A DNA stretch of 64,000 bases from Candidatus Woesearchaeota archaeon (GTDB lineage: Archaea > Nanobdellota > Nanobdellia > Woesearchaeales > GW2011-AR9). Under the pieces are notes generated by a model. It saw only the letters and a program-made list of their open reading frames with translations. It did not search any database and was not told the origin of the DNA. The position numbers were made by a program, and so were the translations under genes. Numbering within the stretch: position 1 is the first letter of the stretch; each line of letters starts with the position of its first letter. Where the stretch lies: contig JACPND010000007.1 of the NCBI GenBank assembly GCA_016185625.1, forward strand, positions 8,262 through 72,261. Reading direction: 5' to 3'. Below are positions 1 to 64,000 of the stretch, piece by piece.

Positions 1-700
1 CCCAGCTTTCGATCGTAAATAAAAAGTTGTCAGTTTCTTCGATGGCGATTTCCGGGTCAAGATCGGCAATAAACTCATAACTTTGCCATTCATAGAGTTT
101 TTCCTGATCGACAGCCAGTCTTCCGCTCTTGACTTCAAAAACGCCTTTGGGAGCCAATTTCACAATCGCTTCCGGATCTTTGACTTTGCCGATTTTTAAT
201 TTTGGCTCATGCTGATACCAGGCCCAGCCGGGGCACCATTTGGTATGTTCTTTTCCTAGTCCCAGAACTGCCGTCATGGTGCAGTCAATTTTCTGCCTGG
301 CGATAAGTTTGACAATCGGCATCTTTTCATAAACAAAAGTGCATTTGGGATCGGCGCTTTGTGCTTCTTCAGCATAGACGTAGCCTTTTTTGCTGGCTTT
401 GAGCGTTATTTTTAGTTCACAGCGCGCGCAGCCTTGGCCTTCACATTTGCATTTGGATTTTAATTCATAACTTTTCAGATCGGTTTTGATAGGGATCAAT
501 CCCAGGCGAAGGGAGACCATTTCGTCATAGAGTGCAGAACTATTATCACGGAATTCCACGTCCTCTACTGCCAGCGTAGGAACTTCTTCAATGATCAGGC
601 GGCGGATGGTATTCGCAAATATTTCATCTCCGCCTTTAAGCAGAAATGTAAACTTGCCGCGCTTGCGTTCATCTTTGATTTTATCGAGTTTGATTGCCAT
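1..700 (-). CDS. rpoD: DNA-directed RNA polymerase subunit D (Rpo3), N-terminal part; the gene runs off the window start
   Basis: Manual minus-strand translation from the ATG at 698-700 gives [41 protein letters not shown]... with a CKCEGQGCARCE Fe-S-like Cys cluster. It lies immediately downstream of S11, as in the conserved archaeal S13-S4-S11-RpoD operon. Confidence 0.8.
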   Translation of the reverse strand, partial: MAIKLDKIKDERKRGKFTFLLKGGDEIFANTIRRLIIEEVPTLAVEDVEFRDNSSALYDEMVSLRLGLIPIKTDLKSYELKSKCKCEGQGCARCELKITLKASKKGYVYAEEAQSADPKCTFVYEKMPIVKLIARQKIDCTMTAVLGLGKEHTKWCPGWAWYQHEPKLKIGKVKDPEAIVKLAPKGVFEVKSGRLAVDQEKLYEWQSYEFIADLDPEIAIEETDNFLFTIESW

Positions 701-1134
701 TATACCCTTCTCCCTCTCCGGCCGCCTTTCATCCGGCAGCCATTATGCGGTTCTGGCGTCACTTCTTCAATTTTTCCGATCCTGAAGCCTGATCGTGAAA
801 AAGCCCTGATTGCGGCTTGTGCTCCTGCTCCCGGGTTGCCAGGCCCATTATGGCCGCCGCGCGCCCGCACGCGAATGTAGAGTCCGGTAACGCCCTTGTC
901 GCGGATGATTTCTGCAATTTTTTTCACCGCCCCCATCGCTGCCGTCGGAGAACTTTCCAGGCGATCCTGCTTGACGATCTGTCCCCCGCTGGAGCGGGCA
1001 ATTGTTTCCATGCCGGTGACGTCGGTAACCGTAATGATGGTATTGTTATACGTCGATAAGATATGAGCTATCGCCCAGCGTATCCTGCCGCTGGTCATTT
1101 GCTGCCGTGGAATTTCATCACTTGCTTGCTTCAT
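700..1134 (-). CDS. rps11: 30S ribosomal protein S11 (uS11)
   Basis: 144-aa ORF containing WAIAHI...[12 protein letters not shown] and [11 protein letters not shown] motifs typical of uS11. Confidence 0.9.
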
Positions 1135-1729
1135 GTTTCACCCTACGAACTGGATACTTCATCCTGCGATTCTGATGCGCTTCTGAAACCGGTCTTGGTT
1201 TTGGTTCCTTTTTCTGTATCGCGATGCGCTCCGGATGTGTTTCAGAGGCCAGAGTTGAACCCGGCCTGACAGTTATTGCTATTTCTTCTTCCCGTGAAAG
1301 TAAATACGATGGCGAGGTGATTTGTTTTTTTCCCACGATGATGTGCCGATGGGTGATGAACTGCCGCGCCTGTTTCATGCTTCTGGCAAGATTCTTGCGG
1401 AAGACCACGCTTTGCAGCCTGCGCTCCAGCAGGTCTTTGACCTGTAAACTGAGCACGTCGTCCAAGGGAGCGTTTTGCGGGAGCAGTCCCAGCCGGAATA
1501 CTTTACTCATCAGCATCTCTTTTTCTTTCTGGCCTTGTACGGTGGTGTCGGCAATCAGCCGCTTGGCCATATTCTTGTATTTCTTGAGCACGGAGGCGGC
1601 AATCAGGATTTCCTTCTTCTTGACGAGCCCAAATTCCTTTATCAGCGCACTACCTTCTTCAATAGCACTTTTGATCCAGGGATGCGCCGGCGGCGTGTAC
1701 TTTTTCTTTAAGCGTTTAATATCTCCCAT
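1118..1729 (-). CDS. rps4: 30S ribosomal protein S4 (uS4), archaeal type
   Basis: 203-aa ORF with uS4-like sequence ([11 protein letters not shown]...RLQSVVFR...); it sits between S13 and S11. Confidence 0.9.
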
Positions 1730-1731
1730 AT

Positions 1732-2247
1732 TTACTTACCCTTCTTTTCTTCGGCTGCTGCAGGAGCGGTTTCTTTCTTCTTTACCACACCTACAACTTT
1801 ACCTTTATTCTTCCTGAAGTTGGATCTGGTGCGCTGTCCTCTGACCGGCTGGCCATGGATGTGGCGCACGCCCACATATGATTTGATTTTCTTCTGGCGC
1901 TTGATATCATTGTCTACGGTAAACGTGAGAGTGCCGGTAAGAAAGTGCGTATCCGCTCCGGTGTCATAATCTTTTCGTCGGTTGAGCATCCAGGGGGGGA
2001 AGTTATATTTTGCAGGATTATTGACAATCTCATTTAGTTTTTTTATTTGCTCGTCGTTCAGCGTTCCGGTTTTGGTGGTTTTGTCGATGCCTGCAGTCAG
2101 GCAGACGCTGTCGGCAAAATTAATGCCCAGGCCCTTAATGCCCGTCAGTGCCAAGTGGATTTGTTTCTGTCCGGGAAGATCGACATTAGCGATACGCACA
2201 ATATGCTTAAACGATGCAGGTAATGGTCCGGGGTGAGTTTCTAGCAT
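1732..2247 (-). CDS. rps13: 30S ribosomal protein S13 (uS13)
   Basis: 171-aa ORF with IVRIANVDLPG...ALTGIKGLG typical of uS13 and a basic K-rich C-terminal tail. Confidence 0.9.
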   Translation of the reverse strand: MLETHPGPLPASFKHIVRIANVDLPGQKQIHLALTGIKGLGINFADSVCLTAGIDKTTKTGTLNDEQIKKLNEIVNNPAKYNFPPWMLNRRKDYDTGADTHFLTGTLTFTVDNDIKRQKKIKSYVGVRHIHGQPVRGQRTRSNFRKNKGKVVGVVKKKETAPAAAEEKKGK

Positions 2248-2367
2248 TTTTATACTCTAATATGGCACCGAGAAGGCACGATGGCTCTTATGAGTCCTAA
2301 AAGCGCGTGAACTCGGACTGTTATCTACCTAAAAACAGGGGTTCATTTATAAAGATTACGTTTTTGA

Positions 2368-2531
2368 GTAATACTTCAGCATCCTGAAGTGAAGCGTTAC
2401 CGTCTTCTCGCCTCTGGATGTTTTTATCGAGGACAGACATCTCCGTAAGAGACAACCCTCTGTCTGTTCGCAGTAAATGTTGAAGAGGCTCGACCTGATG
2501 ACGGTAACGCTTCATATTGCTGAAGTATTAC
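2368..2531. mobile_element. MITE-like palindromic element, family 1, copy 1 (12-bp TIR GTAATACTTCAG / CTGAAGTATTAC)
   Basis: Perfect 12-bp terminal inverted repeats; internal 14-bp stem GAAGCGTTACCGTC / GACGGTAACGCTTC; flanked by the 8-bp gtttttga. Confidence 0.75.
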
Positions 2532-2539
2532 GTTTTTGA

Positions 2540-2706
2540 GTAATACTTCAGCTTCTTGAAGTTAGAAGCTCTGCTATCTTCTCGCTTTTGACGTGTTTCT
2601 CGATAACTGACATTTCCCTGATGGAGCATCCCCTTTGTCAGTTCGCAGTAAACCATGAAAAAGCTCAACCTGAGGATAGCAGAGCTTCAGAAAGCTGAGG
2701 TATTAC
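2540..2706. mobile_element. MITE-like palindromic element, family 1, copy 2 (tandem with copy 1)
   Basis: Same TIRs (one end reads CTGAGGTATTAC); internal 14-bp stem GAAGCTCTGCTATC / GATAGCAGAGCTTC; the 8-bp gtttttga lies on both sides. Confidence 0.75.
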
Positions 2707-2742
2707 GTTTTTGAATTTTTTGGCAGTTGTATCTCCAATCGT

Positions 2743-3471
2743 CTATGAAATCAGAGCTGTTGAAAGATGGATAGGCAATTTTAATCTCTCTATCCTTTCC
2801 GCCAAATCCAAAGTAATTTCTTCTCCCTTCGACATCTTCTGGGACTCAACCCGCAGAATCGGATTCTCGCCTGCAAGCATTCGATAGGATTCCATAAACT
2901 CAGGATCTGCAATTCCGTATTGTTCATAAAACCTCAAAAAATCATCGATGGCACTAGAAGATTCTGGGAGCGTGTATAATGGCTGTCTCAATACCAGTTG
3001 GTTAAAATTAATTGCAAAATGCTCCAAAGTGCTGTTCTCTTTCACGTTTAACGCAGAAGATTGCTGCAATTGTTCCATAGACCAAGCGCCCACCAGTATT
3101 GCGTAGTCGAAGTGTATCGCTGACGCTGCTGCGATGTCTGCGCCGCTCACCAACGTTTTCTTTTCCGTATTGAAGTTGTGCCAAATGCCATAGCCCAGAA
3201 GTAGGAGCAAGTCGTGCGTGCTTTTGAGTACGGCAAGGTTTAATCTACGGTCGTAGCAGCTTATACGGGCGCCATTATCGTATTGCAATCGAAATCCAGA
3301 ATGCAGCAATTCTTCAGCGCAGGCTCCCGGCAGCAGGTCCAGAATGCGGTTCGGTTCCAGTTCATCTTCTAAATCTTCTCGTGGGCGGTGTGATTCGGCA
3401 TCCACAATTCTCGTCTTATGTGCATAGTTCAGATTCCACTTTTTCACCAATGCCGCCGTCGCCGGGTTCAT
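2743..3471 (-). CDS. hypothetical protein (242 aa)
   Basis: ORF immediately downstream of the Ser/Thr kinase gene on the same strand; no motif recognised. Confidence 0.45.
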   Translation of the reverse strand: MNPATAALVKKWNLNYAHKTRIVDAESHRPREDLEDELEPNRILDLLPGACAEELLHSGFRLQYDNGARISCYDRRLNLAVLKSTHDLLLLLGYGIWHNFNTEKKTLVSGADIAAASAIHFDYAILVGAWSMEQLQQSSALNVKENSTLEHFAINFNQLVLRQPLYTLPESSSAIDDFLRFYEQYGIADPEFMESYRMLAGENPILRVESQKMSKGEEITLDLAERIERLKLPIHLSTALIS

Positions 3472-3662
3472 AATTGACGCAAGAATGAGGCGAACTTTAT
3501 AAATATTTTGTACCTAAATAGTAGATAAAATTAAAGTGGGGGCTTCCGAAATGTGCCAAATTAGTATTGTTTATGATAGGGGATTCTTCCACGCTAAAAC
3601 CGAAGAGCTACAAGATTGATTATTGCCAATTAGATTTTATTTAGCGTCATTAAAAAAGAATA

Positions 3663-4841
3663 TTAAACAACATCAAAATGTGACACTTCGGGGGCTTCTG
3701 ATGCTCTGCCGGGCAACAGTGATGGCGTGTGTTCCGCGGGGGCCGCTGCACATTGAATAACTATCGACGCTCGCTTCCCCTGTGCCAGATTTTCTGCTTC
3801 TGTTTTGAGCGGTTCGAGTTGTCGACGCTGCGGTGTCGGTTCGAGTGCCCGGTACAAGGCGTTCAGTAAATTCTCGTCGGAAAAACCGCGATTGCGCACA
3901 GTATTCAGCAGTTGCTGTAGTGCATTCTGGTTGTACCACTGAACATCGGCGATCACCCGTTCTGCATCATTGGAACCGCTAAAAGCGCCCTTTCCCGTAA
4001 GCAATTCATAGGCCACAAGTCCAAGCTGGAAAATGTTAATCGCTGGAGTAAGCTGTTCTACCCTTACTTGCTCCGGTGATAAGTACATGAGCGTTCCGAT
4101 GATAGTCTCTTTTGGACGGTCAAGATCTTTTACGAGCCTGCTCCACTCAGTTGGGAACCCTTCCTGAAAAATCACGCCTTTCCGTCGCTGGGCAATGCCA
4201 AAATCAATAACTTTGGCGGTTCCGTGGCCGGGAACATCTTTTTTTTGATACAGGATATTTTCTGGTTTAACATCACGGTGGATGATGCCTTCCAATGCAC
4301 AATGTTTCAGTGCGGTGGCACTATCCGCAATAATGCGTCCAACATCGGCAACATCAATTCCCCCGCTTAGCATATCCGCTGAATTTTCGCTTTTAAAATA
4401 TTCTATTGCGATTTCCGAGAACAACTTGCCGTCAGCAACGTAAAACCGCTGACCGCGATAGCCAATCACGTGTGGATCGCCATTCAGGAGCTTCAACGCT
4501 TCCCGTTCGCGAATCACGGCACCCAGTCTAAACAGTTCCATATGTTTCAGTTGCAGCTGGTGCTCTCCTAATCTCAGGTTGTCTGCTTCTAGATAGGCGA
4601 TCTCGGCAGGCGGCACAACTCCTTCTCTGTACCCAGTGACACCTTCTCTATACCCAGTGACATTAAGAATTAACGACCGCTTTGCAGCGTATGATTCACC
4701 TGTCATCGGATTAAATACTTGATATACTCGACCCCATCCGCCCCGGCCGATTTCCTTCTCTTCGATGTATTTTAGAGCGTCCGGACTAGGCCAGTCCTCC
4801 GACGGCTGTTGCTGGTATGGAAAGGGTGTTTTTGTGTTCAT
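3663..4841 (-). CDS. Hanks-type Ser/Thr protein kinase
   Basis: IGRGGWGRVY (Gly loop), AAKR (VAIK-like), HRDVKPENIL (catalytic loop), DFGIA, SPE. It also contains a 21-bp tandem DNA repeat encoding VTGYREG twice. Confidence 0.85.
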   Translation of the reverse strand: MNTKTPFPYQQQPSEDWPSPDALKYIEEKEIGRGGWGRVYQVFNPMTGESYAAKRSLILNVTGYREGVTGYREGVVPPAEIAYLEADNLRLGEHQLQLKHMELFRLGAVIREREALKLLNGDPHVIGYRGQRFYVADGKLFSEIAIEYFKSENSADMLSGGIDVADVGRIIADSATALKHCALEGIIHRDVKPENILYQKKDVPGHGTAKVIDFGIAQRRKGVIFQEGFPTEWSRLVKDLDRPKETIIGTLMYLSPEQVRVEQLTPAINIFQLGLVAYELLTGKGAFSGSNDAERVIADVQWYNQNALQQLLNTVRNRGFSDENLLNALYRALEPTPQRRQLEPLKTEAENLAQGKRASIVIQCAAAPAEHTPSLLPGRASEAPEVSHFDVV

Positions 4842-4933
4842 TTTATCTCTTAAAAAGGGTATTTATTTATAAATGTTTCTGTTTTTATCACTTTAAAGTT
4901 GTCACACCTAGCTTTTTTTTCGTTGTTCAAAGG

Positions 4934-5317
4934 CTACCAGTCAGTCACCACAAATGCAGTTCCTGCGGTAACAATAGCCGGCACATTTGATCCTACCTCT
5001 GATGGTAGAATTGGCTGCCAGGTGTATTCTTCACTATCCTGAGATTTCCACACTTGTAAAGCTCGTTCTACCGTCTGGAGTGAGTCGTAGGTAAGTCCGT
5101 TGTATCTGGCTCGTAAACTGCGTAATTCACGAAGATCTTCCACTATCCTTCGCCTGCTCCCCGTGGCGCTTCGACTCCTGGCTGCCAGTTCCAGTTCTCC
5201 TAAATGGTAGTGCAGTTCCAAAGCATTTTCGGCGCTTCGTTCTCGTTTCTCCGTAAAGCCAACTCCATTGGTCACCACTTGTTCAATCAAGCCAATGTAT
5301 GTTTCTTTCCCTGCCAT
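4934..5317 (-). CDS. hypothetical protein (127 aa), first gene of the kinase cassette
   Basis: ORF upstream of and co-directional with the kinase; no motif recognised. Confidence 0.4.
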   Translation of the reverse strand: MAGKETYIGLIEQVVTNGVGFTEKRERSAENALELHYHLGELELAARSRSATGSRRRIVEDLRELRSLRARYNGLTYDSLQTVERALQVWKSQDSEEYTWQPILPSEVGSNVPAIVTAGTAFVVTDW

Positions 5318-5412
5318 AGTACCTTCTCTGAAATATATAATATATATGTAATCTATGCGCTGGAATGCTACCTATTTAAAAGCTTTATGTGCCAAACTTT
5401 GTGAGCGCCCTG

Positions 5413-6852
5413 CTACTCTTCAGAAACCGGAAGGGAAATAAGATTCTCCGGAGAAGAAGCAGCCCTTGTCGTCTCTTCTTTTTTCTCTTCCTCTCTCATC
5501 TCTTCTTCTTTTTTCTGTCTTCTTCTCTTTTTTTTCTCTTCCTCATCAGACTTTTCTTCCCGATGCCGGCGCCATTTTAAAATCGTATAATTCGCCGGAT
5601 TCTTGATCCGTGAACAGAAGGAATCCGGCCGGCAGACGCCTATACCTTTGTAATATGCCTCATTATTACAATTTGGCGGCAAGCGTTCTCCGGCGGTAAA
5701 ATGGGCCAATTGTCCTTTGATATATACTTCCCGCAGCGGCTCCCTGTTTTTCTCTGCATTCCACTTCCGCAAAAATTCTTCAATCTCTGTTTTGCTCCAA
5801 CCCACCTTTCCTAAGAAATTGGCCATGCAGAATACGGCCCGCTTCTTGCCATCGTCCAGGCCCTGCAAGATTAATTTCATGCACGGCGGAAAGAAATCTT
5901 CCGTAATCGGGCTTTGGATGACCATTTCCTCTGCCTGTCTTTTCGGGACATCTTCCGGTGGCACTTTTATTTCATAATCCATGGCCTGCACTAACAGGCG
6001 GCGGGCGCTTTCATTAAGGATATTCCGTTCGAGAAAGACAAACATCGGCGTAAGTATCTTCTCCGGCGCGGCCATACTCTTTTCAAATTCGAGTACGCGA
6101 TCCGGATCGATGGGCAGGCTCACCAATCCTGATTTCTCATGCAGGCTATAGGGCATGCGGTACAGGTGGCGTGATGCCAGCAGGATGGTGTCAATCTCCA
6201 GGAATTTTTCCACATCCAGTTTTGGTACGGAAATTCCCTGTATGGTCTCATATCTGATAATATCTTCCTGCCGGACTTTTTCTTTGATGTTGCTGATATT
6301 TTTTTCAAAAGTTAAGATCTGCCTTCCTAATTCTTCTTTGATATTCTCTTTGATATACAACGCCATTTTTCGCGGCGCCTCGGGAAAAAGATCTTTGGTC
6401 AGAACATTGCCCACTTTCTGCGGAAAGGCTTCAAACGGCACGCCGATATGGAACCCTTTATTTCCGGAATACTTGACCGAAACATCTTTCACTTCGCAAT
6501 ATCTCAGGAACTTGACGATCAAGTCTGCACAGATCCGGCTGTATTCCATCACTGCGCAATCGATGTCCAATACCAAATCCCAGCCGCTGCGCAAGGCATC
6601 TAAATCTTTTTTACTGGAAGTACTGCTTAACGCCAAGGGATTCTGCCAGCGTTCCTCGCTCGCATGAAAGGAAGTGGCGTTTCTCAGCGCCAGTTCGATG
6701 ATGTCTCGGGGATAACTCAGCACATCCGGCCGCTTGCCGAAGGTTTCAGTATATCGCACGCCTACTTCCTTATCGCGGGCATGCTCTACGATTGCGAGCT
6801 GGATATCTGGCCGCTTGTAGAATTTCAGGCAGGTGCTTTTATCGATGGGCAT
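5413..6852 (-). CDS. priS: DNA primase small subunit (AEP fold) fused to a PriL-CTD-like Fe-S domain
   Basis: LVLDIDCAV (DxD motif) and SGNKGFHIGVPF (primase motif); C-terminal FFPPCMKLIL...C...C...C resembles the PPCM Fe-S region of PriL; K/E-rich C-terminal tail. Confidence 0.65.
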   Translation of the reverse strand: MPIDKSTCLKFYKRPDIQLAIVEHARDKEVGVRYTETFGKRPDVLSYPRDIIELALRNATSFHASEERWQNPLALSSTSSKKDLDALRSGWDLVLDIDCAVMEYSRICADLIVKFLRYCEVKDVSVKYSGNKGFHIGVPFEAFPQKVGNVLTKDLFPEAPRKMALYIKENIKEELGRQILTFEKNISNIKEKVRQEDIIRYETIQGISVPKLDVEKFLEIDTILLASRHLYRMPYSLHEKSGLVSLPIDPDRVLEFEKSMAAPEKILTPMFVFLERNILNESARRLLVQAMDYEIKVPPEDVPKRQAEEMVIQSPITEDFFPPCMKLILQGLDDGKKRAVFCMANFLGKVGWSKTEIEEFLRKWNAEKNREPLREVYIKGQLAHFTAGERLPPNCNNEAYYKGIGVCRPDSFCSRIKNPANYTILKWRRHREEKSDEEEKKKRRRQKKEEEMREEEKKEETTRAASSPENLISLPVSEE

Positions 6853-6971
6853 AACGCAGTTAAGAGGGCAGGTACTTTAATTATTTTGTTGTTGGATAAG
6901 GTATATTTACTATTCTAAAGAATGAACTATGTTTCATAAGTCATTTAAAAAACCTTTTCTCGCAGGAGAGC

Positions 6972-7886
6972 ATGACTGATGAATCTAAAGGAATAGTCCA
7001 TTTCGGAATCAATGATGTTTTTGATGTTCAGACTAAAAAACAGTATTATGATCATTTAATGATTATTGGCGGTTGTGGACGAGGTACGTACGAAAATGGC
7101 TTCGCTCCTGATTTTCAAAGGAAAATGAAACAGTTTGATCTGTTAATGAAAGAAAAAACGCCTATTGATTTAGGTAACGGAAAAGTAGAAGCAATGTCTC
7201 CAAGGGATCTCAAGTGCCGGTATGATGGGCATAGTTTGGGTGAAGACGTAGACGCAGCCTATAGATATGTATCATTAGATGTAAGGATAGGTCCGACTTC
7301 ATTCCAGGAATGGAAGCAGGATTATAATCGCTCCCCCGAGCAGGCGGCGGCTTTACAAAGTTTAGGATTAGAACAACATGCTGATAAAGGATTCTATCTC
7401 TCCAATGGATTAGGTGCAGTGGTTCTGACTCTGACCCGAGAAAAAGATGTGGTCGTAGGAGTTCGCCAAAGCGATTCATATGATGGAGCAATTCATGGAG
7501 CAGCAGGATGGATGACGTTTAATCAAGACTTCTCCCAAATTCATCCCCAGCAAGACGCCTACAGAGAACTGCAGGAAGAATTGAATGTAAAACCAGAAGA
7601 AGTTTCTTCACTGACACTCATTGGTCTGGTAGCCTATCCCAAGACGCTGGAAGCTGATTTTGTGTATGTGGCACAGACTACAAAAGAGAGGGAATATTTT
7701 TCAAGCGGGAAATGGAAAGATTCTGTCGATGCCCGAGAACATCGTGATCTAGTTTTATTATCTAATTCTCAAAAGATAGGACAACTGGTGAACGAGGGAA
7801 AAATTCCAGACTCTCCAGAAAAGAAATATGATGTTCTTCCATCCACAAAATATGGGTTGAACGTCCTTGCTGAACATCATTTTTAA
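6972..7886 (+). CDS. hypothetical protein, possibly a divergent Nudix-like hydrolase
   Basis: 304-aa ORF; the segment GAAGWMTF...AYRELQEELNV is a partial match to the Nudix box. Weak. Confidence 0.35.
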   Translation: MTDESKGIVHFGINDVFDVQTKKQYYDHLMIIGGCGRGTYENGFAPDFQRKMKQFDLLMKEKTPIDLGNGKVEAMSPRDLKCRYDGHSLGEDVDAAYRYVSLDVRIGPTSFQEWKQDYNRSPEQAAALQSLGLEQHADKGFYLSNGLGAVVLTLTREKDVVVGVRQSDSYDGAIHGAAGWMTFNQDFSQIHPQQDAYRELQEELNVKPEEVSSLTLIGLVAYPKTLEADFVYVAQTTKEREYFSSGKWKDSVDAREHRDLVLLSNSQKIGQLVNEGKIPDSPEKKYDVLPSTKYGLNVLAEHHF

Positions 7887-8565
7887 GATGACTCTCAATA
7901 AATCCTGCTTTTTTTTCGACATCGACGGAACACTCATTGATTTTCGCCAGACTTGGGAACAGACCTATAATTCTTTATACCAAGAGCATCATGGTTTCAC
8001 ACTAAATGCTCCGGAAATGAAAAGTATGTTTGGCCCGCCGGAAGCGGAAGGCCATGAGAAGATTCTTCGTGGACGAGGATTGTATACTGAAGAAGGCGTC
8101 CAGCAACTCGTGGCCGCAACCGAAACAGCTATGCTCTCTACTCTGGGGCAAACCAAAATAGAGCCACTGCCAGGAGTTATCAACACACTGAATGAATTAC
8201 AGCGACAACACGCGACGCTCGCCTGTTACACTGGAAATCAGGAGTCCATTGCCAAAGATCTTCTGAAGGCTTCTTCGTTAGATTCGTATTTCGAAGTATT
8301 GGCCTGGTCTGATGCAAAAACAACCTCTCGCCATCAGGTACTCCAGCAAGCGGTGGACAAGTTAGCAGCAAGAGGAAAAGTATTTGAGCCGAGAAACTGC
8401 TATGGCATTGGTGATTCTCCGTCAGACATCACAACGGCGCATGCCTTCGGCTTCACTGCGGTGGCGGTGGCGACAGGACCTTATAAACGAGGGGAGTTGG
8501 AAAGATGCAATCCGCATTATATACTCAATAACATGACGCAGTTTCAAAAGACTCTTTTCCTTTGA
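7867..8565 (+). CDS. HAD-superfamily hydrolase (phosphatase)
   Basis: FFFDIDGTLID (HAD motif I DxDGT) and GDSPSDI (motif IV). Confidence 0.75.
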   Translation: MLNIIFKMTLNKSCFFFDIDGTLIDFRQTWEQTYNSLYQEHHGFTLNAPEMKSMFGPPEAEGHEKILRGRGLYTEEGVQQLVAATETAMLSTLGQTKIEPLPGVINTLNELQRQHATLACYTGNQESIAKDLLKASSLDSYFEVLAWSDAKTTSRHQVLQQAVDKLAARGKVFEPRNCYGIGDSPSDITTAHAFGFTAVAVATGPYKRGELERCNPHYILNNMTQFQKTLFL

Positions 8566-8644
8566 TGAAAAATTGATGGTTGTTGTCGCCACTAATTACA
8601 TCATTCATAAATCTTAAATATGCAATTGTTTCCTTCAGAATGGA

Positions 8645-9175
8645 ATGAAAGAATATGCTTATGAAAATGGGAAGTCGTTTTCTCTGGGGGATCTGGAATC
8701 CCATTTCATAGACAAAGACAGCTATGCCCGGGCTCATCAAGGGTTGCCTATCGCTTGCCATGATGTAATAATAGAGCATAATAACGGATTGCTCCTGATT
8801 GAACGGAATAACGTCCCAGTAAAAAAGGAACTCTGGTTTATCGGCGGCCGCATCGAACGGGGAATGCCCATTGTCGATTCTCTTCGAAAAAAAGTGAGAG
8901 CAGAATGCGGCTTAGAATTATCTGATATCCGTGAACTGGGAACTGCGCGCACCTTTTTCAAGACCGATCCTTTCGGCCACGGCCACGGCACAGATACGAT
9001 AAACTTGATCTTCTTTGCACGGGGGAAGGGAGAAATTAAACTGGACACCTGGCATAAAAATCCCGTGCTGGTGCATCCCCAGGATTATACCGTGCAATTC
9101 AGAAAAAAGTTACATCCCTATGTTCGTGATTTCATGGATGAGGGAATGAAAATTTTAGAAACTATGCGTTCATAA
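8645..9175 (+). CDS. NUDIX hydrolase
   Basis: GGRIERGMPIVDSLRKKVRAECGLEL resembles the Nudix box GX5EX7REuXEEXGu. Confidence 0.55.
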   Translation: MKEYAYENGKSFSLGDLESHFIDKDSYARAHQGLPIACHDVIIEHNNGLLLIERNNVPVKKELWFIGGRIERGMPIVDSLRKKVRAECGLELSDIRELGTARTFFKTDPFGHGHGTDTINLIFFARGKGEIKLDTWHKNPVLVHPQDYTVQFRKKLHPYVRDFMDEGMKILETMRS

Positions 9176-9436
9176 TTCCGTAACTTCCTTCTGAAACTCT
9201 TTCGCTTTCTTTTTCAACCCGGCCAGCGCTTCCTTCAGCGCTTTTCGCGGTTCTATTCCTTTAGTCTGAAGGTGAAACATAGGAACGCCTACCAATGGGT
9301 GCGAAATGCGATACGTAGCCTCGACGCCTTTCAGATGAATCAGCTCATACTTCAGGGCATTGCAGAAGGTGTGCGTTTCACCTGGCAACTCAAAAACCAG
9401 CTTGATTTTGCTTTCTTCGAGAACTTTGAATTCCAT
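9170..9436 (-). CDS. rpoL: DNA-directed RNA polymerase subunit L (Rpo11)
   Basis: 88-aa ORF with LPGETHTFCNALKYEL...ATYRISHPL, matching the RpoL/Rpo11 family. Confidence 0.7.
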   Translation of the reverse strand: MEFKVLEESKIKLVFELPGETHTFCNALKYELIHLKGVEATYRISHPLVGVPMFHLQTKGIEPRKALKEALAGLKKKAKEFQKEVTEL

Positions 9437-9542
9437 GACCTCTATTTTAGGCTATCTATTTATAAAGATTTCTATGGCAGGATACTGTATACTAAACGAA
9501 TGATATAAAAACTAAGGCATCTTTCTCCACTTTTGAGGTGGA

Positions 9543-9896
9543 ATGATGTCCCAAAAATGCATTTATTGTTCATCTAAAAATGTTGTTAAGAATGGTACAC
9601 GAAAACGAAAAGTAAGAATAAAAATTAGTTTTCTTTGCAGATCCTGCAAACGCCAGTTTGTTGAGCCGGATGGTTTTGAGAGAATGAGGCACGTTCCAAA
9701 AGTTATTGTAAGAGCAGTGCATCAACATATCGATGGATTCTCACTATTCAAAACACAATACCATCTATGGCAGCATGACGGGATTAAAGTTACTAGAAGA
9801 ACTATTGCTCAATGGACCAGAAAATATTCTCTTTTTTTAAAATCCAATACACCAATCAGTAAAGCCTCAACTCAAAGGACGCCAGCATTACGATGA
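9543..9896 (+). CDS. insA: IS1 InsA-like zinc-finger/HTH protein
   Basis: C-x2-C ... C-x2-C arrangement and VVKNGxxxxK, similar to IS1 InsA. Confidence 0.55.
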   Translation: MMSQKCIYCSSKNVVKNGTRKRKVRIKISFLCRSCKRQFVEPDGFERMRHVPKVIVRAVHQHIDGFSLFKTQYHLWQHDGIKVTRRTIAQWTRKYSLFLKSNTPISKASTQRTPALR

Positions 9897-10290
9897 GAAA
9901 TATGTGCCTATGAAAGGCAAAAAGACCATTATGGTCTTAATTGTATTGATAGCAAAACAAAGTATATTACTGCTCATCTCTTCGTCAATAAAAGAACGAA
10001 AAATAAATGTGTACGATTTCTTCCTCAGATTAAAGAAACGTGTTATGAACAAATCCTAGAAAGATATCATCAAGAAAGAAAAAAGCCGAAAGAGAAACGA
10101 AAACTCATCATTTTGTCAGCGATATTTAAGGCATATTCTCCATAATTTTGTGAATCCGCATCAGGGAATAAAAGAAAGAACTCCGGCTGAAGAAGCAGAA
10201 ATAAAGTTAGAGTTAGGAAGAGAAAAACTCCTGAAGCCCATTGAAAAAATGGCGCAGGAGAAGCATCATTCGCTAAGGTAACAGTATCTA
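9543..10290 (+). mobile_element. IS1-family insertion sequence remnant (InsA-like ORF intact; downstream InsB/DDE region broken across frames)
   Basis: ORF 9543-9896 has the InsA-like zinc finger CIYCSS...VVKNGTRKRK...FLCRSCKRQF plus an HTH. Downstream reading frames (YDEKYVPMKGKK...; ...RYLRHILHNFVNPHQGIKERTPAEE...) are interrupted by stops and frame changes. Total length ~750 bp, similar to IS1. Confidence 0.5.
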
Positions 10291-10336
10291 CCAATACACT
10301 ATTTTAAAAGAATTACGCCATTATTTTCTGCAAAAC

Positions 10337-10574
10337 GGCACTATCCAAAAAGTGAGTGCAAGAAATGCGAAGAAAATCACATTTCTGCACAGAAATGGAG
10401 TAGCTTCTTCATTTCTTGTGATGGCAGGCCGTTCGCCTCGTGCTTTCCTTGCTGAAAGTATCTTTCAAAGAATGTTAGTCTTGTGGGAGAGAAAGCACCA
10501 ATGAATTCTCATTAACGATAGTCGTTCTCGGCTCACCTCTTGGCTGTGCCATCACTCACAAAACGGATAGTGCC
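10337..10574. mobile_element. MITE-like element, family 2 (subfamily A), TIR GGCACTATCC
   Basis: Terminal inverted repeats GGCACTATCC...GGATAGTGCC; 8-bp TSD tgcaaaac/tgcaaaat; the 5' ~95 bp are near-identical to the copy at 52019-52248; internal hairpins GCAAGAAATG/CATTTCTGC. Confidence 0.8.
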
Positions 10575-10630
10575 TGCAAAATACAAACCTTTAAAAACAA
10601 CCCCGCACTTCTTTTTGATTGGTGATATAG

Positions 10631-11338
10631 ATGCGCTTAGTCTTAACTAAAAAACCAAAAGGAGTTACTATCATTGAAGGCTTCCCCGGATTTGGGTTAA
10701 TCGGCACCATTGCCACGGAATTCTTGATGGAGCATCTTAAGACAGAGAAAATTGGTGTGATTGAAATGGATGAAATTCCCGCCATGATTGCCATCCATCA
10801 GAATAAAGTCATTGAGCCAATTTCCCTGCATTATAATAAAGAATACAATTTAGTATTAGTGCATGCGATTAATATCGGAAAGGATTTAGGATGGAAATTG
10901 GCGGATGTAATACTCGATGTAGCTCAGCAATTAGGTGCGAAGCAGATTATCTCGTTAGAGGGTGTAGGATCGCCAAATCCCGCGTCTGGAAGAGTATTCT
11001 ATTATGCAACGGAAGATGGCACGGTGAAGAAAAAGTTAGATTCTGTGGCGCAGCCCTTGGCAGAAGGGATTATCGTCGGTGTGACGGGCGCATTGTTAGC
11101 GAAGAAGACTACCCTTCCCGTCATTGCGTTATTTGCCGAAGCGCAGAGCCAGCTGCCTGACAGCAAAGCCGCTGCCGAGATACTGAAAGCGTTGGATAAA
11201 TATATTGGATTAGAGATGGATACCAAGCCATTGCTTAAGCAGGCAGAAGAGTTTGAGAAGAAGCTGAAAGGAATAATGGAGAAAAGCCAAAAAGCAGAAG
11301 AGCTCCAGGAAGATAAGAAATTGAGTTATGTAGGGTGA
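10631..11338 (+). CDS. PAC2-family protein (proteasome assembly chaperone-like, COG1938)
   Basis: N-terminal IIEGFPGFGLIGTIATEFLMEHL matches the PAC2 family signature. Confidence 0.6.
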   Translation: MRLVLTKKPKGVTIIEGFPGFGLIGTIATEFLMEHLKTEKIGVIEMDEIPAMIAIHQNKVIEPISLHYNKEYNLVLVHAINIGKDLGWKLADVILDVAQQLGAKQIISLEGVGSPNPASGRVFYYATEDGTVKKKLDSVAQPLAEGIIVGVTGALLAKKTTLPVIALFAEAQSQLPDSKAAAEILKALDKYIGLEMDTKPLLKQAEEFEKKLKGIMEKSQKAEELQEDKKLSYVG

Positions 11339-11395
11339 TTTTTGTCAATCCCTGTCGTTGCACAATAATACTTAGAGAAAATAAGATAGGTGAAT

Positions 11396-11680
11396 TTATT
11401 TCTCTACCAGCATATCTGATAGCTCTCCCCGCGCTTCTCCAGACCTAATCGCGATATTTTCTATTAAATCGAGATGTATCTGATATAATGGAAACTTTTG
11501 CCAATCCGCACCATACCTTCTTTTTGCTTCACATATAATACTGAATCCAGTACTATCCTTAAAATACCACCATGACGGCGCTGAATCGTATTCTTTTTGT
11601 AACCACTCCCATAATTTAGTCTCATCTTCAGAAAATTTACCAATATCATATTCATTTCCTTTTCTATCTCGATATATCAT
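11396..11680 (-). CDS. hypothetical small protein (95 aa)
   Basis: The listed ORF extends upstream through the MITE at 11726-11888. It is trimmed here to the first Met downstream of the MITE (MIYRDRKGNEYDIGKF...). Confidence 0.35.
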   Translation of the reverse strand: MIYRDRKGNEYDIGKFSEDETKLWEWLQKEYDSAPSWWYFKDSTGFSIICEAKRRYGADWQKFPLYQIHLDLIENIAIRSGEARGELSDMLVEK

Positions 11681-11725
11681 ACACTTATTAAAAGCTCTAT
11701 TACTATATAATGTTTTGGGTGATTC

Positions 11726-11888
11726 GGCACTGTCCGTTTTGTGAGTGATGTGCCAAGTGTGCAGTGAGGGAGAAGGCATAAGGCTGTTCGGAGGTTGGAT
11801 TAGCACTATAAACGCAGCGAGATGTTGCGAAATCACTACGATTAATCCACCCGAACTGCGGCACATCACTCGCTTTTTGGATAGTGCC
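11726..11888. mobile_element. MITE-like element, family 2 (subfamily B)
   Basis: TIRs GGCACTGTCC...GGATAGTGCC with an inner repeat AGTGATGTGCC; a perfect 8-bp TSD ggtgattc on both sides. Confidence 0.8.
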
Positions 11889-12171
11889 GGTGATTCGTAT
11901 TCACCAAAACTTTTAATTTCTTCTATCAAATTTTATTTTTCTATTTTGTACTAAAACACTGAAACTTTTAATTATAAACAATAAATTTTATTTTTACGTA
12001 ACACCTCTGTTCATAAAACTTTTAATCTTCTCTCATAATAAGTATAACTGGATATTCTAAAACTTTCAATCAAAGATAGAATTTACAAGACACATAATTC
12101 TAGAATATTTAATCTTCACTTAAATAAATTATCTCGTAACATTTATATAATTAAACTTCACTCAAAGAGCT

Positions 12172-12480
12172 ATGGCTGAAGATAATGCGGCGTTTCGTCA
12201 ACGAATTTTACATATTTTGTCAAAACTAGATGGTTCAAACAATCTTGATTTAACGACGACAATGAGGACGGAGATCTTTTCGTTATCATTAGCGCTCCAG
12301 GCCAGTAAATTCCCTACAAAATCGTCAATGGTGCGTTCTTGTTCGGAAGCAGAATTAGCTGTAAATGAAATGCTACGTCTTGTGAGGACGAAAGGAATGC
12401 CAGCTGATGAGCAATTAGGGCAGTACAAGGATAGGATTAGGGTGCGGTTACAAGGGATTTTAGCAGTTTTACCGAAATGA
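12172..12480 (+). CDS. hypothetical small protein (102 aa) in an AT-rich islet
   Basis: ORF preceded by a repeated AAAACTTT(T/C)AATCA...AGATAGAAT motif and a TATA-like box. Confidence 0.35.
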   Translation: MAEDNAAFRQRILHILSKLDGSNNLDLTTTMRTEIFSLSLALQASKFPTKSSMVRSCSEAELAVNEMLRLVRTKGMPADEQLGQYKDRIRVRLQGILAVLPK

Positions 12481-12574
12481 TTTAGGCGATAAAACTTTTA
12501 ATCATAGATAGAATATTACAGAAAGCAAAAGGTTTATTAAATACTGTCATTTACATCTAAATAAGGTGATATTT

Positions 12575-12745
12575 ATGGTAAAAAAAGAAGATTTTGATAA
12601 GAACTTACGTCTTTTGAAAGATCAGGTTATGATGTTAAGTGCTACGGTCAATCAAATTAACTTGATGCCAAATGCCAAGCTAATCAATACAAAATGCGCT
12701 GCAATCCAAAAACTATTAGCAGACATTGAGAGATTGTCATTATAG
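12575..12745 (+). CDS. hypothetical small protein (56 aa)
   Basis: Found by manual translation: MVKKEDFDKNLRLLKDQVMMLSATVNQ... Preceded by the same upstream motif. Confidence 0.25.
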   Translation: MVKKEDFDKNLRLLKDQVMMLSATVNQINLMPNAKLINTKCAAIQKLLADIERLSL

Positions 12746-13101
12746 TTCGCCTAATATACATTATACGTACTTTATTGTCTTGTTTTATGAGTAAAAGCGT
12801 GGAGTTGGGCGAGTTTGTGGTGTTGGGGCGGGTCTGAAGGAGAAAGAGGCAGGGTATTTTTATTATCTGGTTGTGTTTGGAGAGTGTTGCGTTCTAAAAG
12901 TTTTAAGCAAATATTGAAGTTTTAACAAAGATATATGTTCTAAAAGTTTTAGTTTTTGATTGAACAATCTATTATTATGTTCTCTAAAAATTTTAGGATT
13001 CTCTCAGAAGTTTAATTTGTTACGAGCTGAAATTTTCAATCAAAAATCATAATCTTAATTTTTAGATGTGGTGTGAAAGTTATAATAAAAAACTAAATAT
13101 A

Positions 13102-13959
13102 TTATTTCCTATATTCTACTTTCCTTTCGCGAATATTAACGTTACAACGAGGCTGAAAACGTTGTTCAAATACTTGTTGCGCAATACGATTGGCTACATC
13201 AGCTGTTTGCATACCAGAGCATTGCTCAGCAACAAGTTTACTTCCTCGTGAGAAATATGCCTCACCATCAGGTGTGCTGGTGAATCGTTTGAAAAGGCGA
13301 GATTTAAACCTATTTTGTTCATTAACTACTTCTTCAGCACTAGGGCTTTCTAGTCTTGCATTTTCAACATCGATAACGCCCAACCCGTTTCGTGCATCAT
13401 ATCCTAAAACAGCGCCATCTCTGTTAATATATTGCAACGATGCTTGTGGTGGAAGCAATATGACATGGCGCAACTGTAAATCTCCATGCATGACACCTTC
13501 TTGCTGAAGTATCTGGCTAAATATACCCGACAGGTATAATGCACGCTGATCAGCCCTGACGTCATCACCATCTACTTTATAGAGCCTTTCGCGCTTTGGA
13601 ACGACTTTGTTCAGTGGCAACCCCGGACAGAAAAACTCAAATAATGCTGATTTCATGGAGCGTTGGTTTTCAATATCGCCGTATTCCAGAAAGAGTACTT
13701 GAGGTGTATAGATGGTAAAATCACGAGTCTGAAATAAGTCATTGTATTGCTTGAAAAGCTCTGAAAAAAAAATAGTTGCGTATGCTTCATATAATGTACT
13801 GTCCAGCTTTCGGTTTTTTACCTTCTTAATTATTCCGGCAGAAGGCACAACAGTCATAGTGGAGCTTTTGGCTGACTCTGCATTCCAAGGCTGTGACAGA
13901 TGAAGCTCTGATACGACGGTGTCTAAGGAGACGCCTAAGTGATAAGTAGGTTCTGCCAT
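13102..13959 (-). CDS. phosphotransferase-family protein (APH/choline-kinase-like protein-kinase-like fold)
   Basis: MHGDLQLRHVILLP (HGDxxxxN-like catalytic loop) and GVIDVENA (IDxE, the DFG-equivalent of the APH/ChoK family). Confidence 0.45.
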   Translation of the reverse strand: MAEPTYHLGVSLDTVVSELHLSQPWNAESAKSSTMTVVPSAGIIKKVKNRKLDSTLYEAYATIFFSELFKQYNDLFQTRDFTIYTPQVLFLEYGDIENQRSMKSALFEFFCPGLPLNKVVPKRERLYKVDGDDVRADQRALYLSGIFSQILQQEGVMHGDLQLRHVILLPPQASLQYINRDGAVLGYDARNGLGVIDVENARLESPSAEEVVNEQNRFKSRLFKRFTSTPDGEAYFSRGSKLVAEQCSGMQTADVANRIAQQVFEQRFQPRCNVNIRERKVEYRK

Positions 13960-14018
13960 GAGGCTAGGATAAATGTCCTGTTTATAAACCTTTCGCTTCT
14001 ATTATAACTTATAAGTAG

Positions 14019-14804
14019 TTACTGCTGTACAAACGTACAACGCGTCGCCGTCTGCGTTTTCTGCTCATAGTAATGCACGGTCGCCCGTTGCGCTAGCTCT
14101 TCCCTATCAGAACGCTGCCAGAGGGAAGCAATGAACAGCTTGATAATGTCTCCATCACGACTCAGAATAGTGGCTTGTTTGTCTTGGTTTGCAGTCACAT
14201 ATTCGAGCAAGGCTGAAACCAGAGAGGCGTCTGCATGAGAAGGCTTATGTTCTTTCATCCGTGGAAATTTGACTTCTATGGGATTCATGAGCTGAATACC
14301 GTCAACGATTTGGCGATGGACGTCAAGTGTCTGCTGAAGATATCCCGTGAGCCTTTGGTAATCAGCAACCAGATCCTCTACATTGCTATCTTTGAGATGG
14401 TATTGGTATTTTTCCTGATGGTGATGCTTAAACTTAGTGCCTCTCCCGTTCCGCGCGTGAGAGGATTGTTGCCGAAGCAGAGCAGATTCTTTACGTTGAT
14501 TCTGCCTATGATACTGTATGCAATGCTCAAGATGCCGGTTAAGAGCATCAGCCTCTGCTTTAATGTACGATGTGGTGAAGATTGTCAGTCTATCGTTCAA
14601 TAGACTCTGAATAAGGTCCATTTGCTGTAAGACGCCGTATAGTTCCGTGTCGTATCGGGCTAGCCTAAGGTAGGAATTGGCATCGTAGAGGCGGCGATCA
14701 AGATCAGAAGGCATGGAACATAAGATATTGTTATCTACGAGAATTACGTCATGCCTGTCCAATACCTCCGTTACCGGTATGTCATTGATAACTCCTCGTA
14801 TCAT
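14019..14804 (-). CDS. hypothetical protein (261 aa), possibly PIN-like
   Basis: The N-terminal VILVDNNIL and C-terminal ILSRDGDII resemble PIN acidic motifs, but the spacing is atypical. Weak. Confidence 0.3.
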   Translation of the reverse strand: MIRGVINDIPVTEVLDRHDVILVDNNILCSMPSDLDRRLYDANSYLRLARYDTELYGVLQQMDLIQSLLNDRLTIFTTSYIKAEADALNRHLEHCIQYHRQNQRKESALLRQQSSHARNGRGTKFKHHHQEKYQYHLKDSNVEDLVADYQRLTGYLQQTLDVHRQIVDGIQLMNPIEVKFPRMKEHKPSHADASLVSALLEYVTANQDKQATILSRDGDIIKLFIASLWQRSDREELAQRATVHYYEQKTQTATRCTFVQQ

Positions 14805-14985
14805 GGATGAGAACTAAGCCTCTGATTTATAGTTACCATTTTTAAATCTTTCTTGGGTATAAACCGGAAAGTGATTACAATATATAGTAACTGACATTAA
14901 TACCCTGAGAAACTGGAAGTTTCTGGGGCACAGAAATTGCGCGCCAATTTCTCGTGTTTAAAGAATAATGAGCAGTTAATATATA

Positions 14986-15168
14986 GGGGGGTTTGATTAA
15001 CCTATTAATTTAGTTCAGCCCCCTCTAAGTAGGATACCAACAGACAGAAATGATTGATGAGATAGTTCTGTCTGTTGTATCTACAAAGGGCACAACAAAA
15101 AGATAAGATATTTGTGCCCTTTGGTAGACTTTGAATATCGATGAAAAAGAGGGTTATTCAAAGTTCTC
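14986..15168. mobile_element. MITE-like element, family 3 (TIR GGGTTTGA(A/T)TAACC), expanded copy with extra internal hairpins
   Basis: Its ends match the element nested at 47661-47746 (conserved core CTAAGTAGGA). The internal insert carries the 12-bp IR CAACAGACAGAA/TTCTGTCTGTTG and the 11-bp IR AAAGGGCACAA/TTGTGCCCTTT. Confidence 0.6.
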
Positions 15169-15324
15169 TGTACAAAAACATCCAGGTGATTCACTTCAGA
15201 ATATCTTTTTGTTTCTATTACCAACAAAATACCTGAAATATTAGTTATCTGTTTATAATACCAACAAAGTTGCTATTACCAACCAAAAAGCTTAAATATC
15301 ACTATTAAGATTGTAACACCAACA

Positions 15325-15657
15325 ATGGAAGAAGAACTGATTAAAAATATTAAGATATTTTTACGCTCTGCGGAGTTAGTGTACCAGACTAACGATTATA
15401 CTTCTGCGGTAATTCTCTATTTCAAGACGCTGTTTGTAGCTCTGGACTTATTTCTGTTAAAAAAGATCCAGATTGTTCCCAAAGACCATTCTGAACGGTT
15501 TAGGCTGCTGGAGAAATCTTTTCCCAAAGAATATTCTATGTTAGACAAATATTTTTCTATTTATCGAAGCACTTACTCTACTACCATCGAAAAAGAAACC
15601 TGTGAGGAAATACGTAAATATGTTATCTACTTCATTAAAGAAAAGTTTGGAATCTAA
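15325..15657 (+). CDS. HEPN-domain protein (partner of the nucleotidyltransferase)
   Basis: 110-aa helical protein directly upstream of, and overlapping, a minimal nucleotidyltransferase gene, which is the canonical HEPN/MNT architecture. Family assigned mainly by context. Confidence 0.5.
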   Translation: MEEELIKNIKIFLRSAELVYQTNDYTSAVILYFKTLFVALDLFLLKKIQIVPKDHSERFRLLEKSFPKEYSMLDKYFSIYRSTYSTTIEKETCEEIRKYVIYFIKEKFGI

Positions 15658-16201
15658 ATGCCAACAGTTTAAATATGAAAATCCGGAAATTCTGGATATT
15701 CTACTATTTGGCTCTATGATGAAAGGTAAAGATAAAGCTAACGATTTAGACCTATTGATTGTTTTTAAAGAGAAAAAAAACTTAAATTTAATGTACGAAT
15801 TCAGGAAGGTTATTGAACCATTCGTCAAAGTAAGAGTAGAAGTGACGGGAAAGACTTACGCAGAACTATTTTCAGATAGTTTTCTTGCTCGAGAAGCTAT
15901 ATTAGCTGAAGCCTACAGCTTAATCCAAAAGAAGTCTGTAGCGGAGGGATTAGGGTTTAAGAACTTTTACCTGTTTAATTATTCCCTAAAAAAGAAAAAC
16001 AAATCCGAGAGGATGCGGTTTTATTACAGCTTATATGGAAGGAATAGCTTAGGGATTCTTAAGAAGCTTGGAGCAGTGAAGTATGCAGAAACAATCATTC
16101 TTTGTCCTACGGAGAATAAAGAGCTGATGAAAGGGTTTCTGGAGAGTTGGAAAATCGAATTTAAAGAGACGCCAATATTAATCCCTAAAAGAATTTTATA
16201 A
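15602..16201 (+). CDS. minimal nucleotidyltransferase (MNT) domain protein
   Basis: LLFGSMMKGKDKANDLDLLIVF, i.e. the GS...DxD nucleotidyltransferase motif; the real start may be Met 15620. Confidence 0.7.
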   Translation: MRKYVNMLSTSLKKSLESKCQQFKYENPEILDILLFGSMMKGKDKANDLDLLIVFKEKKNLNLMYEFRKVIEPFVKVRVEVTGKTYAELFSDSFLAREAILAEAYSLIQKKSVAEGLGFKNFYLFNYSLKKKNKSERMRFYYSLYGRNSLGILKKLGAVKYAETIILCPTENKELMKGFLESWKIEFKETPILIPKRIL

Positions 16202-16484
16202 GATTGTTTGAATAACCCTTAAATCCAGTCACTTTGTTCGTGTCAAGTCACTAGCGTTCGTGAGTTGCTTACCAGCAACAGTTGCCAGATTTCAGAAAAA
16301 AATGCCGTATACTGAAGGAACGAAATATTTGAACATATTAGTTCGTTCCTTTATATATAGTGGTGGCTAATGATGTTTGAGAATTAATGACCACCACTAT
16401 ACGACGCAAAATTACTGTTACTAAAGTAGAATTTCTCCACAGTGATGAGAATAACTTATATACTTTAAAGTTCGTCTAATCTCC

Positions 16485-17288
16485 ATGAAAGAATTAGAAA
16501 CGGAATTGAAACTGCGCGGCTTCTCACCGAGAACGGTCTCCACCTACATCTATCATAACCGGCAATTCCTGAAATGGAACGGCAAGCAACCTCAAGATAT
16601 TCAGGAAGCGGATATTAAAGCGTATTTAGCTTATATCCTGGCCGACAAGAAGTTACGGAGCAGCTCGGCAGCCTTAATCAGGGCGGCATTAAAATTCTAT
16701 TACGATGAAATTCTGAAGAAAAATATCGTGAACCTAAAAACGCCAAAAATTGCGCGTCATTTGCCGGAAGTGTTGACGCAGGAAGAGGTCAAGAGTTTAT
16801 TAGCATCAGCGACACATTCTAAAAGCAGGATTTTGATGAAATTATTATATTCCTCGGGAATCCGGCTCTCGGAATGCCTGCATCTACGGTGGCAGGATCT
16901 CGATTTTTCGCAGAAGATGGGCTGGGTGCGGGGTGGGAAAGGCGGGAAAGACCGGATGTTTATTCTGTCGGAAGATATTTGTAAAGAATTAGAAAGAATA
17001 AAACAGAAGAATGGGCTGATTTTTGATAATAAGGATGGAAAAGCCTTATCGCCGCGGAATGTCCAGAAGATTGTCAAGCGGGCGGCAGAAAAAGCAGGCA
17101 TCCAGAAAAATATCACGCCGCATAAATTACGGCATTCCTTTGCCACACATTTGCTGGAAGCTGGCACGGACATTCGGATCATTCAGGAATTGCTCGGGCA
17201 TAGCAACTTACAGACGACACAGATTTATACGAAAGTGTCACAGGAGCAGTTAAAAAAAGTGAGAAGTCCGCTGGATACGATAAGATAG
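16485..17288 (+). CDS. xerA: tyrosine recombinase, XerA/XerC/XerD family
   Basis: C-terminal RHSFATHLLEAGTDIRIIQELLGHSNLQTTQIYT, with the catalytic R...H..R...Y. Confidence 0.8.
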   Translation: MKELETELKLRGFSPRTVSTYIYHNRQFLKWNGKQPQDIQEADIKAYLAYILADKKLRSSSAALIRAALKFYYDEILKKNIVNLKTPKIARHLPEVLTQEEVKSLLASATHSKSRILMKLLYSSGIRLSECLHLRWQDLDFSQKMGWVRGGKGGKDRMFILSEDICKELERIKQKNGLIFDNKDGKALSPRNVQKIVKRAAEKAGIQKNITPHKLRHSFATHLLEAGTDIRIIQELLGHSNLQTTQIYTKVSQEQLKKVRSPLDTIR

Positions 17289-17315
17289 CCTGGATACTGT
17301 AATGGCTTCGTTTCA

Positions 17316-17900
17316 TCATTTTTCCTTATTTTCTTTCTGCAATATTCTTTTCCAACTCCACTCCTCCGGCGGATATTTCTCAAAAAAGAAACTTACTGCG
17401 GTTCCGAGAATTGTCCAGTACAGGGTATGTAACAAATCAATGTGTCCATAGAGATTCAAAAAATGGCCGGAATAATCCCAAAGGCGCTGGTTGGTGGTGG
17501 CTACTGTAAAGAGCCCACCCCAAAATTCCAGCAGAGTTAAGCTGACTCCCAGAATTATTCCCCTGAGAAATAGCTTTTGCTTCACCAGAAATGGCTGGAC
17601 GAGATAGATAAGTATCAGACCAAAGCCGTATATTGGAAGAAAAGGCACCATTTTTCCCGTCACTGTGCTCAAATAGCCGGCAAACGTTAATTTCTTTTCT
17701 ACGATACTCCAATATGCCGCGTCGATGATAAAACCCAGCACTCCTCCAACGAGAAAGAGCCTGAATCTGGTCTTGTTAGGGTTACTTTTCATTCTCTCAG
17801 GAAAAGAACGGGAATTATATAAAGATTTTTGCTTCTTTGGCTTTGTGTAAAAAGTAGGGGATGCGAAGAAGTGCCTGTTACTTTGCGACTCGTAAGACAA
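17316..17900 (-). CDS. integral membrane protein (function unknown)
   Basis: Several hydrophobic segments. Confidence 0.4.
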   Translation of the reverse strand: MSYESQSNRHFFASPTFYTKPKKQKSLYNSRSFPERMKSNPNKTRFRLFLVGGVLGFIIDAAYWSIVEKKLTFAGYLSTVTGKMVPFLPIYGFGLILIYLVQPFLVKQKLFLRGIILGVSLTLLEFWGGLFTVATTNQRLWDYSGHFLNLYGHIDLLHTLYWTILGTAVSFFFEKYPPEEWSWKRILQKENKEK

Positions 17901-18022
17901 AGTTAGGAATCGATTTTAATCCGAGAGACCTAAAATATGCCTGAGAAAAAACAAAGAAAAATCGATAACAGGCACCGCATCCCTAAACAAAGTGACTTTT
18001 TACACAAAGCCTACTTCTTTTT

Positions 18023-19204
18023 TCAAGTAGTTTGGGGACATGATTCGGTTATTCCCATAAAATCCGCCGAATATTCCCCGGCCGGCGCCGACTCCCCGAC
18101 GCCAAAGCCTACAAAGAAAACCTTTGATGCGCCCGCTGACAAAGCGCCCTGCAGTGATGATCTCGCGCTGGAACTTTGAAGCACCGCCTCAGTCACCCAG
18201 ATTGGTTTTTTAATGCTATGCTTATCAAGCAATTCCTTGAATGGTCTGACATTCAAGGTTGAGAGATCTCCCCTGCCAACGTAATGTACATTTGCGATAT
18301 CAAAATAATCTGCTCCGCCTAATTCAAAAATATTATCCCAAAATGAAAGGAAGGTTGACTCTACAGCTGCGGCTGCACCTTGTAATACTTTGCAGTCAGG
18401 ACATACTTGCTTTATGGTTTGATAGCTCTCTTTTAAGACCTCGAAGTAATCTTCTTCATCTCCCACAAAAAATATCACTTTAGGATCTTCTTTTATGTCC
18501 GGCTCATTTATGATTTCCCAATATCTTATCGGAATTTTTAGGCCGGGCATGTCATTCTCTCCGTCTCCATCGTATCTTTCCACTGTTTTGGCAACAAATC
18601 TTTTATATGCCTGCATGTCTTTTGGTTTACATAGATACTCCTCTTTTTTTGCCCGGCAATCTGGATCCCAATCCTGATCCCAGTCTGCGAAGGGCTGTAG
18701 CTCTGCCAGAGTCGCAATATTGTTTTCCTGCGCAGCCTTGACCGTCTTGTCCATCTCGCTGAAATCGTAAAGGCCCGGCTTTTTTTCTATGCGCCCCCAG
18801 GTGAAATGAGGCCACATTAATGTTGTCCAACCAGCTCCGATCATATTTATGGTAGCCATTTTATCTGGTGAATAAGCAATCTTAAACCCAATACAGCTGT
18901 TCTCTATAGAATTCTCTATAGAAAGAGGTATACTGACTATAGAATGCGGAATGTTTAGAACTATCCCTTCTGGTTCTGGTGAATCAGACATATTTGGTTG
19001 AGGTGTTCCATTGGGCTTATCCTCCGGACATAAATCAGGATCTTTTTGTTCCGCTTCATCCCAGACACCATCGGGGCATTTTTCAGGATTTATGGTTTTT
19101 TCAGGCGACGATTCTAGCTTAAGTATGCAACCGTTAAGTGATATAAACATAAACAACAAAAATAATAAGGCGATGATGCTGATCTTGGTTTGTTTATGGC
19201 GCAT
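18023..19204 (-). CDS. secreted lipoprotein, putative clan GH-A glycoside hydrolase
   Basis: Signal peptide plus an LNGC lipobox; IINEPD (the NEP acid/base motif) and WVTE (nucleophile Glu context). Confidence 0.45.
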   Translation of the reverse strand: MRHKQTKISIIALLFLLFMFISLNGCILKLESSPEKTINPEKCPDGVWDEAEQKDPDLCPEDKPNGTPQPNMSDSPEPEGIVLNIPHSIVSIPLSIENSIENSCIGFKIAYSPDKMATINMIGAGWTTLMWPHFTWGRIEKKPGLYDFSEMDKTVKAAQENNIATLAELQPFADWDQDWDPDCRAKKEEYLCKPKDMQAYKRFVAKTVERYDGDGENDMPGLKIPIRYWEIINEPDIKEDPKVIFFVGDEEDYFEVLKESYQTIKQVCPDCKVLQGAAAAVESTFLSFWDNIFELGGADYFDIANVHYVGRGDLSTLNVRPFKELLDKHSIKKPIWVTEAVLQSSSARSSLQGALSAGASKVFFVGFGVGESAPAGEYSADFMGITESCPQTT

Positions 19205-19225
19205 TATAATTTGATTAAATGTCTC

Positions 19226-19693
19226 TCACATAAAACTCTGCAGGCTTAAATTCACAATATTCTCCTTCGCTTGCAGTTCTTTGAATTCCGTATTCATCTT
19301 GATGAACAATTGGTTCTCTACAAATAACCGTTGTAACGGCACGCCTTTGGAAATCAAAGCAGCGATGCATTCAGGAATAATGGAAAACGGAAGCTGTGAT
19401 TTGTCCGACAACTCTTTATAGGATAATGGCTGGTCTTCCGTATATAGTGTCAGAAAGAGATTCTTTTCCGCTTGATTGAGCGGAGCGATTGCCGGCTTTT
19501 GTAGCGGCATTCCCTGGGTCAGCTGCAGTTGATCAAGGCGAGATGACATTTTCTCCAGTTTTGCTTCTATTTCCTGCAGGTAATCAAACAACGACTGGAT
19601 TTCTATGGTATTCTCATTGATGGCAGAAAGATGTTCATCAAGTACATTTTGTACGTCGTGAAATTCAGTGCTTACGCTATCCTGGTTTTTCAT
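19226..19693 (-). CDS. hypothetical protein (coiled coil plus a possible winged helix)
   Basis: ORF only. Confidence 0.3.
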   Translation of the reverse strand: MKNQDSVSTEFHDVQNVLDEHLSAINENTIEIQSLFDYLQEIEAKLEKMSSRLDQLQLTQGMPLQKPAIAPLNQAEKNLFLTLYTEDQPLSYKELSDKSQLPFSIIPECIAALISKGVPLQRLFVENQLFIKMNTEFKELQAKENIVNLSLQSFM

Positions 19694-19848
19694 CTGGAAA
19701 CCTCAACAAGCAGTTGACACCTGCTTTTTTATTCTACCACCCTGATGAAAAATTGAATTTCGTACTGGTTTAAATATGTTTCGATTTTGCGGAATTACTG
19801 GAGAATAGTGAGGGAAGGTTTAAATAATTCTTTTGTCTTTTAGAGAGT

Positions 19849-20259
19849 ATGGCAGTTACTGAAGCAGTATGGAAAGCGGCTTCTATTACAGGAATTATTA
19901 CCTCGGCGGATAAGCTCATTAGTAGTTTGAAGGTTTTTGGAAGTGAGCTAGAAGCAACGACTAAAGATAATTTTGGGAGTAAAAAGATAAAGTTGAATGC
20001 CATGGTTGATCTTTATGTGGAATTTGTAAGGAGCATACGTGAGGCGCAAAAAACAGGCAAAATACCGGTAAATTCATTTGAAGATATTAAATTGGAGGCA
20101 GATCAAGTCTACTTTGGTAAAGAAGTAAAAGCACGCATAAAAGAGCTTACTGATTTCAAGGTGATTCAACCACTGGGGCAGCAGGTGCTGGATGGTATGG
20201 AACGTGGATTGCGTGAGATTCAGAATGAATTAAAGGTAGTCTTGAAACGAGTGGCTTGA
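19849..20259 (+). CDS. hypothetical protein
   Basis: ORF only. Confidence 0.3.
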   Translation: MAVTEAVWKAASITGIITSADKLISSLKVFGSELEATTKDNFGSKKIKLNAMVDLYVEFVRSIREAQKTGKIPVNSFEDIKLEADQVYFGKEVKARIKELTDFKVIQPLGQQVLDGMERGLREIQNELKVVLKRVA

Positions 20260-20318
20260 CAATATATCACTACTTTAAGGTAAAAATTTATAAATGAAAG
20301 CCTATTTCTCATCAGAAT

Positions 20319-20789
20319 ATGGGCCATCTCCTATACCTGCCTAAGGAACAGTTAGATTCACGTACCCGTTCTTTGGATGATTTTTTAGAAGCGTGCGAAC
20401 TTCGAGATGTTGAACGAGTTGGTATTAGCATTCGACAAGGGATTCCTAGTACCCTGGACAGATTTACGCGCATGCCTTTTCTGATTCGATATTCTGGGCA
20501 TAATGCAGCCGGAAGGATGGTAGTGGCACGATCGCAGGAGGATGTCGACTGCCTTTTATTTGAGAAAAGTGATCGTGAGTTTCGTCGTCCACTTTGGGGA
20601 ATTTCAGATAGATATCCGGCTCATATTTCATTGATTGAATATGGAAAAGCGTGCACACGGTACTGTGCTGGTCGGGGTCGTTTTCCCACGAAACTGCACG
20701 TTGCATATCCTCGTGATTACACCTGGCATTTGAGGCCAGCAGATATATCAGTAGTACCAGAGAGAATTCCTGCGTTCGCATTTTTGTGA
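20319..20789 (+). CDS. hypothetical protein (156 aa); its stop overlaps the methyltransferase start
   Basis: ORF only; its operon-like arrangement with the next gene is the only supporting feature. Confidence 0.35.
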   Translation: MGHLLYLPKEQLDSRTRSLDDFLEACELRDVERVGISIRQGIPSTLDRFTRMPFLIRYSGHNAAGRMVVARSQEDVDCLLFEKSDREFRRPLWGISDRYPAHISLIEYGKACTRYCAGRGRFPTKLHVAYPRDYTWHLRPADISVVPERIPAFAFL

Positions 20790-21445
20790 GAAAATTTAAT
20801 AATAAGACCTACAATTTGTTTTCTATGATTCGTTCAAAGCGTGATTTAGAAGTCGAACTAAGCAAGCTCAAGACGTTTGAAACGCCGTCTCTGGAACTGG
20901 AACAATACAGCACGCCGTCATCCATCGCTGCTGAATGGATCTGGAACATGGCGATGAAAGGAGAAGTGGCGGGAAAAGTTATTCTTGACGCGGGATGCGG
21001 GCCGGGAATTTTGGGAATAGGACTCTTGTTGATGGGTGCAAGGAAGGTCTATTTTCTGGATGCGGATGAGAAAGTGATGCGGATCTGCCTGGTGAACTAT
21101 GAGAATATAAAGAAAGAATGGGAAATAGGAGCCGCTGAGTTTATCATCAATGATATTTCATTATTTGACGAGCCAGTGGATATTGTCATCCAAAATCCAC
21201 CCTTTGGGACCAAGGAGGCCCATACGGACAAGAAATTTCTGGAGAAAGCGTTTACTGTTTCAAAAATAGTATATAGTATGCACAAATATTCGACCAAAGC
21301 GTTTGTGGAGGCAATAGTACGGGATTTTGGATTTCGGATAACGGATGTCTGGCGATATGAATTTCCCATCAAGGCGACGTTCACATTCCACGAGAAGCCG
21401 AAAGTCATGGTAGATGTGGGATTGTGGAGAATGGAGAAAGATTGA
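20786..21445 (+). CDS. class I SAM-dependent RNA methyltransferase, METTL5/COG2263-like (N6-adenine-specific)
   Basis: DAGCGPGILG (motif I) and NPPFG (motif IV). Confidence 0.7.
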   Translation: MRKFNNKTYNLFSMIRSKRDLEVELSKLKTFETPSLELEQYSTPSSIAAEWIWNMAMKGEVAGKVILDAGCGPGILGIGLLLMGARKVYFLDADEKVMRICLVNYENIKKEWEIGAAEFIINDISLFDEPVDIVIQNPPFGTKEAHTDKKFLEKAFTVSKIVYSMHKYSTKAFVEAIVRDFGFRITDVWRYEFPIKATFTFHEKPKVMVDVGLWRMEKD

Positions 21446-21460
21446 GTAATACACCCAACA

Positions 21461-21626
21461 GTAATACTTCAGTATCCTGAAGTGAAGCACCACCATCTTC
21501 TCGCCTTCGATAGGGGAATTGAAAGCTGCCGTTCCCCGGAGGGGGCAATTCCCCCTTGGCAGCAAGATGTTACTCTTGTAAAGGCTCGACCAAGGATGGT
21601 GGTGCTTCACATTATTGAAGTATTAC
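21461..21626. mobile_element. MITE-like palindromic element, family 1, copy 3
   Basis: Same 12-bp TIRs; internal 14-bp stem GAAGCACCACCATC/GATGGTGGTGCTTC; 8-bp TSD acccaaca/gcccaaca. Confidence 0.75.
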
Positions 21627-21677
21627 GCCCAACAACAACCTTTATAAACAAAAAATAAAACCCTCCTCTGTTTCACC

Positions 21678-24600
21678 ATGACCAAAATAAACCGCCTTTC
21701 CATCCACGGATTTAAGAGCTTTGCCAACAAGACGGAGGTCTATTTTGATGATAAATATAACTGCATCCTGGGGCCGAATGGCTCGGGTAAAAGTAATGTC
21801 GGCGATGCGTTGTGTTTCGTCCTAGGCCGTTTGTCCGCCAAATCCATGCGGGCAGAGAAATCTTCGCATCTTTTATTTAACGGCGGAAAGAACAAGAAAC
21901 CTGTCTCTACCGGCTACGTGGAGATCGCTTTTGATAATACCCAGAAGATTTTTCCTATTTCAGAGAAAGAAGTGGTGGTGAATAGAACTATCACCAAGGA
22001 CGGCAACAGCATTTATCGCTTAAACGGGAAGAAACTTACCCGGCAGGAAGTGCTGGATGTGCTGGCCGCGGCCAAGATCAATCCCAACGGCTACAATATC
22101 ATTCTTCAGGGCGACATTACCCATTTTGTCGACATGCCCACCGTGGAGCGAAGAAAGATTATCGAAGAAATCAGCGACGTTTCAGTTTACGAAGAAAAGA
22201 AACATAAAGCGTTATTAGAATTGCAGAAAGTGGAAGAGCAGCTGAACTCTGCAGAAATAATTCTTAAAGAGAGGAAAACACATCTGAAAGAACTCAAGAA
22301 AGACCGTGATCAGGCGCTGGAATTTAAGGAATTAAAAGGGAAAATTGATTCCTCCAAAGCGACCTTCCTCCATCTCCAGATTCAGGAACTGGAGCAGAAG
22401 AAACAGAAAATCGAAGAGGAGATCAAGAAACATCAGGAAAAGATGGGTTCGACGGAAAAGAAAATTGTCGAGTTTAAATCGCAGATTCAGGCGAAAAAAG
22501 ACCAGATCACCAAAATCAATCAGGAGATTGAGCAGAAAGGAGAGAAGGAGCAGGTGCGCGTACATAAAGACATTGAAGATCTGAAAGTGGGGCTGGCGAG
22601 AGACAAGACCCGGATGAGCACGATTAAAGATGAAATCACCAAAGTCCAGCAGCGGAAAGATCAGTTCCGGCAGGAAATCCGCGAGTTAGAAGACAAAGCC
22701 TCGGCCAACAGCCAGCAGTTGAAAGAAGCGCAGCAGGCGATCAAAGCCAAGCAGCGGGAACAGCAGGACGTCGAGCAGAAAATTACGGAATTCAAGAAAA
22801 AGAACAAGATAGAGGCTTCGCAGGACTTAGACCAGGAAATTGAAGAGAAGGACAAGCTCATCGAGAAAAAGCAGGAAGAGATCCAGCAACTGCGGCAGAA
22901 ACAGCAGGAATCCCTGCGCGAGAAGGACAAGCTGGAATTTCAGGTCCAGACGATCGATGAGAAAATACGGAAAGTCAAGGAAGTCGAGCAGGAGAACAAG
23001 CAGCAGGTGAAAGAGCTGCAGAACATGAAGAATGAGTTTAAGACCGCGACGCTGCGCTTGAACCAATGCTTGGATCAGGATTCCGGCTTCTCGGCGCAAT
23101 TAGGGAATGCCCGGAAAAAGTTAGTCGATTTGCAGGAGCAGAAAGCCAAAGCCGATGCGAAAACGCAATCAGTGTTAGCACACATCGCGGGGAATGAAGC
23201 GTTGAAAGCGCTGGCCAAGAAGAAGATGAAAGGCGTCTTTGGCACGATTGCGGAATTGGGGCAGGTCAATAAAAAATATTCGCTGCCGCTGGAAGTGGCT
23301 GCCGGAAATAAGACCCAGCATGTGGTCGTTGAGGATGATCAAGTTGCGGCAGAGTGCATCAAATTCCTGCAGCAGAATAAATCAGGCACCGCGTCATTCA
23401 TCCCCCTCAATAAAATCAAATATCAGGAAGTGGCTGACGAAGATAAAAAACTGCGTAAGCAGCAGGGTGTGCATGACTTCGCAATCGATCTAATTTCCTT
23501 CAAGCCGCAGTTCAAAAAAGCCTTTGCCCATGTCTTCGGCAACACGCTCGTTGTAGAAAATATTGAAACCGCCCGTAACCTTGGCGTGGGACGCATCAGG
23601 ATGGCCACTATGGATGGGAATCAGATCGAATTTTCCGGCGTGATGAAAGGCGGGTATCTGCAGCGGAGAGCTGCCTCATTTCAGGAGAAAGATGCGCTGG
23701 AAGAAGCGGACAAGATGGAGAAAGAGATTGCCAACTGGCAGGCCGTGGTGCAAAAGGTGGAAGTGCAGCGCGAAGCCAATGAGCGGGAGATTTCACAGTT
23801 ACGATTACGCAAAGGAGAATTGGAAGGGGAGATTATAACTTTAGAGAAGACCCTGCATCTGGGCGGATCGGATTTAGAAGCAAGCGCCGAAGTGAAGAAG
23901 GAATTGCAGGAGCAGCTGAAGAAAATCGATGCCGATCTGGCACTGGTGAATAAGGACATCACGGCACTGAACAAGGAGTTGGCAGACCTGAAAACAAAGA
24001 AACAGGCGTTGCGCGACCAGATCACGGAATTACGCAATCCGCGGTTATTGGCGCAGCTGACCGCCTTTGAGGAATTGAAGCACAACCTGCGGGAAGAGAT
24101 GCTGCATCTGGAGAATCAATTGAAGAACAGCCATTTGCAGGTGGAACAATTAATCAATCCGGAATTGGAAAAGATAAAAGAGATTATCAAACAGCATGAT
24201 AAGGAAGAAGCGCAATTTTCTGAAGAATTGCGAGCGCTATCCGGCACGGTAAAAGAGCGGGAGAAAGATCTGGAGAAGAAAGAGAAAGAAAGCAAGGACT
24301 TCTATGCGCAATATAAAGAATTATTCAATGTGCGGGAGAAATTATCTTCCGAGATTTCCAGGCAGGAAAATGATGTTGAGGGCATCCGTGAAAAATCAAG
24401 GGATGCAGAACGGGAAGTCAACATGGTCTCGCTGGAGAACGCAGAATTGAAAGCAAAAGTGGCGGGCTTGCAGGAAGAATTTAACCGCTATAAAGACGTG
24501 CCGCTTCTTAAAGAGAAGAAAGCTGATGAATTGAAGCAGGAGATGGCCAAGTTTGAAGTGATGCTCTCGCAGATGTCGGCAGTGAACATGAAAGCGCTGG

Positions 24601-25160
24601 AGATTTATGAGCAGGTGGAGCAGGAATATACTAAATTATTAGAGAAGATGGAGAAGCTCGGAAAAGAAAAAACCGATGTTCTGGCGTTCATGAATGAGGT
24701 TGAGACGAAGAAGAAGGATCATTTCCTGAAAACATTTGAGCAGGCGAACCAGAACTTCCAGCGGATCTTTACCAGCCTGTTCAAGAAAGGAAATGCGCTG
24801 CTGCAGTTAGATAATCCCCAGAATCCATTTGAAGACGGCGTGAGCATCAAGGTGAAGATTACGGGGAATCGATATTTAGATCTGAAATCGCTGTCCGGCG
24901 GAGAGAAGACGCTCACGGCGCTTTCGTTTATTTTCGCCATGCAGGAATTCCAGCCGGCGTCGTTTTATATCTTAGATGAGATTGACGCCGCTTTGGATAA
25001 GCATAATTCCGAGACGCTGGCGAAATTGATAAGGTCGTATGCTGACCGGGCGCAGTATCTTATCATTTCGCACAACGATTCAGTGATTTCGGAAGCTGAT
25101 ACGCTCTATGGTGTGAGCATGACGGATGGCGTGAGTAAAGTGACGAGCTTGAGGATTTGA
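21678..25160 (+). CDS. smc: chromosome segregation protein SMC
   Basis: 1160 aa with Walker A GPNGSGKSN, long coiled coils, the ABC signature LSGGEKTLTALSF, and Walker B ILDEIDAALD. Confidence 0.9.
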   Translation: MTKINRLSIHGFKSFANKTEVYFDDKYNCILGPNGSGKSNVGDALCFVLGRLSAKSMRAEKSSHLLFNGGKNKKPVSTGYVEIAFDNTQKIFPISEKEVVVNRTITKDGNSIYRLNGKKLTRQEVLDVLAAAKINPNGYNIILQGDITHFVDMPTVERRKIIEEISDVSVYEEKKHKALLELQKVEEQLNSAEIILKERKTHLKELKKDRDQALEFKELKGKIDSSKATFLHLQIQELEQKKQKIEEEIKKHQEKMGSTEKKIVEFKSQIQAKKDQITKINQEIEQKGEKEQVRVHKDIEDLKVGLARDKTRMSTIKDEITKVQQRKDQFRQEIRELEDKASANSQQLKEAQQAIKAKQREQQDVEQKITEFKKKNKIEASQDLDQEIEEKDKLIEKKQEEIQQLRQKQQESLREKDKLEFQVQTIDEKIRKVKEVEQENKQQVKELQNMKNEFKTATLRLNQCLDQDSGFSAQLGNARKKLVDLQEQKAKADAKTQSVLAHIAGNEALKALAKKKMKGVFGTIAELGQVNKKYSLPLEVAAGNKTQHVVVEDDQVAAECIKFLQQNKSGTASFIPLNKIKYQEVADEDKKLRKQQGVHDFAIDLISFKPQFKKAFAHVFGNTLVVENIETARNLGVGRIRMATMDGNQIEFSGVMKGGYLQRRAASFQEKDALEEADKMEKEIANWQAVVQKVEVQREANEREISQLRLRKGELEGEIITLEKTLHLGGSDLEASAEVKKELQEQLKKIDADLALVNKDITALNKELADLKTKKQALRDQITELRNPRLLAQLTAFEELKHNLREEMLHLENQLKNSHLQVEQLINPELEKIKEIIKQHDKEEAQFSEELRALSGTVKEREKDLEKKEKESKDFYAQYKELFNVREKLSSEISRQENDVEGIREKSRDAEREVNMVSLENAELKAKVAGLQEEFNRYKDVPLLKEKKADELKQEMAKFEVMLSQMSAVNMKALEIYEQVEQEYTKLLEKMEKLGKEKTDVLAFMNEVETKKKDHFLKTFEQANQNFQRIFTSLFKKGNALLQLDNPQNPFEDGVSIKVKITGNRYLDLKSLSGGEKTLTALSFIFAMQEFQPASFYILDEIDAALDKHNSETLAKLIRSYADRAQYLIISHNDSVISEADTLYGVSMTDGVSKVTSLRI

Positions 25161-25346
25161 GGGCTCTGTTCAATTATCGGCATATACACCTCGTATGTTG
25201 GGTTTTAGGCCTTGTTTCAAAGAAGTAATCCGTCGATAAAACTGTGCTTTGTACATAAAGACATCAAAAAAATATGAATATGCCGAAGACTAAAGAGAAT
25301 CGGATTTGAGAAAGATTTAAATATAAATTGTTCTTTTACTATTTTC

Positions 25347-25526
25347 ATGGCCAGACCAATCGAACCAACTCCAACCTTGGAAGGAAAAGATGCAGAGAAC
25401 TTCTACAAAGAATTAGAAAGACCGAGGACTGCGGAAGAACTGGAACAGAGAAGAGAAATGTTTGAGCGGGCTGAGAAAACATTCAAAACTCTGGGAAAGG
25501 ACATTATCAGAAAAATGATGGAATAA
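25347..25526 (+). CDS. small protein (59 aa), putative antitoxin partner of the GNAT gene
   Basis: MARPIEPTPTLEGKDAENFYKEL...; its stop overlaps the GNAT start codon (TAATG). Confidence 0.4.
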   Translation: MARPIEPTPTLEGKDAENFYKELERPRTAEELEQRREMFERAEKTFKTLGKDIIRKMME

Positions 25527-26047
25527 TGGTATCTGGTAATTCCATAATTACTATACGGGATGTGGAGATTAAAGAATTATCAAATATCTACGATTTGTCC
25601 GGCTTTGATTGCGAGGATGATGATCTTAACGAATTTCTCAAAAAAGATGCTTTTGAGTATCGCAAAGAGCTTATCGCCAAAACTTTTCTCGTGATTTATA
25701 AAGAACAGGTGATCGGCTTCTTTAGTGTCATGAATGATGCGGTAAAATTGAGAACGGAAGAAAGCTCCTTTCTTAATGTGCAGCATCTCCATGAATATCC
25801 TTCTTTGAAAATTGGACGACTGGCAGTTGATAAGAGGTTCAAAAAGCAGGGTATAGGCCGTATTTGCATTGATTTCATTGTAGGCCTGGGAATGGTGATC
25901 AACGAGACCTCTGCCTGCCGTTTCATTACTGTTGATTCCTATCCCCTGAGTGTTGGATTCTATGAAAAGCAAGGGTTTGTACAAAACCAGATGTACAGCG
26001 AAAAGAGGAATTTTGTCAGCATGCGGCTGGATTTGCTGATGGTGTGA
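25526..26047 (+). CDS. GNAT-family N-acetyltransferase, toxin-like (FDCEDDDLNEFL N-terminal motif)
   Basis: RLAVDKRFKKQGIGRICI acetyl-CoA binding motif. The size and the overlapping small upstream ORF match the antitoxin/GNAT-toxin module architecture. Confidence 0.6.
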   Translation: MVSGNSIITIRDVEIKELSNIYDLSGFDCEDDDLNEFLKKDAFEYRKELIAKTFLVIYKEQVIGFFSVMNDAVKLRTEESSFLNVQHLHEYPSLKIGRLAVDKRFKKQGIGRICIDFIVGLGMVINETSACRFITVDSYPLSVGFYEKQGFVQNQMYSEKRNFVSMRLDLLMV

Positions 26048-26107
26048 GCAAAGTGACAAGTCTGAGGCTTTAGAAATATATTTATAGTTGCAAATCTTCT
26101 TCTTTCC

Positions 26108-26794
26108 ATGTCCTTCCTTTTCCGCAAATACCAGATTATCCGTAATTTTCCTCCCCACTACCCCTGGTACAAAAAGATTTTTGCCAACCTCCTCTACTGG
26201 ATTACCGGGATGATCATCCATTCACGGAAGAATTTGTTAACCCAGAGAGATATCATCCGTGCACGCGTACGGTTACGGCGGGGAGATATTCTCTTGTTAG
26301 GGAATCTGCGGGAAAGTTCCAGCTTGTTCATTACGGGTCCGCTGACGCATTCCGCAATCTACGTCGGCCGGCGCAGAGTTATTGAGGCCGTAGGAAGAGG
26401 AGTGCAGTATAATGGCCTGCAGCATTTATTTAGCAATTATGATACCTTGGCAATTTTAAGGTTGCCTAAGGGAACACGACGACGGCACTGGATCATCCAC
26501 AAGGCCATCCGCTTTGCCAAAGAGCAACTGGGAAAGCCGTACGATTTTGATTTTGACGCTAAATCGGGAAAGTATTTCTGCACAGAATTGGTGAATAAGG
26601 CCTTTCGTCAGGCAGGTCATAATACGGGATTACGAGATATTAAGCCCTTTCGCACGTTTTTTGAAAAGATGGAAAAGCTCTTGTTTACCGTACGGAAAAT
26701 ATTGCAGCCGGAGGAGTTTGTGCGCGGGAATTTTCGGGTGGTGTTTATGTCGCATAATTTGAGGATGAAAAGGAGAAGGATGGTGCTTACGTAG
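26108..26794 (+). CDS. permuted papain-fold amidase, YaeF/YiiX (C92) family
   Basis: GDILLLG, THSAIYVG, EAVGRGV, GKPYDFDFD and YFCTELV align with the E. coli YiiX motifs GDIIF / EAVSRGV / GRPYDYSF / YCSELV. Confidence 0.6.
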   Translation: MSFLFRKYQIIRNFPPHYPWYKKIFANLLYWITGMIIHSRKNLLTQRDIIRARVRLRRGDILLLGNLRESSSLFITGPLTHSAIYVGRRRVIEAVGRGVQYNGLQHLFSNYDTLAILRLPKGTRRRHWIIHKAIRFAKEQLGKPYDFDFDAKSGKYFCTELVNKAFRQAGHNTGLRDIKPFRTFFEKMEKLLFTVRKILQPEEFVRGNFRVVFMSHNLRMKRRRMVLT

Positions 26795-26875
26795 ACATTT
26801 GCACACTTGGACAGAAATTATACTTGTGCACCTGATAGATCTGCAACGCAGAATAATCCTTAAGTCTGAAGTAGA

Positions 26876-27162
26876 AATGGGTCAGAAATTTACGGTTATT
26901 ATTGAACAAGGAGAAGATGTTATTTAATCTCTGATGTAGTGGAACTCCTTGGGTGTCATACCCAAGCTAAAACATATGATGAATTAATTGAAAGAACTAA
27001 AAGGTAAAAAGGAAGTCATATGTTCTTTGGTCATCCTGATGGAAGAACTACTGTAATTCCCAATCATCCTACTGAACATGTTGATCGTGGTTTGTTGAAT
27101 AAAATTATCAAGCACGATCTGCAAATCAGCAGAGAAGAATTCTTGGAGAATATTTAAACCAC
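26876..27162 (+). pseudogene. decayed hicB-hicA toxin-antitoxin locus
   Basis: MGQKFTVIIEQGEDV, then a frameshift, then YLISDVVELLGCHTQAKTYDELIERTK (HicB-like N-terminus). This is joined directly to KGSHMFFGHPDGRTTVIPNHP...LLNKIIKHDLQISREEFLENI (the HicA-like C-terminal half). The HicB C-terminus and the HicA N-terminus are missing. Confidence 0.55.
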
Positions 27163-27166
27163 TGCT

Positions 27167-28111
27167 TCACCCCATCCGATCCAATATTTCATGCGCATTT
27201 GTCGCATTTAAATATTCGTGCAATTCCCAGTTTTTGGCGTCGCCGAGTATCCGCATCATCAGTGAATTCTTCTCCTGATTACTCACCCGGGCCATTTTAT
27301 CCGCTGAAATCAACCCGTACGGATACCCGAGAAAGAGGGCATCGGAACTGTGATGAAGTAAGTGCGGCAGCAGGTCTTTATTGCCTTCAAAGCGAAAGAC
27401 GTGCTTGGCGTTTGGATGCAATTTGACGAAATACGTCTTTCCATCCACAAAATAACTCCACTGCTGAAATGGGCTCAGTTTCTGGAGCAGTACGGTAGGG
27501 CTGTTACCACACGTGGTGAAGAGAGAACAAGTCTTGGCCAGCGCAGAAACATGGTCTTTCAGCGCCTGAAGATATTTCTCTTCTCCCATAAATATCGGCG
27601 TAAGTGTTCCATCAAGAAGGATGTAATCGGCTTTAATTTTAGCTGCCAGCGATAATTCCGCATACCGCCGGGCCATCGATGTCATGGTGCTGATGGGAGC
27701 GCGTTCATTCCCGGCACGAATAGAGGCATCGTTGGAATTGATCACCAAATCTTCTTCGTGGATGAGCCCTGGACCATGAAGCGGAAATAGTTTCCCTTCG
27801 TACCAGATATCGCCGTGCCGGTATTGGGCAGTCGTCAGCAGATAGAATTCATGGCTTTCTGAAGAGATTTTTTTTCCTGCCTGCATCACCTGCGCAAAGA
27901 TGCGGATGAAACTCAGACAAAGATTTCCGCCGGAGAGAATTTCGGCCTGGCCTCCATCGATAAAGGCAATGGTTTTTTCTGAGTTTTGAGGGTGGATTTC
28001 CTGGTAGTGTTCCTGGGTTACCGGAATGACTTTATTATTGAAGAGCAGATTATCCGTAAGGAAGAACACTTTGAATTTCTGGCGGATGTGTTCAGAGATA
28101 GTAGAGAGCAT
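27167..28111 (-). CDS. NurA-like nuclease (RNase H-like fold), tentative
   Basis: IAFIDGGQAE near the N-terminus resembles the NurA IDGS motif; no herA, mre11 or rad50 nearby. Confidence 0.35.
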   Translation of the reverse strand: MLSTISEHIRQKFKVFFLTDNLLFNNKVIPVTQEHYQEIHPQNSEKTIAFIDGGQAEILSGGNLCLSFIRIFAQVMQAGKKISSESHEFYLLTTAQYRHGDIWYEGKLFPLHGPGLIHEEDLVINSNDASIRAGNERAPISTMTSMARRYAELSLAAKIKADYILLDGTLTPIFMGEEKYLQALKDHVSALAKTCSLFTTCGNSPTVLLQKLSPFQQWSYFVDGKTYFVKLHPNAKHVFRFEGNKDLLPHLLHHSSDALFLGYPYGLISADKMARVSNQEKNSLMMRILGDAKNWELHEYLNATNAHEILDRMG

Positions 28112-28177
28112 AAGGGCTGTTTTGATACCAGGATTAATTAAGATTGTGGTGAAGAAAAAGCGAAATGCAGTACAGTC

Positions 28178-28972
28178 TTACAAATCCCGAAGTACTTTCA
28201 TAATTTGCTCATGGATTATCCCATTCGTGGCTACCACTCCTCTTCTATTCTCAAAATCCATGGTCTGAAAGTTGAACGGTTTTCCATACCAGTCTGTTAT
28301 TGTTCCACCAGCTTCCTGAAGTATAAGTGAAGTGCCGCACAGATCCCATAAATGCAGCGGGCTGGACGGAGGGCAAAGGTAACAGGTCGCTTCACCTTTG
28401 GCCACTTCCACAATTTTGGTTGCGCCGCCCATATACGTTATTGAAGAAGGCTTCATTAGTCCTAATATTTTATCTAACGCCGTCGATTTTCGGCTGCGGC
28501 TCAGGATGAGATTGATTTCTGACGATGGAGAGACAGTAATTCTTTTTCGTTCTCCATCAGTGTACAGAAACGCCCCCTCTCCGTACAGTGTGGAAGCTAT
28601 TTCCTTTTTTGCAGGCTTATACGTCACGCCAAGGACCGGCTTGCTCTCCTGAAGCAATCCAATAATAATGCCAAATCCGTCCTTTCTCTCGATGTAATCA
28701 CGCGTGCTGTCAAGTGGATCAATCACCCAGCAGAATTCTTTGTTTCGTTCTGCCGGATTTGAATTTTGCTCTTCATCGATAAGCCCGAAGGAAGGATATT
28801 TCTCCCGTAAGTTTTTACTGAGATACGCAGAAACAAGATGGTCTATGTCTGTTACCGGTGTGTTGTCTGATTTTTTCGTGATGGCATGTTCTTGATCAAA
28901 ATTGGTGAGCAGCAGAGCGCCAGCTTCGGAAATAATCTCTAGTACATCTTCCTGAATGGGGGACAGGTTCAT
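28178..28972 (-). CDS. inositol monophosphatase / FBPase-family phosphatase (CysQ/SuhB-like)
   Basis: WVIDPLDST and WDLCGTSLIL motifs. The start is trimmed to MNLSPIQ because the listed N-terminal extension overlaps the tRNA-Thr gene. Confidence 0.7.
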   Translation of the reverse strand: MNLSPIQEDVLEIISEAGALLLTNFDQEHAITKKSDNTPVTDIDHLVSAYLSKNLREKYPSFGLIDEEQNSNPAERNKEFCWVIDPLDSTRDYIERKDGFGIIIGLLQESKPVLGVTYKPAKKEIASTLYGEGAFLYTDGERKRITVSPSSEINLILSRSRKSTALDKILGLMKPSSITYMGGATKIVEVAKGEATCYLCPPSSPLHLWDLCGTSLILQEAGGTITDWYGKPFNFQTMDFENRRGVVATNGIIHEQIMKVLRDL

Positions 28973-28982
28973 AGCAATAAAA

Positions 28983-29069
28983 AGCCCCTGGGGAGATTTG
29001 AACTCCCGACCTCGTCCTTTCTGTTTGAACGATACCAAGGACGCGCTCTAGCCACTAAGCCACAGGGGC
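28983..29069 (-). tRNA. tRNA-Thr (anticodon GGU) with a 14-nt intron at position 37/38
   Basis: Manual fold: acceptor GCCCCUG/CAGGGGC, T-arm GGGAG-UUCAAAU-CUCCC, anticodon stem CGUCC/GGACG, loop UUGGUA[intron UCGUUCAAACAGAA]A, discriminator U. Confidence 0.7.
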
Positions 29070-29138
29070 AAGTTAAGAAGAAGATTTGTACTTTTTATTT
29101 AAATATTGCTGTTATGTAGAGAAGTACGATGTTTTGCC

Positions 29139-29412
29139 AAAATCTTAACATTGCCGAACGTCGCTCACTCCTTATCGGAAACCGAGGCTTCTTGGCGGTG
29201 CCACCTTCGCTTAGTCCTCGAAGAAAATACGCTGGGAAATTACAAACTTCCATTAAATATGCGCTGTTCTGTCTGGGTGAGCGAAGCGAAAGGGTGCAAC
29301 CCGACCCCGAGGATTTGCGAAGCAGACCGCAGAGTTGTGAGAAAGCACTTTTACTAATTTTAAAGATGGCACTTCAGGACGAAGGGAATGCTCGACGTTC
29401 TTTTTTATTAAG
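29139..29412 (+). ncRNA. candidate structured ncRNA (~270 nt); identity unresolved (no convincing RNase P or SRP conserved motifs found by eye)
   Basis: The tract is GC-enriched relative to its flanks. GAACGUCG at the 5' end pairs with CGACGUUC at the 3' end, and a UUUUUU run follows immediately. Many local hairpins. The two ORFs listed here have atypical R/L/S-rich composition. Confidence 0.35.
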
Positions 29413-29532
29413 AGAGGCACTTAAAAGTAATCGTCTCGTGGGTCAAATATCTTTTTCCAGTGTTCCATATTAGGCTTTTCTTGATATTGAAATTGTTTTA
29501 TGAATTTGTCTCTAAATTTCTCTATTGTTTTT

Positions 29533-30544
29533 TCATTCTGCCCCTTTTCTTACTTTGTCTAAATCTGGCAGAGCATTAATTTTTTTAATCTGTTGCGAAG
29601 AAACTTTATGAAAAATATCTATCAATTCATCAATTTTGTGAATTTCTATCTCTTTATCATCTAAATAAATTTTGTAAGCTATTAGTTTATCTCCGATTGA
29701 GTCTTTTGTAATTGGATGATTTACAAAATTTATTTTCAGGTCCAAATTCTTATAAACTGCACAGATTTTTACTTTTTGGTAAGGCATTTGTAAATCTGGC
29801 CAGATTTCTTTGGGGTTTAAGTCATGATAGTCTCGAATTAACAAAATTGCTCCTTCTCCAAATTCCTCACTAGCATCATAAGGACCATGAAGAATCAGTA
29901 CTTTTCTATCCTGTTCCAAAAATTCTCGCAATGAGACCTCGCTGAGGAGGCTTGGGAGGAGCATATGGTATGATAGTGTATCCAAACATAGATGAATTTT
30001 GATCAACGACTTGCCTTGCCACGTCCTCGTCTGGATACAGGTATACTTTCGTTCTTCGCCGATATTCGCTTTTCTCCACCCAAGTCTTTTCTTGCTGGAA
30101 TCCTTCCCGAGTTAATCGCTCCAGAACACCAGAGGGAAGACCCTCTTCCTGCAGTTCTATACGTTGGGTGACAGAACGGTGAGCAATGGCAATAGGCTCA
30201 TGATACATCAACCAACCCACGCGCAGCGTTTGTTCGTCAACATTTTCATACCTTAAGAAGTGTTCTGACTTTGTGCACTGATAATTGGGCACTAACCTAT
30301 CAAGCAGAGAATTGAGTTTCCCTAGATCATAGAGAGGTCGTGCAGAAGCAACATATAGTATAACACTATGAAGAACTGGATTGTCTAGACTTCTATTAGT
30401 TGGATCATCACTATCAATTAAAACCGGGAAGGAATACAAAGTACTTAATTTATCAGGTAAATTATCCGGTTTTTCCCGTTCGTGTACCAACACCACCTCC
30501 GGATTTTCCTGGATGGTTTTACGAATGTCAGCAAGCAGGCTCAT
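29533..30544 (-). pseudogene. hypothetical gene split into two overlapping ORFs (apparent frameshift)
   Basis: ORFs 29906-30544 and 29533-30006 overlap by 100 nt in different frames on the same strand. Confidence 0.4.
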
Positions 30545-30597
30545 GGGTAGAAGAAAGGACGCCGATATTTAAAGATTTCTGGGGTGAAAGTATAAAA

Positions 30598-30734
30598 TGC
30601 CGAGGAAGGGATTTGAACCCTCGAATCCACTAAGGAACAGGATATCTCTTCCGCATCCACAGAAGCGTTCAAGCCGGCCTTAAGTTTCGCAGCGTCATGC
30701 ACCTGCGCATTTAGCCAGGCTTTGCTACCTCGGC
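30598..30734 (-). tRNA. class II tRNA (Leu-like: long variable arm, discriminator A) with a ~50-nt insertion and an unresolved anticodon arm
   Basis: Acceptor GCCGAGG/CCUCGGC, D-arm GCA-AAGCCUGGCUAAA-UGC, T-arm GAGGG-UUCAAAU-CCCUU, variable hairpin UCC-UUAGU-GGA. No canonical 7-nt anticodon loop with U33 can be drawn using a single 37/38 intron. Confidence 0.5.
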
Positions 30735-30854
30735 AATGAAACCATGATTTGACCAAGGCTTTATAAAATTTCCCTTATAAAGTGCCCCCCTGTAACTTCA
30801 TTAAAAAAATAAAAAATAATCTTGACGCAGACGCTTAAATGGATTTGGCCAGTC

Positions 30855-32090
30855 CTACGACTTTTCCCCCCTTAACTCCGTCGAGAAGACTTTGGTTATC
30901 TTCACCGTAACTTTCTGGCCTAATTCAAATTTTCCTTCCAGCAAGATCGGCTTATACGCATAATTCCGTCCGCGCCAGAGAACATCGCTGATCTGTTCCA
31001 TAATGAGTATCGATCCCGTCCAGCCCAGCCAGCGCTCATTCTGCATCCGCCCGATGCTCTCGGCAATATCCGAAAGCACTTTCCAGCGACGGGCAAACAG
31101 TTCTTCATCTATCCCTGAATCTTTGGTAAAATTCAGCACGTCTGCATTCAGCGATCGGATAAACGTCTGCGTCTGCCAGAAAGCATCTTCATCCTCATCA
31201 GGCACGAACACATCCGCCATGAAATGTAATTCCGGGGCATGCTTTCGCACTTCACTCAGAATCGACAGAATATTTTCTGAGGTATATTTCTGCTTCAGTT
31301 TCTTCAGCTGTTGATTATTTCCCGCCGCCAGCGCCAGATGGAGATATTTGTATATTTTGTCCTGCTGGAACAGAGGAGCCAACTGGTCTTTTATGCCGAG
31401 AAGAGTTTCCGGATTCATCAACCCTAACCGCAGGCGAAAAGAACCGGGAATCGAAGATAATTCTTTCAGCAATACGGGTAAACCCTCTTCATAACGAGCT
31501 GCATCATAGGACAGCAATTGGATTTCACCCGCACCTGCACACTTCTCTACTTCCTGCTTGATATCCTCCGGAGAATAGGATATAAATGGCGACTTCTTAC
31601 AAGACAAGCAGCCTTCCAGACACCCGCGTGTGATGGGCACATACGCCTGAAACGAACAGCGCCGTAATCTGGGCGCATTTAATGGCGGGATTTCATCCGT
31701 TTCCAGCATCCGAAGGACATTCTCATGCAAAGTTTCTTCCATCGCTTCGGCGATGTGATGGATTTTCCACGGGCCGAGCTGGCTGTATTTCCGCAGCTTT
31801 TTATCCCGTGGCACGCAGCCTGTCAAGATGATTGGCTTATACGGATGTGCGACCGTAATCTCTTCTACTTTAGCGAAAAAGGCCTTTTCTACCGTTTCCG
31901 TCAGCCGTGAAATATTAAAAATCAAAATATCGGCTTTTTCAACGCTTTCCACCGGAGAAAATTTCGCCTGCTGCAATACCCCCGCCATTAGTTCAGCGTC
32001 AGCAAAATTCTTGCCGACGGTCAGGATTTGGAAAGTGGTCATGATGCCATTCTCGCGTCTCAGAGTATATAAAAATTGTGCATCATCCAA
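30855..32090 (-). CDS. radical-SAM methylthiotransferase, MtaB/e-MtaB (CDKAL1-like)
   Basis: N-terminal MTTase domain, CLEGCLSC (CxxxCxxC), and a C-terminal TRAM-like region. Confidence 0.65.
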   Translation of the reverse strand: MDDAQFLYTLRRENGIMTTFQILTVGKNFADAELMAGVLQQAKFSPVESVEKADILIFNISRLTETVEKAFFAKVEEITVAHPYKPIILTGCVPRDKKLRKYSQLGPWKIHHIAEAMEETLHENVLRMLETDEIPPLNAPRLRRCSFQAYVPITRGCLEGCLSCKKSPFISYSPEDIKQEVEKCAGAGEIQLLSYDAARYEEGLPVLLKELSSIPGSFRLRLGLMNPETLLGIKDQLAPLFQQDKIYKYLHLALAAGNNQQLKKLKQKYTSENILSILSEVRKHAPELHFMADVFVPDEDEDAFWQTQTFIRSLNADVLNFTKDSGIDEELFARRWKVLSDIAESIGRMQNERWLGWTGSILIMEQISDVLWRGRNYAYKPILLEGKFELGQKVTVKITKVFSTELRGEKS

Positions 32091-32125
32091 AAATTTAAAA
32101 GCAGAGTATCATCCGAGCTGCCTGC

Positions 32126-33532
32126 ATGACGGTTTATGGCCTTGTTGAAAAGTGGGGTGGTACTTCCCTCGCAACAGCAGATCGGGATATCGGAGCATTA
32201 CACCATACTGTCAATACGTACAAATCTGAAGTAGCTGCCGATGGTTATACTATTCTGGTCTGTTCTGGTCCTGGAAAGACCGGAAATACCCCTGAAAGTA
32301 GAAAGGCAACCGATCATGCCTATGACATTGTAAAAAATATCCATCGCAATTCCGAATGGAAGATTTTGGAGGATATTCTTTTAAAAAAAGTGCATGATCA
32401 TCAGCTCCCACAATCCACTATTGAAAGCTTGATGCTTGAAGCACGGAATATTCTGGAGAGCGGCACTCTGGATTCAGAAGCCGAAGCCAAAATAATCGGA
32501 CTCCCTGAACGAGCGGAAGCAAGAGTGCTCTATGAACTAGGCCGACACCACTTTCCTGACCTTAACTTTGTTCTTCTCGATTATCATAACAACGGCATGC
32601 TAGGAATCCCTTCAGAAAAAAATTGTGATGTTCTTGTTACGCATGGAGAATCATTACAGCACATTCATCAACTTGCCAAAGAACTGAAAGGAAAAATAAC
32701 TATCGTTCCCGGATTTATTGGCACTAAACTAGGGACGAAAGAGATGGTCACCTTAGAACGTGGCATGTCTGACGGAACTGCTACTTATTATGGGGCTGCT
32801 TTATACCTTCATGATGTCCGCATCTTTAGTGACCAAAACGGCATTCTCCCTATCGATCCAGAAATTGTGGCAGGACTTCATCCTCTCCCTGAATTAACCT
32901 ATCGTGAAGCAGAAGCATTTGCTGGACTCGGAGCAAAAATAATCAACGACGTGGCCTTGCGTCCAGCCCGCGAACGCGGTATTCTCGTCAGCATTTTAAA
33001 TAGTTTTGATTTTTCACAGACAGGAACAAAAATACGGGCCAATCCTTCCCTTGCCCATTACGGTGTCAAAGCTATTGCCCATGTTCCGGGGTATGAATTA
33101 GTAACTGTCTTCGATATGAGAATGAATGAGAAAGGTGTCGCGGCCAATGTCGCGCGCACATTTGCTGAAAATAGTATTAGCATTGATAGTGAAGTTGATG
33201 GTGATTCCTGCAGAACATATGCTGTCATTCCCACCGCACTTTTACAAAAAGCACGAATGCAGCTGGAACAACAGGGCTATCGCTCAACAACTGCCAATCG
33301 AATGAGTCGACTGGCTATAATTGGAGAGGGCATGGATGCCGTGCGCCGGTATGGACAGGAAACTCCAGAAGAAATTTTATTACGCACCTTACGGCAACAG
33401 GGCCTTTCCGTGGAAATGCATAGCTTCAGCCGGAATTCAGTTATCCAGTCTGTGTTCATTCCACAGGAATATACTCATCGAGCGGTTACCCACCTGTATC
33501 GCGCCTTTGGCTTCCACCGGAATGAAAAATAA
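32126..33532 (+). CDS. amino-acid kinase family protein with C-terminal ACT domains (aspartokinase-like)
   Basis: EKWGGTSLA near the N-terminus resembles the KFGGTS motif; an ACT-like C-terminus (AIIGEGM...). Confidence 0.5.
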   Translation: MTVYGLVEKWGGTSLATADRDIGALHHTVNTYKSEVAADGYTILVCSGPGKTGNTPESRKATDHAYDIVKNIHRNSEWKILEDILLKKVHDHQLPQSTIESLMLEARNILESGTLDSEAEAKIIGLPERAEARVLYELGRHHFPDLNFVLLDYHNNGMLGIPSEKNCDVLVTHGESLQHIHQLAKELKGKITIVPGFIGTKLGTKEMVTLERGMSDGTATYYGAALYLHDVRIFSDQNGILPIDPEIVAGLHPLPELTYREAEAFAGLGAKIINDVALRPARERGILVSILNSFDFSQTGTKIRANPSLAHYGVKAIAHVPGYELVTVFDMRMNEKGVAANVARTFAENSISIDSEVDGDSCRTYAVIPTALLQKARMQLEQQGYRSTTANRMSRLAIIGEGMDAVRRYGQETPEEILLRTLRQQGLSVEMHSFSRNSVIQSVFIPQEYTHRAVTHLYRAFGFHRNEK

Positions 33533-33610
33533 TCACTTACTATGTTTCGCTTCACTTCAGGATGCTGAAGAATCTTTGCACTGATTAGTTGAATTTTTAG
33601 GCATGATGTT

Positions 33611-34159
33611 TTAATCGTCCTCATCATTCCCGTCGTCGTATTCCCGCGATGATCCCAAGAATAAGGCACGCACATTCCGGAGTTCTTGAGCAGTGTAAAA
33701 AACCGGCCCATGTCCAACCACAAATATTTTTTTATTCTCCTGTTCCGCATCCCTGACCCAGCTGGTGAAGCTTTCCCGTCCAGACAGCTCTTGAGCTATC
33801 GAGTCGTGGATTTGGCCTTTGGGAAATTCCCTGACGAGTGAAAGGAAATAATCGGTTTCTTTGGTCGGAGGATCTCTGCCTGCAATCATAAAAACACGTG
33901 ATGGTTCTGGATGCTGCCACTCGTACACTTCGTTTCTAGAGACCTGGTGTCCCGAAAAATGGACAGATTCAATTCCTTCACGACTCAAGAATTTTCCTAA
34001 TTTCTCAATGTAGAGGTCTCCTGTCCTGTCACTATACTGGTCCGGGTCAAGCCGAGTGACGGAACAATGGGTGTACTTCTCTGTTACTAGTTTATCAATA
34101 AATAATGCCGCAGCCAAAGGGTGGATATAATGATGGCCAACCATACCAAAACTGGACAA
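33611..34159 (-). CDS. hypothetical protein (182 aa)
   Basis: ORF only; GHHYIH and VVGHGP are His-rich patches of unknown meaning. Confidence 0.3.
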   Translation of the reverse strand: MSSFGMVGHHYIHPLAAALFIDKLVTEKYTHCSVTRLDPDQYSDRTGDLYIEKLGKFLSREGIESVHFSGHQVSRNEVYEWQHPEPSRVFMIAGRDPPTKETDYFLSLVREFPKGQIHDSIAQELSGRESFTSWVRDAEQENKKIFVVGHGPVFYTAQELRNVRALFLGSSREYDDGNDEDD

Positions 34160-34302
34160 AGAATAGAGATATAAACTTTATGCAACTACGTAAAGCTAAA
34201 ACGCAACTACAACGCCAGCCTTCCCAATACCACTTCGGCATTAACTCATCATCGCCTTACTTATCGAAAACTTTAAATAGTTCAATAGTTCAACTATTCA
34301 AC

Positions 34303-34569
34303 ATGGAAACCGATATCGTTAAAATGAGCCTAAAAGGGCAATTAGTGGTTCCTCAGGAAATTAGAGATGTAGAAGGCTTTACCGCTGGCGACCGCTTTAT
34401 CCCCTTTCCCGTAAAAAACGGCGTGCTGTTCAAGAGGGTTAAAATCCCGAATGTCAATGTCGAGTTTGAAAAATTATCAAAAGAAATTGAACAGCGGTTT
34501 AAAAAGCAAAAAATAACTCCTGAGGACGTAAATGAGGCGGTGAAATGGGCCAGACGAAAGTCCTCCTAG
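34303..34569 (+). CDS. AbrB/MazE-type (swapped-hairpin) antitoxin, VapB-like
   Basis: METDIVKMSLKGQLVVPQEIRDVEGFTAGDRF... Start trimmed to this Met; the stop overlaps the PIN gene start. Confidence 0.6.
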   Translation: METDIVKMSLKGQLVVPQEIRDVEGFTAGDRFIPFPVKNGVLFKRVKIPNVNVEFEKLSKEIEQRFKKQKITPEDVNEAVKWARRKSS

Positions 34570-34958
34570 ACACCAATATTTATATCTCCGCTTTAGGATG
34601 GAATGGAAAACCACGCGAAATTTTTCAGAGATGTATTAAGGGTGAATTGCAATTAATAACCTCCTCTCAACAAATCAATGAATTGCGGTGAGTAATGGAT
34701 TATCCAAAATTTAATCTTACACCAGAGGAAAAAGAAACATTCATTTCTCTCATTTTAGAAATAGCAACAGTGGTTGAGATTCCTGGCAAAGTCAAAGTTG
34801 TTGAACAAGATCCTGACGACGATGCCATACTTGAAACGGCCATTGTTGGGAAGGTCGATTATCTCGTAACTGGTGATCCTCATTTATTGGACTTTAAAAA
34901 ATTTGCAGGAGTAAAAATTATCACAGCAAATGAATTCTTGATGATATCAGAGATATAA
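34545..34958 (+). pseudogene. vapC: PIN-domain VapC toxin gene interrupted by an in-frame TGA at 34689-34691
   Basis: MGQTKVLLDTNIYISAL... (first PIN Asp), then stop, then (V)MDYPKF...DPDDDAILETAIVGKVDYLVTGDPHL (remaining PIN acidic residues) in the same frame. Confidence 0.6.
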
Positions 34959-34963
34959 GATTA

Positions 34964-36754
34964 CTACAGCCCCAGCCTTCCTAACACCACTTCCGCCTTA
35001 AACTCCTCTAAATCCTCATACTTCTGTCCCGTCCCTAAAAACAAGATAGGCTTCTTGATGGTATAGGCAATCGAGAGCGGTGCACCGCCTTTTTCATCGA
35101 CATCTGCCTTGGTTAGAATAACGCCGTCGAGATCAACGAGTTGATTGAATGTTCGAGCCTGCTCAATGCAGTCGTTTCCGGTAATGCTCTCACCTACAAA
35201 AATCTTCAAGTCCGGCTTCGACACTCTGATTATTTTCTGCAATTCTGACATCAAGTTAGTATTGCTGTGCAGTCGTCCGGCAGTATCAATGAGCACCACG
35301 TCAATCTTGTTCTTCTCCGCATATTTTACGGCATCATAAGCCACGGCAGCCGCATCGGCGCCGTAATCGTGCTTAATTGTTTTCACGCCTAATTTGTGGG
35401 CATGCTCTTCTAATTGCTGGATCGCCGCCGCCCGAAAGGTATCTGCTGCCGCCAACACCACTGTTAATTTGTGCTGCTGGAAATAACGGGCAAGCTTCGC
35501 AATCGAGGTTGTTTTTCCCGCGCCATTGATGCCAAAAAAAGCAATCACTAATGGTTTCCTTTCTCCAGCCATCTCCAGCACATTTACTTTCTCAACTGAT
35601 ACAATCTCTTGGAGCGTCTGTTTCAGCGTCTCCGTCACCTTTTTGGAAACGTCCCACGGCAAGGGCTTATCTACTAATTCCTTCTTCAGATCGTCTTTAA
35701 TCCTCTCGATAACTTCCACAGAGACATTATTTTCCAATAACGCCACTTCCAGATCCCAGAATAATTCGCCAAACTTTTCTTCCGAGATCGTCCTGGTGGT
35801 AAACGTCTCTTTAATCCGCGTAAAGAAGCCTTTCTTTTCTTCTTTCAGTTCTTCAGCTTCTTCTTTTGCTTTTAATCCTGCTTCTTTGATTTTTTTTTCT
35901 TCTAAAACTTTTCGTTCACTTATCTGAACCGGCTTTTCAGTCCAATAATTCCATCCCGGCTGCCATTGCTTGGCGTTTCTCCAATCATCCTTAAATGCCT
36001 GCTCCCAGCTTTTTCCTTTTAGCAGAACTTCCATGGCTAATTGCGGAGCCTGATGGGCGACAATGGCGACGTGCTTGCCGGCATATTTATCCCAGAGAAA
36101 GTTCAGAAACTCCGCCATCCGTCTCTCGACGTCACGATACGATTCCCCGCGGGGAAATGCGGTATCAATTCTCTTCAGAATATCCGCCTTGACCTTCTTT
36201 TCATCCTGCCCATTCAACTCTCCATAATTGCATTCCCGTAATCGCCCATCGGGAATGATGTTGTACGGATTTTTTGGCCAGGTTAATTTTGCGGAATCCA
36301 CAGCTCGCTTCAAGTCCGAGCAGAAAATGACGTCAAATTTCTGATCACCGATCAGCTCACGCAATTCGCGGGATTGTTTCTTTCCTAATTCAGATAATTC
36401 TCCCGGATTCCAGCCGGTGGAAATATTGTTTTCGTTATCTGTCGTCGTTCCGTGAACGAAATAGGTTATTTTGACGCCATTTATTTTTTCTTTCGATTTT
36501 ACTTCTTTTTTCTCTGGAAGAACTCCCACTTTCTTTTCCGGTAATTTAGATCTTGTTTCTTTTTTCTGGATTTCAGTTCTCTTGATCTCAATTTCCTGAA
36601 TCTCTATTTTTTCTTTCAGAATTTTCTCTGGGTGAACTTCTTTTTTTGAAACTTCTATAACTTTTTTCTCAGGAACTTTCTTTACTTCTTCCTCCGTCTT
36701 CCTGGAGAAGATAGAAAGAGCGTCCTTAAGCTTCTCTTTGAGTTTCCCGAACAT
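34964..36754 (-). CDS. ftsY: SRP receptor FtsY carrying an inserted histidine-phosphatase (PGM/SixA-like) domain in its N-terminal region
   Basis: C-terminal NG domain: GINGAGKTTSIAKLA, DTAGR, TKADVDEKGG. N-terminal: a K/E-rich tract, then YFVHGTTTD...CSDLKRAVDSA...VAIVAHQAP (histidine-phosphatase-like, with RHG replaced by VHG), then GFFTRIKETF (the start of the FtsY N domain). Confidence 0.8.
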   Translation of the reverse strand: MFGKLKEKLKDALSIFSRKTEEEVKKVPEKKVIEVSKKEVHPEKILKEKIEIQEIEIKRTEIQKKETRSKLPEKKVGVLPEKKEVKSKEKINGVKITYFVHGTTTDNENNISTGWNPGELSELGKKQSRELRELIGDQKFDVIFCSDLKRAVDSAKLTWPKNPYNIIPDGRLRECNYGELNGQDEKKVKADILKRIDTAFPRGESYRDVERRMAEFLNFLWDKYAGKHVAIVAHQAPQLAMEVLLKGKSWEQAFKDDWRNAKQWQPGWNYWTEKPVQISERKVLEEKKIKEAGLKAKEEAEELKEEKKGFFTRIKETFTTRTISEEKFGELFWDLEVALLENNVSVEVIERIKDDLKKELVDKPLPWDVSKKVTETLKQTLQEIVSVEKVNVLEMAGERKPLVIAFFGINGAGKTTSIAKLARYFQQHKLTVVLAAADTFRAAAIQQLEEHAHKLGVKTIKHDYGADAAAVAYDAVKYAEKNKIDVVLIDTAGRLHSNTNLMSELQKIIRVSKPDLKIFVGESITGNDCIEQARTFNQLVDLDGVILTKADVDEKGGAPLSIAYTIKKPILFLGTGQKYEDLEEFKAEVVLGRLGL

Positions 36755-37142
36755 CGTGCTCCACTTCCTGATAGATCTTCATCGCCTGCGTGCTGAGCTG
36801 TTCCAGAACGGCATTCGCTTCTATGATCTGCTCCTGCACCTGCGTCTCCTGCTGTCCCAATAACTGCACCACTTCCGGGATCGTCCGCTCCACAGTCACA
36901 TTTGATCCCACATTCACAATGAGTCTCTTATTTTCCAGCAATTCTGCTTTCAGAAAAATGCCGTTGGCGATCGGCGCCAGGATCTCATTTTTCTTGGGCG
37001 TCTTTTCCAATTCCGTAACCGCATTTTTGGAAATCTCTAATTCCTGCATCTGTTCATTCAATATCTCTAAATGCCCGCCTAACTGCTCAATCTGCTGCTG
37101 GAGCATCTGAAACCGCTGGTACTTTTCCTGTACGGACCCCAT
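36726..37142 (-). CDS. pfdA: prefoldin alpha subunit
   Basis: 138 aa with coiled coils flanking two beta-hairpin regions (APIANGIFLKAELL...LIVNVGSNVTVE). Confidence 0.7.
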   Translation of the reverse strand: MGSVQEKYQRFQMLQQQIEQLGGHLEILNEQMQELEISKNAVTELEKTPKKNEILAPIANGIFLKAELLENKRLIVNVGSNVTVERTIPEVVQLLGQQETQVQEQIIEANAVLEQLSTQAMKIYQEVEHDVRETQREA

Positions 37143-37333
37143 TATAGCTTTCTCCGCAGCTGCTTCAGGAATTTCTCATATAACGCTTCGCTCTTCAGAA
37201 AGGCAATATCCGGCTCTTTTGGAAACAACGGCGTGTTCCCTGAGATGAGGCTCTTCCCTTCCTTCATGATGGCCTGCAGTTCTTTCTCTACCAGAACTTT
37301 AAGTACGATACGGTCGTCTTTGGTCAAGGTCAT
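37142..37333 (-). CDS. small protein (63 aa), possibly ribosomal protein LX/L18Ae by operon position
   Basis: It lies upstream of pfdA-ftsY, matching the conserved archaeal LX-pfdA-ftsY arrangement. The sequence alone is not diagnostic. Confidence 0.25.
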   Translation of the reverse strand: MTLTKDDRIVLKVLVEKELQAIMKEGKSLISGNTPLFPKEPDIAFLKSEALYEKFLKQLRRKL

Positions 37334-37429
37334 AACAAGAGGAATCTAGGGGGGATTTTATAAGGTTTTTGTTTAAAATATATGTTAAACACCCGAAAGG
37401 TATAAATAGCCTTTTTCTTCTGTCACTAT

Positions 37430-38659
37430 ATGCTCGGCCAGACTAAATTACTTCTTATCCCGTGCTCCGGGTTAGAAACGAAGACGCTCGCGGAAGAGAT
37501 CTATCAAATTCTCCATCAGGACTACGGGCTCGAAAATCAGGTTGAAATTCTGCTCAGTAAACGAATGGCAGAGGTAGATAAGGAAACTCCTAAAGCTCAT
37601 CGCCATCCCTTGGTAAGCGATTCTTTTGCCGACCGCGAGGTGGATGTTGATATTGGCGCCAATCAATTAAAGGATGTTATCCGCGGCAAACATGTTGTTC
37701 TAGTTGAGCATTTATTGACGCCGTATCGGAAAGTGTCTCCGGAAGATTCTGACTCTGTTTCCGTCAATGATCATATCATGACCGTCCGCGGGTTTTTGGA
37801 AGTGATTGGAAATGTCGATACACTTCAGCGAACGCTGGCAACACCATATTTAGCCTATGTTCGGTCTCATAGCGTTGAAAAATATCAAAAGAGAGGATTT
37901 TATCAGTTTGACTCTTTGCGGTTAATGTTGCAGGATCTTCAGAAAGGCGGTTTGGACGTTTTAGCCACCATTGATCCTCATTCCCTGAAAGCAGCACAAC
38001 TGGCAGAAGAATTAGGCATGGCTTTTCATATCGCAAATCCGTTCCAGTCCGGGAGGGCAATAAATCCTTATAAACTGGGCCTATCTGGAGAAAAATCGAG
38101 AGAAATCATAAAACGTCTACGGCCATTCCATGAGTTGATCGTCAGGTTAAAAGAGCAACAAAGTGCGCAGCATCTCTATTTTGTCTCTGTTGACGACGGC
38201 ACCGAGCACCGTGTAGAGAATGTGGTTGATAGAGCTTTTCCCAAAATTCCATCAGAAGAAGCTTATGCACTTCTTGCCTACTTTGAAAAAGACCGATTCT
38301 CTTACGATGGTGCCACGTCTCGGTTTAAGCCATTTAGTCCTATTAAAGAAAGTAATATTGATAAAGAAGGAACGTATATCATCATTGACGACATGTTTGC
38401 CAGTGGCAGCACCGCCATGAAAGCGGCTAAGATATTCAAGGAACATGGCGCCAAGCAAGTCGTTGGCTGGATGAGTCATGCCGTGACTACGCCTCTACAG
38501 CATAGGACCGCTAATGATAGAAAATATTTAGATAAAGTTGTCTGTTTGGATACTGTCCCGCAGCATCCCGATTTGAACGTAGAATATATTAAAGCCAGCG
38601 CTGATCTTTTGGCTGCCGAATTATACAAAGCGCATCAGAAATTAGTGGCATCACGTTGA
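37430..38659 (+). CDS. phosphoribosyltransferase-domain protein, ribose-phosphate pyrophosphokinase-like (divergent, 409 aa)
   Basis: TYIIIDDMFASGSTAMKAAKIFKEHGA is a PRPP-binding motif. Confidence 0.5.
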   Translation: MLGQTKLLLIPCSGLETKTLAEEIYQILHQDYGLENQVEILLSKRMAEVDKETPKAHRHPLVSDSFADREVDVDIGANQLKDVIRGKHVVLVEHLLTPYRKVSPEDSDSVSVNDHIMTVRGFLEVIGNVDTLQRTLATPYLAYVRSHSVEKYQKRGFYQFDSLRLMLQDLQKGGLDVLATIDPHSLKAAQLAEELGMAFHIANPFQSGRAINPYKLGLSGEKSREIIKRLRPFHELIVRLKEQQSAQHLYFVSVDDGTEHRVENVVDRAFPKIPSEEAYALLAYFEKDRFSYDGATSRFKPFSPIKESNIDKEGTYIIIDDMFASGSTAMKAAKIFKEHGAKQVVGWMSHAVTTPLQHRTANDRKYLDKVVCLDTVPQHPDLNVEYIKASADLLAAELYKAHQKLVASR

Positions 38660-38665
38660 GATCTG

Positions 38666-38804
38666 ATAAAACTCCATCTCATCCGTCTTCTCGTCCACAA
38701 AGATATTTTCCTCTTTCGTCTTTACTTCCTGCTCCCCCTTTACTTCCGACTTCCTCTTATCCGCTGTCCCCTTTCCGCTTAATCCCACCTGCGGCGTCTT
38801 CTTC
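38666..38804 (+). repeat. 139-bp direct repeat, copy 1 (attL-like): duplicate of the 3' coding end of the TYW1 gene
   Basis: It differs from 42197-42335 at 3 positions. It lies in an intergenic position immediately after the stop of the 37430-38659 gene. Confidence 0.85.
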
Positions 38805-38870
38805 CAATAATATTAAAAGGAATCAGGGAGTAATGTTTTTAATGGAGTGGTGTATTTGTAGGTTAAGAAG

Positions 38871-39941
38871 GTGTTACCTATGCTTTTAGCCAAAAATAAA
38901 GAGTATCTTCAACTATTGCACGAGATTAAAGTTAGGGTTAGGTCTGCTCAGATAAAGGCAGCGATTTCTGTCAATAAAGAGCTTATCGGCTTGTATTGGG
39001 ATGTTGGTAGAATGATCACTGAAAGACAAGCAAAGGGTAAATGGGGGGATTCGATCGTAGATATGCTTGCTGGTGATTTGAGACGAGAATTCCCAGATAT
39101 GAAAGGGTTCTCCAGAGCAAATATCTTCAATATTCGTCAATGGTATCTTTATTATTCAGCTGTAGATGAAAAAGTCCAACAACTTGTTAGACAATTGCCA
39201 TGGGGTCATAATATGGTTATCGTTAACAAAATAAAAGACTCTCAAGAAGCTATTTTCTATATCAACGAGACTATTAGAAATAATTGGTCAAGAAATGTTT
39301 TAATTCACCAAATCGAAAGTGGATTATATCAAAGAAAAGGTAAAGTTTTGCATAATTTTGAGGCTACATTACCAGCACCTCAATCAGATTTAGCACGGCA
39401 AACACTGAAAGACCCCTATATTTTTGATTTTCTTTCACTTGAAGAAGAGGCACAGGAAAGGGAAATTGAAAAAGAATTGACAAAGCACATCACAAAATTT
39501 TTGCTGGAATTAGGTGCCGGTTTTTCATTTGTGGGAAGCCAGTATCCTCTGGAAATATCGGGAAAGGATTATTACCTTGACTTGCTTTTTTACCATCTCA
39601 AATTACGCTGTTTTGTGATTATTGAACTGAAAGCAGGAGAGTTTAAGCCGGAATATGCCGGAAAACTGAATTTTTATCTCTCTGCTGTTGATAAAACATT
39701 GAAACAAGAAGGGGATAAACCGTCCATAGGGATTATTTTGTGTAAAACAAGAGACAAGGTGATAGCGGAATATGCTCTCAAAGATATGAGTAAGCCTATG
39801 GGTGTTTCTGAATATAAAATAGTTCGTGCTATTCCTGAGAAACTAAAAACGAGCTTGCCGACGATTGATGAACTGGAGAAAGAATTGTCAAAGAATGATG
39901 AGATACAAAAATCAATTAAGAGAAAGAAACAAAACAAATAA
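38871..39941 (+). CDS. DUF1016/YhcG-family PDDEXK nuclease
   Basis: The N-terminal EYLQLLHEIKVRVRSAQIKAAISVNKELIGLYWDVGRMI...GWGDSIVDMLAGDLRREFPDMKGFSRANIFNIRQWY is the characteristic YhcG N-domain. The C-terminal region is the PDDEXK part (D...ELK). Confidence 0.65.
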   Translation: MLPMLLAKNKEYLQLLHEIKVRVRSAQIKAAISVNKELIGLYWDVGRMITERQAKGKWGDSIVDMLAGDLRREFPDMKGFSRANIFNIRQWYLYYSAVDEKVQQLVRQLPWGHNMVIVNKIKDSQEAIFYINETIRNNWSRNVLIHQIESGLYQRKGKVLHNFEATLPAPQSDLARQTLKDPYIFDFLSLEEEAQEREIEKELTKHITKFLLELGAGFSFVGSQYPLEISGKDYYLDLLFYHLKLRCFVIIELKAGEFKPEYAGKLNFYLSAVDKTLKQEGDKPSIGIILCKTRDKVIAEYALKDMSKPMGVSEYKIVRAIPEKLKTSLPTIDELEKELSKNDEIQKSIKRKKQNK

Positions 39942-39945
39942 GGAC

Positions 39946-41988
39946 ATGAAAAATGCAGTTATTAAGTGGTTTAAAGAAATAGGTAAAAATGATACGTCAA
40001 GTGCTGGGGGGAAGGGCGCATCTCTAGGGGAGATGACTAGCACAGGAATTCCTGTTCCTCCTGGTTTTGTAATTCTTGCTGATGTGTTTGAACAATTTCT
40101 CCACGAAGCTAAAATTCATACCCAAATCGATGCCATTCTTCACAAAGTTGATCATCGCGCAATGCATACAGTAGAGCAAGCGTCAGAAGAAATTAAAGCT
40201 CTTGTTATGAATGGAGAGATGTCGAAGAAGATTACACAAGAGATTCTTACTGCGTTTAAGAAATTAGATGTGCCGTTTGTTGCAGTCCGTTCTTCTGCTA
40301 CGGCTGAGGATAGCTCCATTGCGGCATGGGCTGGGCAGTTAGAAAGCTACCTCAATACAACCAAAGAAAATCTCTTAGAGAATGTGAAGAAATGTTGGGC
40401 TTCGTTGTTCACCCCAAGAGCTATATTTTACCGATTTGAACAAAATTTGCACGAGCAGCATATCTCTGTTGCGGTTGTTGTCCAGAAGATGGTGGAGTCA
40501 GAAGTTTCTGGAATCGCTTTTTCTGTCCATCCCGTGACGCAGGACAAAAATCAGCTCATTATTGAGGCAGGATTTGGATTGGGGGAGGCTATAGTTTCTG
40601 GACAAATTACGCCGGATAGTTATGTCATGGAAAAGAAAAATTGGAAAATTATTGAAAAGAGTGTTTCTACCCAAACCAAAGCACTCTACAAAAGCAAAAG
40701 TAGGGGCAATGAATGGAGAGAAATTTCTGGAAGTGGACAAAAGCTTTCCGATGCTCAGATTATAGAATTGTCAAAATTGGTGGTCAAAATAGAGCAGCAT
40801 TATAGTTTTCCGGTAGATGTGGAGTGGGCTTTGGAAAGAGGGAAGTTTTATGTTGTGCAGAGCAGACCGATAACAATGTTAATAGATAAAAAAGAGAGTT
40901 TAAAACAGTTTAACAAAGAAAATTATCTGTTAAGCTTTTGGGTTCAAGGAGTGAGTGTTTTTGTGACTGATATTCATTTAGATGTGTACAAAAATCTTGA
41001 AGTGCTTTTTATTATTGATAGTGGTATGTTTAAACAATACTTTACTAAAGCAGCTTATGAACGAGCACTTGATGAAGGACTTCGTTTTTATAACGACAAG
41101 AAAACATTTCAAAATTATAAAAAAGATTTAACTTTGGATTGTGATCGGTTTAAGACATTTTTTGAACTGAAAATAAAAAATAAAGAAACTCTTTCGCGTG
41201 AAATTGTTAGTACTTTCTTTGATTATACTAAAAAGTTATGCGGCGACTATACCAAAATGAATTTTGAGTTTACTGATAAAGCTTATTCTCATCAAGATGA
41301 GAATCCCATCATTAAGAAGAATCTTTCTGGTGTTACACAATTTAAAGATCAAATACGAGCGTTCATGAATACGGTTTTATTTGAGCCGGAGGGGTATTCT
41401 ACTCATTTTTTCAAGATACTTGGCAAACAGTTTAGTCTTTCTTCCCTCTTATTTAATAATCTAACCCAAAAAGAAATTCTTGGTTTGTTTGATGGGAAGA
41501 AACCTGTTGATTCAATTGTTTTGAAAAGACAAGAGGCGTTTGTTGAAAGTTATAACATTGATGGTTTTTATGAAGGAAGTGATGCTGAAAATATCATTAG
41601 AGAATTTAAAGAAGAGGTAATTTATTCTGATATTATAAAAGGAAATGTTGCAAGTAGAGGTAGAGTGACTGGAACAGTGAAGATAATTCCTGTGGATTAC
41701 AGTGATTTAGATCGTGTTCATGCTGAAATTGAGAAAATGAAAAAAGGAGATATTCTTGTGGCAGAAACCACTGCTCCAGAATTGATCATTGCTTGTAAAA
41801 AAGCAGGGGCAATTGTAACTGATATGGGTGGTCTTATGTCTCATGCAGCGATTGTTAGTCGAGAGTTCGGAATTCCTTGTATTGTTGGGACAAAAAATGC
41901 TTCAAAAATCCTTAAGGATGGAGATCGTATAGAAGTGGATGCTACAAAAGGAATAGTTAAAGTCATTTCCCAGATTCCCCGCTCGTAG
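39946..41988 (+). CDS. PEP-utilizing-enzyme family protein: PPDK-N/ATP-grasp domain plus C-terminal phosphohistidine swivel domain, lacking the PEP/pyruvate TIM domain (rifampin-phosphotransferase-like architecture)
   Basis: N-terminal KWFKEIGKNDTSSAGGKGASLGEM; C-terminal GGLMSHAAIVSREFGIPCIVG; start set to MKNAV, 4 nt after the YhcG stop. Confidence 0.65.
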   Translation: MKNAVIKWFKEIGKNDTSSAGGKGASLGEMTSTGIPVPPGFVILADVFEQFLHEAKIHTQIDAILHKVDHRAMHTVEQASEEIKALVMNGEMSKKITQEILTAFKKLDVPFVAVRSSATAEDSSIAAWAGQLESYLNTTKENLLENVKKCWASLFTPRAIFYRFEQNLHEQHISVAVVVQKMVESEVSGIAFSVHPVTQDKNQLIIEAGFGLGEAIVSGQITPDSYVMEKKNWKIIEKSVSTQTKALYKSKSRGNEWREISGSGQKLSDAQIIELSKLVVKIEQHYSFPVDVEWALERGKFYVVQSRPITMLIDKKESLKQFNKENYLLSFWVQGVSVFVTDIHLDVYKNLEVLFIIDSGMFKQYFTKAAYERALDEGLRFYNDKKTFQNYKKDLTLDCDRFKTFFELKIKNKETLSREIVSTFFDYTKKLCGDYTKMNFEFTDKAYSHQDENPIIKKNLSGVTQFKDQIRAFMNTVLFEPEGYSTHFFKILGKQFSLSSLLFNNLTQKEILGLFDGKKPVDSIVLKRQEAFVESYNIDGFYEGSDAENIIREFKEEVIYSDIIKGNVASRGRVTGTVKIIPVDYSDLDRVHAEIEKMKKGDILVAETTAPELIIACKKAGAIVTDMGGLMSHAAIVSREFGIPCIVGTKNASKILKDGDRIEVDATKGIVKVISQIPRS

Positions 41989-42163
41989 TCAATGCCAAAA
42001 AATTTTGGTGAAGCGTTAGCGAAACCGTTTAGTCAAGGTTAGAGGAAGTTAGTAATTTCATTATTCTCGTTTTTATCAACTAAACGAAAGCACCAACCAT
42101 CAAAATTTCCAGTAGTAGCGAAGCGTGCGTACTTGTTAAAGCGTTGAAAAAATTGAATATAGC

Positions 42164-43342
42164 CTATCTTATCTGCACTAATTCTTCTGCCTCCCCATAA
42201 AACTCCATCTCATCCGTCTTCTCGTCCACAAAGATATTTTCCTCTTTCGTCTTTACTTCCTGCTCCCCCTTTACTTCCGACTTCCTCTTATCTACTGTCC
42301 CTTTTCCGCTTAATCCCACCTGCGGCGTCTTCTTCAGGTAATCGTCAGTGGTAAATTCTTTCCCCGAAGCAGCCAGCTCATGAAACTTCTCAAAATCTAT
42401 CCAAGTATGCCAGACCCCATTCTTCTTGAATTTCTTTTTGGCCAGCATCACCACGCGGGATGGAAGATGTTCTGACACTATTTCATATTCGGGAAGATGG
42501 ATCACTAAATCTTTACAGAATTCCACGATCTCTTCATGCAGCGGCATATTCTCCCGCTTCAATCGCTGCTGCGACGGGCCGACATGCATATAGCTTTTCA
42601 CTTCAATGAAATCAGGAAAGCCTTTCATAATCAGCTCAGCATATTTGTCCAGAAGAACATCATTGATTCCTTTAATCACCGTCAGCCGGATGCACGTCCG
42701 CTGCTTTTTCCGAGATAAGTATTCCAGCGACTGGATCATCCTCTCCCAAAAATCAGGAAACAAAGGCACATCTACTTCTTTCAGCAGTTCTTTTGTCGGC
42801 GCATCCACGCTGCAATATAATTGTGTTATCGGCTTCAGGTTCTTGATGTGCTCGGGATACTGCGAGTTCGTCACCAGGAACGTGGAAACCTTATTCTGAT
42901 GGAACATCTCCACTAATTCGTTCATGCGAGGATAGGTGATCGGCTCCCCGGTGAGCGAGAGCGCCACATGGCGTACCTCTTTGGATTTCTGATACGCTGC
43001 TTTGTTCGCCTTCTCCGAGCCGCCAAAACCCACCAATAGTTTATGATGCGCACAGAGACTTTCTTTAAAGATCAACTCCGGATCATCCACGTCCCATTTC
43101 CAGTCCTTGGAAACAGGCGCTTTATAGCCTCGCCAGCAGAAGGTGCAGCGATTCGCACAGCTGATCGAGGTGGTCATCTGCATGCACTGGTTGCTCATGA
43201 TGCCATAGAACTTCAACTTGTAGCAGCCGCCCTGGCCATTGATCATGTTCTTGGTCCAGCCGCAGGTTTTGACCGCGCTGTGGCTGCCAATGATGCGATA
43301 CTGCTGTTTTTCCAGTTCGGCGCGGGCGGCGGGAGTGAGCAT
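42164..43342 (-). CDS. taw1: tRNA 4-demethylwyosine synthase TYW1/Taw1 (radical SAM) with a K/E-rich C-terminal tail
   Basis: CANRCTFCW cluster and the TYW1 fold; the last ~55 codons lie within the direct repeat. Confidence 0.75.
   Translation of the reverse strand: MLTPAARAELEKQQYRIIGSHSAVKTCGWTKNMINGQGGCYKLKFYGIMSNQCMQMTTSISCANRCTFCWRGYKAPVSKDWKWDVDDPELIFKESLCAHHKLLVGFGGSEKANKAAYQKSKEVRHVALSLTGEPITYPRMNELVEMFHQNKVSTFLVTNSQYPEHIKNLKPITQLYCSVDAPTKELLKEVDVPLFPDFWERMIQSLEYLSRKKQRTCIRLTVIKGINDVLLDKYAELIMKGFPDFIEVKSYMHVGPSQQRLKRENMPLHEEIVEFCKDLVIHLPEYEIVSEHLPSRVVMLAKKKFKKNGVWHTWIDFEKFHELAASGKEFTTDDYLKKTPQVGLSGKGTVDKRKSEVKGEQEVKTKEENIFVDEKTDEMEFYGEAEELVQIR
42197..42335 (+). repeat. 139-bp direct repeat, copy 2 (attR-like), inside the 3' coding end of the TYW1 gene
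   Basis: See copy 1. Confidence 0.85.
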
Positions 43343-43633
43343 GATGATTGTTTTTCAGGGGAATCTTTATAAAAATTTGCTCTTTCTTCAGCTGTATGGA
43401 TACAAAATCAAAAAAGGCGACAAAATTGTACAAAAAAGAACACCGACAAAATGAGATTGCAGCAGAAGCACTTAAAGATTTACGCAAAGGCCACAACTTC
43501 GGTAAACTACTCTACACTAAAAGAGAGGAATTATACGACCGACCATGATCCTTTCTTGCACCCCGAACGAGCTATGCACATACCCTGCTTATCTCTGTGA
43601 TAAATGCTTTGATAAATCGTTTTTTCCGGAGGA

Positions 43634-43897
43634 TTGATTATGGAACAGCAGATAACCACTAAACTCAAGAAAACCTTTGAAGATTACGCACAAGAAGCTG
43701 AGGGGATAGAATTCTGGTTTGCCCGAGAGCATGTCCAGAATAATACAGATGTTAGAAAGCTTCTTGCTAAAAGCGGCATTAAACCAGAAGAATTGCTTCC
43801 TGAAAAAGATCTTCAAAAAATGCAAAGAAAGGTAAAATCTGAGGAAGAGAAGATTGCCGAATCTTCAAAGAGAAAGATGCAAAAGAGGTTAGGATAA
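43634..43897 (+). CDS. small protein (87 aa), weak DinD/Bro-N-like N-terminus
   Basis: EGIEFWFAREH is reminiscent of the DinD-like motif; low confidence. Confidence 0.25.
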   Translation: MIMEQQITTKLKKTFEDYAQEAEGIEFWFAREHVQNNTDVRKLLAKSGIKPEELLPEKDLQKMQRKVKSEEEKIAESSKRKMQKRLG

Positions 43898-44731
43898 ATG
43901 CCCCTTTCCCTCCTCTTCGGTTCCGCAGGAATTCCCTTATCCACTCCCAAGCCCGATACACTTACCGGCATTCAGCACGTTCGTAAACTGGGCTTAGATG
44001 CCATGGAACTGGAGTTTGTGCGCTCGGTTCATGTCAGTGAAGAAAAAGCTCCTCTGGTCAAAGAAGCAGCGAAACGAAATAACGTCACCTTAACCTGCCA
44101 CGGCCAATATTTTGTCAACCTCAATGCTCAGACAGAGAAAACTTTGCAGGAAAGCGTGCGGCGGATTCTGGAAGCGAGCCGACGAGCACATCAAGCCGGA
44201 GCCTGGAGCATCTGCTATCATATGGCCTATTACATGAAAGATGACCCGGAGAAAGTATTTCAGAAAGTTAAAGTGCAGGCAAAAAAAATCGTCCAGCAGC
44301 TGAAAAATGAGGGAAATGCCATCTGGCTGCGTCCCGAGACGGGCGGAAAAATAGCACAATTCGGCGACATCGACGCGTTAGTCAAATTGAGCCAGGAAGT
44401 AGAGCAAGTCTTGCCCTGTATCGATTGGGCGCATCATTATGCCCGAAGTTTGGGAAAAGTGAACAGCTATGAACAGTTTGCTGAAATCTTAGCGAAAATA
44501 GAGAAAGGATTAGGACGACAAGCTCTCGATAATATGCACATGCATCTGGAAGGCATAGCGTATACCGATAAAGGCGAACGCAATCATCTGACTGTTGCGG
44601 AGTGCGATTTTAAGTATAAAGAAGTATTAAGAGCACTAAAAGATTTCAAATGCAAAGGAGTTCTTATTTCCGAGAGTCCCAATGTTGAAGAGGATGGATT
44701 GCTGTTCAAGAAAACCTTTGAAAAGCTATAA
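43898..44731 (+). CDS. AP-endonuclease family 2 / xylose-isomerase-like TIM-barrel protein (endonuclease IV-like)
   Basis: TCHGQYFVNL, LRPETGG, WAHHYAR and MHMHLEGI align with Endo IV metal-binding motifs. Confidence 0.5.
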   Translation: MPLSLLFGSAGIPLSTPKPDTLTGIQHVRKLGLDAMELEFVRSVHVSEEKAPLVKEAAKRNNVTLTCHGQYFVNLNAQTEKTLQESVRRILEASRRAHQAGAWSICYHMAYYMKDDPEKVFQKVKVQAKKIVQQLKNEGNAIWLRPETGGKIAQFGDIDALVKLSQEVEQVLPCIDWAHHYARSLGKVNSYEQFAEILAKIEKGLGRQALDNMHMHLEGIAYTDKGERNHLTVAECDFKYKEVLRALKDFKCKGVLISESPNVEEDGLLFKKTFEKL

Positions 44732-44749
44732 ATACTAAATAGCTCTTTT

Positions 44750-44938
44750 TTGAGTATGCCCTGCCCCAAATGCCATTCCGTCAAAGTACAGGTCACGGAA
44801 CACAACGGCCTTTCCTTCGTCAAATGCCGTCAATGCGGCTATGATGAACTGGAAGAAAGTTACGTTCCGGCACAGAAAACCAGCCAGCGGGAGAAAGCAC
44901 GCTACACCCCGTACAAAGCCGGGAGGAAGGTCAAATAA
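44750..44938 (+). CDS. zinc-ribbon protein (62 aa), NMD3-like N-terminal part
   Basis: CPKCH...CRQCG; its stop overlaps the start of the next ORF (TAATG). Confidence 0.4.
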   Translation: MSMPCPKCHSVKVQVTEHNGLSFVKCRQCGYDELEESYVPAQKTSQREKARYTPYKAGRKVK

Positions 44939-45387
44939 TGGTCAAAGATATGACCGGAAAACGCCACGAGTACTTTGAAGCTATTTTACAGCTGCGCGAA
45001 GTTTCTGAAGAAATCGAGGACTTTGCCTACGATGAAATCAAACGCCATAACATCCATATCGCCAAGACCGTGCAGATGAAGAATGGCTACGACATTTACT
45101 TGGCTGACTCCCCTTTTAGCAAATCGTTAGGAAAAAAACTCCAGCAGCAGTTTGGCGGCGAGTGTGTGACCACCGCCAGCATTTATGGAACCAAGGATGG
45201 CAAGGAGCAATATCGCATCACTATTTTATTTCGAGGATTGCCGTTCAGGAAAGGACAGAAAGTATCCTACCAAGGAGAAGAATACAAGGTGAAATTATTG
45301 GGAAAAGGGATACTACTTCAGCACATCCAGACGGGAGAGAAGGTTCATCTGAAATTTAGCGATGCGGAAAAGGTGAAAGTGGCATAG
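44938..45387 (+). CDS. NMD3-like domain protein (149 aa)
   Basis: KRHEYFEAILQLREV resembles the conserved NMD3 core; the gene appears split from its zinc-ribbon part. Confidence 0.35.
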   Translation: MVKDMTGKRHEYFEAILQLREVSEEIEDFAYDEIKRHNIHIAKTVQMKNGYDIYLADSPFSKSLGKKLQQQFGGECVTTASIYGTKDGKEQYRITILFRGLPFRKGQKVSYQGEEYKVKLLGKGILLQHIQTGEKVHLKFSDAEKVKVA

Positions 45388-45394
45388 GTTCTGA

Positions 45395-46363
45395 CTAATG
45401 TTTCAGCCCCAACATCTTTCTCAACTTCGGCATTTCCTTTTCCATCGCTGCTTCACCGATCTTGACAAATCTTTCCTGCTTATCAAAATCAAGCCAGTCC
45501 AATCCATCAAAAATAGGAGTTATCTTTACATCCACGTCAGCACGCTGCAATCGCTCCCAGGCCAGATTGTTGGTCAGCGCATTGAATGTTTCATACATCA
45601 CCTTCGTTATCATCGGCGGTTCTCTTCCGGCAGCAATCCGCAGCACTCGTGCGGGATAGAGCAACTTGTCAAACAGCCAGATCAACAACGTTCGCAGATA
45701 TTTTGGCCAATTCTCCGGGAAAAGCAGCTTTTTTACCTGTAATAATTCCGAGATGACAAACTGCTGCCGCCATTCACCGAGCAATGATTTCTCCTTGACT
45801 TCCGGCCCTTTGACGGCCTTGGTCTTAGTATACAGATCCACGGCAATGACGATGTCTGCGCCCATCGCTTTTACCACATCAAATGGCGTTGGATCGACCA
45901 CGCCGCCATCGATATACGTATGCCGGCCAACCCGGACAGGAGTGAAAATCCCCGGAATAGAGATGGATGCGCGAAGAGCCCGGGCGACATTTCCTTCCTG
46001 AAGAATGACTTTCTCTTGAGTGCTTAGATTATACGCTACAATCCGCAGGGGAATGTCTAATTGTTTGAATTTCTTGTTAAAAACCAGCGTGCGCAAGCGC
46101 TGTTCCGCACGCTTGCCGCGGAGCAATCCTTCTTTCGGGATGGTAAAATCCACGATATGCTTCCAGTCCGTTTTCTTGAAAAGCTCTTCAATCTCTTCCG
46201 GCGTACGGCCGGCGGCATAGGTCGCTCCCACCACTGCGCCTACAGATGTCCCGGCGATGAAATCAGGATAGATCTTGTGCTGATGCAACACTTTCAGAAT
46301 TCCGATATGACAAATACCGCGGGCTCCGCCGGAACCCAATGCCAATCCTATTTTTTTACGCAC
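45395..46363 (-). CDS. patatin-like phospholipase
   Basis: GSGGARG (oxyanion), GTSVGA (GxSxG), and DGGVVD (catalytic Asp). Confidence 0.8.
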   Translation of the reverse strand: MRKKIGLALGSGGARGICHIGILKVLHQHKIYPDFIAGTSVGAVVGATYAAGRTPEEIEELFKKTDWKHIVDFTIPKEGLLRGKRAEQRLRTLVFNKKFKQLDIPLRIVAYNLSTQEKVILQEGNVARALRASISIPGIFTPVRVGRHTYIDGGVVDPTPFDVVKAMGADIVIAVDLYTKTKAVKGPEVKEKSLLGEWRQQFVISELLQVKKLLFPENWPKYLRTLLIWLFDKLLYPARVLRIAAGREPPMITKVMYETFNALTNNLAWERLQRADVDVKITPIFDGLDWLDFDKQERFVKIGEAAMEKEMPKLRKMLGLKH

Positions 46364-47546
46364 CTCTATCGCCTCGATACTCAGAAAGCAGCTGTCCTAT
46401 AAAATCATTGCGGTTGATCTGCAGGCTTTCCCGGTCCAGAAGCGCAAAATATTCAGTATCCAGTATGAACGGATCGTCCAGCTGGACAGTGATGCAATGG
46501 CTGCGGATATCCGGGCAGCCTTTCTGGCGGCAGATGAGAGTGATATTTTTTTGCTGCAATTCTTGCAGTACATGAAGTGAATAGATGCTAGGATCGGAAA
46601 CAAACAGGATATCATTCTCCTGAAAGCGCAGTATTTTATTTTTTCCCTCAAATTCTTTCTGGCCGAGGGTATTTAATTTTTTGATCAGAAGAAATCGCGG
46701 AACATGGGTAATGAAGGCATACAATTCATTCAACTGCTCAAAGAGATGGTCGATCTGCTTTTGTTTGCCGGCAATTTCCTGAGTCTGCAGTTGCAGCCGC
46801 TGTTCTTTGAATTTCAGGAGCGTGTCAATGCGCTGGTTAACATTGCGCGCTTGCTGTTGAAGCCGCTGATTTACGCTGGCAAGAGAGCTACATTCTCGTT
46901 CTCGTTCTTCCAGTTCGGTGTGCAATAATTTGCTCTCTTGTTTGGACGCTGAAAAGGATTGATACAATCTCATAAAATCCTTCTGGATAATTTTGTGCTC
47001 ATCCACGACCTTCTCAATAATTTTGTTTTCTGGAGTCGGGCGAGTGAGAATATCCTTAATCGATGCAAAATGCAATTCTTCGCGCAGCGCCAGGCGGGTA
47101 AATTTTTCCTGAAGCTCTTCCAGATGATGCTTGGCAATGAACACATTCATTTTTGTCAGTGCCGGCAGCAATTTCTTGTAGGCATACGCGGCCGCTGCTA
47201 GGCAGTCAGATTGATGGTGGTTTTGATACTTATAGTCAGGATAATAGGTTCTCATCAGCATCCTCTTCTCCTCCCACAACAGATCCTCTTCCGGCACTAT
47301 TAATCTGGCTCCTGACTTCCGGGAGAATTCTTCAACAAACGAAGGGATTTTCTTTTTATCCGTTGCGGCAATGACTGGTTGGCAGACTTCAAACACCGCA
47401 GCCAGCATTTTCGCTAAGGTGAATTCCTTTCCGCTGGCAAGAGAGATGATCTTCCCCTGCAGATCGATGGCAGCAAAGGCAGCTGTCGTTCCCGGATCGA
47501 TGCCGATGACGGCTAAGGGCTTCATGTCCTGGGGGAAAAGTTGCAA
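46356..47546 (-). CDS. DUF460-like protein: N-terminal RNase H-fold (RuvC/YqgF-like) domain plus coiled coil
   Basis: VIGIDPGTTAAFAAIDL at the N-terminus; a long Q/E-rich coiled coil; an 8-nt overlap with the patatin gene. Confidence 0.45.
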   Translation of the reverse strand: MQLFPQDMKPLAVIGIDPGTTAAFAAIDLQGKIISLASGKEFTLAKMLAAVFEVCQPVIAATDKKKIPSFVEEFSRKSGARLIVPEEDLLWEEKRMLMRTYYPDYKYQNHHQSDCLAAAAYAYKKLLPALTKMNVFIAKHHLEELQEKFTRLALREELHFASIKDILTRPTPENKIIEKVVDEHKIIQKDFMRLYQSFSASKQESKLLHTELEERERECSSLASVNQRLQQQARNVNQRIDTLLKFKEQRLQLQTQEIAGKQKQIDHLFEQLNELYAFITHVPRFLLIKKLNTLGQKEFEGKNKILRFQENDILFVSDPSIYSLHVLQELQQKNITLICRQKGCPDIRSHCITVQLDDPFILDTEYFALLDRESLQINRNDFIGQLLSEYRGDRGA

Positions 47547-47572
47547 GAATATTAAAATTTATTCATCATACG

Positions 47573-47828
47573 GTACTGTCCGTTTAGTGAGTGATGTGCC
47601 CATGAGTGCAGTGAGGGAGAAGGCATAAGGCTGTTCGGAGGTTGGATTAGCACTATAGAAGGGTTTGAATAACCTATCTTAATAGTTCAAACCCTTCTAA
47701 GTAGGACTTTGAATATTGATGAAAAGAATGGTTATTCAAAGTCCTCTATAAACGCAGCGAGATGTTGCGAAATCACTACGATTAATCCGCCCGAACTGCG
47801 GCACATCACTTACTTTTTGGATTGTGCC
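47573..47828. mobile_element. MITE-like element, family 2 (subfamily B), carrying a nested family 3 element (47661-47746)
   Basis: Same TIRs (GGTACTGTCC...GGATTGTGCC) and an internal sequence ~90% identical to 11726-11888, interrupted by an 86-bp family 3 element flanked by a CTATA duplication; outer TSD catcata/catcatc. Confidence 0.8.
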
Positions 47829-48258
47829 CATCATCATGCTCAAAACCACTTATTGTATCGCCTAGGTTCAGCCTTCGATATGGAAAGTTTTGGGAAGGAG
47901 TGCAATTCGAGGAGGTCAATGTCCGAGGCTCTCCTTCTAATGGACAATACTTCAGCGCTTTAGGATCCTGGATTGTCCTGCCATAGTTTTTTCCTTCTGT
48001 GCCTAGTAGTTCCAACGTAAATTCCACGGTCCCAATACTAGACGAATCTACGCCGTCAATATTCCAATAATCAATCCTAGCCGTGCTTAGCGTCATGCCC
48101 CGTCTGGCATTATTGCATTCAGTGGCATCGCACATTCCTTCCAATAAAGAAATCGGCTTATGGGACATCTTATGCTCATCTGCTACCTTCTGCTCATCTG
48201 CTACTGACAGTCCCTGTAGCTTCAGTTCCTGTAGGGTGAGATACTTGCGGTCGATCAT
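47806..48258 (-). CDS. hypothetical protein (150 aa)
   Basis: ORF only; the last codons extend into the MITE. Confidence 0.3.
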   Translation of the reverse strand: MIDRKYLTLQELKLQGLSVADEQKVADEHKMSHKPISLLEGMCDATECNNARRGMTLSTARIDYWNIDGVDSSSIGTVEFTLELLGTEGKNYGRTIQDPKALKYCPLEGEPRTLTSSNCTPSQNFPYRRLNLGDTISGFEHDDGHNPKSK

Positions 48259-48360
48259 GATTTTGTTTTTGAGGGATCTTATTTATAAACCTTTTTACTC
48301 TCAAGTTATAAACAAATTAAAAGCAACATATTTATAATACCTCTTCTCCTACCACAATTC

Positions 48361-50187
48361 ATGAACGTCCGTCTTCATATCAGTGTACTTGCTTTTTTAC
48401 TCCTTCTCTTTTCCGCTCATGCCACCCATCAGCCGCAATACCAGATGAAACTTCTGGCGGTTCAAGAGTCTCCTGAGGGATTAGAAGGCAGCACCGCTCA
48501 ACTGTTTTTAGAACTCAAGCCTGGATCAGGCCGTGTATTCCTCGACACCTTTCCCCTCACAAAAATGGATACTCAGATTTCCACTAGATTTGCCAAGGAG
48601 ATTGCCTGCAAGTATTTCAAGCTGGACTGCAACAAGTACGATTTCATTTACACCATCAAGGCGGAATCGAACATCATCGGCGGGCCGAGCGCCGGAGCGG
48701 CCATCGCCTCATTGACGACCATAGCCATGCTGGATTTGGAGTATGATGATAACATCGCCGTCACCGGGACAATCAATTCCGGCGGCATTATCGGACAAGT
48801 GGGCGGCATCAAAGAAAAGATGGAAGCGGCTAAGAAAGCCGGCCTTTCTACCGTGCTTATCCCTTTAGGATCGGCCAAGTCCAGAGAATTCCCGCAAATA
48901 AAATGGAATGCCAGCAATAATGCCGTCAACATTTCCCTGGCCAATCGGACGATTGATTTGGTCGACTACGGCCGAAAGAACCTCAGCCTTTCTGTCGAGG
49001 AAGTTATCGATCTGGATGAGATCATCTTCCAGCTGACGGGAAAACAGCTCAACCATAAAAACGTGAGCATAACCCAGGATACCGGATACCAGCAGATTAT
49101 GCGGGGACTGCAGGATGTCCTTTGCGGCCGCGGTGAAAAAATAAGAAAAGAGATGGAAGCATCCGGCTTTCAGATCAATGAGACGGTGGCAGAAAATCTT
49201 GGAGAGAAAGAAGGAAAAGCGCGTAATGCCACGGCCACAGGTGATTATTATTCTGCTGCCAGTTTCTGCTTCGGCAACAACATTGTCCTGAAGTCATATT
49301 ACTATCAGCAGCGGAAATTAAGTTCCGCAACGGTGCAAAAACAGTTCACCGCTCTGAACAAAAAAGTTCAGGCGCTTGAACAGCAGTTAACACAGGAAAA
49401 GATAGAGACGATTACCGATTTACAGGCTCACATGGTGGTCAAAGAGCGGTTGAATGATGTGAAAAAGCAGATGCAGGAATTCGAGCGGCGAAAAGCCGGA
49501 CAGCCAGTAAAGGAATTTTATGGGCTGCTCGCCTATGCTGAAGAGCGGTTCTTCTCAGCGTTATCGTGGATGCAGTTCTTTGAGATGGAAGGGACAAAAT
49601 TTATGGTTGATGAAGAGCGCCTGAAAAATTCCTGCCAGCAGAAGATTTCCGAAAGCGAGGAGCGCTATCAATATGCCAGCTTCTTTCTGGGCGAGCTTCC
49701 CATATTTAACATTCAGGAGCGCATCCAAAGCGCCAAAAAAGCAGCTGAGGAACTGGATTTTGAATTCTGCCTGATTGAAGCATCACAGGCCAAGGCAGAA
49801 GCCAATGCCATCTTAAGCACGTTGGGATTGAGCGAAGAGAATTTTGGCGGCTTCTTAGAGAGCAAGCAGCGGGCGGTAGAGCGGGTCATTTTTGAAAACA
49901 GCGCCGCAGGGATGTTTCCTATCCTGGGATATTCGTATTATCAGTATGCCCTCTCACTGAAAGAGGAGGAGTACACCTCGTTGATTTATCTGGAATATGC
50001 GCTGGAGATGAGCGACCTGAGTATTTATTTCCCGGGTGAGGAAAATGGAAAAGAGAGGAAGTTTGAGGTGAAGAAAGAGTGGATTTTGGTAGGGGAAGGG
50101 TTTGTGATTGGTGTTTTAGTGGCGGCGCTGGCGTTTTTCATTTTCAGAATCTACCGAAGGCCGAAGCTGGTGTGGGTGAGGAAGTAA
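48361..50187 (+). CDS. secreted/membrane-anchored S16 (Lon C-terminal domain) peptidase without an ATPase
   Basis: Signal peptide; NIIGGPSAGAAIA (catalytic Ser); KEKMEAAKKAG (catalytic Lys); a C-terminal TM helix plus a basic tail. Confidence 0.7.
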   Translation: MNVRLHISVLAFLLLLFSAHATHQPQYQMKLLAVQESPEGLEGSTAQLFLELKPGSGRVFLDTFPLTKMDTQISTRFAKEIACKYFKLDCNKYDFIYTIKAESNIIGGPSAGAAIASLTTIAMLDLEYDDNIAVTGTINSGGIIGQVGGIKEKMEAAKKAGLSTVLIPLGSAKSREFPQIKWNASNNAVNISLANRTIDLVDYGRKNLSLSVEEVIDLDEIIFQLTGKQLNHKNVSITQDTGYQQIMRGLQDVLCGRGEKIRKEMEASGFQINETVAENLGEKEGKARNATATGDYYSAASFCFGNNIVLKSYYYQQRKLSSATVQKQFTALNKKVQALEQQLTQEKIETITDLQAHMVVKERLNDVKKQMQEFERRKAGQPVKEFYGLLAYAEERFFSALSWMQFFEMEGTKFMVDEERLKNSCQQKISESEERYQYASFFLGELPIFNIQERIQSAKKAAEELDFEFCLIEASQAKAEANAILSTLGLSEENFGGFLESKQRAVERVIFENSAAGMFPILGYSYYQYALSLKEEEYTSLIYLEYALEMSDLSIYFPGEENGKERKFEVKKEWILVGEGFVIGVLVAALAFFIFRIYRRPKLVWVRK

Positions 50188-50254
50188 GTTTTTCTGTTTT
50201 GGTCTAAAATTTGACCGACATCTTTAAAAACTATACACACTTATATGTATAAAA

Positions 50255-50587
50255 ATGTTAAGCCGAAAAGACCTCGTAACCCTCAATCTGGAATTCCACA
50301 CCGGTAAACTGGCTAATCCCGGCAGTCTGGAGTTTGCTCTTGATCAGGCCCAGCGAAGCCGAGACTGGTTGAAATCAACAGCGTACTTAGTCCGGGCTAT
50401 CGTCTCTGATCACGTCTTTGAGGACGGCAACAAAAGAACAGCGGCGGCGATTATAGCGACGTCTATAGATCTGCGTAATCTTTCCTACAACAAGGAAAAA
50501 ATTGACAGAACAGTTTTGAAGATAAGTGCCAAGAGCATAAAAGATACACGAAAACTTTCGAGGCTGATCAAAAATGTCATCGAGTGA
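50255..50587 (+). CDS. doc: Doc/Fic-family toxin
   Basis: HVFEDGNKRTA matches the Doc variant of the Fic motif HxFx(D/E)GNKR. Confidence 0.7.
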   Translation: MLSRKDLVTLNLEFHTGKLANPGSLEFALDQAQRSRDWLKSTAYLVRAIVSDHVFEDGNKRTAAAIIATSIDLRNLSYNKEKIDRTVLKISAKSIKDTRKLSRLIKNVIE

Positions 50588-50816
50588 ATTTGTTCAACGG
50601 GCTAGGAAAATCATCCGTGAGAACCCGGAAATGTTCTCGGCACTGGAAGAGTACGATCGGACGAGAAAATTGCCTAAATTGAGCTATAAAATACGCGCTA
50701 ATTTTACCCTCGACGCTGAGATATTGCGGCAATTCCGAAGCTATTGTAAAAATAGAGGTATGAATATGTCCCGAGTTCTGGAAAATCATATCAGAGAAGA
50801 ATTGAAGAGAAAGTGA
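50574..50816 (+). CDS. ribbon-helix-helix (CopG/Arc-like) protein, putative Doc antitoxin encoded downstream of the toxin
   Basis: C-terminal KIRANFTLDAEILRQFRSYCKNRGMNMSRVLENHIREEL is RHH-like; it overlaps the doc stop. Confidence 0.5.
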   Translation: MSSSEFVQRARKIIRENPEMFSALEEYDRTRKLPKLSYKIRANFTLDAEILRQFRSYCKNRGMNMSRVLENHIREELKRK

Positions 50817-51159
50817 GTTTGTCAATAGAGATATACCTGCTGAGTAGAATATAAACCCCTGCAAGCCGTCTTGCGACAGCCTGCTGGGGAAAAAGAGGTG
50901 ATAGATGTTTACTACTCTAAAATAGGGTTCTCTTTATAAACTTTATGAAAGAATTAGTATTCTAAAGTAGTTAAGAGAAAATGCCTCCGCGGAGACTTTC
51001 ATGCCGCAACCAATTGATTGCATGCCTTTGAACTCCGGTCAGAAGCTGATTGCACGGCAATATTCCGTACCCTTTGGATTTGCCGTACCGCAAGCTCCTA
51101 TCCTGTCCAGGCTAGACGACAGAGGCAACGAAATTAGAAAACGAAGGCTATTTAAAAAA

Positions 51160-51954
51160 CTAATGAGATTCCTTCTTGATTTGCCCGCCGCCAGCAGGCA
51201 GAAATTTAATAATTTCGTCAACATCACCGCCACGTAATTTGTATTTTATTTTTTTGGCGAGATCACTTTTTGACTCATCGCCAGGGATGACTTGCACGTA
51301 CTCAGCAGTCTGTTTTCTCACTGCCGAGATTGGACCGCCGATAATGATGCCGTCTTTTATTCCCAAGGCATATTCTAATTTTGGATACAGATAATTAGTC
51401 TTTCCATAAATCATGAAACTGCCTTTTTCTAAATATTCACCGGGTTTGGTTTCTTTCGTCACTTGCTCCGGCTTCACATACATGACGTCAATCGTGGTGT
51501 GCTGCAACTTCCAGGCGCGGGAGTGAACTGCGGTAGCCTGTGCTGCTTCCTGCAGCGTCGCCTCGCTTGCTTTCTGTCCATTCTTGATAACAAAAAACGG
51601 CGAGCCAGCCATATCCGTATGGAAAACCAAGTCCTCTTTCTCGGTATGTTTTTTGATGATCAGCTCATTGCTCGTCGCATCCTTCCCGCCAATGCAGAGA
51701 AAGCCTTCACTGGAAAAGAACCAGTGGAATTTCTCGTACCACTCCTGTTTCCGTTTCCGCTCCTGAAGCAGTTGTTTTTGCTGTTCCTCATCCCAGAATT
51801 TCGCTTCCTGCTTTTGCAGCTCATCCAGCTTTCGCTGCGTCACCGCCAGCGCCTCTTTTGCGCCTTGCATCTTTTTCTTTGCTCTCTTCGCCAGCTCGTA
51901 ATAGACCGCAGCATTCTGGTCCACGGATTTTTCTAAGGAGATTTCAATGTTCAT
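51160..51954 (-). CDS. DUF814/NFACT-R-domain protein (Rqc2/FbpA-related)
   Basis: GGKDATSNELIIKKH and HTDMAGSPFFVIK motifs. Confidence 0.5.
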   Translation of the reverse strand: MNIEISLEKSVDQNAAVYYELAKRAKKKMQGAKEALAVTQRKLDELQKQEAKFWDEEQQKQLLQERKRKQEWYEKFHWFFSSEGFLCIGGKDATSNELIIKKHTEKEDLVFHTDMAGSPFFVIKNGQKASEATLQEAAQATAVHSRAWKLQHTTIDVMYVKPEQVTKETKPGEYLEKGSFMIYGKTNYLYPKLEYALGIKDGIIIGGPISAVRKQTAEYVQVIPGDESKSDLAKKIKYKLRGGDVDEIIKFLPAGGGQIKKESH

Positions 51955-52018
51955 ATTATCTTCTTAACTTTTTGAACAGATGATTATATTTAAGAATACG
52001 CACATATTTATAAAGTCT

Positions 52019-52248
52019 ACTTACTCTAGGCACTATCAAAAAAGTGAGTGCAAGAAATGCGAAGAAAATCACATTTCTGCACAGAAATGAAGTAGCTTCT
52101 TCATTTCTTGTGATGGCAGGCCGTCTGACCAACCAAAAACCAGATCCCTTTTAGGAGGTCTGAATAGTTTTTGGCCATTAACTAGGGTATATTGTCCTTT
52201 TGGTCAGACACTTACTGGCCAAGCCTCACCTACAAAACGGATAGTGCC
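52019..52248. mobile_element. MITE-like element, family 2 (subfamily A)
   Basis: TIRs GGCACTATC...GGATAGTGCC; 8-bp TSD ttactcta/tcactcta; 5' ~95 bp near-identical to 10337-10430. Confidence 0.8.
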
Positions 52249-52272
52249 TCACTCTAGATAAAAATCCCTCTG

Positions 52273-54063
52273 ATGATCAATTTTCAGCGCAACAATCTCG
52301 ATAACGCCCTTTCCCCTTACTTGCAGCAGCATAAAAACAATCCCGTCTTCTGGCAGGAATGGTCAAAAGAAGCCCTAGAATTTGCCAAGCAGCATCAGAA
52401 ATTACTGTTCATTTCTATCGGCTATTCCGCCTGCCACTGGTGTCATGTGATGGCAGAAGAAGCCTTTTCCAATCAGCCTATTGCGCACTTCCTTAACGAA
52501 CATTTCCTTTCTCTCAAAGTCGATCGTGAACAACGCCCGGATATTGATCATTATTTCATGTCTTTTATCCAGGCCGCACAAGGTCAGGGAGGCTGGCCGC
52601 TCAATGTTTTTTGTACGATGGATTTGATGCCGCTTGTCGCCATGACCTACGTTCCTGCCGAAGAGAAATACGGCCTTGCTGGTTTTTTAGAGGTGTTGAA
52701 AGAGGTAAAAGAGGGATATGAAAAACATAAAACACCAGTAAAAGCATTTACTCCTTCTCCACCCTCATTAATACAGTTGCCGGAAGACCACGTCATTCAG
52801 CTCATCCTCAACCATTTTAATGCTGCCACCGCAGCCTTCGGCCCTGGCGCCCAGTTCCCTCCCCATTGCACTCTGCTATTTCTATTGCATTATGACGAGC
52901 AGACAAAATCGCTGAAAGTTCGCCAGCTTCTAGGAAAGCTGCTTGACGTCATAGCTGCCCGTGGACTGCACGATCACCTGCAGGGTGGTTTTTTCCGTTA
53001 TTGCGTCGATGAAAATTGGAACATCCCCCATTTTGAAAAGATGCTCTATGACCAGGCGATGCTGCTCTGGGTTTACAGCCTGGGATATAAAGTCCTGAAG
53101 AGGCCTGCCTATAAGATCATCGCTGAAAAAATTATCCGTTGTTTAGAAGATAGCTTTGCCGGAGAGGGGATGTATTATGCCGGCATCGACGCCGATACAG
53201 GCCATCAAGAAGGAGAAACCTATCTCTGGACCAAAGAAGAACTTCAACAGGCATTACCGCCGGAGGAGTTTGAGAAATTTTCCGGACTATACTCCATTGA
53301 AGAAAATTTTGAGGGAAAAATCCATTTAATCAAACAGGGTTTAACCTTTCTGCCGGAAATCGAGGAGAAACTTCTTAAAATAAGAAAAAAGAGAAAACAC
53401 CCGTCTGTTGACAGAAAATACATCACCAGCTGGAACGCCTTGACGGGAATCAGCCTGCTCCTGGCGGGAAGATATCTGAAGAACACCAGTGCACGAGAAA
53501 AAGCACTCTCCCTATTCAATGCTCTTGCTCAGCAACAGGTCAAAAATGGCCAAGTCGTACATAGTTCTTTAGCCGGTAAACTGCAAGCCGGCGCCTTTTT
53601 GGAGGACTATGCCAGTTTACTTCTATTTGCAACGTATGTATATGAAGAAACAGGGAAGCATCAGGAGTTAATGGTATCATCCTCAAAAGAATTAAAAAAT
53701 TTTAAGAAAACATTCTGGATAGAGAGTATCACTGAAGATTTTATTCCTATTCCTGCGCAAAATTTTGATCATCCTCTTCCGTCAAGTACGGCGTTAGCTG
53801 AATTAGCACAATGGAGATTTGCGGCAGTGTTAAAAAACAAGGCCGGAAAACAATTCTATTATTCTCCGCTTCAGCATGACGGCTTAAATCTCCTTGCCGT
53901 ACTCAGTCGCCATACGCATATTGTCCAGACGCCCCATCTCATCTCCTGGGATGCACTGCCCATTAATTGTATACAATTGCCAGGGAAAGAACTTCAGGAC
54001 TTTTACCATGGGAAATACCTGGCTTATAGCCACGTAGCAGAATTAGTACAGAGCCTGCAATGA
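52273..54063 (+). CDS. thioredoxin-domain protein of the DUF255/YyaL family (N-terminal thioredoxin fold plus a six-hairpin glycosidase-like domain)
   Basis: IGYSACHWCHVMAEE is the typical DUF255 CxxC context; ~600 aa. Confidence 0.65.
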   Translation: MINFQRNNLDNALSPYLQQHKNNPVFWQEWSKEALEFAKQHQKLLFISIGYSACHWCHVMAEEAFSNQPIAHFLNEHFLSLKVDREQRPDIDHYFMSFIQAAQGQGGWPLNVFCTMDLMPLVAMTYVPAEEKYGLAGFLEVLKEVKEGYEKHKTPVKAFTPSPPSLIQLPEDHVIQLILNHFNAATAAFGPGAQFPPHCTLLFLLHYDEQTKSLKVRQLLGKLLDVIAARGLHDHLQGGFFRYCVDENWNIPHFEKMLYDQAMLLWVYSLGYKVLKRPAYKIIAEKIIRCLEDSFAGEGMYYAGIDADTGHQEGETYLWTKEELQQALPPEEFEKFSGLYSIEENFEGKIHLIKQGLTFLPEIEEKLLKIRKKRKHPSVDRKYITSWNALTGISLLLAGRYLKNTSAREKALSLFNALAQQQVKNGQVVHSSLAGKLQAGAFLEDYASLLLFATYVYEETGKHQELMVSSSKELKNFKKTFWIESITEDFIPIPAQNFDHPLPSSTALAELAQWRFAAVLKNKAGKQFYYSPLQHDGLNLLAVLSRHTHIVQTPHLISWDALPINCIQLPGKELQDFYHGKYLAYSHVAELVQSLQ

Positions 54064-54093
54064 AGCACTCTCGTTACGAAAGTCAATTCCCCG

Positions 54094-54684
54094 CTAACAA
54101 CTCCTTACTTTCTCCACCGTCACCGCCTGCTCGGCACAGATCTCTTCCGTATCAGAGAAGATAACTTTCGGAATGACTTTCAACTGCTTGATCTCACCGG
54201 AAACAGCGGTATCATACGGCATCTTTCCCACATACGACAAGGCCTTCTGTATCTTTGCATCCGTAAAATCTTTCGATTCCGCTTTCTGTGAACCGATGAC
54301 ATTCAGCAGCAGCCCTTCAATCCTGATATTCACCCCATTCTCAGCCGTAAAATCTATCTCTTTCTTAGCAGCATCATAACATAACTGCTCTTTTCCCCCA
54401 ATCTGTAAGAAATGTAAATCTACATCAATGGCGCACTGCGCCCGTTCTTCCACTTGTGCAGAACCCACACCCATGACGGTCGTTCCCACGGCAATCGCAA
54501 ACGTAATCAAGATAGAACTCGTCATGATGACGGTAATGGCTTTCTTTCCCCATCTCTTGTTCCATCTCATAGTATCTTGTCTCCGGTCAGTTATATTAAT
54601 ATCTCCAATGTGTCTGCCCTTGGTACATGATTTCCGTGATCCGATGCGCCGGAATAAAAAATTCTTTTCCGTTCGCATCTTCAA
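54094..54684 (-). CDS. membrane-anchored hypothetical protein
   Basis: A single N-terminal TM segment; real start possibly MRWNKRW. Confidence 0.3.
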   Translation of the reverse strand: MKMRTEKNFLFRRIGSRKSCTKGRHIGDINITDRRQDTMRWNKRWGKKAITVIMTSSILITFAIAVGTTVMGVGSAQVEERAQCAIDVDLHFLQIGGKEQLCYDAAKKEIDFTAENGVNIRIEGLLLNVIGSQKAESKDFTDAKIQKALSYVGKMPYDTAVSGEIKQLKVIPKVIFSDTEEICAEQAVTVEKVRSC

Positions 54685-55054
54685 ACACCAGATGATCTTT
54701 CTCCACGGCTTTTAATCGGCTGGCTTCAACTGCAAAATCCTGTTTGGTGACCTTATCATGATATTTAATATGGAAGAGGTGTTTTTGCGGGTGGTTATGC
54801 ACTGCCATAAGGACCTTATTCACAGCCTTGTCCAAGCCGCCCAAGGGATCGAATTCCCGGAAAATCAATCCTGACAGCACCAGCATCGTTGTTCCGATAA
54901 ACAAGCTAAAGAAAGGCGCTTCCATATACGGAAAAGCTGCCGAGCTTTCCCAGATGCCTCTCCAAAACAAGATCAATCCCGTGGCGCTAAAGAGCGACCA
55001 TAAGAAATGCCGATCCTGTTCGCGCAGTACCATTATGCCGCACCCGGCTTCCAA
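54596..55054 (-). CDS. small membrane protein with a conserved C-terminal domain (paralog 1)
   Basis: Two N-terminal TM helices (ILFWRGIWE). C-terminal HIKYHD...KQDF..EA..LK..EKD.LVFEDANGKEFFIPAHRITEI; the IPxHRI motif is reminiscent of DUF504/MJ1316-type domains (tentative). Confidence 0.4.
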   Translation of the reverse strand: MEAGCGIMVLREQDRHFLWSLFSATGLILFWRGIWESSAAFPYMEAPFFSLFIGTTMLVLSGLIFREFDPLGGLDKAVNKVLMAVHNHPQKHLFHIKYHDKVTKQDFAVEASRLKAVEKDHLVFEDANGKEFFIPAHRITEIMYQGQTHWRY

Positions 55055-55476
55055 TGTGTCACTCCATTGCGAAGCACTTCGTTAACTCTGGCTACCGGAA
55101 TAAATGACTCCTGTCCGCCTTGATCCTGAACCACTAAAAAGCCTTTTTCTATCCGCTGCAGGTTCTTCGCCTCCAACAAAAAATCTTTCTTGGCCAGGCG
55201 ATCCTGATACTTGATATGGAACTCCTGCTTCTCCGGCTGTTTGCTGATGTCCCGCAGCACATTGGCGGTGATTTTTTCCAGTTCGCTCAGTGGCGATTCA
55301 CGGAAGATAAATGCCGAAAAGCCGAGCATGACCAGACCGATGACAAAGCTGACCCAGGGTTCTGCAAGAAGAGGAATAAACGATGAACCTTCCCACAATC
55401 CCCGCCAGAAGAGAATAATACCTGTCGCCCCCAGCATTGACCATGCGAATTTCTTGATTTGCTCGCCTGAAGCCAT
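55033..55476 (-). CDS. small membrane protein with a conserved C-terminal domain (paralog 2, tandem duplicate)
   Basis: Same architecture and ~40% identity to paralog 1 (IILFWRGLWE...HIKYQD...ESFIPVARVNEV). Confidence 0.4.
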   Translation of the reverse strand: MASGEQIKKFAWSMLGATGIILFWRGLWEGSSFIPLLAEPWVSFVIGLVMLGFSAFIFRESPLSELEKITANVLRDISKQPEKQEFHIKYQDRLAKKDFLLEAKNLQRIEKGFLVVQDQGGQESFIPVARVNEVLRNGVTHWKPGAA

Positions 55477-55664
55477 ACATCACCTTTTTTAAGGGATAGA
55501 GCAAACTTAGATATATATACCTTTCTGAAAAAAGATGGGGGCAAACGTATCGTCACCTAGTACATCCGGGGTTGCCGTATCCACTTTTTGGATAGTGCCA
55601 TTAAACCGCAAACTATTTTAACATCCTTTATTTTCCTCAACTTCGAAAGAAAGCATAAGAAACC

Positions 55665-56276
55665 ATGATTATCATTATTATCGGCCCTCCTGGCAGCGGC
55701 AAAGGAACGGTCTCCGAACGGTTAGCCAAGGAGTTTGGATTTTTTCATCTCTCTCCGGGAGAATTACTACGGGAAGAAGTAAAAAAAGCGACCATTATTG
55801 GCAAAGAGATTCAGAGATATATCGAAAAAGGCCAGTTAGTGCCCACCCATTTTGTGGCGGAAATGCTCAAGCTGGAACTGAAGGGAAAGAAGAAAGTGGT
55901 TCTTGACGGCTTTCCCCGTTCTTTGGAACAGGCGGAATCAATCCAAGAGATCAAGATAGACCGAGTCATCAATTTAGACGTCTCAGAAAAACAGGTCATC
56001 GAACGCTTTGCCGGACGAAGAATCTGCAGCAAAGGCACGCATGGCTATCATCTCCAGTATCTACCGCCTAAAAAACCGGGCGTTTGTGATGAGGATGGAA
56101 CTCTCTTAGTCCAGAGACAGGACGATAAGCCTGAAGTCATCAAACAACGATTTAATGTCTACCACCAGGAAAGTAGACCTGTATTGAAGTATTACCAAAA
56201 AAAAGTACAGAACGTCGATGCCGGCAAAAGTCCGGATGAAGTCTATGAACAAGTGAAAAAAATATTAAGGCTGTAA
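55665..56276 (+). CDS. adk: adenylate kinase (long bacterial/eukaryotic type)
   Basis: IIIGPPGSGKGT P-loop, the G-F-PR motif, and a LID region with Cys residues. Confidence 0.85.
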   Translation: MIIIIIGPPGSGKGTVSERLAKEFGFFHLSPGELLREEVKKATIIGKEIQRYIEKGQLVPTHFVAEMLKLELKGKKKVVLDGFPRSLEQAESIQEIKIDRVINLDVSEKQVIERFAGRRICSKGTHGYHLQYLPPKKPGVCDEDGTLLVQRQDDKPEVIKQRFNVYHQESRPVLKYYQKKVQNVDAGKSPDEVYEQVKKILRL

Positions 56277-56313
56277 AAGAAATTCTTTGATGACCGGTCA
56301 CTCGCCTAACGCC

Positions 56314-57406
56314 TTATCTCATAAACTCAATTCCCAATTCATTTTCTATGTTAGCTTTCTTGTCGTCAAACAACTTATGCTGTACGCCAAAGATTTGCTC
56401 GGAATTGACACCGGTAACTATGACCAGCGTCCGGAGGGTCTTGTCTAAATCCTTATAGATCTGTGCGCCCCAGATGATTTTGGCTTTATTACTGAGGCCT
56501 TGCGCCACGCGTTCCACAATCTGCCTCGATTCATCTAAGGTCAAGCTCTCGCCGCCGGAAATATTGATCAGGGCTCCGGTGGCATTGGAAATATCCACGT
56601 CAATCAATGGATTGCTTAAGGCTTTCTCTACACTCTCTTGAGCGCGATTCTCTGCATCTGATTCACCCATGCCAATCAGGGCCACGCCGCCTTCGCTCAT
56701 GATGGTTTTCACATCCGCGAAATCCAGATTGACCAGACCTTACCAATTCTGCCACGCCTTTCACGGCGTTCGTCAGAATCTCATCAGCAACTTTAAACGC
56801 TGTTTGTAATGGAAGATGCGGCGCTAATTCCAGCAGTTTTTCATTAGGAATGACGATTAACGTATTCACGCTCTGTTCTAACTTTTCCAAGCCAATCATG
56901 GCATTCTCATGACGATGGCTTCCTTCCATGGTAAATGGCATGGTGACTATGGCGACACTCAGGATTCCCATTTTCTTGGCCAATTGGGCGACGTAGGGAG
57001 CCGACCCTGTTCCTGTCCCTCCTCCCAGACCGCAGGTGATGAAGATCATGTCCGCGCCCTCCAGAGAGAGCTTCAATTCCTGTTCACTTTCTTTCGCTGC
57101 TTCTTCTCCGATTTTAGGATTGGAACCTGCGCCCAGGCCTTTGGTAAGCTGCCGGCCAATGAGAATCTTCCTGTCAGCAGTGGTGTAGAGAAGATCCTGG
57201 GCATCGGTGTTTATGGCAATGGTCTCAATTCCTTTCACGCCAACTTCCACAATGCGTTGAATAGTATTGTTGCCGCCGCCGCCGCAGCCAATGACCCGGA
57301 TGCGGGTTTTATGTCCTGCCAGAATCTGCTGTAGTTCCGCGTCTAAATCCTGATTCGCTTTTAGATGAGAAATTTCACGGACTTCAGTTTTGATATAGTC
57401 ATCCAT
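56314..57406 (-). pseudogene. ftsZ: ftsZ split by a frameshift near 56735-56750 (N-terminal GTPase domain 56663-57406; C-terminal domain 56314-56712)
   Basis: The N-terminal ORF has GGGGNN and GLGGGTGTG tubulin signatures and then ends in ...[18 protein letters not shown]. The other frame continues with the expected [25 protein letters not shown]... Confidence 0.75.
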
Positions 57407-57463
57407 GTCGACACCCTTTTGTTTGGTTTTGGGGGAATGGCAGATTTATAAAGATTGTTATAC

Positions 57464-58147
57464 TCAAGAAGGCATTGCTTTTGTAGCCGCTTTTTCGAGT
57501 TTTTTGATTGTCACCGTCAAGCCGGTAATCTCATTTAATTTCTTGGCGAAAAGATCAACAATCGGCGCAGGAAGCTCAAAAGGCAGACTGATCTCTGCAT
57601 TTTTCTCTTTCACTTCAATCTTAGTCTGCTCTTCCGGCAGATGGAAGCTGTTTTTGATAAAAGTTTTCAACTGTTCCTGCACGTCGGTCACTTTTCGTTT
57701 AATCTCTACTTGATAGACGACTTCTTTTCCTGCTAAAGGATGATTGAAGTTCACAATCACTCTTCCGCCGGAGACACTCATCACCGTTCCCATTTCGCCA
57801 TCAGCATCAAACTGCAATCCAGGATAGGGATTCATCTTATGCTTCCGGAAGGCGTCCAGGGGCATGACTTTCACTTTCTTCACGTCGCGCTTGCCAAAGG
57901 CCTTCTCCGGAGAAAGTTTGAAGGTATATGTTTTGCCGCTTTCTTTTCCCTTCAGGCTCTCTTCCAATCCCAGCAAAACGTGGCCTTCTCCGATACAGAC
58001 AACAATAGGGCCGTATTTATGTTCCTGAGTATGAAGATTATGTTTCTCAGCAACGTCTTTTTTGGTGGTATCAAAAACAAAGCCATCTGGCAGTTCACCG
58101 GTATAGTCAATCTCAACGAAATCGTGTTCTTGAATAGTATCAGTCAT
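57464..58147 (-). CDS. FKBP-type peptidyl-prolyl isomerase (long archaeal type with an IF-like insertion)
   Basis: DFVEIDYTGELPDGFVFDTT plus a C-terminal extension. Confidence 0.75.
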   Translation of the reverse strand: MTDTIQEHDFVEIDYTGELPDGFVFDTTKKDVAEKHNLHTQEHKYGPIVVCIGEGHVLLGLEESLKGKESGKTYTFKLSPEKAFGKRDVKKVKVMPLDAFRKHKMNPYPGLQFDADGEMGTVMSVSGGRVIVNFNHPLAGKEVVYQVEIKRKVTDVQEQLKTFIKNSFHLPEEQTKIEVKEKNAEISLPFELPAPIVDLFAKKLNEITGLTVTIKKLEKAATKAMPS

Positions 58148-58172
58148 TTTTAGTACTATGAAAGAAGTTTAT

Positions 58173-58448
58173 TTATAAAGATTTGGGAGAACTTTTAATC
58201 TTGTGGGTGACTGATTTAAGCTCAGGAATCTTATGTTGAAGAATATCCCAGAGTATCGCTGTATTAAAGGTAAAGTATCCATGAATGAGAATGTCGTGCA
58301 GACCAGCAATCTTCTTCCACTCAACTTCGGATAGAAGCTGGTTTTTAAAAATCTTTGTAAAGAAAAGTTGATATTTGTTTAGCATCTTCAAAATTCTCGA
58401 CGTGATAATCACAGAGCGACATCTCCGTAGGAGCCATCCTTCTGTCAC
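58173..58448 (-). pseudogene. HepT/DUF86-like (HEPN) fragment
   Basis: AGLHDILIHGYFTFNTAILWDI resembles the DUF86 motif R-x4-HxY...W, with the Arg replaced. The N-terminal half is absent, and a short unrelated ORF lies upstream. Confidence 0.3.
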
Positions 58449-58753
58449 TCTTGTTGAGATTATCGAAAGAATTTTGACCTTATGATGCTAAATAAATACA
58501 AAAGTTGTTATTCTACTTTAACTGTGGCAGGCAGGCTAGGTTTTAGTGCTTTAAATGGACTGGTTACAGTTTGGTATAATGATGTCCAGATACTCTTCTT
58601 TGCTTTTGGCGGCCAAATCATATTTACTATATCCTAACTTCTGATACGCATACTCCGTTACCTGTTCAAATCCTTTCCAGAGGGTTGAATCAAGTTGGAG
58701 TAAAAGATCGTCTAATCCCATAGACGCTTAGGTTTGGACTTTTTTTATAAATT

Positions 58754-59332
58754 TTACTTCTTTTGTAAACGTTTCACCCATTCCAGAATTCTCTTCGCCC
58801 CTTCCTGAGCGGTTATTTTCGTCGTATCCACCACCAAATCATACTGTTTTTCGTTGTGATGATCCAAGCCATAATATTTCAGATACCGTTTAGCATCCAG
58901 CTTTTCACGTTCCTGAAGCTTTTTTTTAAATTCCTCAAACGAACTGAATTCTCCCTCATTCCGTTGTTGGCGCGTATCCGCCTGCTGCAGATCTTTCCAG
59001 ATCCGTCTCGCTCCTTCTTCATGATCAACTTTCACATAAACTTTTACTGATTCCGGAAGGAAATGAAATTGCGTACGGCCTTCTACAATGACGTCTTTCT
59101 TCTGCTGGGCCATTTTTCTCGCCTCTTGCGCAGCTTTTTTGTCCACATCCACGTCAGTTTCCGGATGCGTTTTTGCATATTCATTCAATTCCACTAAGGT
59201 CATTCCTTTCTTTTTGGCTAATTCCCGGCGGATCCCGCCCACATAAATGCGCTCAGCGTTCAGTTTCCCAGCCAGAATCTTGGCAATGGTACTCTTGCCG
59301 CTTCCCGGAGTGCCGGAGATAGTGAGGATCAT
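58754..59332 (-). CDS. cmk: archaeal-type cytidylate kinase
   Basis: MILTISGTPGSGKSTIAK P-loop; ~190 aa, archaeal Cmk-like. Confidence 0.7.
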   Translation of the reverse strand: MILTISGTPGSGKSTIAKILAGKLNAERIYVGGIRRELAKKKGMTLVELNEYAKTHPETDVDVDKKAAQEARKMAQQKKDVIVEGRTQFHFLPESVKVYVKVDHEEGARRIWKDLQQADTRQQRNEGEFSSFEEFKKKLQEREKLDAKRYLKYYGLDHHNEKQYDLVVDTTKITAQEGAKRILEWVKRLQKK

Positions 59333-59405
59333 ATCAAGGGAAAAATAAATGAAGTTTAAATATTTATGTCGAAACGTTTAAATAAGCAAAAAAAGTCCCT
59401 TCTCT

Positions 59406-59927
59406 ATGCCTGAACTTCCCGTCATCACCATTCGGTATAATGGACTTTTTGACTTTGATGGTTTCTATTCTGCGGTCATCGACTGGGCGAAGAACTATGG
59501 CTTCCTGTGGCGGGAAATGAGCTACAAGCATAAAGTTCCCGCGCCTACGGGAGCCGAGCAGGAATGGGAATGGGAAATAACGAAAAAAGTGACAGAATAC
59601 ATCAATTATTACATCCTGATTGAAATTCATTCCTGGGACATGGTGGAGGTAGAAGTAGAAGAAGGAGGAAAAAAGAAATCCCTGATGAGCGGACGGTTGA
59701 ATGTGGTCATCAAACCAGAATTAAAGATGGGAACAAAAGACATCTTCAAAGGAGGAAAATTTGCAGAACTTCTCGGTTCTTGGTACAACAAGGCCATCTC
59801 CAGAAACATCGACACATATTGGGATCAGCTCTATTACCGCACCTGGAACCTGCATGCCGTGATGAAAAAATACTTCGACATGCAGAGCAAGAAGCATGTA
59901 TATAAAGGATATTTGGGGGAAGGGTGA
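59406..59927 (+). CDS. hypothetical protein (173 aa)
   Basis: ORF only. Confidence 0.3.
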   Translation: MPELPVITIRYNGLFDFDGFYSAVIDWAKNYGFLWREMSYKHKVPAPTGAEQEWEWEITKKVTEYINYYILIEIHSWDMVEVEVEEGGKKKSLMSGRLNVVIKPELKMGTKDIFKGGKFAELLGSWYNKAISRNIDTYWDQLYYRTWNLHAVMKKYFDMQSKKHVYKGYLGEG

Positions 59928-60147
59928 TCGTATGTACATAGCTCGTTCGGGACGCTCGTCTCCAAGTAATATCACTGCTACGAGCGCACACGCTTTGAGT
60001 GCCGAGGATACAAAGCCCTCGCTTCCGCACAATGAAACAACGATTTCATGGGCGCACAGATAAAGTCGTTGCTTTATCTTGTGCTTTGGCTATGCACATA
60101 CGGTTGACCCGAATATTTTTAAATCCAAGCCCTATTCCAGCCACACT

Positions 60148-62070
60148 ATGAAAATCCTGACCATCCATGCCGACTTCATCGAATTTGAAGCGAAGAAGAA
60201 AGCGCTCAAAGACGCGGAAGAAGTGAAGAAGGGCAGAGAACGGATTGAAGAATGTCTGGTGGTGTTCTCCGCTGTTCAAAAACGCGATGAAGAGGATCTT
60301 GCTGGCGTGACCCAGCGTTACGTCACCGAAATCAACGATATTGCCAGACAGGTGAATACTAAAACCATTGTCTTGTATCCCTATGCTCATCTGAGTTCCG
60401 ACCTAGCAGCACCAGCAAAAGCAGAGAAAGTACTGAAAGATGCTGAAGAAGTGCTGAAGAAAGAAAAGTTCATCGTCCATCGCGCGCCCTTCGGCTGGTA
60501 CAAGTCATTCAATCTCTCCTGCAAAGGACATCCGCTCTCGGAATTAAGCCGGGAGTTTACTGCTGAAGGAAAGGCGGAAGCAGGAAAAGGAAAAGAAGAA
60601 GTCAGTGAAGCGGTCAAAGCTGAAGCGAAGTTGGTTTCGCACTGGCATATTCTCGATCTGGATGGCAAACTGCACAGCATCAGCTACGACAAAGAAAAAC
60701 GAAAATTCGCTGGTTTTGATTTCAAAAAATATCCGCAATTACAGCAATTCGCTGCCTATGAACTAGCCAAGAACAGAGTAGCACAGCAGGAACCGCCGCA
60801 TGTGACCTATATGAAAAAACTGGAATTAGTGGATTACGAACCGGGCAGTGATCCTGGGAATTTACGCTTTTATCCCAAGGGCCGATTCATCAAAGGGCTT
60901 ATTGAAAAATATGTCACGCAAAAGGTCAAAGACTACGGTGGAATGGAGATCGAAGCGCCGATCATGTATGATTACGAGCATCCGTCATTGAAATCGTACC
61001 TGAATAGATTTCCGGCACGGCAATACGCAATACAGACACCGAACAAAAAAGTATTCCTGAGATTTGCCGCCTGTTTTGGGCAATTCCTGATGGCGCATGA
61101 TGCGCAGATTTCCTACAAGCAGCTGCCCGTGAAATTATATGAATTGACTCGCTACAGTTTCCGCGTGGAGCAGCATGGAGAATTGACCGGACTGAGAAGG
61201 CTGCGGGCGTTCACCATGCCGGATTGCCATGCCTTTGTCGCGGATCTGAAACAAGCTCAGGAAGAAATGCTGCGGCGCTTTGAACTGAGCAGGCAGGTCC
61301 AGGAAGGATTTGGGTTTACCTTGCCTGATGAGTTAGAGTTTGCGATTCGTGTTACCAAAGAATTTTACGAACAAAACAAAAGCTTTGTCAGTTCGCTGGT
61401 GAAAAAGTGGGGCAAGCCCACGTTGATCGAGATGTGGGAGCAGCGCTTCTTTTACTTCACCATGAAGTACGAATGGAACTTTGTGGATGCCTTGGAGAAA
61501 TGTTCTGCGCTGACGACTGATCAGGTGGACGTGGAGAATGCGGAACGCTATGGCATTACCTATGTTGATGAGAAAAATCAAAAACAATTTCCGTTGATTT
61601 TACATTGCTCTCCCTCTGGCGCGGTAGAACGGGTGATGTATGCGCTTCTCGAAAAAGCGGCCAAGGACGAAAAAGCAGGAAAAGTGCCGATGCTGCCATT
61701 GTGGTTATCTCCGACGCAGGTTCGGTTGATTCCCGTCTCCATTGATCGGCATTTACATTTCTGTGAAGGACTGACCGCAGAGCTGGAAAAACTTGGTTTG
61801 CGGGCAGATATCGATGATCGCGTGGAAACCGTTGGAAAACGAATTCGCTCGGCGGCACAGGAATGGATTCCCTATACTTTAGTAGTTGGGGATGAAGAGA
61901 TTAATGATAAATTTAAGCAGGTTGTCGTCCGCGATCGTGAGAAGAATACAGAAGAAAAGATGCGCTTTGACCAGTTGATTGATCTGCTGAAGAAGAAAAC
62001 AAAGGATATGCCCACGGATACACTGCCATTGCCAAGGCTGGTGAGTAGGAGGATTATTTTTGTGGGGTAA
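60148..62070 (+). CDS. thrS: threonyl-tRNA synthetase, archaeal type with an N-terminal D-aminoacyl-tRNA-deacylase-like editing domain
   Basis: MKILTIHADFIEFEAKKKA (archaeal editing-domain start); class II core HRAPFGWYKSF; C-terminal anticodon-binding domain. Confidence 0.85.
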   Translation: MKILTIHADFIEFEAKKKALKDAEEVKKGRERIEECLVVFSAVQKRDEEDLAGVTQRYVTEINDIARQVNTKTIVLYPYAHLSSDLAAPAKAEKVLKDAEEVLKKEKFIVHRAPFGWYKSFNLSCKGHPLSELSREFTAEGKAEAGKGKEEVSEAVKAEAKLVSHWHILDLDGKLHSISYDKEKRKFAGFDFKKYPQLQQFAAYELAKNRVAQQEPPHVTYMKKLELVDYEPGSDPGNLRFYPKGRFIKGLIEKYVTQKVKDYGGMEIEAPIMYDYEHPSLKSYLNRFPARQYAIQTPNKKVFLRFAACFGQFLMAHDAQISYKQLPVKLYELTRYSFRVEQHGELTGLRRLRAFTMPDCHAFVADLKQAQEEMLRRFELSRQVQEGFGFTLPDELEFAIRVTKEFYEQNKSFVSSLVKKWGKPTLIEMWEQRFFYFTMKYEWNFVDALEKCSALTTDQVDVENAERYGITYVDEKNQKQFPLILHCSPSGAVERVMYALLEKAAKDEKAGKVPMLPLWLSPTQVRLIPVSIDRHLHFCEGLTAELEKLGLRADIDDRVETVGKRIRSAAQEWIPYTLVVGDEEINDKFKQVVVRDREKNTEEKMRFDQLIDLLKKKTKDMPTDTLPLPRLVSRRIIFVG

Positions 62071-62149
62071 ATCTGTTGGTGTGTATCTCAGTTAAAAGCA
62101 ATAAATTCCACGGCCTTATCCTGGTTTCCTACGGGGCCATCGACAAGTT

Positions 62150-62408
62150 ATGTGGCTAACATTCTTAATTATTTTAGATTATCTAGAAAATATTAATAAA
62201 AATGCTTTTGATAAAGAGGGTAAAATTGCGTATATTTGGAATCCAAAACTTGTACAAATGCTGAGACAGAAAAAGGAGATTGCGGTATGATTTGCCTCGT
62301 GGTTGGCGGTTAATGTATACCGTGACTGCGGATAATGAAGTAGATTTAATCTCTGCCATTTTAGAACGATTTGATCATAAAGATTATGAGAGAAAGTTTA
62401 GGTGTTGA
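62150..62408 (+). pseudogene. RelE/ParE-family toxin remnant with an internal frameshift
   Basis: MWLTFLIILDYLENINKNAFDKEGKIAYIWNPKLVQMLRQKKEIAV*, then in the +1 frame YDLPRGWRLMYTVTADNEVDLISAILERFDHKDYERKF (RelE-like: ...R.vYrV.dd...v.il.i.hR). No antitoxin ORF is evident upstream. Confidence 0.45.
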
Positions 62409-62423
62409 AATGTCACTCATTTA

Positions 62424-63980
62424 TTACAATTTTTTCACCATATACACCCCTTCCTTCTCATACCCTAATTTCCGATAATACTCCCTTACGCCAACTCCCG
62501 AAATCACGACCATTTTCTTTTTTCCGATCTCAGTCGCAATCTCTTCTGCTTTCTCCATCAGCTTTTTGCCCCAGCCGCGATGCTGCACGAGTCCTTCTTC
62601 ACCAATTGCCGTCGCTGTGCCATACACATGAAGTTCACGAATCAGGGCACTTTCAGATGTGATCTCAGGCCGCAAGAATGAAGAAGGAAATCGCAGCCGG
62701 CAAAATCCAATCAAGAGATCATTTCCAGTGTCTTCTGCTGCAATGAAGAATTCTGTTCCGCCAGATGCGGCGTATTCTCTCACGTTGATTTTAATTGCAT
62801 CCCAATTGACGTTCTTTCCTTTCGGCTCGCGGCAGCGGATGCAGCGGCACTGTAGGTCATATTTATCATGAATATATTGCCGGAAGTTGGTCAATCCCAC
62901 TCCGGCTTCCCAGTACTTCGTCGGAACATCTCTTTGGATGCGCTGGATGCGGCAATACTCGGGAACTATCCTTTTGACTTCCACCAATCGCAGGGCTGCT
63001 TCTTCTGTATCTATCGGTGTAAATTTTCCTTGTTTCCATTGATGAAATAATGCCGTACCGGGTGCAACCATGCAAGGATAGAATTTGATCATGTCCGGCT
63101 TATAGGCAGGATCGGTAAATAATTGTTTCATTCCTGCGATATCCCTTTCGCGATCGGTTAAAGGAAGTCCCGGCATATAATGAAAATTGATTTTAAACCC
63201 AAGATCACGCAGGATTTGAATTGATTTCTGAGAATCCGCTGCACTATGGCCGCGGTGAGTAACTGCTAAAACATCATCATACACCGACTCGATGCCTAAT
63301 TCTACCCGTGTGCAGCCCTGCCGCAGCATTTCGTTGCCCTGCTCCAGAAATCCCCAATCCGGCTTGGTTTCGATGCAGAGTGCGACGCAGCGGACTTTGG
63401 ATGTTTCGTTTTTTTGTTGTTCTTTTTCTACGGTCGTTGATGTTGAGTTTTTAATCTCTCGTAATCTCTTTCTTATTTTTTCTTCCCGTTCTTTCTCTCT
63501 GATCTCTGCGGGCAATTTAAAGAATGGCTTGAATTTTATATAATCAAATTCACCATTCTTTTTATCACTCTTTTCAAAAAATAGATCCGAAAAATCATTC
63601 ATGGCCTGAAAACAGCCGAGGATGAATTGTTCCTGATAGGCTTTGGATTCAGCAGGAAAGGTGCCGCCCATGACGATGAGCTCAATCTTGTCAATGGTAT
63701 GGCCGAGAAGGATGTATTGTTCCAGACGGTTCATGACCTGGAGATAGGAATCATAGTCGTTTCTCATGCCGCGCATGGTCGCCGGTTCGTGTCCGGTATA
63801 GGATTGCGGGACATCGCCCCACGGCGAGTTTAATCCGCCGGGACAAAACGTGCATTTGCCGTGCGGACATTTGGATGGAGCGGTCATGATGGCCACCGGA
63901 GAAACGCCGGAGATGGTTCTTGTCGGCTTCGTGAGCAGTTTTGCTTTTAATGTTGGGATCTCTTTTTCCTCTGCGTGCAT
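62424..63980 (-). CDS. elp3: Elp3 family radical-SAM/GNAT protein (tRNA uridine carboxymethyl modification)
   Basis: CPHGKCTFCPGG radical-SAM cluster and a C-terminal GNAT domain. Confidence 0.8.
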   Translation of the reverse strand: MHAEEKEIPTLKAKLLTKPTRTISGVSPVAIMTAPSKCPHGKCTFCPGGLNSPWGDVPQSYTGHEPATMRGMRNDYDSYLQVMNRLEQYILLGHTIDKIELIVMGGTFPAESKAYQEQFILGCFQAMNDFSDLFFEKSDKKNGEFDYIKFKPFFKLPAEIREKEREEKIRKRLREIKNSTSTTVEKEQQKNETSKVRCVALCIETKPDWGFLEQGNEMLRQGCTRVELGIESVYDDVLAVTHRGHSAADSQKSIQILRDLGFKINFHYMPGLPLTDRERDIAGMKQLFTDPAYKPDMIKFYPCMVAPGTALFHQWKQGKFTPIDTEEAALRLVEVKRIVPEYCRIQRIQRDVPTKYWEAGVGLTNFRQYIHDKYDLQCRCIRCREPKGKNVNWDAIKINVREYAASGGTEFFIAAEDTGNDLLIGFCRLRFPSSFLRPEITSESALIRELHVYGTATAIGEEGLVQHRGWGKKLMEKAEEIATEIGKKKMVVISGVGVREYYRKLGYEKEGVYMVKKL

Positions 63981-64000
63981 GAGAACTTGGATATTAGAGG

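Follow-up and report, generated by a model that had tools for sequence, protein, structure and literature searches.

Predicted IS66 MITEs with covarying stems, inserted at the upstream edge of core promoters in a woesearchaeal genome

Three short elements on one archaeal contig carry stems that differ in sequence between the copies and nevertheless remain paired within each copy. What are these elements, and at which level is their pairing maintained? We analysed a stretch of 64,000 nucleotides containing all three (the window). A first-pass annotation of this DNA had taken the compensatory changes around conserved unpaired nucleotides as the signature of a functional RNA or single-stranded DNA structure, and a transposon identity was considered there just as a possible refutation of the RNA idea. 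The coordinates and shared termini that it gave for the three copies were correct. It missed the 8-bp direct repeats around every copy, and also a fourth copy (copy D; Table 1).

Table 1. Positions of the elements, duplications and neighbouring promoter features in the window
Feature	Position	Strand	Remarks
rpS13 gene	1732-2247	-	A/B-side promoter motif points towards rpS13
Promoter-like motif beside A/B	2346..2359	-	TATA box TTTATAAA (2346-2353) and, at 2354-2359, a BRE-like spacer of 6 nt (GTAATC, - strand)
Target-site duplication GTTTTTGA, first of three identical	2360..2367	.	left of A
MITE copy A	2368..2531	+	164 bp; termini GTAATACTTCAG / CTGAAGTATTAC; stem 2 GAAGCGTTACCGTC/GACGGTAACGCTTC; 185.7 bits with model R1
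Target-site duplication GTTTTTGA, middle	2532..2539	.	between A and B
MITE copy B	2540..2706	+	167 bp; stem 2 GAAGCTCTGCTATC/GATAGCAGAGCTTC; right terminus CTGAGGTATTAC; 159.3 bits with model R1
Target-site duplication GTTTTTGA, third	2707..2714	.	right of B
Target-site duplication of C, left ACCCAACA	21453..21460	.	
MITE copy C	21461..21626	+	166 bp; stem 2 GAAGCACCACCATC/GATGGTGGTGCTTC; right terminus TTGAAGTATTAC; 156.6 bits with model R1
Target-site duplication of C, right GCCCAACA	21627..21634	.	1 mismatch to the left copy
Promoter of SMC gene	21635..21648	+	BRE-like ACAACC (21635-21640) and TATA box TTTATAAA (21641-21648)
Lone fragment similar to MITE left end (TCTTCAGCATCCTGAAGTGAAGCG)	33548..33573	-	
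Target-site duplication of D, left AAAAGTTG	58363..58370	.	
MITE copy D	58371..58499	+	129 bp; homologous core, different termini ATATTTGTTTAGCATC / GATGCTAAATAAATAC; 56.5 bits, E 6e-13
Target-site duplication of D, right AAAAGTTG	58500..58507	.	

Within the window, GTAATACTTCAG with at most one mismatch occurred seven times, against 0.23 occurrences expected. Together with CTGAAGTATTAC it forms the terminal inverted repeats of A, B, C and all related copies, with one mismatch each in the right ends of B and C. The helices of copy D are also well paired and differ in sequence from those of the other copies; D-like copies were additionally found at loci L008 and L047. Copies and relatives ranged from 129 to 320 bp in size, and the sole ORF over copy A encodes an unconserved product of 64 aa.

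We collected 30 unique complete copies, drawing on 13 loci from genomes and 40 from metagenomes, and found that nearly all were flanked by 8-bp direct repeats with no or one mismatch. When D-type copies and other relatives were added, such repeats were present at 28 of 34 tabulated insertion sites, the remainder being mostly assembly chimeras or old copies. The length of the duplication was fixed and its sequence differed between copies. At locus L005 (positions 2560-4152), the termini of the MITEs enclosed a 453-aa ORF that matched Pfam DDE_Tnp_IS66 (PF03050; 1.4e-26) and NCBIfam transpos_IS66 (NF033517; 206 bits, cutoff 180). Homologues of this transposase numbered 988 at E<=1e-30, and several were named IS66 family transposase and came from Woesearchaeota or Nanoarchaeota. 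Full-length ISs (L005 and L054-L079) were 1575-1593 bp long, had the ends GTAATACTT(C/T)A(G/C), between which similarity stopped at ~23 bp, and encoded an IS66-family transposase of ~450 aa. In addition to this one large ORF, they carried an upstream ORF of 45-46 aa, which overlaps the transposase start and has a weak DUF2080 match; the classical IS66 arrangement of three genes would not fit into an IS of this length. IS and MITE copies co-occurred in the JGI groundwater metagenome 3300025317. We conclude from these sequence features that the elements are MITEs (non-autonomous transposons) of an ISBst12-like IS66 element in DPANN archaea, namely Woesearchaeota and relatives.

A tblastn search of the window for an IS66 transposase gave no hit, so that mobilization would have to occur in trans. 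We infer the mobility of the elements from their duplications and varied flanks only: a search for empty (uninserted) alleles among all collected loci yielded none, and the three matches it returned were artefacts of end-like sequence. Scanning of viral contigs for the element ends and for the core returned nothing. In L076 and L078, another IS66-type element was present, whose end is GTATGTATTAAGC. A palindromic element of the IS200/IS605 type (PATE/REP), which has subterminal hairpins, is excluded by the 8-bp duplications, the terminal inverted repeats and the DDE rather than HUH transposase. Pattern matches at L023, L033, L035 and L038 lay in unrelated GC-rich or coding DNA and were dismissed as chance, and the single end-like match at L010 (Metabacillus), with neither partner nor transposase, was treated in the same way.

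The closest known systems belong to the ISBst12 group of IS66. In ISDge4, a published member from Deinococcus geothermalis, the ends are GTAACTGCTCAGCA, the transposase has 449 aa and the direct repeat is 8 bp long (PMC12898284). The archaeal elements resemble this group in ends that begin with GTAA and are similar to GTAACTGCTCAGCA, in the 8-bp repeat, in one large DDE transposase of ~450 aa and in the length of ~1.6 kb. They differ from it in that the window holds non-coding derivatives only and that the archaeal relatives carry the extra ORF of 45-46 aa.

The insertion sites in the window share a second property. Both the tandem of A and B and copy C lie beside a TATA box preceded by a BRE-like hexamer (Table 1), and the ATG of the SMC gene, at 21678, follows the start of its TATA box by 37 nt. 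Among the collected insertion sites, TATA-like hexamers started only 6-8 nt past the duplication, and no other start was found within 0-24 nt. Of 27 independent MITE sites, 20 had this spacing, compared with 4.3% of random 8-mers drawn outside ORFs in the same loci (p = 3.5e-22). It was also found at approximately 8 of 11 reconstructed full-length IS sites and in the flanks of L005 and L004; it was absent from 7 of the 27 MITE sites and from both D-type copies. In 13 of 21 cases, an ORF directed away from the element began 28-40 nt past the TATA start. We conclude that insertion is non-random: the 8-bp staggered cut falls at the upstream edge of the core promoter (BRE/TATA), with 6 nt between the end of the duplication and the TATA box that follows. 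End-like heptamers precede A (GATTAC) and C (GTAATAC); we considered them as remnants of older copies, and a BRE-like spacer belonging to the promoter alongside fits them better.

The copy of the duplication that lies next to the promoter retains its register after insertion, and the same 8 bp can therefore be hit again. Repeated hits of this kind account for the array at 2360-2714, in which three duplications alternate with A and B. Copy A, on the promoter side of the tandem, would then be the younger insertion. We searched the literature on archaeal IS66 MITEs, on the IS66 mechanism and on promoter-targeted archaeal ISs and found no direct precedent; in our searches on target sites, fixed-register insertion next to a promoter was likewise not found. 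Promoter targeting in a fixed register appears to be new, and the family adds a new member to a kind of element already known.

Copies A, B and C each folded into a single rod, with RNA folding energies of -72.8, -69.3 and -81.4 kcal/mol and z-scores of -8.9, -8.1 and -9.1, respectively; none of 200 shuffles folded equally well. Folded as DNA, copy A reached -40.2 kcal/mol (z -8.8). We assessed covariation in a MAFFT alignment of 19 copies and in 31 distinct copies aligned to the model, and 96.9% of the alignment cells in this test were paired. Both sides had changed in 17 pairs, compared with 9.9 +/- 1.6 in shuffles (0/500 as high) and 2-4 in slid controls. The compensatory change described in the first-pass annotation is therefore real and statistically clear. 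In the main 14-bp stem (stem 2), which had been quoted exactly for all three copies, 7 of 14 pairs vary, and at all seven positions the changes are matched on the opposite arm; the stem had 43 double-changed cells, no G-U cell and four non-standard (mismatched) cells. The statement that the central 9 bp of this stem differ completely was too strong, since GAAGC and TC are constant and, of the 7 variable positions, 4-5 differ between copies, mostly by transitions. The deeper helices of the rod covary too. Over the well-supported helices (1-3 and the inner stem), G-U pairs occupied 6 cells and A-C/C-A mismatches 7.

Some details of the fold had to be revised. For copy A, the inner stem had been given as GACAGAC/GTCTGTC, but the 7-mer GTCTGTC is absent and the stem actually present has 6 bp, either ACAGAC/GTCTGT or CAGACA/TGTCTG. 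The inner stem named for copy C (GGGGAATTG/CAATTCCCC) is present in the sequence and yet not homologous to that of A and B; its homologue is GCTGCC/GGCAGC, which covaries as well. A conserved internal loop does exist, but in the consensus fold the last two bases of the proposed loop strand UUCUCGC are paired to the GC of GGCUC, leaving a 2x2 UC/UC mismatch and a bulge on the 3' side. The hairpin ACTTCAG-N4-CTGAAGT, put forward as a structural switch, derives from the parent IS, where the same short palindrome occurs at the ends. In copies from many assemblies, the asymmetric loops and bulges inside the rod were conserved, and a simple pairing requirement does not account for them.

The claim that the pairing goes beyond what a transposase would need held up, as the parent IS is inverted only over its outer ~23 bp and the MITEs are paired over their full length. 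Because the transposase-encoding relatives are inverted only over ~23 bp, inheritance of terminal repeats does not explain the inner stems. They could still be relic or alternative repeats of another kind, if a D-type MITE, with ends GTATTTGTTTAGCATC at the position of stem 2, had later gained the outer ends of another IS66 lineage; both arms would then match because a single transposase had to recognize each of them in the past. D-type copies end exactly at the stem 2 of the A type, the junction ...(A/G)TC|TTC and the cores are common to both types, and the end of a second IS66-type element (GTATGTATTAAGCTCTTCTCG) includes the conserved 5' loop motif TCTTCTCG. However, a protein that binds both ends gives no reason to expect compensatory drift, three stem-2 sequences coexist within one 64-kb window, changes at all seven variable positions are matched on the other arm, and the deeper helices covary as well. 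We therefore regard this origin of the stems as highly improbable.

Could the rod instead be a structured RNA, or a cis-acting one such as a stabilizer, terminator or processing site, that travels with the MITE and is under selection as RNA? The covariation surrounds conserved unpaired nucleotides, and a homologous core in MITEs with three types of termini is what one might expect of a useful cargo. The bcr1 repeat provides a precedent of a transcribed, MITE-like repeat with compensatory changes (PMC3184786). Moreover, in 22 of 28 copies, which are not independent, RNA of the + strand was the more stably folded one, by a mean of 4.7 kcal/mol, and the apical helix (helix 6) is rich in G-U pairs on the + strand. 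Against these points, Rfam contains no matching family: with Rfam 15 at the gathering threshold, the whole window gave only a tRNA, and a permissive search over the elements (E<=10) gave only sub-threshold noise, for example from miRNA, CRISPR-repeat and snoRNA models. No orientation bias relative to the flanking ORFs was found, and orientation relative to the adjacent promoter was unbiased as well (promoter to the right in 12 cases, to the left in 10); that promoter points away from the element. G-U pairs are absent from the best-supported stem and elsewhere no commoner than A-C, which is not the pattern of an RNA that tolerates wobble on one strand. Copies also seem to decay neutrally once inserted, and we identified neither an internal promoter nor a terminator. 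The functional RNA is thus not supported by our data, and we consider it distinctly unlikely, although the weak folding-energy bias and the apical G-U pairs would allow some strand-specific role. In the 3' loop, a k-turn or C/D box was considered and rejected, since the CUGAUGA of copy A is unconserved in B, C and other copies.

The lack of G-U intermediates in the main stem, which has Watson-Crick alternatives only, and the unbiased orientation would equally be expected if no structure were selected at all. Intra-strand template switching during replication, or mismatch processing in a hairpin, could revert a mutation or copy it to the other arm and so produce a Watson-Crick-only 'covariation' by neutral correction of a DNA palindrome. 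Quasi-palindrome template-switch mutagenesis is well established in bacteria, which counts in favour of this explanation. Such correction should also erase asymmetric internal loops and bulges, whose conservation across many assemblies speaks against it. In addition, the arms of stem 2 are ~100 nt apart, and single uncompensated changes persist in near-identical copies (L016, L044 and L049), indicating that correction after insertion is inefficient. Neutral correction is possible, but we find it doubtful as the source of the pairing.

We favour pairing at the DNA level, as a fold-back or cruciform; the preference for DNA over RNA rests on the unbiased orientation, the similar counts of G-U and A-C and the lack of an Rfam family. 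The explanation as a whole, which combines IS66 MITEs, insertion at the promoter edge and pairing kept in DNA, seems to us rather probable. Lineages that transpose would need both arms to fold back as DNA, either as a single-stranded hairpin or as a cruciform, and the fold-back may help the two ends to meet in an element whose length is only about one DNA persistence length. Stem pairing would thus be kept for transposition and not for a functional RNA product, and copies would decay neutrally once inserted. Near-identical clusters showed similar rates in both classes of column, with 19 variant events in 129 paired columns and 26 in 128 unpaired columns, both small numbers of events. The site may be chosen by reading the BRE/TATA sequence or the DNA as bound and bent by TBP/TFB, and by inserting next to promoters the element may follow a 'safe site' strategy in a genome packed with genes. 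We know of no citable precedent for a fold-back DNA requirement of a DDE transposase, and of no tethering factor for promoter-adjacent insertion of an archaeal IS66 element. The transposition mechanism of the IS66 family is poorly characterized (PMC12898284). A more specific version, in which the archaeal IS66 transposase reads the core promoter (TBP/TFB-bent DNA or BRE/TATA) and inserts directly before the BRE in a fixed register, and in which the rod covaries because MITEs are mobilized as a DNA cruciform or hairpin favoured by negative supercoiling upstream of active promoters, is speculative and, in this full form, unlikely.

DPANN archaea have tiny, gene-dense genomes. In a census, a woesearchaeal genome was among those with the highest MITE densities in archaea (PMC11602168). 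A rule that places each copy just outside a core promoter would explain how small genomes tolerate many transposons, and it would allow promoters of uncultured archaea to be marked from sequence alone. If TBP/TFB were involved, the transposon would be targeted via the archaeal transcription machinery, for which we found no precedent in the literature. The yeast elements Ty3 and Ty1 and the fission-yeast element Tf1 insert at a defined distance from promoter elements, by which genes are spared, a safe-site strategy in a compact genome. These are eukaryotic LTR retroelements tethered through contacts between integrase and factors, whereas the elements described here belong to a prokaryotic DDE transposon next to an archaeal BRE/TATA. 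Insertion in promoter register, if true, would be the prokaryotic counterpart of this promoter-tethered integration. The covarying rod would in turn offer a clean, testable case for whether MITE pairing matters in DNA or in RNA.

Structure that is conserved while sequence varies, around conserved unpaired bases, is also known from integron attC sites, which are read as folded single-stranded DNA. These sites are used by a tyrosine recombinase at cassette boundaries, with R/L core sites and an integron integrase and with no target duplication or DDE transposase. An attC identity was rejected, because the elements lie between ordinary genes (rpS13, SMC), have target duplications and form a tandem with no cassette in between. 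The bacterial MITEs Correia/NEMIS, ERIC and RUP are small and intergenic and have terminal inverted repeats and long hairpins. Such hairpin MITEs have been reviewed together with bcr1 of the Bacillus cereus group, a MITE-like element of ~155 bp with direct-repeat flanks and an extended fold that is kept by compensatory changes (PMC3184786). The elements in the window resemble bcr1 in being short and dispersed and in both of these features. Unlike them, bcr1 has 5-bp repeats, is bacterial and was reported to be transcribed, with its structure read at the RNA level (PMC3184786); neither a parent IS nor promoter targeting is described for it in that review. Correia/NEMIS, ERIC and RUP descend from other IS families, make other target duplications and pair mainly between their terminal repeats, whereas in the MITEs of the window several internal helices covary around conserved loops.

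The three ~165-bp repeats in the window (copies A, B and C) are MITEs whose parent is an insertion sequence (IS) of the IS66 family. Their coordinates and 14-bp stems were exactly as described in the first-pass annotation, whose observations held overall with minor corrections. With up to one mismatch, the terminal 12-mer GTAATACTTCAG occurs seven times in the window (0.23 expected), and the ends of A, B and C account for six of these occurrences. Folded as RNA, each copy forms one rod (A, -72.8; B, -69.3; C, -81.4 kcal/mol; z-scores -8.9, -8.1 and -9.1, respectively), and copy A was also exceptional when folded as DNA (z -8.8). An Rfam scan, proposed in the first-pass annotation, gave no match at the elements. 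The window encodes no IS66-type transposase matching the parent element, so its copies are non-autonomous, i.e. MITEs. The MITE density of a Woesearchaeal genome was among the highest in archaea in a published census (PMC11602168); the present family adds a new member to a known kind. A lone left-end fragment also lies in the window, and its partner end is absent nearby.

The window is part of an archaeal chromosome, with genes for ribosomal protein S13, primase, SMC and a Ser/Thr kinase. A single ORF matches the families of both primase subunits, pointing to a PriS-PriL fusion. The tRNA listed in the table may be an intron-containing archaeal tRNA.

Coordinates of elements, insertion sites and other features in the window and in loci from other genomes or metagenomes (L numbers)
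Feature	Sequence	Coordinates	Strand	Size	Remarks
A/B insertion site	window	2346-2367			A and B lie upstream of GTAATC-TTTATAAA (- strand), which points towards rpS13
MITE copy A	window	2368-2531			
MITE copy B	window	2540-2706			
Primase ORF	window	5413-6852	-	479 aa	matches small and large primase subunit families
MITE copy C	window	21461-21626			
Copy C insertion site	window	21627-21648			C lies directly upstream of ACAACC-TTTATAAA and SMC start codon (21678)
tRNA	window	28983-29069	-	87 nt	Rfam 57.6 bits; no anticodon assigned by ARAGORN
Lone fragment	window	33548-33573	-		TCTTCAGCATCCTGAAGTGAAGCG; matches MITE left-end positions 4-29
MITE copy D	window	58371-58499		129 bp	model score 56.5 bits
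Full-length IS	L005	2560-4152		1593 bp	453-aa ORF
Second IS66-type element	L076	700-979			end GTATGTATTAAGCTCTTCTCG
Second IS66-type element	L078	1-269			end GTATGTATTAAGCTCTTCTCG
Element with ISL3-like ends	L049	5498-5660		163 bp	ends GGCTCTGTAGAAA / TTTCTACGGAGCC; perfect 8-bp duplication GTTATTAC
Copy with tandem 20-mers	L049	2637-2938	-	302 bp	GATTAGGCTCAACCAGAGAT five times in tandem
Longer variant	L001	4783-5102		320 bp	
Longer variant	L013	5815-6040		226 bp	

Scanning one genome per species with the left-end pattern yielded 13 loci, almost all in assemblies of Woesearchaeota or other DPANN archaea. A metagenome scan, in which only the 5' arm and 5' loop were fixed and the 3' arm was left free for testing, gave 40 further loci. 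Both scans, combined with nhmmer and covariance-model searches, provided 30 unique complete copies. Nearly every copy is surrounded by an 8-bp direct repeat, the sequence of which varies from site to site. Copies A and B are arranged as TSD-A-TSD-B-TSD (TSD, target-site duplication) with GTTTTTGA at all three positions; copy C is flanked by ACCCAACA (left) and GCCCAACA (right). Copies without a matching repeat come mostly from metagenome assemblies that fuse the left and right flanks of different copies (e.g. L040 and L041). Such chimeric contigs, in which MITE or IS flanks are mixed and the duplications therefore do not match, were frequent (L040, L041, L057-L063 and L070-L078), and flank-based analyses need to allow for them.

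The parent element was found in L005, where the same ends as in the MITEs enclose a 453-aa ORF in one assembly; cut-off copies are present in L003, L004 and L007. Judged by its matches to Pfam DDE_Tnp_IS66 (1.4e-26) and NCBIfam transpos_IS66 (206 bits; cutoff 180), the ORF product is an IS66-family transposase. At E<=1e-30 there are 988 homologues of this protein, several of them annotated as IS66 family transposase and originating from Woesearchaeota or Nanoarchaeota. We retrieved the contigs of three homologues; the full-length elements on them measure 1575-1591 bp and have the termini GTAATACTTCAC...CTGAAGTGTTAC, GTAATACTTTAG...CTAAAGTATTAC and GTAATACTTCAC...CTGAAGTACTAC. Each full-length element also has a 45-46-aa ORF whose end overlaps the transposase start codon; this upstream ORF has a weak DUF2080 match (L057-L062 and L064-L079). 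The archaeal elements match ISDge4 of the ISBst12 group (IS66 family) in their ends (GTAACTGCTCAGCA in ISDge4), transposase (449 aa in ISDge4) and 8-bp direct repeat (PMC12898284).

We aligned the flanks of independent insertions, which are free of selection by our search patterns because these are internal to the element. A TATA-like hexamer, reading away from the element, starts exactly 6-8 nt past the outer TSD edge, on the right at 12 sites and on the left at 10 (on both sides in L001); no such hexamer starts at 0-5 or 9-24 nt in these aligned insertions. This spacing was found at 20 of 27 independent MITE sites, compared with a background of 4.3% for random 8-mers from non-ORF DNA of the same loci (p = 3.5e-22). 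The 6-nt spacer between TSD and TATA resembles a BRE (GAAACA, GCAACA, AAAACA, ACAACC and GTAATC). In 13 of 21 cases an outward-pointing ORF starts 28-40 nt past the TATA start, which corresponds to archaeal promoters whose leader is very short or absent. The full-length ISs have the same TATA spacing at about 8 of 11 reconstructed sites, and the L005 and L004 flanks likewise agree with the MITE sites. Tolerance alone does not explain this fixed register, since insertions further upstream should be equally tolerated. After an insertion the promoter-side TSD keeps its 6-nt distance to the TATA box and could receive a second insertion, which can account for the tandem pair A/B: a repeat hit on that TSD copy would yield three identical 8-mers. 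Copy A, lying nearer the promoter, would then be the more recent insertion. The transposase may recognise either the promoter sequence itself or promoter DNA complexed with TBP/TFB. Our literature searches found no description of fixed-register promoter insertion. Such insertion of MITEs and parent ISs at archaeal core promoters would be new to a specialist and is directly testable.

The first-pass annotation had interpreted the covarying stems as a functional RNA or single-stranded DNA structure. For 19 copies aligned with MAFFT, RNAalifold predicted 46 pairs, with 96.8% of cells paired and compensated double changes in 16 pairs; shuffled alignments gave 9.4 +/- 1.7 (0/500 as high) and slid partners 3-6. 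When 31 distinct copies were aligned to the model, 96.9% of cells were paired, with 17 double-changed pairs and 84 double-changed cells (0/500 shuffles as high; slid controls 2-4). The clearest case is the 14-bp stem 2 (GAAGC-N7-TC), in which all seven central positions vary (e.g. GTTACCG, ACTACCG, GTTATCG, ACCACCA, TCTGCTA and TTTACCA), with 43 double-changed cells, no one-sided changes and only four mismatched cells. The loop-adjacent 4-6-bp helix covaries too, as does the inner stem (CAGAC/GTCTG, CTGAC/GTCAG, CTGCC/GGCAG and CCGAC/GTCGG). The two ends of full-length elements are alike over only ~23 bp, so the deeper pairing exceeds transposase-binding repeats, as the annotation had argued. 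The covariation is thus real in both alignments and not inherited from the terminal repeats, beyond which pairing is truly conserved. Among MITE-like elements, bcr1 offers the nearest precedent for compensatory change (PMC3184786). The small left-end hairpin ACTTCAG-N4-CTGAAGT, put forward as a structural switch, is present but just belongs to the IS end, CTTCAG-N4-CTGAAG occurring on both IS ends.

The evidence does not favour a functional, strand-specific RNA. Both orientations of the elements occur, whether judged against neighbouring genes or against the adjacent promoter, and in supported helices G-U pairs (6 cells) are no commoner than A-C (7 cells), with none in stem 2. Within near-identical clusters, new variants arose about as often in paired columns (19 events in 129) as in unpaired ones (26 in 128), and uncompensated single changes persist in L016, L044 and L049, which suggests that inserted copies decay neutrally. 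Of 28 copies, 22 do have a better fold on the plus than on the minus strand (mean 4.7 kcal/mol), and the apical helix is rich in plus-strand G-U pairs; we give this bias little weight because the copies are mutually related.

If inserted copies decay neutrally, constraint would act on lineages that are still transposing. We prefer the reading that efficient mobilisation would depend on the two arms pairing as DNA. Alternatively, one arm may be neutrally corrected against the other by template switching, which predicts the identical Watson-Crick-only pattern. However, such correction should erase asymmetric loops and fix single mismatches, yet the loops are conserved and such mismatches are observed.

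Relatives with other termini share the core. Copy D has a perfect AAAAGTTG duplication and ends ATATTTGTTTAGCATC / GATGCTAAATAAATAC (GTATTTATTTAGCATC type); its core and the A-C core are homologous, with well-paired helices of different sequence, and L008 and L047 contain similar copies. No TATA box adjoins copy D or its L008 relative. Stem 2 of A-type elements (A-C-like ends) occupies the position of the D-type terminal repeat. The element with ISL3-like ends in L049 has an interior in common with an A-type MITE on the same contig. From these shared cores, the core rod seems to have been reused with three or more types of termini. A second IS66-type element (L076 and L078) carries within its end TCTTCTCG, the 'invariant' 5' internal-loop motif conserved in A-type MITEs. 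In the 302-bp L049 copy, the tandem 20-mer includes the conserved 3'-side loop motif, and the array may have arisen by slippage during replication or by amplification of a binding site. Longer variants also occur in L016, L026, L044 and L051 (265-266 bp). One longer class has a ~100-nt apical-loop insertion common to several copies, and the L001 copy has an additional ~55-nt insertion within stem 2 that folds as two hairpins.

Follow-up and report, generated by a model that had tools for sequence, protein, structure and literature searches.

A family of miniature inverted-repeat elements in a Woesearchaeota genome and its likely partner insertion sequence

Several short, non-coding stretches of DNA with the same ends lie between the genes of a Candidatus Woesearchaeota (DPANN) MAG, and they raise the question of whether these sequences are transposable elements and, if so, which enzyme moves them. 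The genomes of DPANN archaea measure about 1 Mb, and very few of their mobile elements have been characterised. We analysed a 64-kb stretch of this MAG, here called the window, for which an initial annotation had proposed a MITE-like family of four full copies plus a solo end. Exact matches of four window proteins to NCBI proteins of a Candidatus Woesearchaeota MAG (HYX14 locus tags) identify the host as a DPANN archaeon. Reading of the four regions located all of them, as follows:

10337-10574, plus strand: MITE copy 1 (subfamily A), 238 bp, with the A5 end (IRL type) at the left
10329-10336 and 10575-10582: target-site duplication of copy 1, tgcaaaac on the left and tgcaaaat on the right, match 7/8
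11726-11888, minus strand: MITE copy 2 (subfamily B), 163 bp, with the A5 end at the right
11718-11725 and 11889-11896: target-site duplication of copy 2, ggtgattc, perfect at 8/8
47572-47828, minus strand: MITE copy 3 (subfamily B), 257 bp, both outer 10-mers mutated by one change each
47564-47571 and 47829-47836: target-site duplication of copy 3, catcatac and catcatca, match 6/8
52029-52248, plus strand: MITE copy 4 (subfamily A), 220 bp
52021-52028 and 52249-52256: target-site duplication of copy 4, ttactcta and tcactcta, match 7/8
55582-55599, minus strand: solo A5-type end GGCACTATCCAAAAAGTG, 18 nt, a truncated relic

Two of the boundaries first proposed had to be moved: copy 4 begins at 52029 and not at 52019, and the solo end, placed earlier at 55565-55593, is the 18-nt minus-strand sequence at 55582-55599. 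Apart from copy 3, with its mutated outer 10-mers, the full copies start with GGCACTRTCC and end with its reverse complement. With at most one mismatch this motif occurs 14 times in the window compared with 3.9 +/- 2.0 times in shuffled sequence, and 0/100 shuffles reach 14. A nhmmer profile of the ends, built from 29 elements, matched exactly the eight ends and the solo end in the window. An exact 10-mer at 4317 was considered as an additional solo end and dismissed as a chance occurrence, as it lies within an ORF and only 11 nt match. The same flank-element junctions are found in independent Logan assemblies from at least 7 runs, so that the copies are not artefacts of one assembly; all Logan contigs examined stop inside the repeats, 30-46 nt into the elements. 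The copies are small (163-257 bp), have no transposase coding capacity, carry terminal inverted repeats in all four cases, and form two pairs in the window, with related copies in other Woesearchaeota MAGs. The MITE-like architecture with 8-bp duplications was thus borne out, the window flanks matching at 8/8, 7/8, 7/8 and 6/8.

The terminal repeat has the same organisation in all four copies: an outer 10 bp (GGCACTRTCC), a 5-bp A/T tract and at least 7 bp of inner repeat, GTGAGTG, which is usually extended by AT(G). When placed in a common orientation, all elements read GGCACTATCC-AAAAA-GTGAGTGAT ... ATCACTCAC-AAAAC-GGATAGTGCC. At each end the 5-bp spacer has its A-rich sequence on one and the same strand, and it is therefore mismatched when the termini are read as an inverted repeat. 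A non-matching block had indeed been noticed within the repeat, but its length was given as 7 bp; it is a 5-bp strand-asymmetric A-tract, which is also present in the autonomous elements described below.

We scanned one genome per prokaryotic species for GGCACTRTCCRWWWWGTGAGTG, with a chance expectation of about 4, and obtained 37 loci. The non-bacterial loci belong to Woesearchaeota, Nanoarchaeota and other DPANN MAGs, or to MAGs labelled "uncultured Methanosarcinales". Bacterial matches (L005, L014) were set aside as chance, the sequence beyond the match being unlike the element and L005 looking coding by eye. An occurrence in Methanosarcinales was likewise rejected for the one MAG tested, whose proteins have counterparts in a Woesearchaeota MAG (HYX12) that are identical or reach at least 90% identity, and we claim no cross-phylum distribution. 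Loci under this label are L009, L015, L028 and L033 (CAZNUS01), together with other TPA MAGs, and the label that was tested looks wrong. No viral contig contained a match to the terminal repeat.

At most loci a second, inverted end lies 150-360 bp away. Among 31 such short end pairs, including the four of the window, the 8-bp flanks match at 8/8 in 13 and at 7/8 in 7, and three of the poorer-matching pairs become good after a one-base shift of the boundary. A match of at least 7/8 was seen in 20/31 element pairs but in only 2/1200 offset control comparisons, which establishes a target-site duplication of 8 bp as a property of the family. The possibility that the flanks were coincidental and would dissolve on wider sampling was thus answered, and the search for further copies was also productive, with the same ends and 8-bp duplications recovered from related genomes. 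Beyond an A+T content of 68%, the 28 duplications share no target-site consensus. One MAG, KA24, contains at least 4 copies of its own MITE in addition to one end of an insertion sequence (IS), which lies at the edge of a contig and carries a transposase fragment.

The interiors are wholly different between the two proposed subfamilies, and the division itself (copies 1 and 4 versus copies 2 and 3) was upheld. Copies 2 and 3 are about 95% identical over their whole length, except for a 93-nt insertion in copy 3, while copies 1 and 4 have 96 nt in common at 98% identity. Part of this pattern comes from smaller elements nested inside the MITEs:

10359-10418, plus strand: 60-bp double-hairpin insert CAAGAAATG...CATTTCTTG nested in copy 1, with TG/TG flanks
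52051-52110: second occurrence of the 60-bp insert, in copy 4, at the same place as in copy 1
47658-47750, plus strand: insertion nested in copy 3, made of an 88-nt double-hairpin element (47658-47745) and a duplicated CTATA

The 60-bp insert splits the inner terminal repeat directly after GTGAGTG, and it is because copy 4 has the insert of copy 1 at the same place that the two copies share the 96-nt "subfamily A" block. A shared block of about 95 bp, as described initially, therefore exists, but it consists of the terminal repeat and a nested hairpin insert and is not a core. The insert is absent from canonical elements in other genomes. Copy 1 is otherwise a canonical element of about 175 bp, with a core 85% identical to a 175-bp element at locus L029 and recognisably akin to elements of six other MAGs; overall, MAGs of other species contain this core at 70-85% identity. 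In copy 4 a hairpin module, GTCTGACCAA...TTGGTCAGAC, takes the place of the interior. Copy 2 shows the unoccupied state of the site at which the small element inserted into copy 3, and this is the sole empty/filled pair that we found.

Some properties of the nested elements were recorded in passing. The 60-bp insert is made of two hairpins formed by AGAAATG/CATTTCT motifs and has 9-bp inverted ends; it occurs only inside copies 1 and 4, and neither the window nor the fetched loci yielded a copy standing alone. A relative of the 88-nt element lies near 15085-15169 of the window. The second hairpin of the 88-nt element is 88% identical to the one near 15127-15169, and the first has the same shape with another sequence.

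The short elements have moved as units, since copies 2 and 3 carry one core at different sites with different duplications, and since MAGs of other species also contain the copy 1 core. The alternative would be that the copies are immobile relics, each produced by an independent, in-place internal deletion of a full-length IS, and degenerate ends of this sort are indeed found, both in the window (55582-55599) and elsewhere as solo or truncated ends (L025, L026). Independent deletions, however, would not leave one and the same non-IS interior at sites that differ in position and in duplication, which is what is observed for copy 2 and copy 3, for copy 1 and copy 4, and for copy 1 and the L029 element, and we consider this origin extremely unlikely.

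We also looked at the position of the elements with respect to genes. As had been described, the insertions are intergenic and close to genes, with the exception of copy 3, which overlaps the last codons of an ORF:

47806-48258, minus strand: 150-aa ORF, its last 7 codons and stop inside copy 3, with no family hit

This putative gene now ends in ...HDDGHNPKSK*, of which GHNPKSK* is encoded by the element, and the duplicated flank suggests that before the insertion it would have ended in ...HDDE*. Copy 3 also lies 46 bp upstream of a DUF460 gene. Copy 1 ends 56 bp upstream of a PAC2 proteasome-chaperone gene, with a TATA-like AT-rich stretch, recognised by eye, between the two. A minus-strand ORF of 95 aa has copy 2 about 42 bp upstream of it, and the solo end is 66 bp upstream of an adenylate kinase gene. 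Copy 4 occupies a divergent intergenic region, 74 bp from an NFACT-like gene and 24 bp (52249-52272) from the start codon of a DUF255/thioredoxin gene. The annotated DUF255 start looks right, as Pfam coverage of the protein begins at residue 7; with this start and a gap of 24 bp, the promoter would be within copy 4 or very close to it, and copy 4 has probably displaced the promoter region of the gene. The local effects of the family are small, namely a changed C-terminus in one ORF and, at one gene, an insertion 24 bp before the start codon.

For all copies the predicted fold is a long hairpin interrupted by a 5x5 A/A internal loop, with z values between -4.6 and -8.0 (-8.0 for copy 1, -4.6 for copy 2 and -7.3 for copy 4). 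Strong hairpins, positions 24-74 bp from gene starts and a copy 1 core conserved at 70-85% across the MAGs of several species are features that could also belong to host-functional structured elements (regulatory DNA hairpins or small RNAs, for example) which selection maintains and in which the transposon features are secondary. Against this, no Rfam family matches the elements, and an alignment of nine canonical elements gives a covariation term of -0.23 kcal/mol, with pairs changed on both sides only in or next to the terminal repeats. The interiors are completely unlike between the subfamilies, and the 8-bp duplications and the interruption by other elements are hallmarks of insertion and not of conserved genes. 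We judge a host function of this kind very unlikely, and a reading of the elements as structured RNA was dropped on the Rfam result and on the lack of covariation beyond the repeats.

The initial annotation had also proposed a search for a full-length element with the same ends and a transposase. No gene of the transposase family described here was detected in the 64-kb window by tblastn; such elements were found in related MAGs and in metagenomes. The clearest one, L019 (CAZRMW010000038.1), is an 1824-bp contig made of one complete element with perfect 24-bp repeats, GGCACTGTCCGAAAAGTGAGTGAT, and one ORF of 436 aa (432 aa in databases). Contigs encoding the identical transposase place the element at at least 2 sites, with perfect 8-bp duplications CACACACC (L134) and TTAGTATG (L137). 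A metagenome scan yielded 80 loci, in 61 of which both ends were found, 1334-1923 bp apart; all of these full-length elements but one, which is probably truncated, measure 1556-1923 bp. The consensus of their ends is GGCACnnTnn+5+nTGAGTGAT. Duplications among the 54 full-length elements with both flanks match at 8/8 in 7 and at 7/8 in 1, two more elements match after a one-base shift, and the remainder have no duplications, which we attribute to a probable chimeric assembly across identical copies.

Two further observations concern L019 itself. L019-type elements (L019, L134-L139) contain an additional 85-aa CxxC ORF, divergent from the transposase gene (27-284 of L019, minus strand), which is absent from the 1568-bp elements and has only sub-threshold matches to zinc-binding families. 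L019 was binned with a Candidatus Saccharibacteria MAG, and both of its ends recur without a mismatch at contig edges (L004, L037) of a Woesearchaeota MAG; the placement in the Saccharibacteria bin is probably a binning error.

Comparison of the ends connects the window MITEs with these elements. The window ends are identical to the L019 repeat at 20-21/24 positions, and almost all mismatches are confined to the A/T spacer, to position 7 and to the point at which the 60-bp insert enters the repeat. Most full-length IS elements have an A-rich spacer upstream of the transposase gene, and the reverse complement of the other end has a T-rich one. By this arrangement, the asymmetry of the MITE spacer is inherited from the insertion sequence and is not peculiar to MITEs. 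An origin of the MITE interiors from the IS was considered and found no support: blastn against the sampled insertion sequences revealed no similarity beyond the terminal repeats of about 24-26 bp. The L019-type insertion sequence is likely to be the autonomous partner of the window MITEs, and an autonomous copy presumably is, or was, present in this genome.

We consider it very probable that the MITEs depend for their movement on a transposase supplied in trans by the L019-type insertion sequence family. Each MITE consists of two IS ends (GGCACTRTCC, the 5-bp A/T tract and GTGAGTGAT) placed around 100-200 bp of non-coding hairpin DNA. The 432-aa DDE transposase of a related IS of 1.6-1.8 kb would act on them in trans, binding the inner repeat and cleaving at the outer GGCAC end, with the A-tract contributing through DNA shape. 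Insertion would take place with cuts staggered by 8 bp, and repair of the stagger would leave the 8-bp duplications. We infer this division of labour within the terminal repeat (inner binding, outer cleavage, A-tract shape) and, from sequence comparison, the identity of the protein family that would act on the MITEs.

A different transposase family missing from our sample, such as IS1595, ISL3 or IS6, could in principle mobilise these MITEs, the likeness to L019 being then partly coincidence or convergence. IS1595, ISL3 and IS6 are families that make 8-bp duplications. The window holds no partner element, an N-terminal fragment of an IS1/IS6-type transposase lies 440 bp from copy 1, and the MITE interiors are unrelated to the sampled autonomous elements, all of which would suit such an explanation. 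It has to account, however, for the agreement of the window ends with L019, in which the few differences are concentrated in the spacer, at position 7 and at the insert point, for a strand-asymmetric spacer and an 8-bp duplication common to MITEs and IS, and for the KA24 MAG, which holds both MITEs and an IS end with a transposase fragment. We regard mobilisation by such another family as unlikely, and retain the L019-type transposase as the probable agent.

The window contains traces of other mobile elements. A different MITE-like family, with GTAATACTTCAGC terminal repeats, is present at 2367-2714 and 21461-21627, with a 26-nt fragment at about 33548-33573; two tandem copies have an 8-bp GTTTTTGA junction in common and a third copy is flanked by cccaac. 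This is presumably the family that the initial annotation listed as its first. A 117-aa ORF at 9543-9896 (plus strand), 440 bp from copy 1, has an N-terminal zinc-binding domain of IS1/IS1595 type (NF050000, 31 bits, above cutoff) and weak matches to IS6 and IS1 models, and looks like what is left of a different, truncated insertion sequence.

The view that these elements are active or recently active was not sustained. Between copies the sequence has diverged by 2-5%, decay has left 1-2 mismatches in three of the four duplications and the ends of copy 3 are mutated; the window has no transposase gene of the family. Logan contigs of at least 7 runs gave filled junctions throughout, with no empty sites and no presence-absence polymorphism.

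The transposase of the candidate partner was then characterised by its homologues. We retrieved 913 of them, mostly of 432 aa and mostly on contigs of 1.5-2 kb, a size typical of repeats that assemble on their own. An alignment of 30 members shows an N-terminal Cys/His cluster and the invariant residues D153 (in YDEQHP), D210/D212 (TDCDRRYP), C232/H235 (CLLH) and E377 (NNAIEN), of which D153, D210/D212 and E377 are candidate catalytic residues. In an AlphaFold model (pLDDT 69.5) beta-strands and helices surround the candidate catalytic residues, the Asp residues are on or next to strands and a long helical insertion precedes the Glu, an arrangement compatible with a DDE/RNase H core, short of proof. 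Foldseek against the PDB returned only RNase H-fold matches, which were insignificant. The Pfam model DDE_Tnp_IS66 (PF03050) is matched by 23/30 members, below cutoff; 4/10 divergent relatives exceed the cutoff (23.4-32.6 bits), over the C-terminal part of the model only. The NCBIfam IS66 model NF033517 scores 10-26 bits against a cutoff of 180, and none of the NCBIfam ISNCY models match at E <= 1. When the family profile was compared with 1.84 billion representatives it reached only 445 clusters at E <= 0.001, and on this account the family appears compact and separate from IS66 proper. By these profile matches the protein can be described as a putative DDE enzyme, distantly IS66-like, without a name in Pfam and NCBIfam.

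Our search of the literature found no description of the MITE family or of its partner IS. The closest described architecture is the ISBst12 group of IS66, which has a single ORF of about 430-450 aa and 8-bp duplications, as the partner IS does. ISDge4, of the IS66 family and ISBst12 group, has a single ORF encoding a 449-aa transposase, an 8-bp direct repeat and GTGACT/GTAACT terminal repeats (PMC12898284). The partner resembles IS66 in its 8-bp target duplication, in the weak but recurrent matches of its transposase to the C-terminal part of DDE_Tnp_IS66 and in residues 232-235 of that protein, CLLH, a C-x2-H motif located after the second Asp and before the Glu. IS66 transposases reportedly carry a CwAH motif, which this CLLH resembles, and IS66 terminal repeats are said to begin with GTAA(GCG). 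Canonical IS66 elements have accessory tnpA/tnpB genes, which the ISBst12 group does not have. The partner IS differs from canonical IS66 in having a single 432-aa ORF and no accessory tnpA/tnpB, to which the 85-aa CxxC ORF of L019-type elements is unrelated, and from IS66 as a whole in that its ends start with GGCAC, and not GTAA/GTGA, in all of at least 61 elements, and in being restricted so far to DPANN archaea. We did not file it as an IS66 member because the GGCAC ends do not fit, and it may deserve a family or subgroup of its own. ISNCY offers no alternative home: this category ("not classified yet") is a holding category and not a family. One homologue of the partner transposase bears NCBI's name "ISNCY family transposase, partial [Nanoarchaeota archaeon]".

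A broader reading can be offered tentatively, although we hold it rather doubtful as a whole: the MITEs might be the non-autonomous arm of an undescribed, DPANN-only (Woesearchaeota/Nanoarchaeota) IS family, kin to IS66 at the superfamily level and recognisable by GGCAC...GTGAGTGAT ends with an asymmetric A-tract, and the core of about 175 bp might persist by horizontal spread among tiny-genome symbionts or through co-option of copies next to gene starts. The analysis ties a specific DPANN MITE family, with several miniature elements nested in one another, to a probable transposase, and defines its ends and its 8-bp duplication. This provides an annotation rule usable for DPANN genomes, where such elements break assemblies, and draws attention to a transposase family that has no name in curated libraries.

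MITEs as a kind are well known, and the window family leaves the concept unchanged. A bulk survey of MITEs that included archaeal and DPANN genomes reported a Woesearchaea genome with 105 MITEs per Mb (PMC11602168). Like other prokaryotic MITEs, the window copies are non-coding elements of 160-260 bp with inverted repeats and a fixed duplication length, they are present in multiple copies with an intergenic bias, they fold into hairpins, and their ends are in common with an autonomous IS. Unlike them, the window family carries a strand-asymmetric A-tract in its ends, and its copies are mosaics into which other miniature hairpin elements have inserted.

Follow-up and report, generated by a model that had tools for sequence, protein, structure and literature searches.

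An integrase-less two-gene insert at the 3' end of TYW1 in a Candidatus Woesearchaeota archaeon, and what looks like a recurrent landing site for small cassettes

The window analyzed in this study is a 64,000-nt stretch of contig JACPND010000007.1 (GCA_016185625.1) from Candidatus Woesearchaeota archaeon, a DPANN archaeon from groundwater. It contains a gene for TYW1 (4-demethylwyosine synthase) and, convergent with it, a gene for a PRPP-synthase-like protein. Two copies of a direct repeat, one inside TYW1 and one beside the PRPP-synthase-like gene, enclose 3,392 bp with genes for a YhcG/DUF1016 nuclease and an ATP-grasp/phospho-His enzyme, referred to below as the kinase-like enzyme. The features are listed in Table 1.

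Table 1. Features of the TYW1 locus and the speculative recombinase candidate (positions in the window)
Feature	Position	Strand	Basis
XerA-type tyrosine recombinase, only one among the window ORFs scanned; speculative trans candidate	16485..17288	+	NF040815, Pfam
Divergent PRPP-synthase-like phosphoribosyltransferase; convergent host gene, flank B of the reconstructed empty site	37430..38659	+	weak Pfam/NCBIfam
Orphan TYW1 3' fragment: copy 1 plus presumed ancestral tail QIST and stop	38651..38804	-	translation, frame register
Direct repeat copy 1, attL-like, distal from the TYW1 gene body	38666..38804		136/139 vs copy 2
Conserved upstream region of the YhcG unit, A/T-rich TATA-like stretch	38819..38879	+	aligns with L090, L091, L092
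YhcG/DUF1016 PD-(D/E)XK nuclease, putatively an independently mobile cargo gene	38880..39941	+	Pfam, PADLOC, homologues
Enzyme with ATP-grasp, helical middle and C-terminal phospho-His swivel domain; rifampin-phosphotransferase-like architecture	39946..41988	+	Pfam, AF2
Non-coding spacer of the insert (P arm)	41989..42163		GC 0.354
Replacement TYW1 tail, presumably element-supplied: GEAEELVQIR and stop	42164..42196	-	sequence reading
Intact TYW1 (4-demethylwyosine synthase), target gene	42164..43342	-	TIGR03972, Pfam
Direct repeat copy 2, attR-like, in the coding 3' end of intact TYW1	42197..42335		136/139 vs copy 1

The repeat copies are identical at 136/139 nt (blastn, E 5.7e-65), and the three mismatches are clustered within 10 nt at ~38762-38771, leaving an identical block of 96 nt. 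The 139-bp repeats with three mismatches around a 3.4-kb cassette, described in an earlier sequence-only reading of this DNA, are therefore real. Among the direct repeats of the window this pair is the longest, and the only one whose copies lie a few kb apart. A third, internal copy of the att core was looked for inside the cassette and none was present, which gives no support to a build-up from two att-bounded cassettes in tandem. Neither protein look-ups nor nucleotide and pattern searches located the whole 3.4-kb unit in any other place, and the non-coding spacer had no homologue in any fetched locus. A sigma-70 promoter and terminator scan gave chance-level results, sigma-70 models being uninformative for an archaeal host. 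The base composition of the cargo is foreign. Both genes are compositional outliers, with the lowest GC3 in the window (YhcG 0.316 and kinase-like enzyme 0.300 vs 0.485 +/- 0.075 for the 54 ORFs taken as genes), and a GC trough over the cassette is visible in the GC profile of the window.

The TYW1 ORF scored 346 bits against the TIGR03972 equivalog (cut-off 318), contains complete Radical_SAM and Wyosine_form domains (Pfam), and is identical to NCBI protein P0241. Copy 2 lies inside this ORF and, as had been claimed, is part of the coding 3' end of the minus-strand gene, which continues past EMEFY with the tail GEAEELVQIR and a stop. Copy 1 is indeed outside the gene and 3.4 kb away. It is an orphan fragment that reads ...KKTPQVGLSGKGTADKRK...DEMEFYQIST in the TYW1 frame, with a stop codon upstream of KKTPQ. 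The sequence-only reading gave the same DEMEFYQIST end but had its stop exactly abut that of the convergent gene; the stop of the orphan frame occupies 38651-38653, so that this frame and the convergent gene overlap by 9 nt. In 80 relatives, the TYW1 tail beyond the FY motif is highly variable and 0-25 aa long. The tail of the intact gene (GE...) is closer to these tails than is QIST. Capture of the element's fragment from another TYW1 would produce such a pattern, which does not by itself prove which tail is ancestral. Longer orphan tails downstream of TYW1, searched for in all loci with the regular expression V-D-E-x-T-x-E-x-x-F-Y, were found in the window only.

The Pribosyltran and ribP_PPkin matches of the PRPP-synthase-like gene are weak and all under the curated cut-offs. 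In the closest GTDB relative (L004), its orthologue (67% aa identity) and TYW1 (79%) are directly convergent, overlap by 18 nt and have no insert between them. The TYW1 of the relative runs over the opposite strand of the PRPP-synthase-like stop codon, in a frame register that matches that of copy 1 in the window. The uninterrupted junction that the sequence-only reading had proposed to look for thus exists in a related genome, though one whose TYW1 is only 79% identical. A phosphoribosyltransferase-like gene is likewise directly convergent with TYW1 in two further loci (L009, L017). No conspecific empty-site genome was found, the best non-self TYW1 among 5.8 billion proteins being 81% identical. 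A degenerate DNA pattern for VDEKTDEMEFY had no match in viral contigs; in JGI metagenomes it found three distant TYW1 relatives and yielded neither an empty site of the same species nor a contig bearing attP. Exact-protein look-ups returned no record for TYW1, YhcG or the 680-aa kinase-like enzyme. On record were only a 697-aa form of the enzyme and the PRPP-synthase-like protein, on short Logan contigs. Xer-exploiting elements (IMEX) use dif-like sites, in which two inverted Xer-binding arms flank a spacer of 6-8 nt; the only dyad seen by eye in the reconstructed attB is one of 6 bp, TGAGAT...ATCTCA, and it is absent on the element side.

The first cargo gene encodes a DUF1016/YhcG nuclease, in agreement with the earlier assignment: YhcG_C (E 7e-67, 224.7 bits) and DUF1016_N (E 2e-44, 151.6 bits) both score above the Pfam cut-offs. 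As in the rest of the family, both domains are full length and the catalytic D...E-x-K is intact, with D234, E249 and K251 invariant (D...E-L-K). The PADLOC check that had been suggested gave a very strong match of YhcG to the candidate PDC-S02 (E 1.8e-153) and none for the kinase-like protein. Homologues at 90-94% aa identity occur in several other Woesearchaeota genomes in differing contexts; in viral contigs relatives reach 56% at most. In three loci (L090, L091, L092) with YhcG at ~91%, the neighbours are DUF5680, an alpha/beta hydrolase, or nothing related. The upstream region aligns almost base for base with these three loci, and nucleotide homology to other YhcG loci is confined to 38809/38819-39892, starting 5-15 nt from the end of the repeat. 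These alignments indicate that YhcG and its own upstream region form a separately mobile gene that appears to have spread recently among Woesearchaeota. With 90-94% identity elsewhere, against 81% for the best non-self TYW1, YhcG would be a recent, foreign arrival. It most likely acts alone, as a defence nuclease or a selfish one. The difference from the rest of the family is that here it seems to have been spreading recently through DPANN archaea as a lone gene, and the defence role of the family is that of a candidate.

The second cargo product matched PPDK_N and the PEP-utilizers mobile domain, with no Pfam match to the PEP/pyruvate-binding TIM barrel (PEP-utilizers_C). Every NCBIfam match was under its cut-off. 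The equivalog for rifampin phosphotransferase (RPH), NF041857, gave 346.6 bits vs 999, only the N-terminal part being well matched, and the PEP synthase equivalogs gave 434 and 419 bits vs 598 and 740. An AF2 model (pLDDT 89.9) had RPH 5hv1 as its best full-length fold match (E 1e-37). RPH proper was ruled out by the equivalog score far under the cut-off and a protein ~185 aa shorter, PEP synthase and PPDK proper by the lack of their TIM-barrel domain and the equivalogs under cut-off. With RPH (PDB 5hv1, 5fbs) the protein shares the N-terminal ATP-grasp and C-terminal swivel His domains and the conserved catalytic His, since His633 in GGLMSHAAI is invariant across the family alignment. It differs in length (680 aa vs ~865) and in its middle domain, which in our reading of the AF2 model is a smaller helical bundle of ~210 residues. 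The 680-aa start fits the family alignment; the 697-aa NCBI form overlaps YhcG. The product is a predicted ATP-dependent phosphotransferase that would act through a swivelling phospho-histidine as RPH does, and the Pfam and fold matches uphold the earlier description of a PPDK ATP-grasp and His swivel architecture without the PEP/pyruvate domain. CPR bacteria and DPANN archaea commonly have members of this family, and no relatives of the gene were found in viral contigs.

A recurrence scan of 82 TYW1 loci identified three other Woesearchaeota with inserts of 0.4-0.9 kb that carry toxin-antitoxin genes and lie between repeats, 18-30 nt long, of the TYW1 codons for E-x-x-F-Y. All three inserts give TYW1 a new tail, and the old one persists as an orphan. 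In L011 a 23-nt repeat flanks a ParE toxin-antitoxin pair. In L036 a perfect 18-nt repeat flanks a PIN_2 pair, the intact gene ending in NEGIKQS and the orphan in EELAFYE. The 30-nt repeat of L032 is identical at 24/30 positions, and 5/6 of the differences are at wobble positions; its orphan, KTEELAFYGEALVPML followed by a stop, ends 3 nt from the PRPP-synthase-like stop, analogous to the orphan in the window. The orphans of L011 and L036 are followed by a conserved host promoter, which comes directly after TYW1 in L054 and L038. The F-Y codons are present in 4/4 repeats, and 3/4 repeats end within one base of them. None of the four inserts has a recombinase gene, and no common sequence motif was found in their arms. 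The PRPP-synthase-like gene has no orphan beside it in L019, L031, L043, L045 or L046. With other small cassettes, likewise integrase-less, at the same spot of TYW1 in related archaea, this tail looks like a landing site for mobile genes that has not been described before. Downstream of TYW1 in L008, L010, L011 and L039 the gene content is modular and combinatorial. TYW1-tail-like remnants (e.g. ACTTTTTTAGAGGAATAA) were seen by eye between the modules of L008 and L010; they do not rise above shuffled sequences and are suggestive only.

Starting from the observed repeat pair, orphan fragment, restored ORF, empty site in a relative and foreign base composition, we think it probable that a circle of ~3.53 kb with composite cargo was inserted at the 3' end of TYW1 in the Campbell manner by a site-specific recombinase acting in trans. 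In the ancestor, TYW1 would have ended in DEMEFYQIST and a stop, overlapping the end of the convergent PRPP-synthase-like gene. The TYW1 segment on the circle would have extended from KKTPQ to EMEFY and then continued into the element's own tail, GEAEELVQIR and a stop; a single crossover (attP x attB) with chromosomal TYW1 in the shared segment would have left TYW1 intact with the tail of the element, the original 3' end as an orphan 3.5 kb away, and 3,392 bp of foreign DNA between the copies. The attL/attR-type integration with a replacement tail proposed in the sequence-only reading is thereby supported by the empty junction of the closest relative, by composition and by the three further genomes.

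The argument for a recombinase encoded elsewhere comes from the three other integrase-less inserts at the same codons, where the shortness or the divergence of the repeats precludes homologous recombination. A Pfam scan identified no recombinase in the cassette, as had been noted before, or in the scanned ORFs of at least 120 aa within ~13 kb on either side. With none in or near the cassette or in the other three inserts, the enzyme is one that we wholly infer. The XerA-type gene of the window (NF040815 recomb_XerA_Arch, 260 bits vs a cut-off of 220; Pfam Phage_integrase and SAM_4) lies 22 kb from the cassette, and no evidence links the two. A tblastn search with the XerA-like protein of the window as the only query, sensitive only to close tyrosine recombinases, identified recombinases in two loci, both upstream of TYW1. 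A broader reading, which we regard as rather unlikely, is that the E-x-x-F-Y tail is the attachment site of a Woesearchaeota cassette-capture system, in which small integrase-less cassettes, with toxin-antitoxin pairs, a YhcG nuclease or an RPH-like enzyme, are inserted, stacked and exchanged by a recombinase encoded elsewhere, in the host or in a helper element. Such a system may be an archaeal integron- or IMEX-like platform with coding sequence as its site, the only candidate enzyme seen being the chromosomal XerA.

The same arrangement could result from host homologous recombination (RadA) over the 139-nt homology, the circle having acquired the 3' part of TYW1 from a donor of the same or nearly the same species, with no need for a dedicated recombinase. 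A repeat of 139 nt at 97.8% identity, with a perfect stretch of 96 nt, is ample homology and unusually long for an att site, the clustered mismatches resemble pre-existing strain-level divergence, and no integrase was found nearby. However, the same codons bound inserts with repeats of 18 nt, 23 nt or 30 nt (80% identity), too short or diverged for this route, and the F-Y codons recur at or near the repeat ends as described above. Short and diverged repeats at the same codons in three inserts imply that a site-specific process exists at the TYW1 tail, and we consider homologous recombination an unlikely origin of the insert.

Very unlikely, in our judgment, is an ancestral local segmental duplication, or the remnant of a far larger element whose integrase was deleted. 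Decayed integrated elements with retained att sites are known, and the missing integrase would be accounted for. The junction is uninterrupted in the closest relative, however, and the repeat is still 98% identical while YhcG is a recent arrival. All four independent inserts are integrase-less and only 0.4-3.4 kb, and mobilization in trans is a likelier explanation than decay to a mini-cassette on four separate occasions.

The composite nature of the cargo was weighed against the possibility that YhcG and the ATP-grasp/phospho-His enzyme are a functional two-gene system moving as a unit, such as a phosphorylation-controlled nuclease or a defence module. The pair is as tight as first described, with only 4 nt (39942-45) separating the stop of YhcG from the start ATG of the kinase-like gene (39946) on the same strand; the GC3 of both genes is similar and atypically low, and the YhcG family is a PADLOC defence candidate. 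Against this, the kinase-like protein has no PADLOC match, the YhcG genes of L090, L091 and L092 have other neighbours or nothing related beside them, and homology to these loci stops at ~39892. The closest kinase-like homologues (75%, 68% and 66% identity; L085, L088, L108) have no YhcG nearby, and that of L108 sits in an STT3/glycosyltransferase cluster. The two genes were never adjacent elsewhere in the six contexts examined (three YhcG, three kinase-like), a result that the sequence-only reading had itself named as refuting and that tells against its functional half only: the nuclease plus phosphotransferase module, possibly defensive, is not supported. We consider a two-gene system highly improbable, and on these comparisons the cargo is best described as a composite and not a system. 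The genes are probably co-transcribed here through the 4-nt spacing, which would be an accident of the composite's assembly. Tight adjacency and shared foreign composition did not amount to a functional pair at this locus, a caution for guilt-by-association screens of defence islands.

Logan assemblies from three SRA runs reproduced two of the four junctions at 100% identity. Three sequences (L001-L003) run from the PRPP-synthase-like gene into copy 1 and stop at 38695, and one (L084, 39791-42226) enters copy 2 from the cassette side. All of them break off after 30 nt of a repeat copy, the behaviour expected of a k=31 graph, and linkage across the 96-nt identical block is known from the MAG contig alone. 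An assembly chimera, in which an empty-site chromosome (PRPP-synthase-like gene, repeat, TYW1) and a free or excised 3.53-kb circle were threaded as one path, is scarcely credible: the de Bruijn topology is identical for both situations and only the MAG contig links flank to repeat variant, but that contig pairs each flank with a distinct variant, 150-nt reads or a k of ~100+ can resolve the identical block, high abundance would be unexpected for a 3.5-kb circle that has no replication gene, the comparable inserts in three other genomes are certainly integrated because their repeats are shorter than a read, and even with a chimera the tail of TYW1 would still hold the att site of a mobile element.

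The genomes of DPANN archaea are tiny, and to our knowledge very little is known of their gene acquisition and mobile elements. The TYW1 3' tail offers a concrete recurrent integration site, with four independent examples of clear before-and-after structure, each a small cassette that has genes of the addiction or defence type but none for a recombinase. Should a recombinase acting in trans prove responsible, the site could help to find that enzyme and to inventory the genes that move among these uncultured organisms, and it could possibly serve as a natural landing pad for genetic tools.

Comparable arrangements are known. The bacterial elements ICESt1 and ICESt3 integrate in the 3'-distal region of fda and supply a new stop codon, and the CIMEs of Streptococcus thermophilus are integrase-less, att-flanked elements mobilized by ICESt. 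Like CIMEs, the inserts at TYW1 have att-type repeats at a gene 3' end, lack recombination genes of their own and would be mobilized from elsewhere. They differ in that a cognate integrase-bearing element is known for CIMEs, whereas none was found at TYW1 in 82 loci with one tyrosine-recombinase query, and in that the host here is a DPANN archaeon.

With integron arrays the inserts share small one- or two-gene cassettes, often toxin-antitoxin genes, gathered at one chromosomal site. Unlike integron cassettes, they have no IntI beside the site, their repeats are pieces of TYW1 coding sequence, and the cassettes have their own promoters. An attC-like hairpin was rejected, as neither the repeat nor the short att regions folded better, as ssDNA, than shuffled sequences did (z -1.0 to +0.1).

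The nearest archaeal counterparts considered are the iMGE/CIE of thaumarchaea (Krupovic et al. 2019; PMC6563490). These also have flanking attL/attR repeats, one of them in a target gene that stays intact with an element-derived end, an empty site in a relative, and cargo that includes nucleases and toxin-antitoxin genes (PMC6563490). They encode an integrase, which by definition is the conserved gene of a CIE, whereas none of the four inserts here does, and they are mostly 2.6-98 kb vs 0.4-3.4 kb (PMC6563490). The 139-nt block of the window (98%) is far longer than reported att sites, identity at which extends over mostly <25 bp in thaumarchaea and 29-69 bp in crenarchaea (PMC6563490). The insert is probably a case of att integration at a gene 3' end, a known kind of event, here by integrase-less cassettes at a recurrent site in TYW1.

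The cassette is bracketed by a direct repeat of 139 nt (136/139 identical, blastn E 5.7e-65). No direct repeat in the 64-kb window is longer, and no other has its copies only a few kb apart. All three mismatches cluster in a 10-nt stretch, and the longest run without a mismatch is 96 nt. The ORF of TYW1, the 4-demethylwyosine synthase gene, contains copy 2. Translated in the TYW1 frame, copy 1 reads ...KKTPQVGLSGKGTADKRK...FVDEKTDEMEFYQIST, and a stop codon immediately upstream of KKTPQ makes it an orphan fragment. The present TYW1 gene takes its last 33 nt, encoding GEAEELVQIR and the stop, from the inter-repeat segment. The sequence-only reading had described the repeat, the orphan and the two cargo genes accurately, the latter confirmed by Pfam domains. 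It erred in having the orphan stop exactly abut that of the convergent PRPP-synthase-like (PRPPS-like) gene, as the orphan frame overlaps that gene by 9 nt. In TYW1 relatives the tail following the F-Y residues is 0-25 aa long and highly variable, so identity between element and host ends at FY.

Woesearchaeota TYW1 proteins (about 60 loci) carry a C-terminal extension of ∼90 aa past Wyosine_form with two conserved motifs, KTPQVGLSGKG and FVDEKTxE(L/M)xFY, the second of which is the cassette target. The PRPPS-like protein belongs to a divergent family, matching every phosphoribosyltransferase and PRPP synthetase model below cut-off, and is a conserved neighbor of TYW1 in several Woesearchaeota.

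Coordinates of features in the window and in loci of other genomes or assemblies (L-handles)
Feature	Coordinates	Strand	Description
PRPPS-like gene	37430-38659	+	convergent with TYW1
Orphan stop (TGA)	38651-38653
Repeat copy 1	38666-38804		orphan TYW1 3' fragment
Segment between repeats			3,392 bp
YhcG/DUF1016 nuclease gene	38880-39941		followed by 4-nt spacer
Second cargo gene	39946-41988		680 aa; PPDK_N ATP-grasp and C-terminal PEP-utilizers swivel domain; no PEP/pyruvate-binding domain
Non-coding DNA			175 nt, between second cargo gene and last 33 nt of TYW1
Repeat copy 2	42197-42335		inside TYW1
TYW1	42164-43342	-	complete; Radical_SAM and Wyosine_form; TIGR03972 346 bits, cut-off 318
TYW1 C-terminal extension	42164-42440	-
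XerA equivalog	16485-17288
Nucleotidyltransferase and XerA-type genes	15602-17288
PIN_12 ORF	14019-14804
FtsY	34964-36754	-
Dispersed repeats	10337-10432 / 52029-52124; 11690-11888 / 47536-47828; 2367-2714 / 21460-21506		intergenic, 95-98% identity
L011 insert	11146-11712		23-nt repeat TTGAGTTTTTATGA(G/A)GGGTAAA, spanning ...LSFYEG and stop; 0.52 kb between repeats; antitoxin-like ORF and ParE toxin
L036 insert	6597-7573		perfect 18-nt repeat GGAAGAGTTGGCGTTTTA; 0.94 kb between repeats; PIN_2 toxin and small partner ORF
L032 insert	11128-11630		30-nt repeat, 24/30 identical; 0.42 kb between repeats; ParD-like ORF
Modular loci downstream of TYW1	L008:10245-11300; L010:5613-8900; L039:8181-10354
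TYW1-PRPPS-like interval	L019:5266-7683
Long RPH-like form	L108:8001-11150		P0002
RPH-like cluster	L088:4981-15661

One genome per GTDB species was scanned for TYW1 loci, which returned 80, nearly all from Woesearchaeota or Nanoarchaeota. The closest is L004 (UBA10194), with 79% aa identity in TYW1 and 67% in the PRPPS-like orthologue. There the uninterrupted junction proposed as a check is present: the two genes are directly convergent with an 18-nt overlap and no insert. On the opposite strand, the PRPPS-like stop codon is read as a Ser codon of TYW1, in the register also seen in copy 1 of the window. In two further loci (L009 and L017), the gene directly convergent with TYW1 is a more distant PRTase-like one. 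The GC3 values of the cargo genes (0.316 and 0.300) are the two lowest in the window (0.485 +/- 0.075 for the 52 other ORFs taken as genes), and the GC trough of the window coincides with the cassette. An empty junction in a relative and outlier GC3 in both cargo genes are predicted by insertion. Accessible collections contain no conspecific genome; in 5.8 billion proteins the best TYW1 other than the window's own is 81% identical, so the empty site is that of a genus-level relative. These results support the claim that the cassette is DNA inserted into the TYW1 3' end, and other loci extend it.

When 82 TYW1 loci were scanned for a second copy of each gene's own 3' end, three further cases were found in Woesearchaeota MAGs (L011, L036 and L032), each on the codons of E-(L/M)-x-F-Y, a conserved C-terminal motif. 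A control scan of upstream regions gave only two matches, both of low complexity. The F-Y codons (TTTTAT/C) are present in all four repeats, including that of the window. In the window, L036 and L032 the repeat ends ≤1 base from these codons, and in L011 it continues through the stop codon. In L036 the intact TYW1 ends EELAFY-NEGIKQS, and the orphan ends EELAFY-E, a typical family tail. In L011 and L036, what comes after the orphan is the conserved host promoter and start that lie directly after TYW1 in L054 and L038, and subtracting the inserts regains the TYW1-end-to-prefoldin spacing of ∼280-370 nt (L034, L038 and L054). The L032 orphan, KTEELAFYGEALVPML plus stop, comes to within 3 nt of the stop of the PRPPS-like gene, a layout shared with the window. 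As 5/6 differences between the L032 copies are at third codon positions, their sequences suggest that both were once parts of functional TYW1 genes, evolving in separate lineages before they were joined. The incoming DNA would then have brought along a TYW1 tail acquired from another source.

The region downstream of TYW1 looks modular and combinatorial. The L011 toxin-antitoxin cassette (83-90% aa identity) recurs downstream of TYW1 in L008 and L010, ∼0.5 kb farther out, and L010 shares with L039 a 576/585-aa plus 117/121-aa gene pair. TYW1-tail-like remnants between the modules were statistically unconvincing. The L019 interval holds an ORF with sigma-70 regions 2, 3 and 4 and a multi-HTH ORF, so that a DPANN contig carries transcription machinery of bacterial or phage type.

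No recombinase gene is present in any of the four inserts. A circular molecule would enter the chromosome by a single crossover within the shared TYW1 segment (attP x attB); the gene-proximal copy would receive the element's tail and the distal copy would retain the host's. Homologous recombination would need a longer or better conserved shared segment than L011, L036 and L032 have, so these three are most economically explained by a trans-acting site-specific recombinase, and the explanation is extended to the window cassette. For that cassette alone, homologous recombination over 139 nt is a fair rival. The long 98%-identical block suggests that a very close relative was the cassette's previous host. 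A recombinase was also sought elsewhere, as the sequence-only reading had proposed. The XerA equivalog is the sole tyrosine recombinase among scanned ORFs of the window, and nothing was found that ties it to the TYW1 site. Directly upstream of it is a nucleotidyltransferase gene (Polbeta/MntA-like) of very low GC (0.335); this region, with the PIN_12 ORF, may be a further small patch of acquired DNA.

Two junctions recur at 100% identity in Logan assemblies from three SRA runs. Contigs L001-L003 run from the PRPPS-like gene into copy 1 and end at window 38695, while L084 runs from the cassette into copy 2 (window 39791-42226). Every contig breaks off 30 nt inside a repeat copy, as expected for a k=31 graph at a repeat. 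Thus 2/4 junctions are seen outside the MAG assembly, and the MAG is the sole source of linkage over the 96-nt identical block. An empty chromosome accompanied by a free 3.53-kb circle would yield an identical assembly graph, and the Logan contigs leave that block unbridged. Folding showed no hairpin potential in the repeats, so an attC-like nature was rejected, and no common motif was found in the arms of the four inserts.

Both family domains are present in the YhcG nuclease, and its D...E-L-K motif is intact. Several other Woesearchaeota genomes encode homologues 90-94% identical (aa), a closeness that no host core protein approaches. Their neighbors in L090, L091 and L092 are unrelated to each other and to those in the window, and no flanking repeats were seen at these loci. 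Nucleotide homology (86-88%) is limited to window 38809/38819-39892, a unit of the gene plus ∼60 nt upstream that begins 5-15 nt from the repeat, and its limits vary between pairs of loci. On these sequence comparisons YhcG is a single gene, recently and independently spreading. The left end of L084 (39791) would fit the presence of another YhcG variant in that sample.

The second cargo protein is most likely an ATP-dependent phosphotransferase, predicted to act via phospho-His. Its AlphaFold model (pLDDT 89.9) best matches rifampin phosphotransferase (RPH) over its full length (E 1e-37), as had been suggested, and the catalytic His (GGLMSHAAI) does not vary among 44 family members. It falls far below the cut-offs of the NCBIfam equivalogs for PEP synthase and RPH. 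The NCBI annotation is a 697-aa form, and this form and the window TYW1 match, residue for residue, proteins recorded by NCBI for a Candidatus Woesearchaeota MAG (locus tag HYX14_). The ATP-grasp domain and the middle plus His module share 76% and 75% identity, respectively, with the opening and closing parts of an archaeal protein of 1,049 aa, which has two such middle plus His modules and lies within an STT3/glycosyltransferase cluster. Long family forms (∼1,040-1,180 aa), as in L108, have one ATP-grasp domain and two tandem middle plus swivel-His modules; the 680-aa form is equivalent to their ATP-grasp domain followed by the second of these modules, and GC of the window gene falls from 0.41 to 0.33 at the join.

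At least one CPR bacterium (L085) and another uncultured organism (L088) have homologues 66-68% identical, in both cases without YhcG. In L088 the 66%-identical homologue lies downstream of a UvrD-PDDEXK helicase-nuclease gene and is followed by four ORFs each with a PEP-utilizers swivel domain, an unusual phospho-His carrier cluster. In PADLOC, YhcG matched candidate PDC-S02 and the second protein had no match. As the pair is not conserved, a dedicated nuclease-phosphotransferase system, raised in the sequence-only reading, is not supported; the cargo is composite.

Elsewhere in the window, one dispersed-repeat family ends with CACTCGCTTTTTGGATAGTGCC, the reverse complement of another's start (GGCACTATCCAAAAAGTGAGTG), which suggests MITE-like elements with terminal inverted repeats. 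The SRP receptor FtsY has an N-terminal His_Phos_1 (histidine-phosphatase) domain and a long K/E-rich leader, with a similar fusion partly present in L023, L030 and L036.

Taken alone, the window locus looks like an ordinary islet. What is unexpected, and can be tested directly, is that recombinase-less inserts use the TYW1 tail repeatedly in a poorly understood group of archaea. The term IMEX does not occur in a review of archaeal tyrosine recombinases (PMC8371274). The TYW1 inserts resemble integron cassettes in size, cargo and build-up at one site, but fail the defining tests of integrons. With CIMEs and satellites they share the absence of recombination genes. Archaeal elements that integrate in 3'-distal stretches of protein-coding genes and supply a new stop codon are already documented, with 14/68 thaumarchaeal elements with defined integration sites using such genes (PMC6563490). 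Whereas those elements have their own integrase and short att sites, the TYW1 inserts are integrase-less mini-cassettes that recur at one conserved coding motif, in DPANN archaea.
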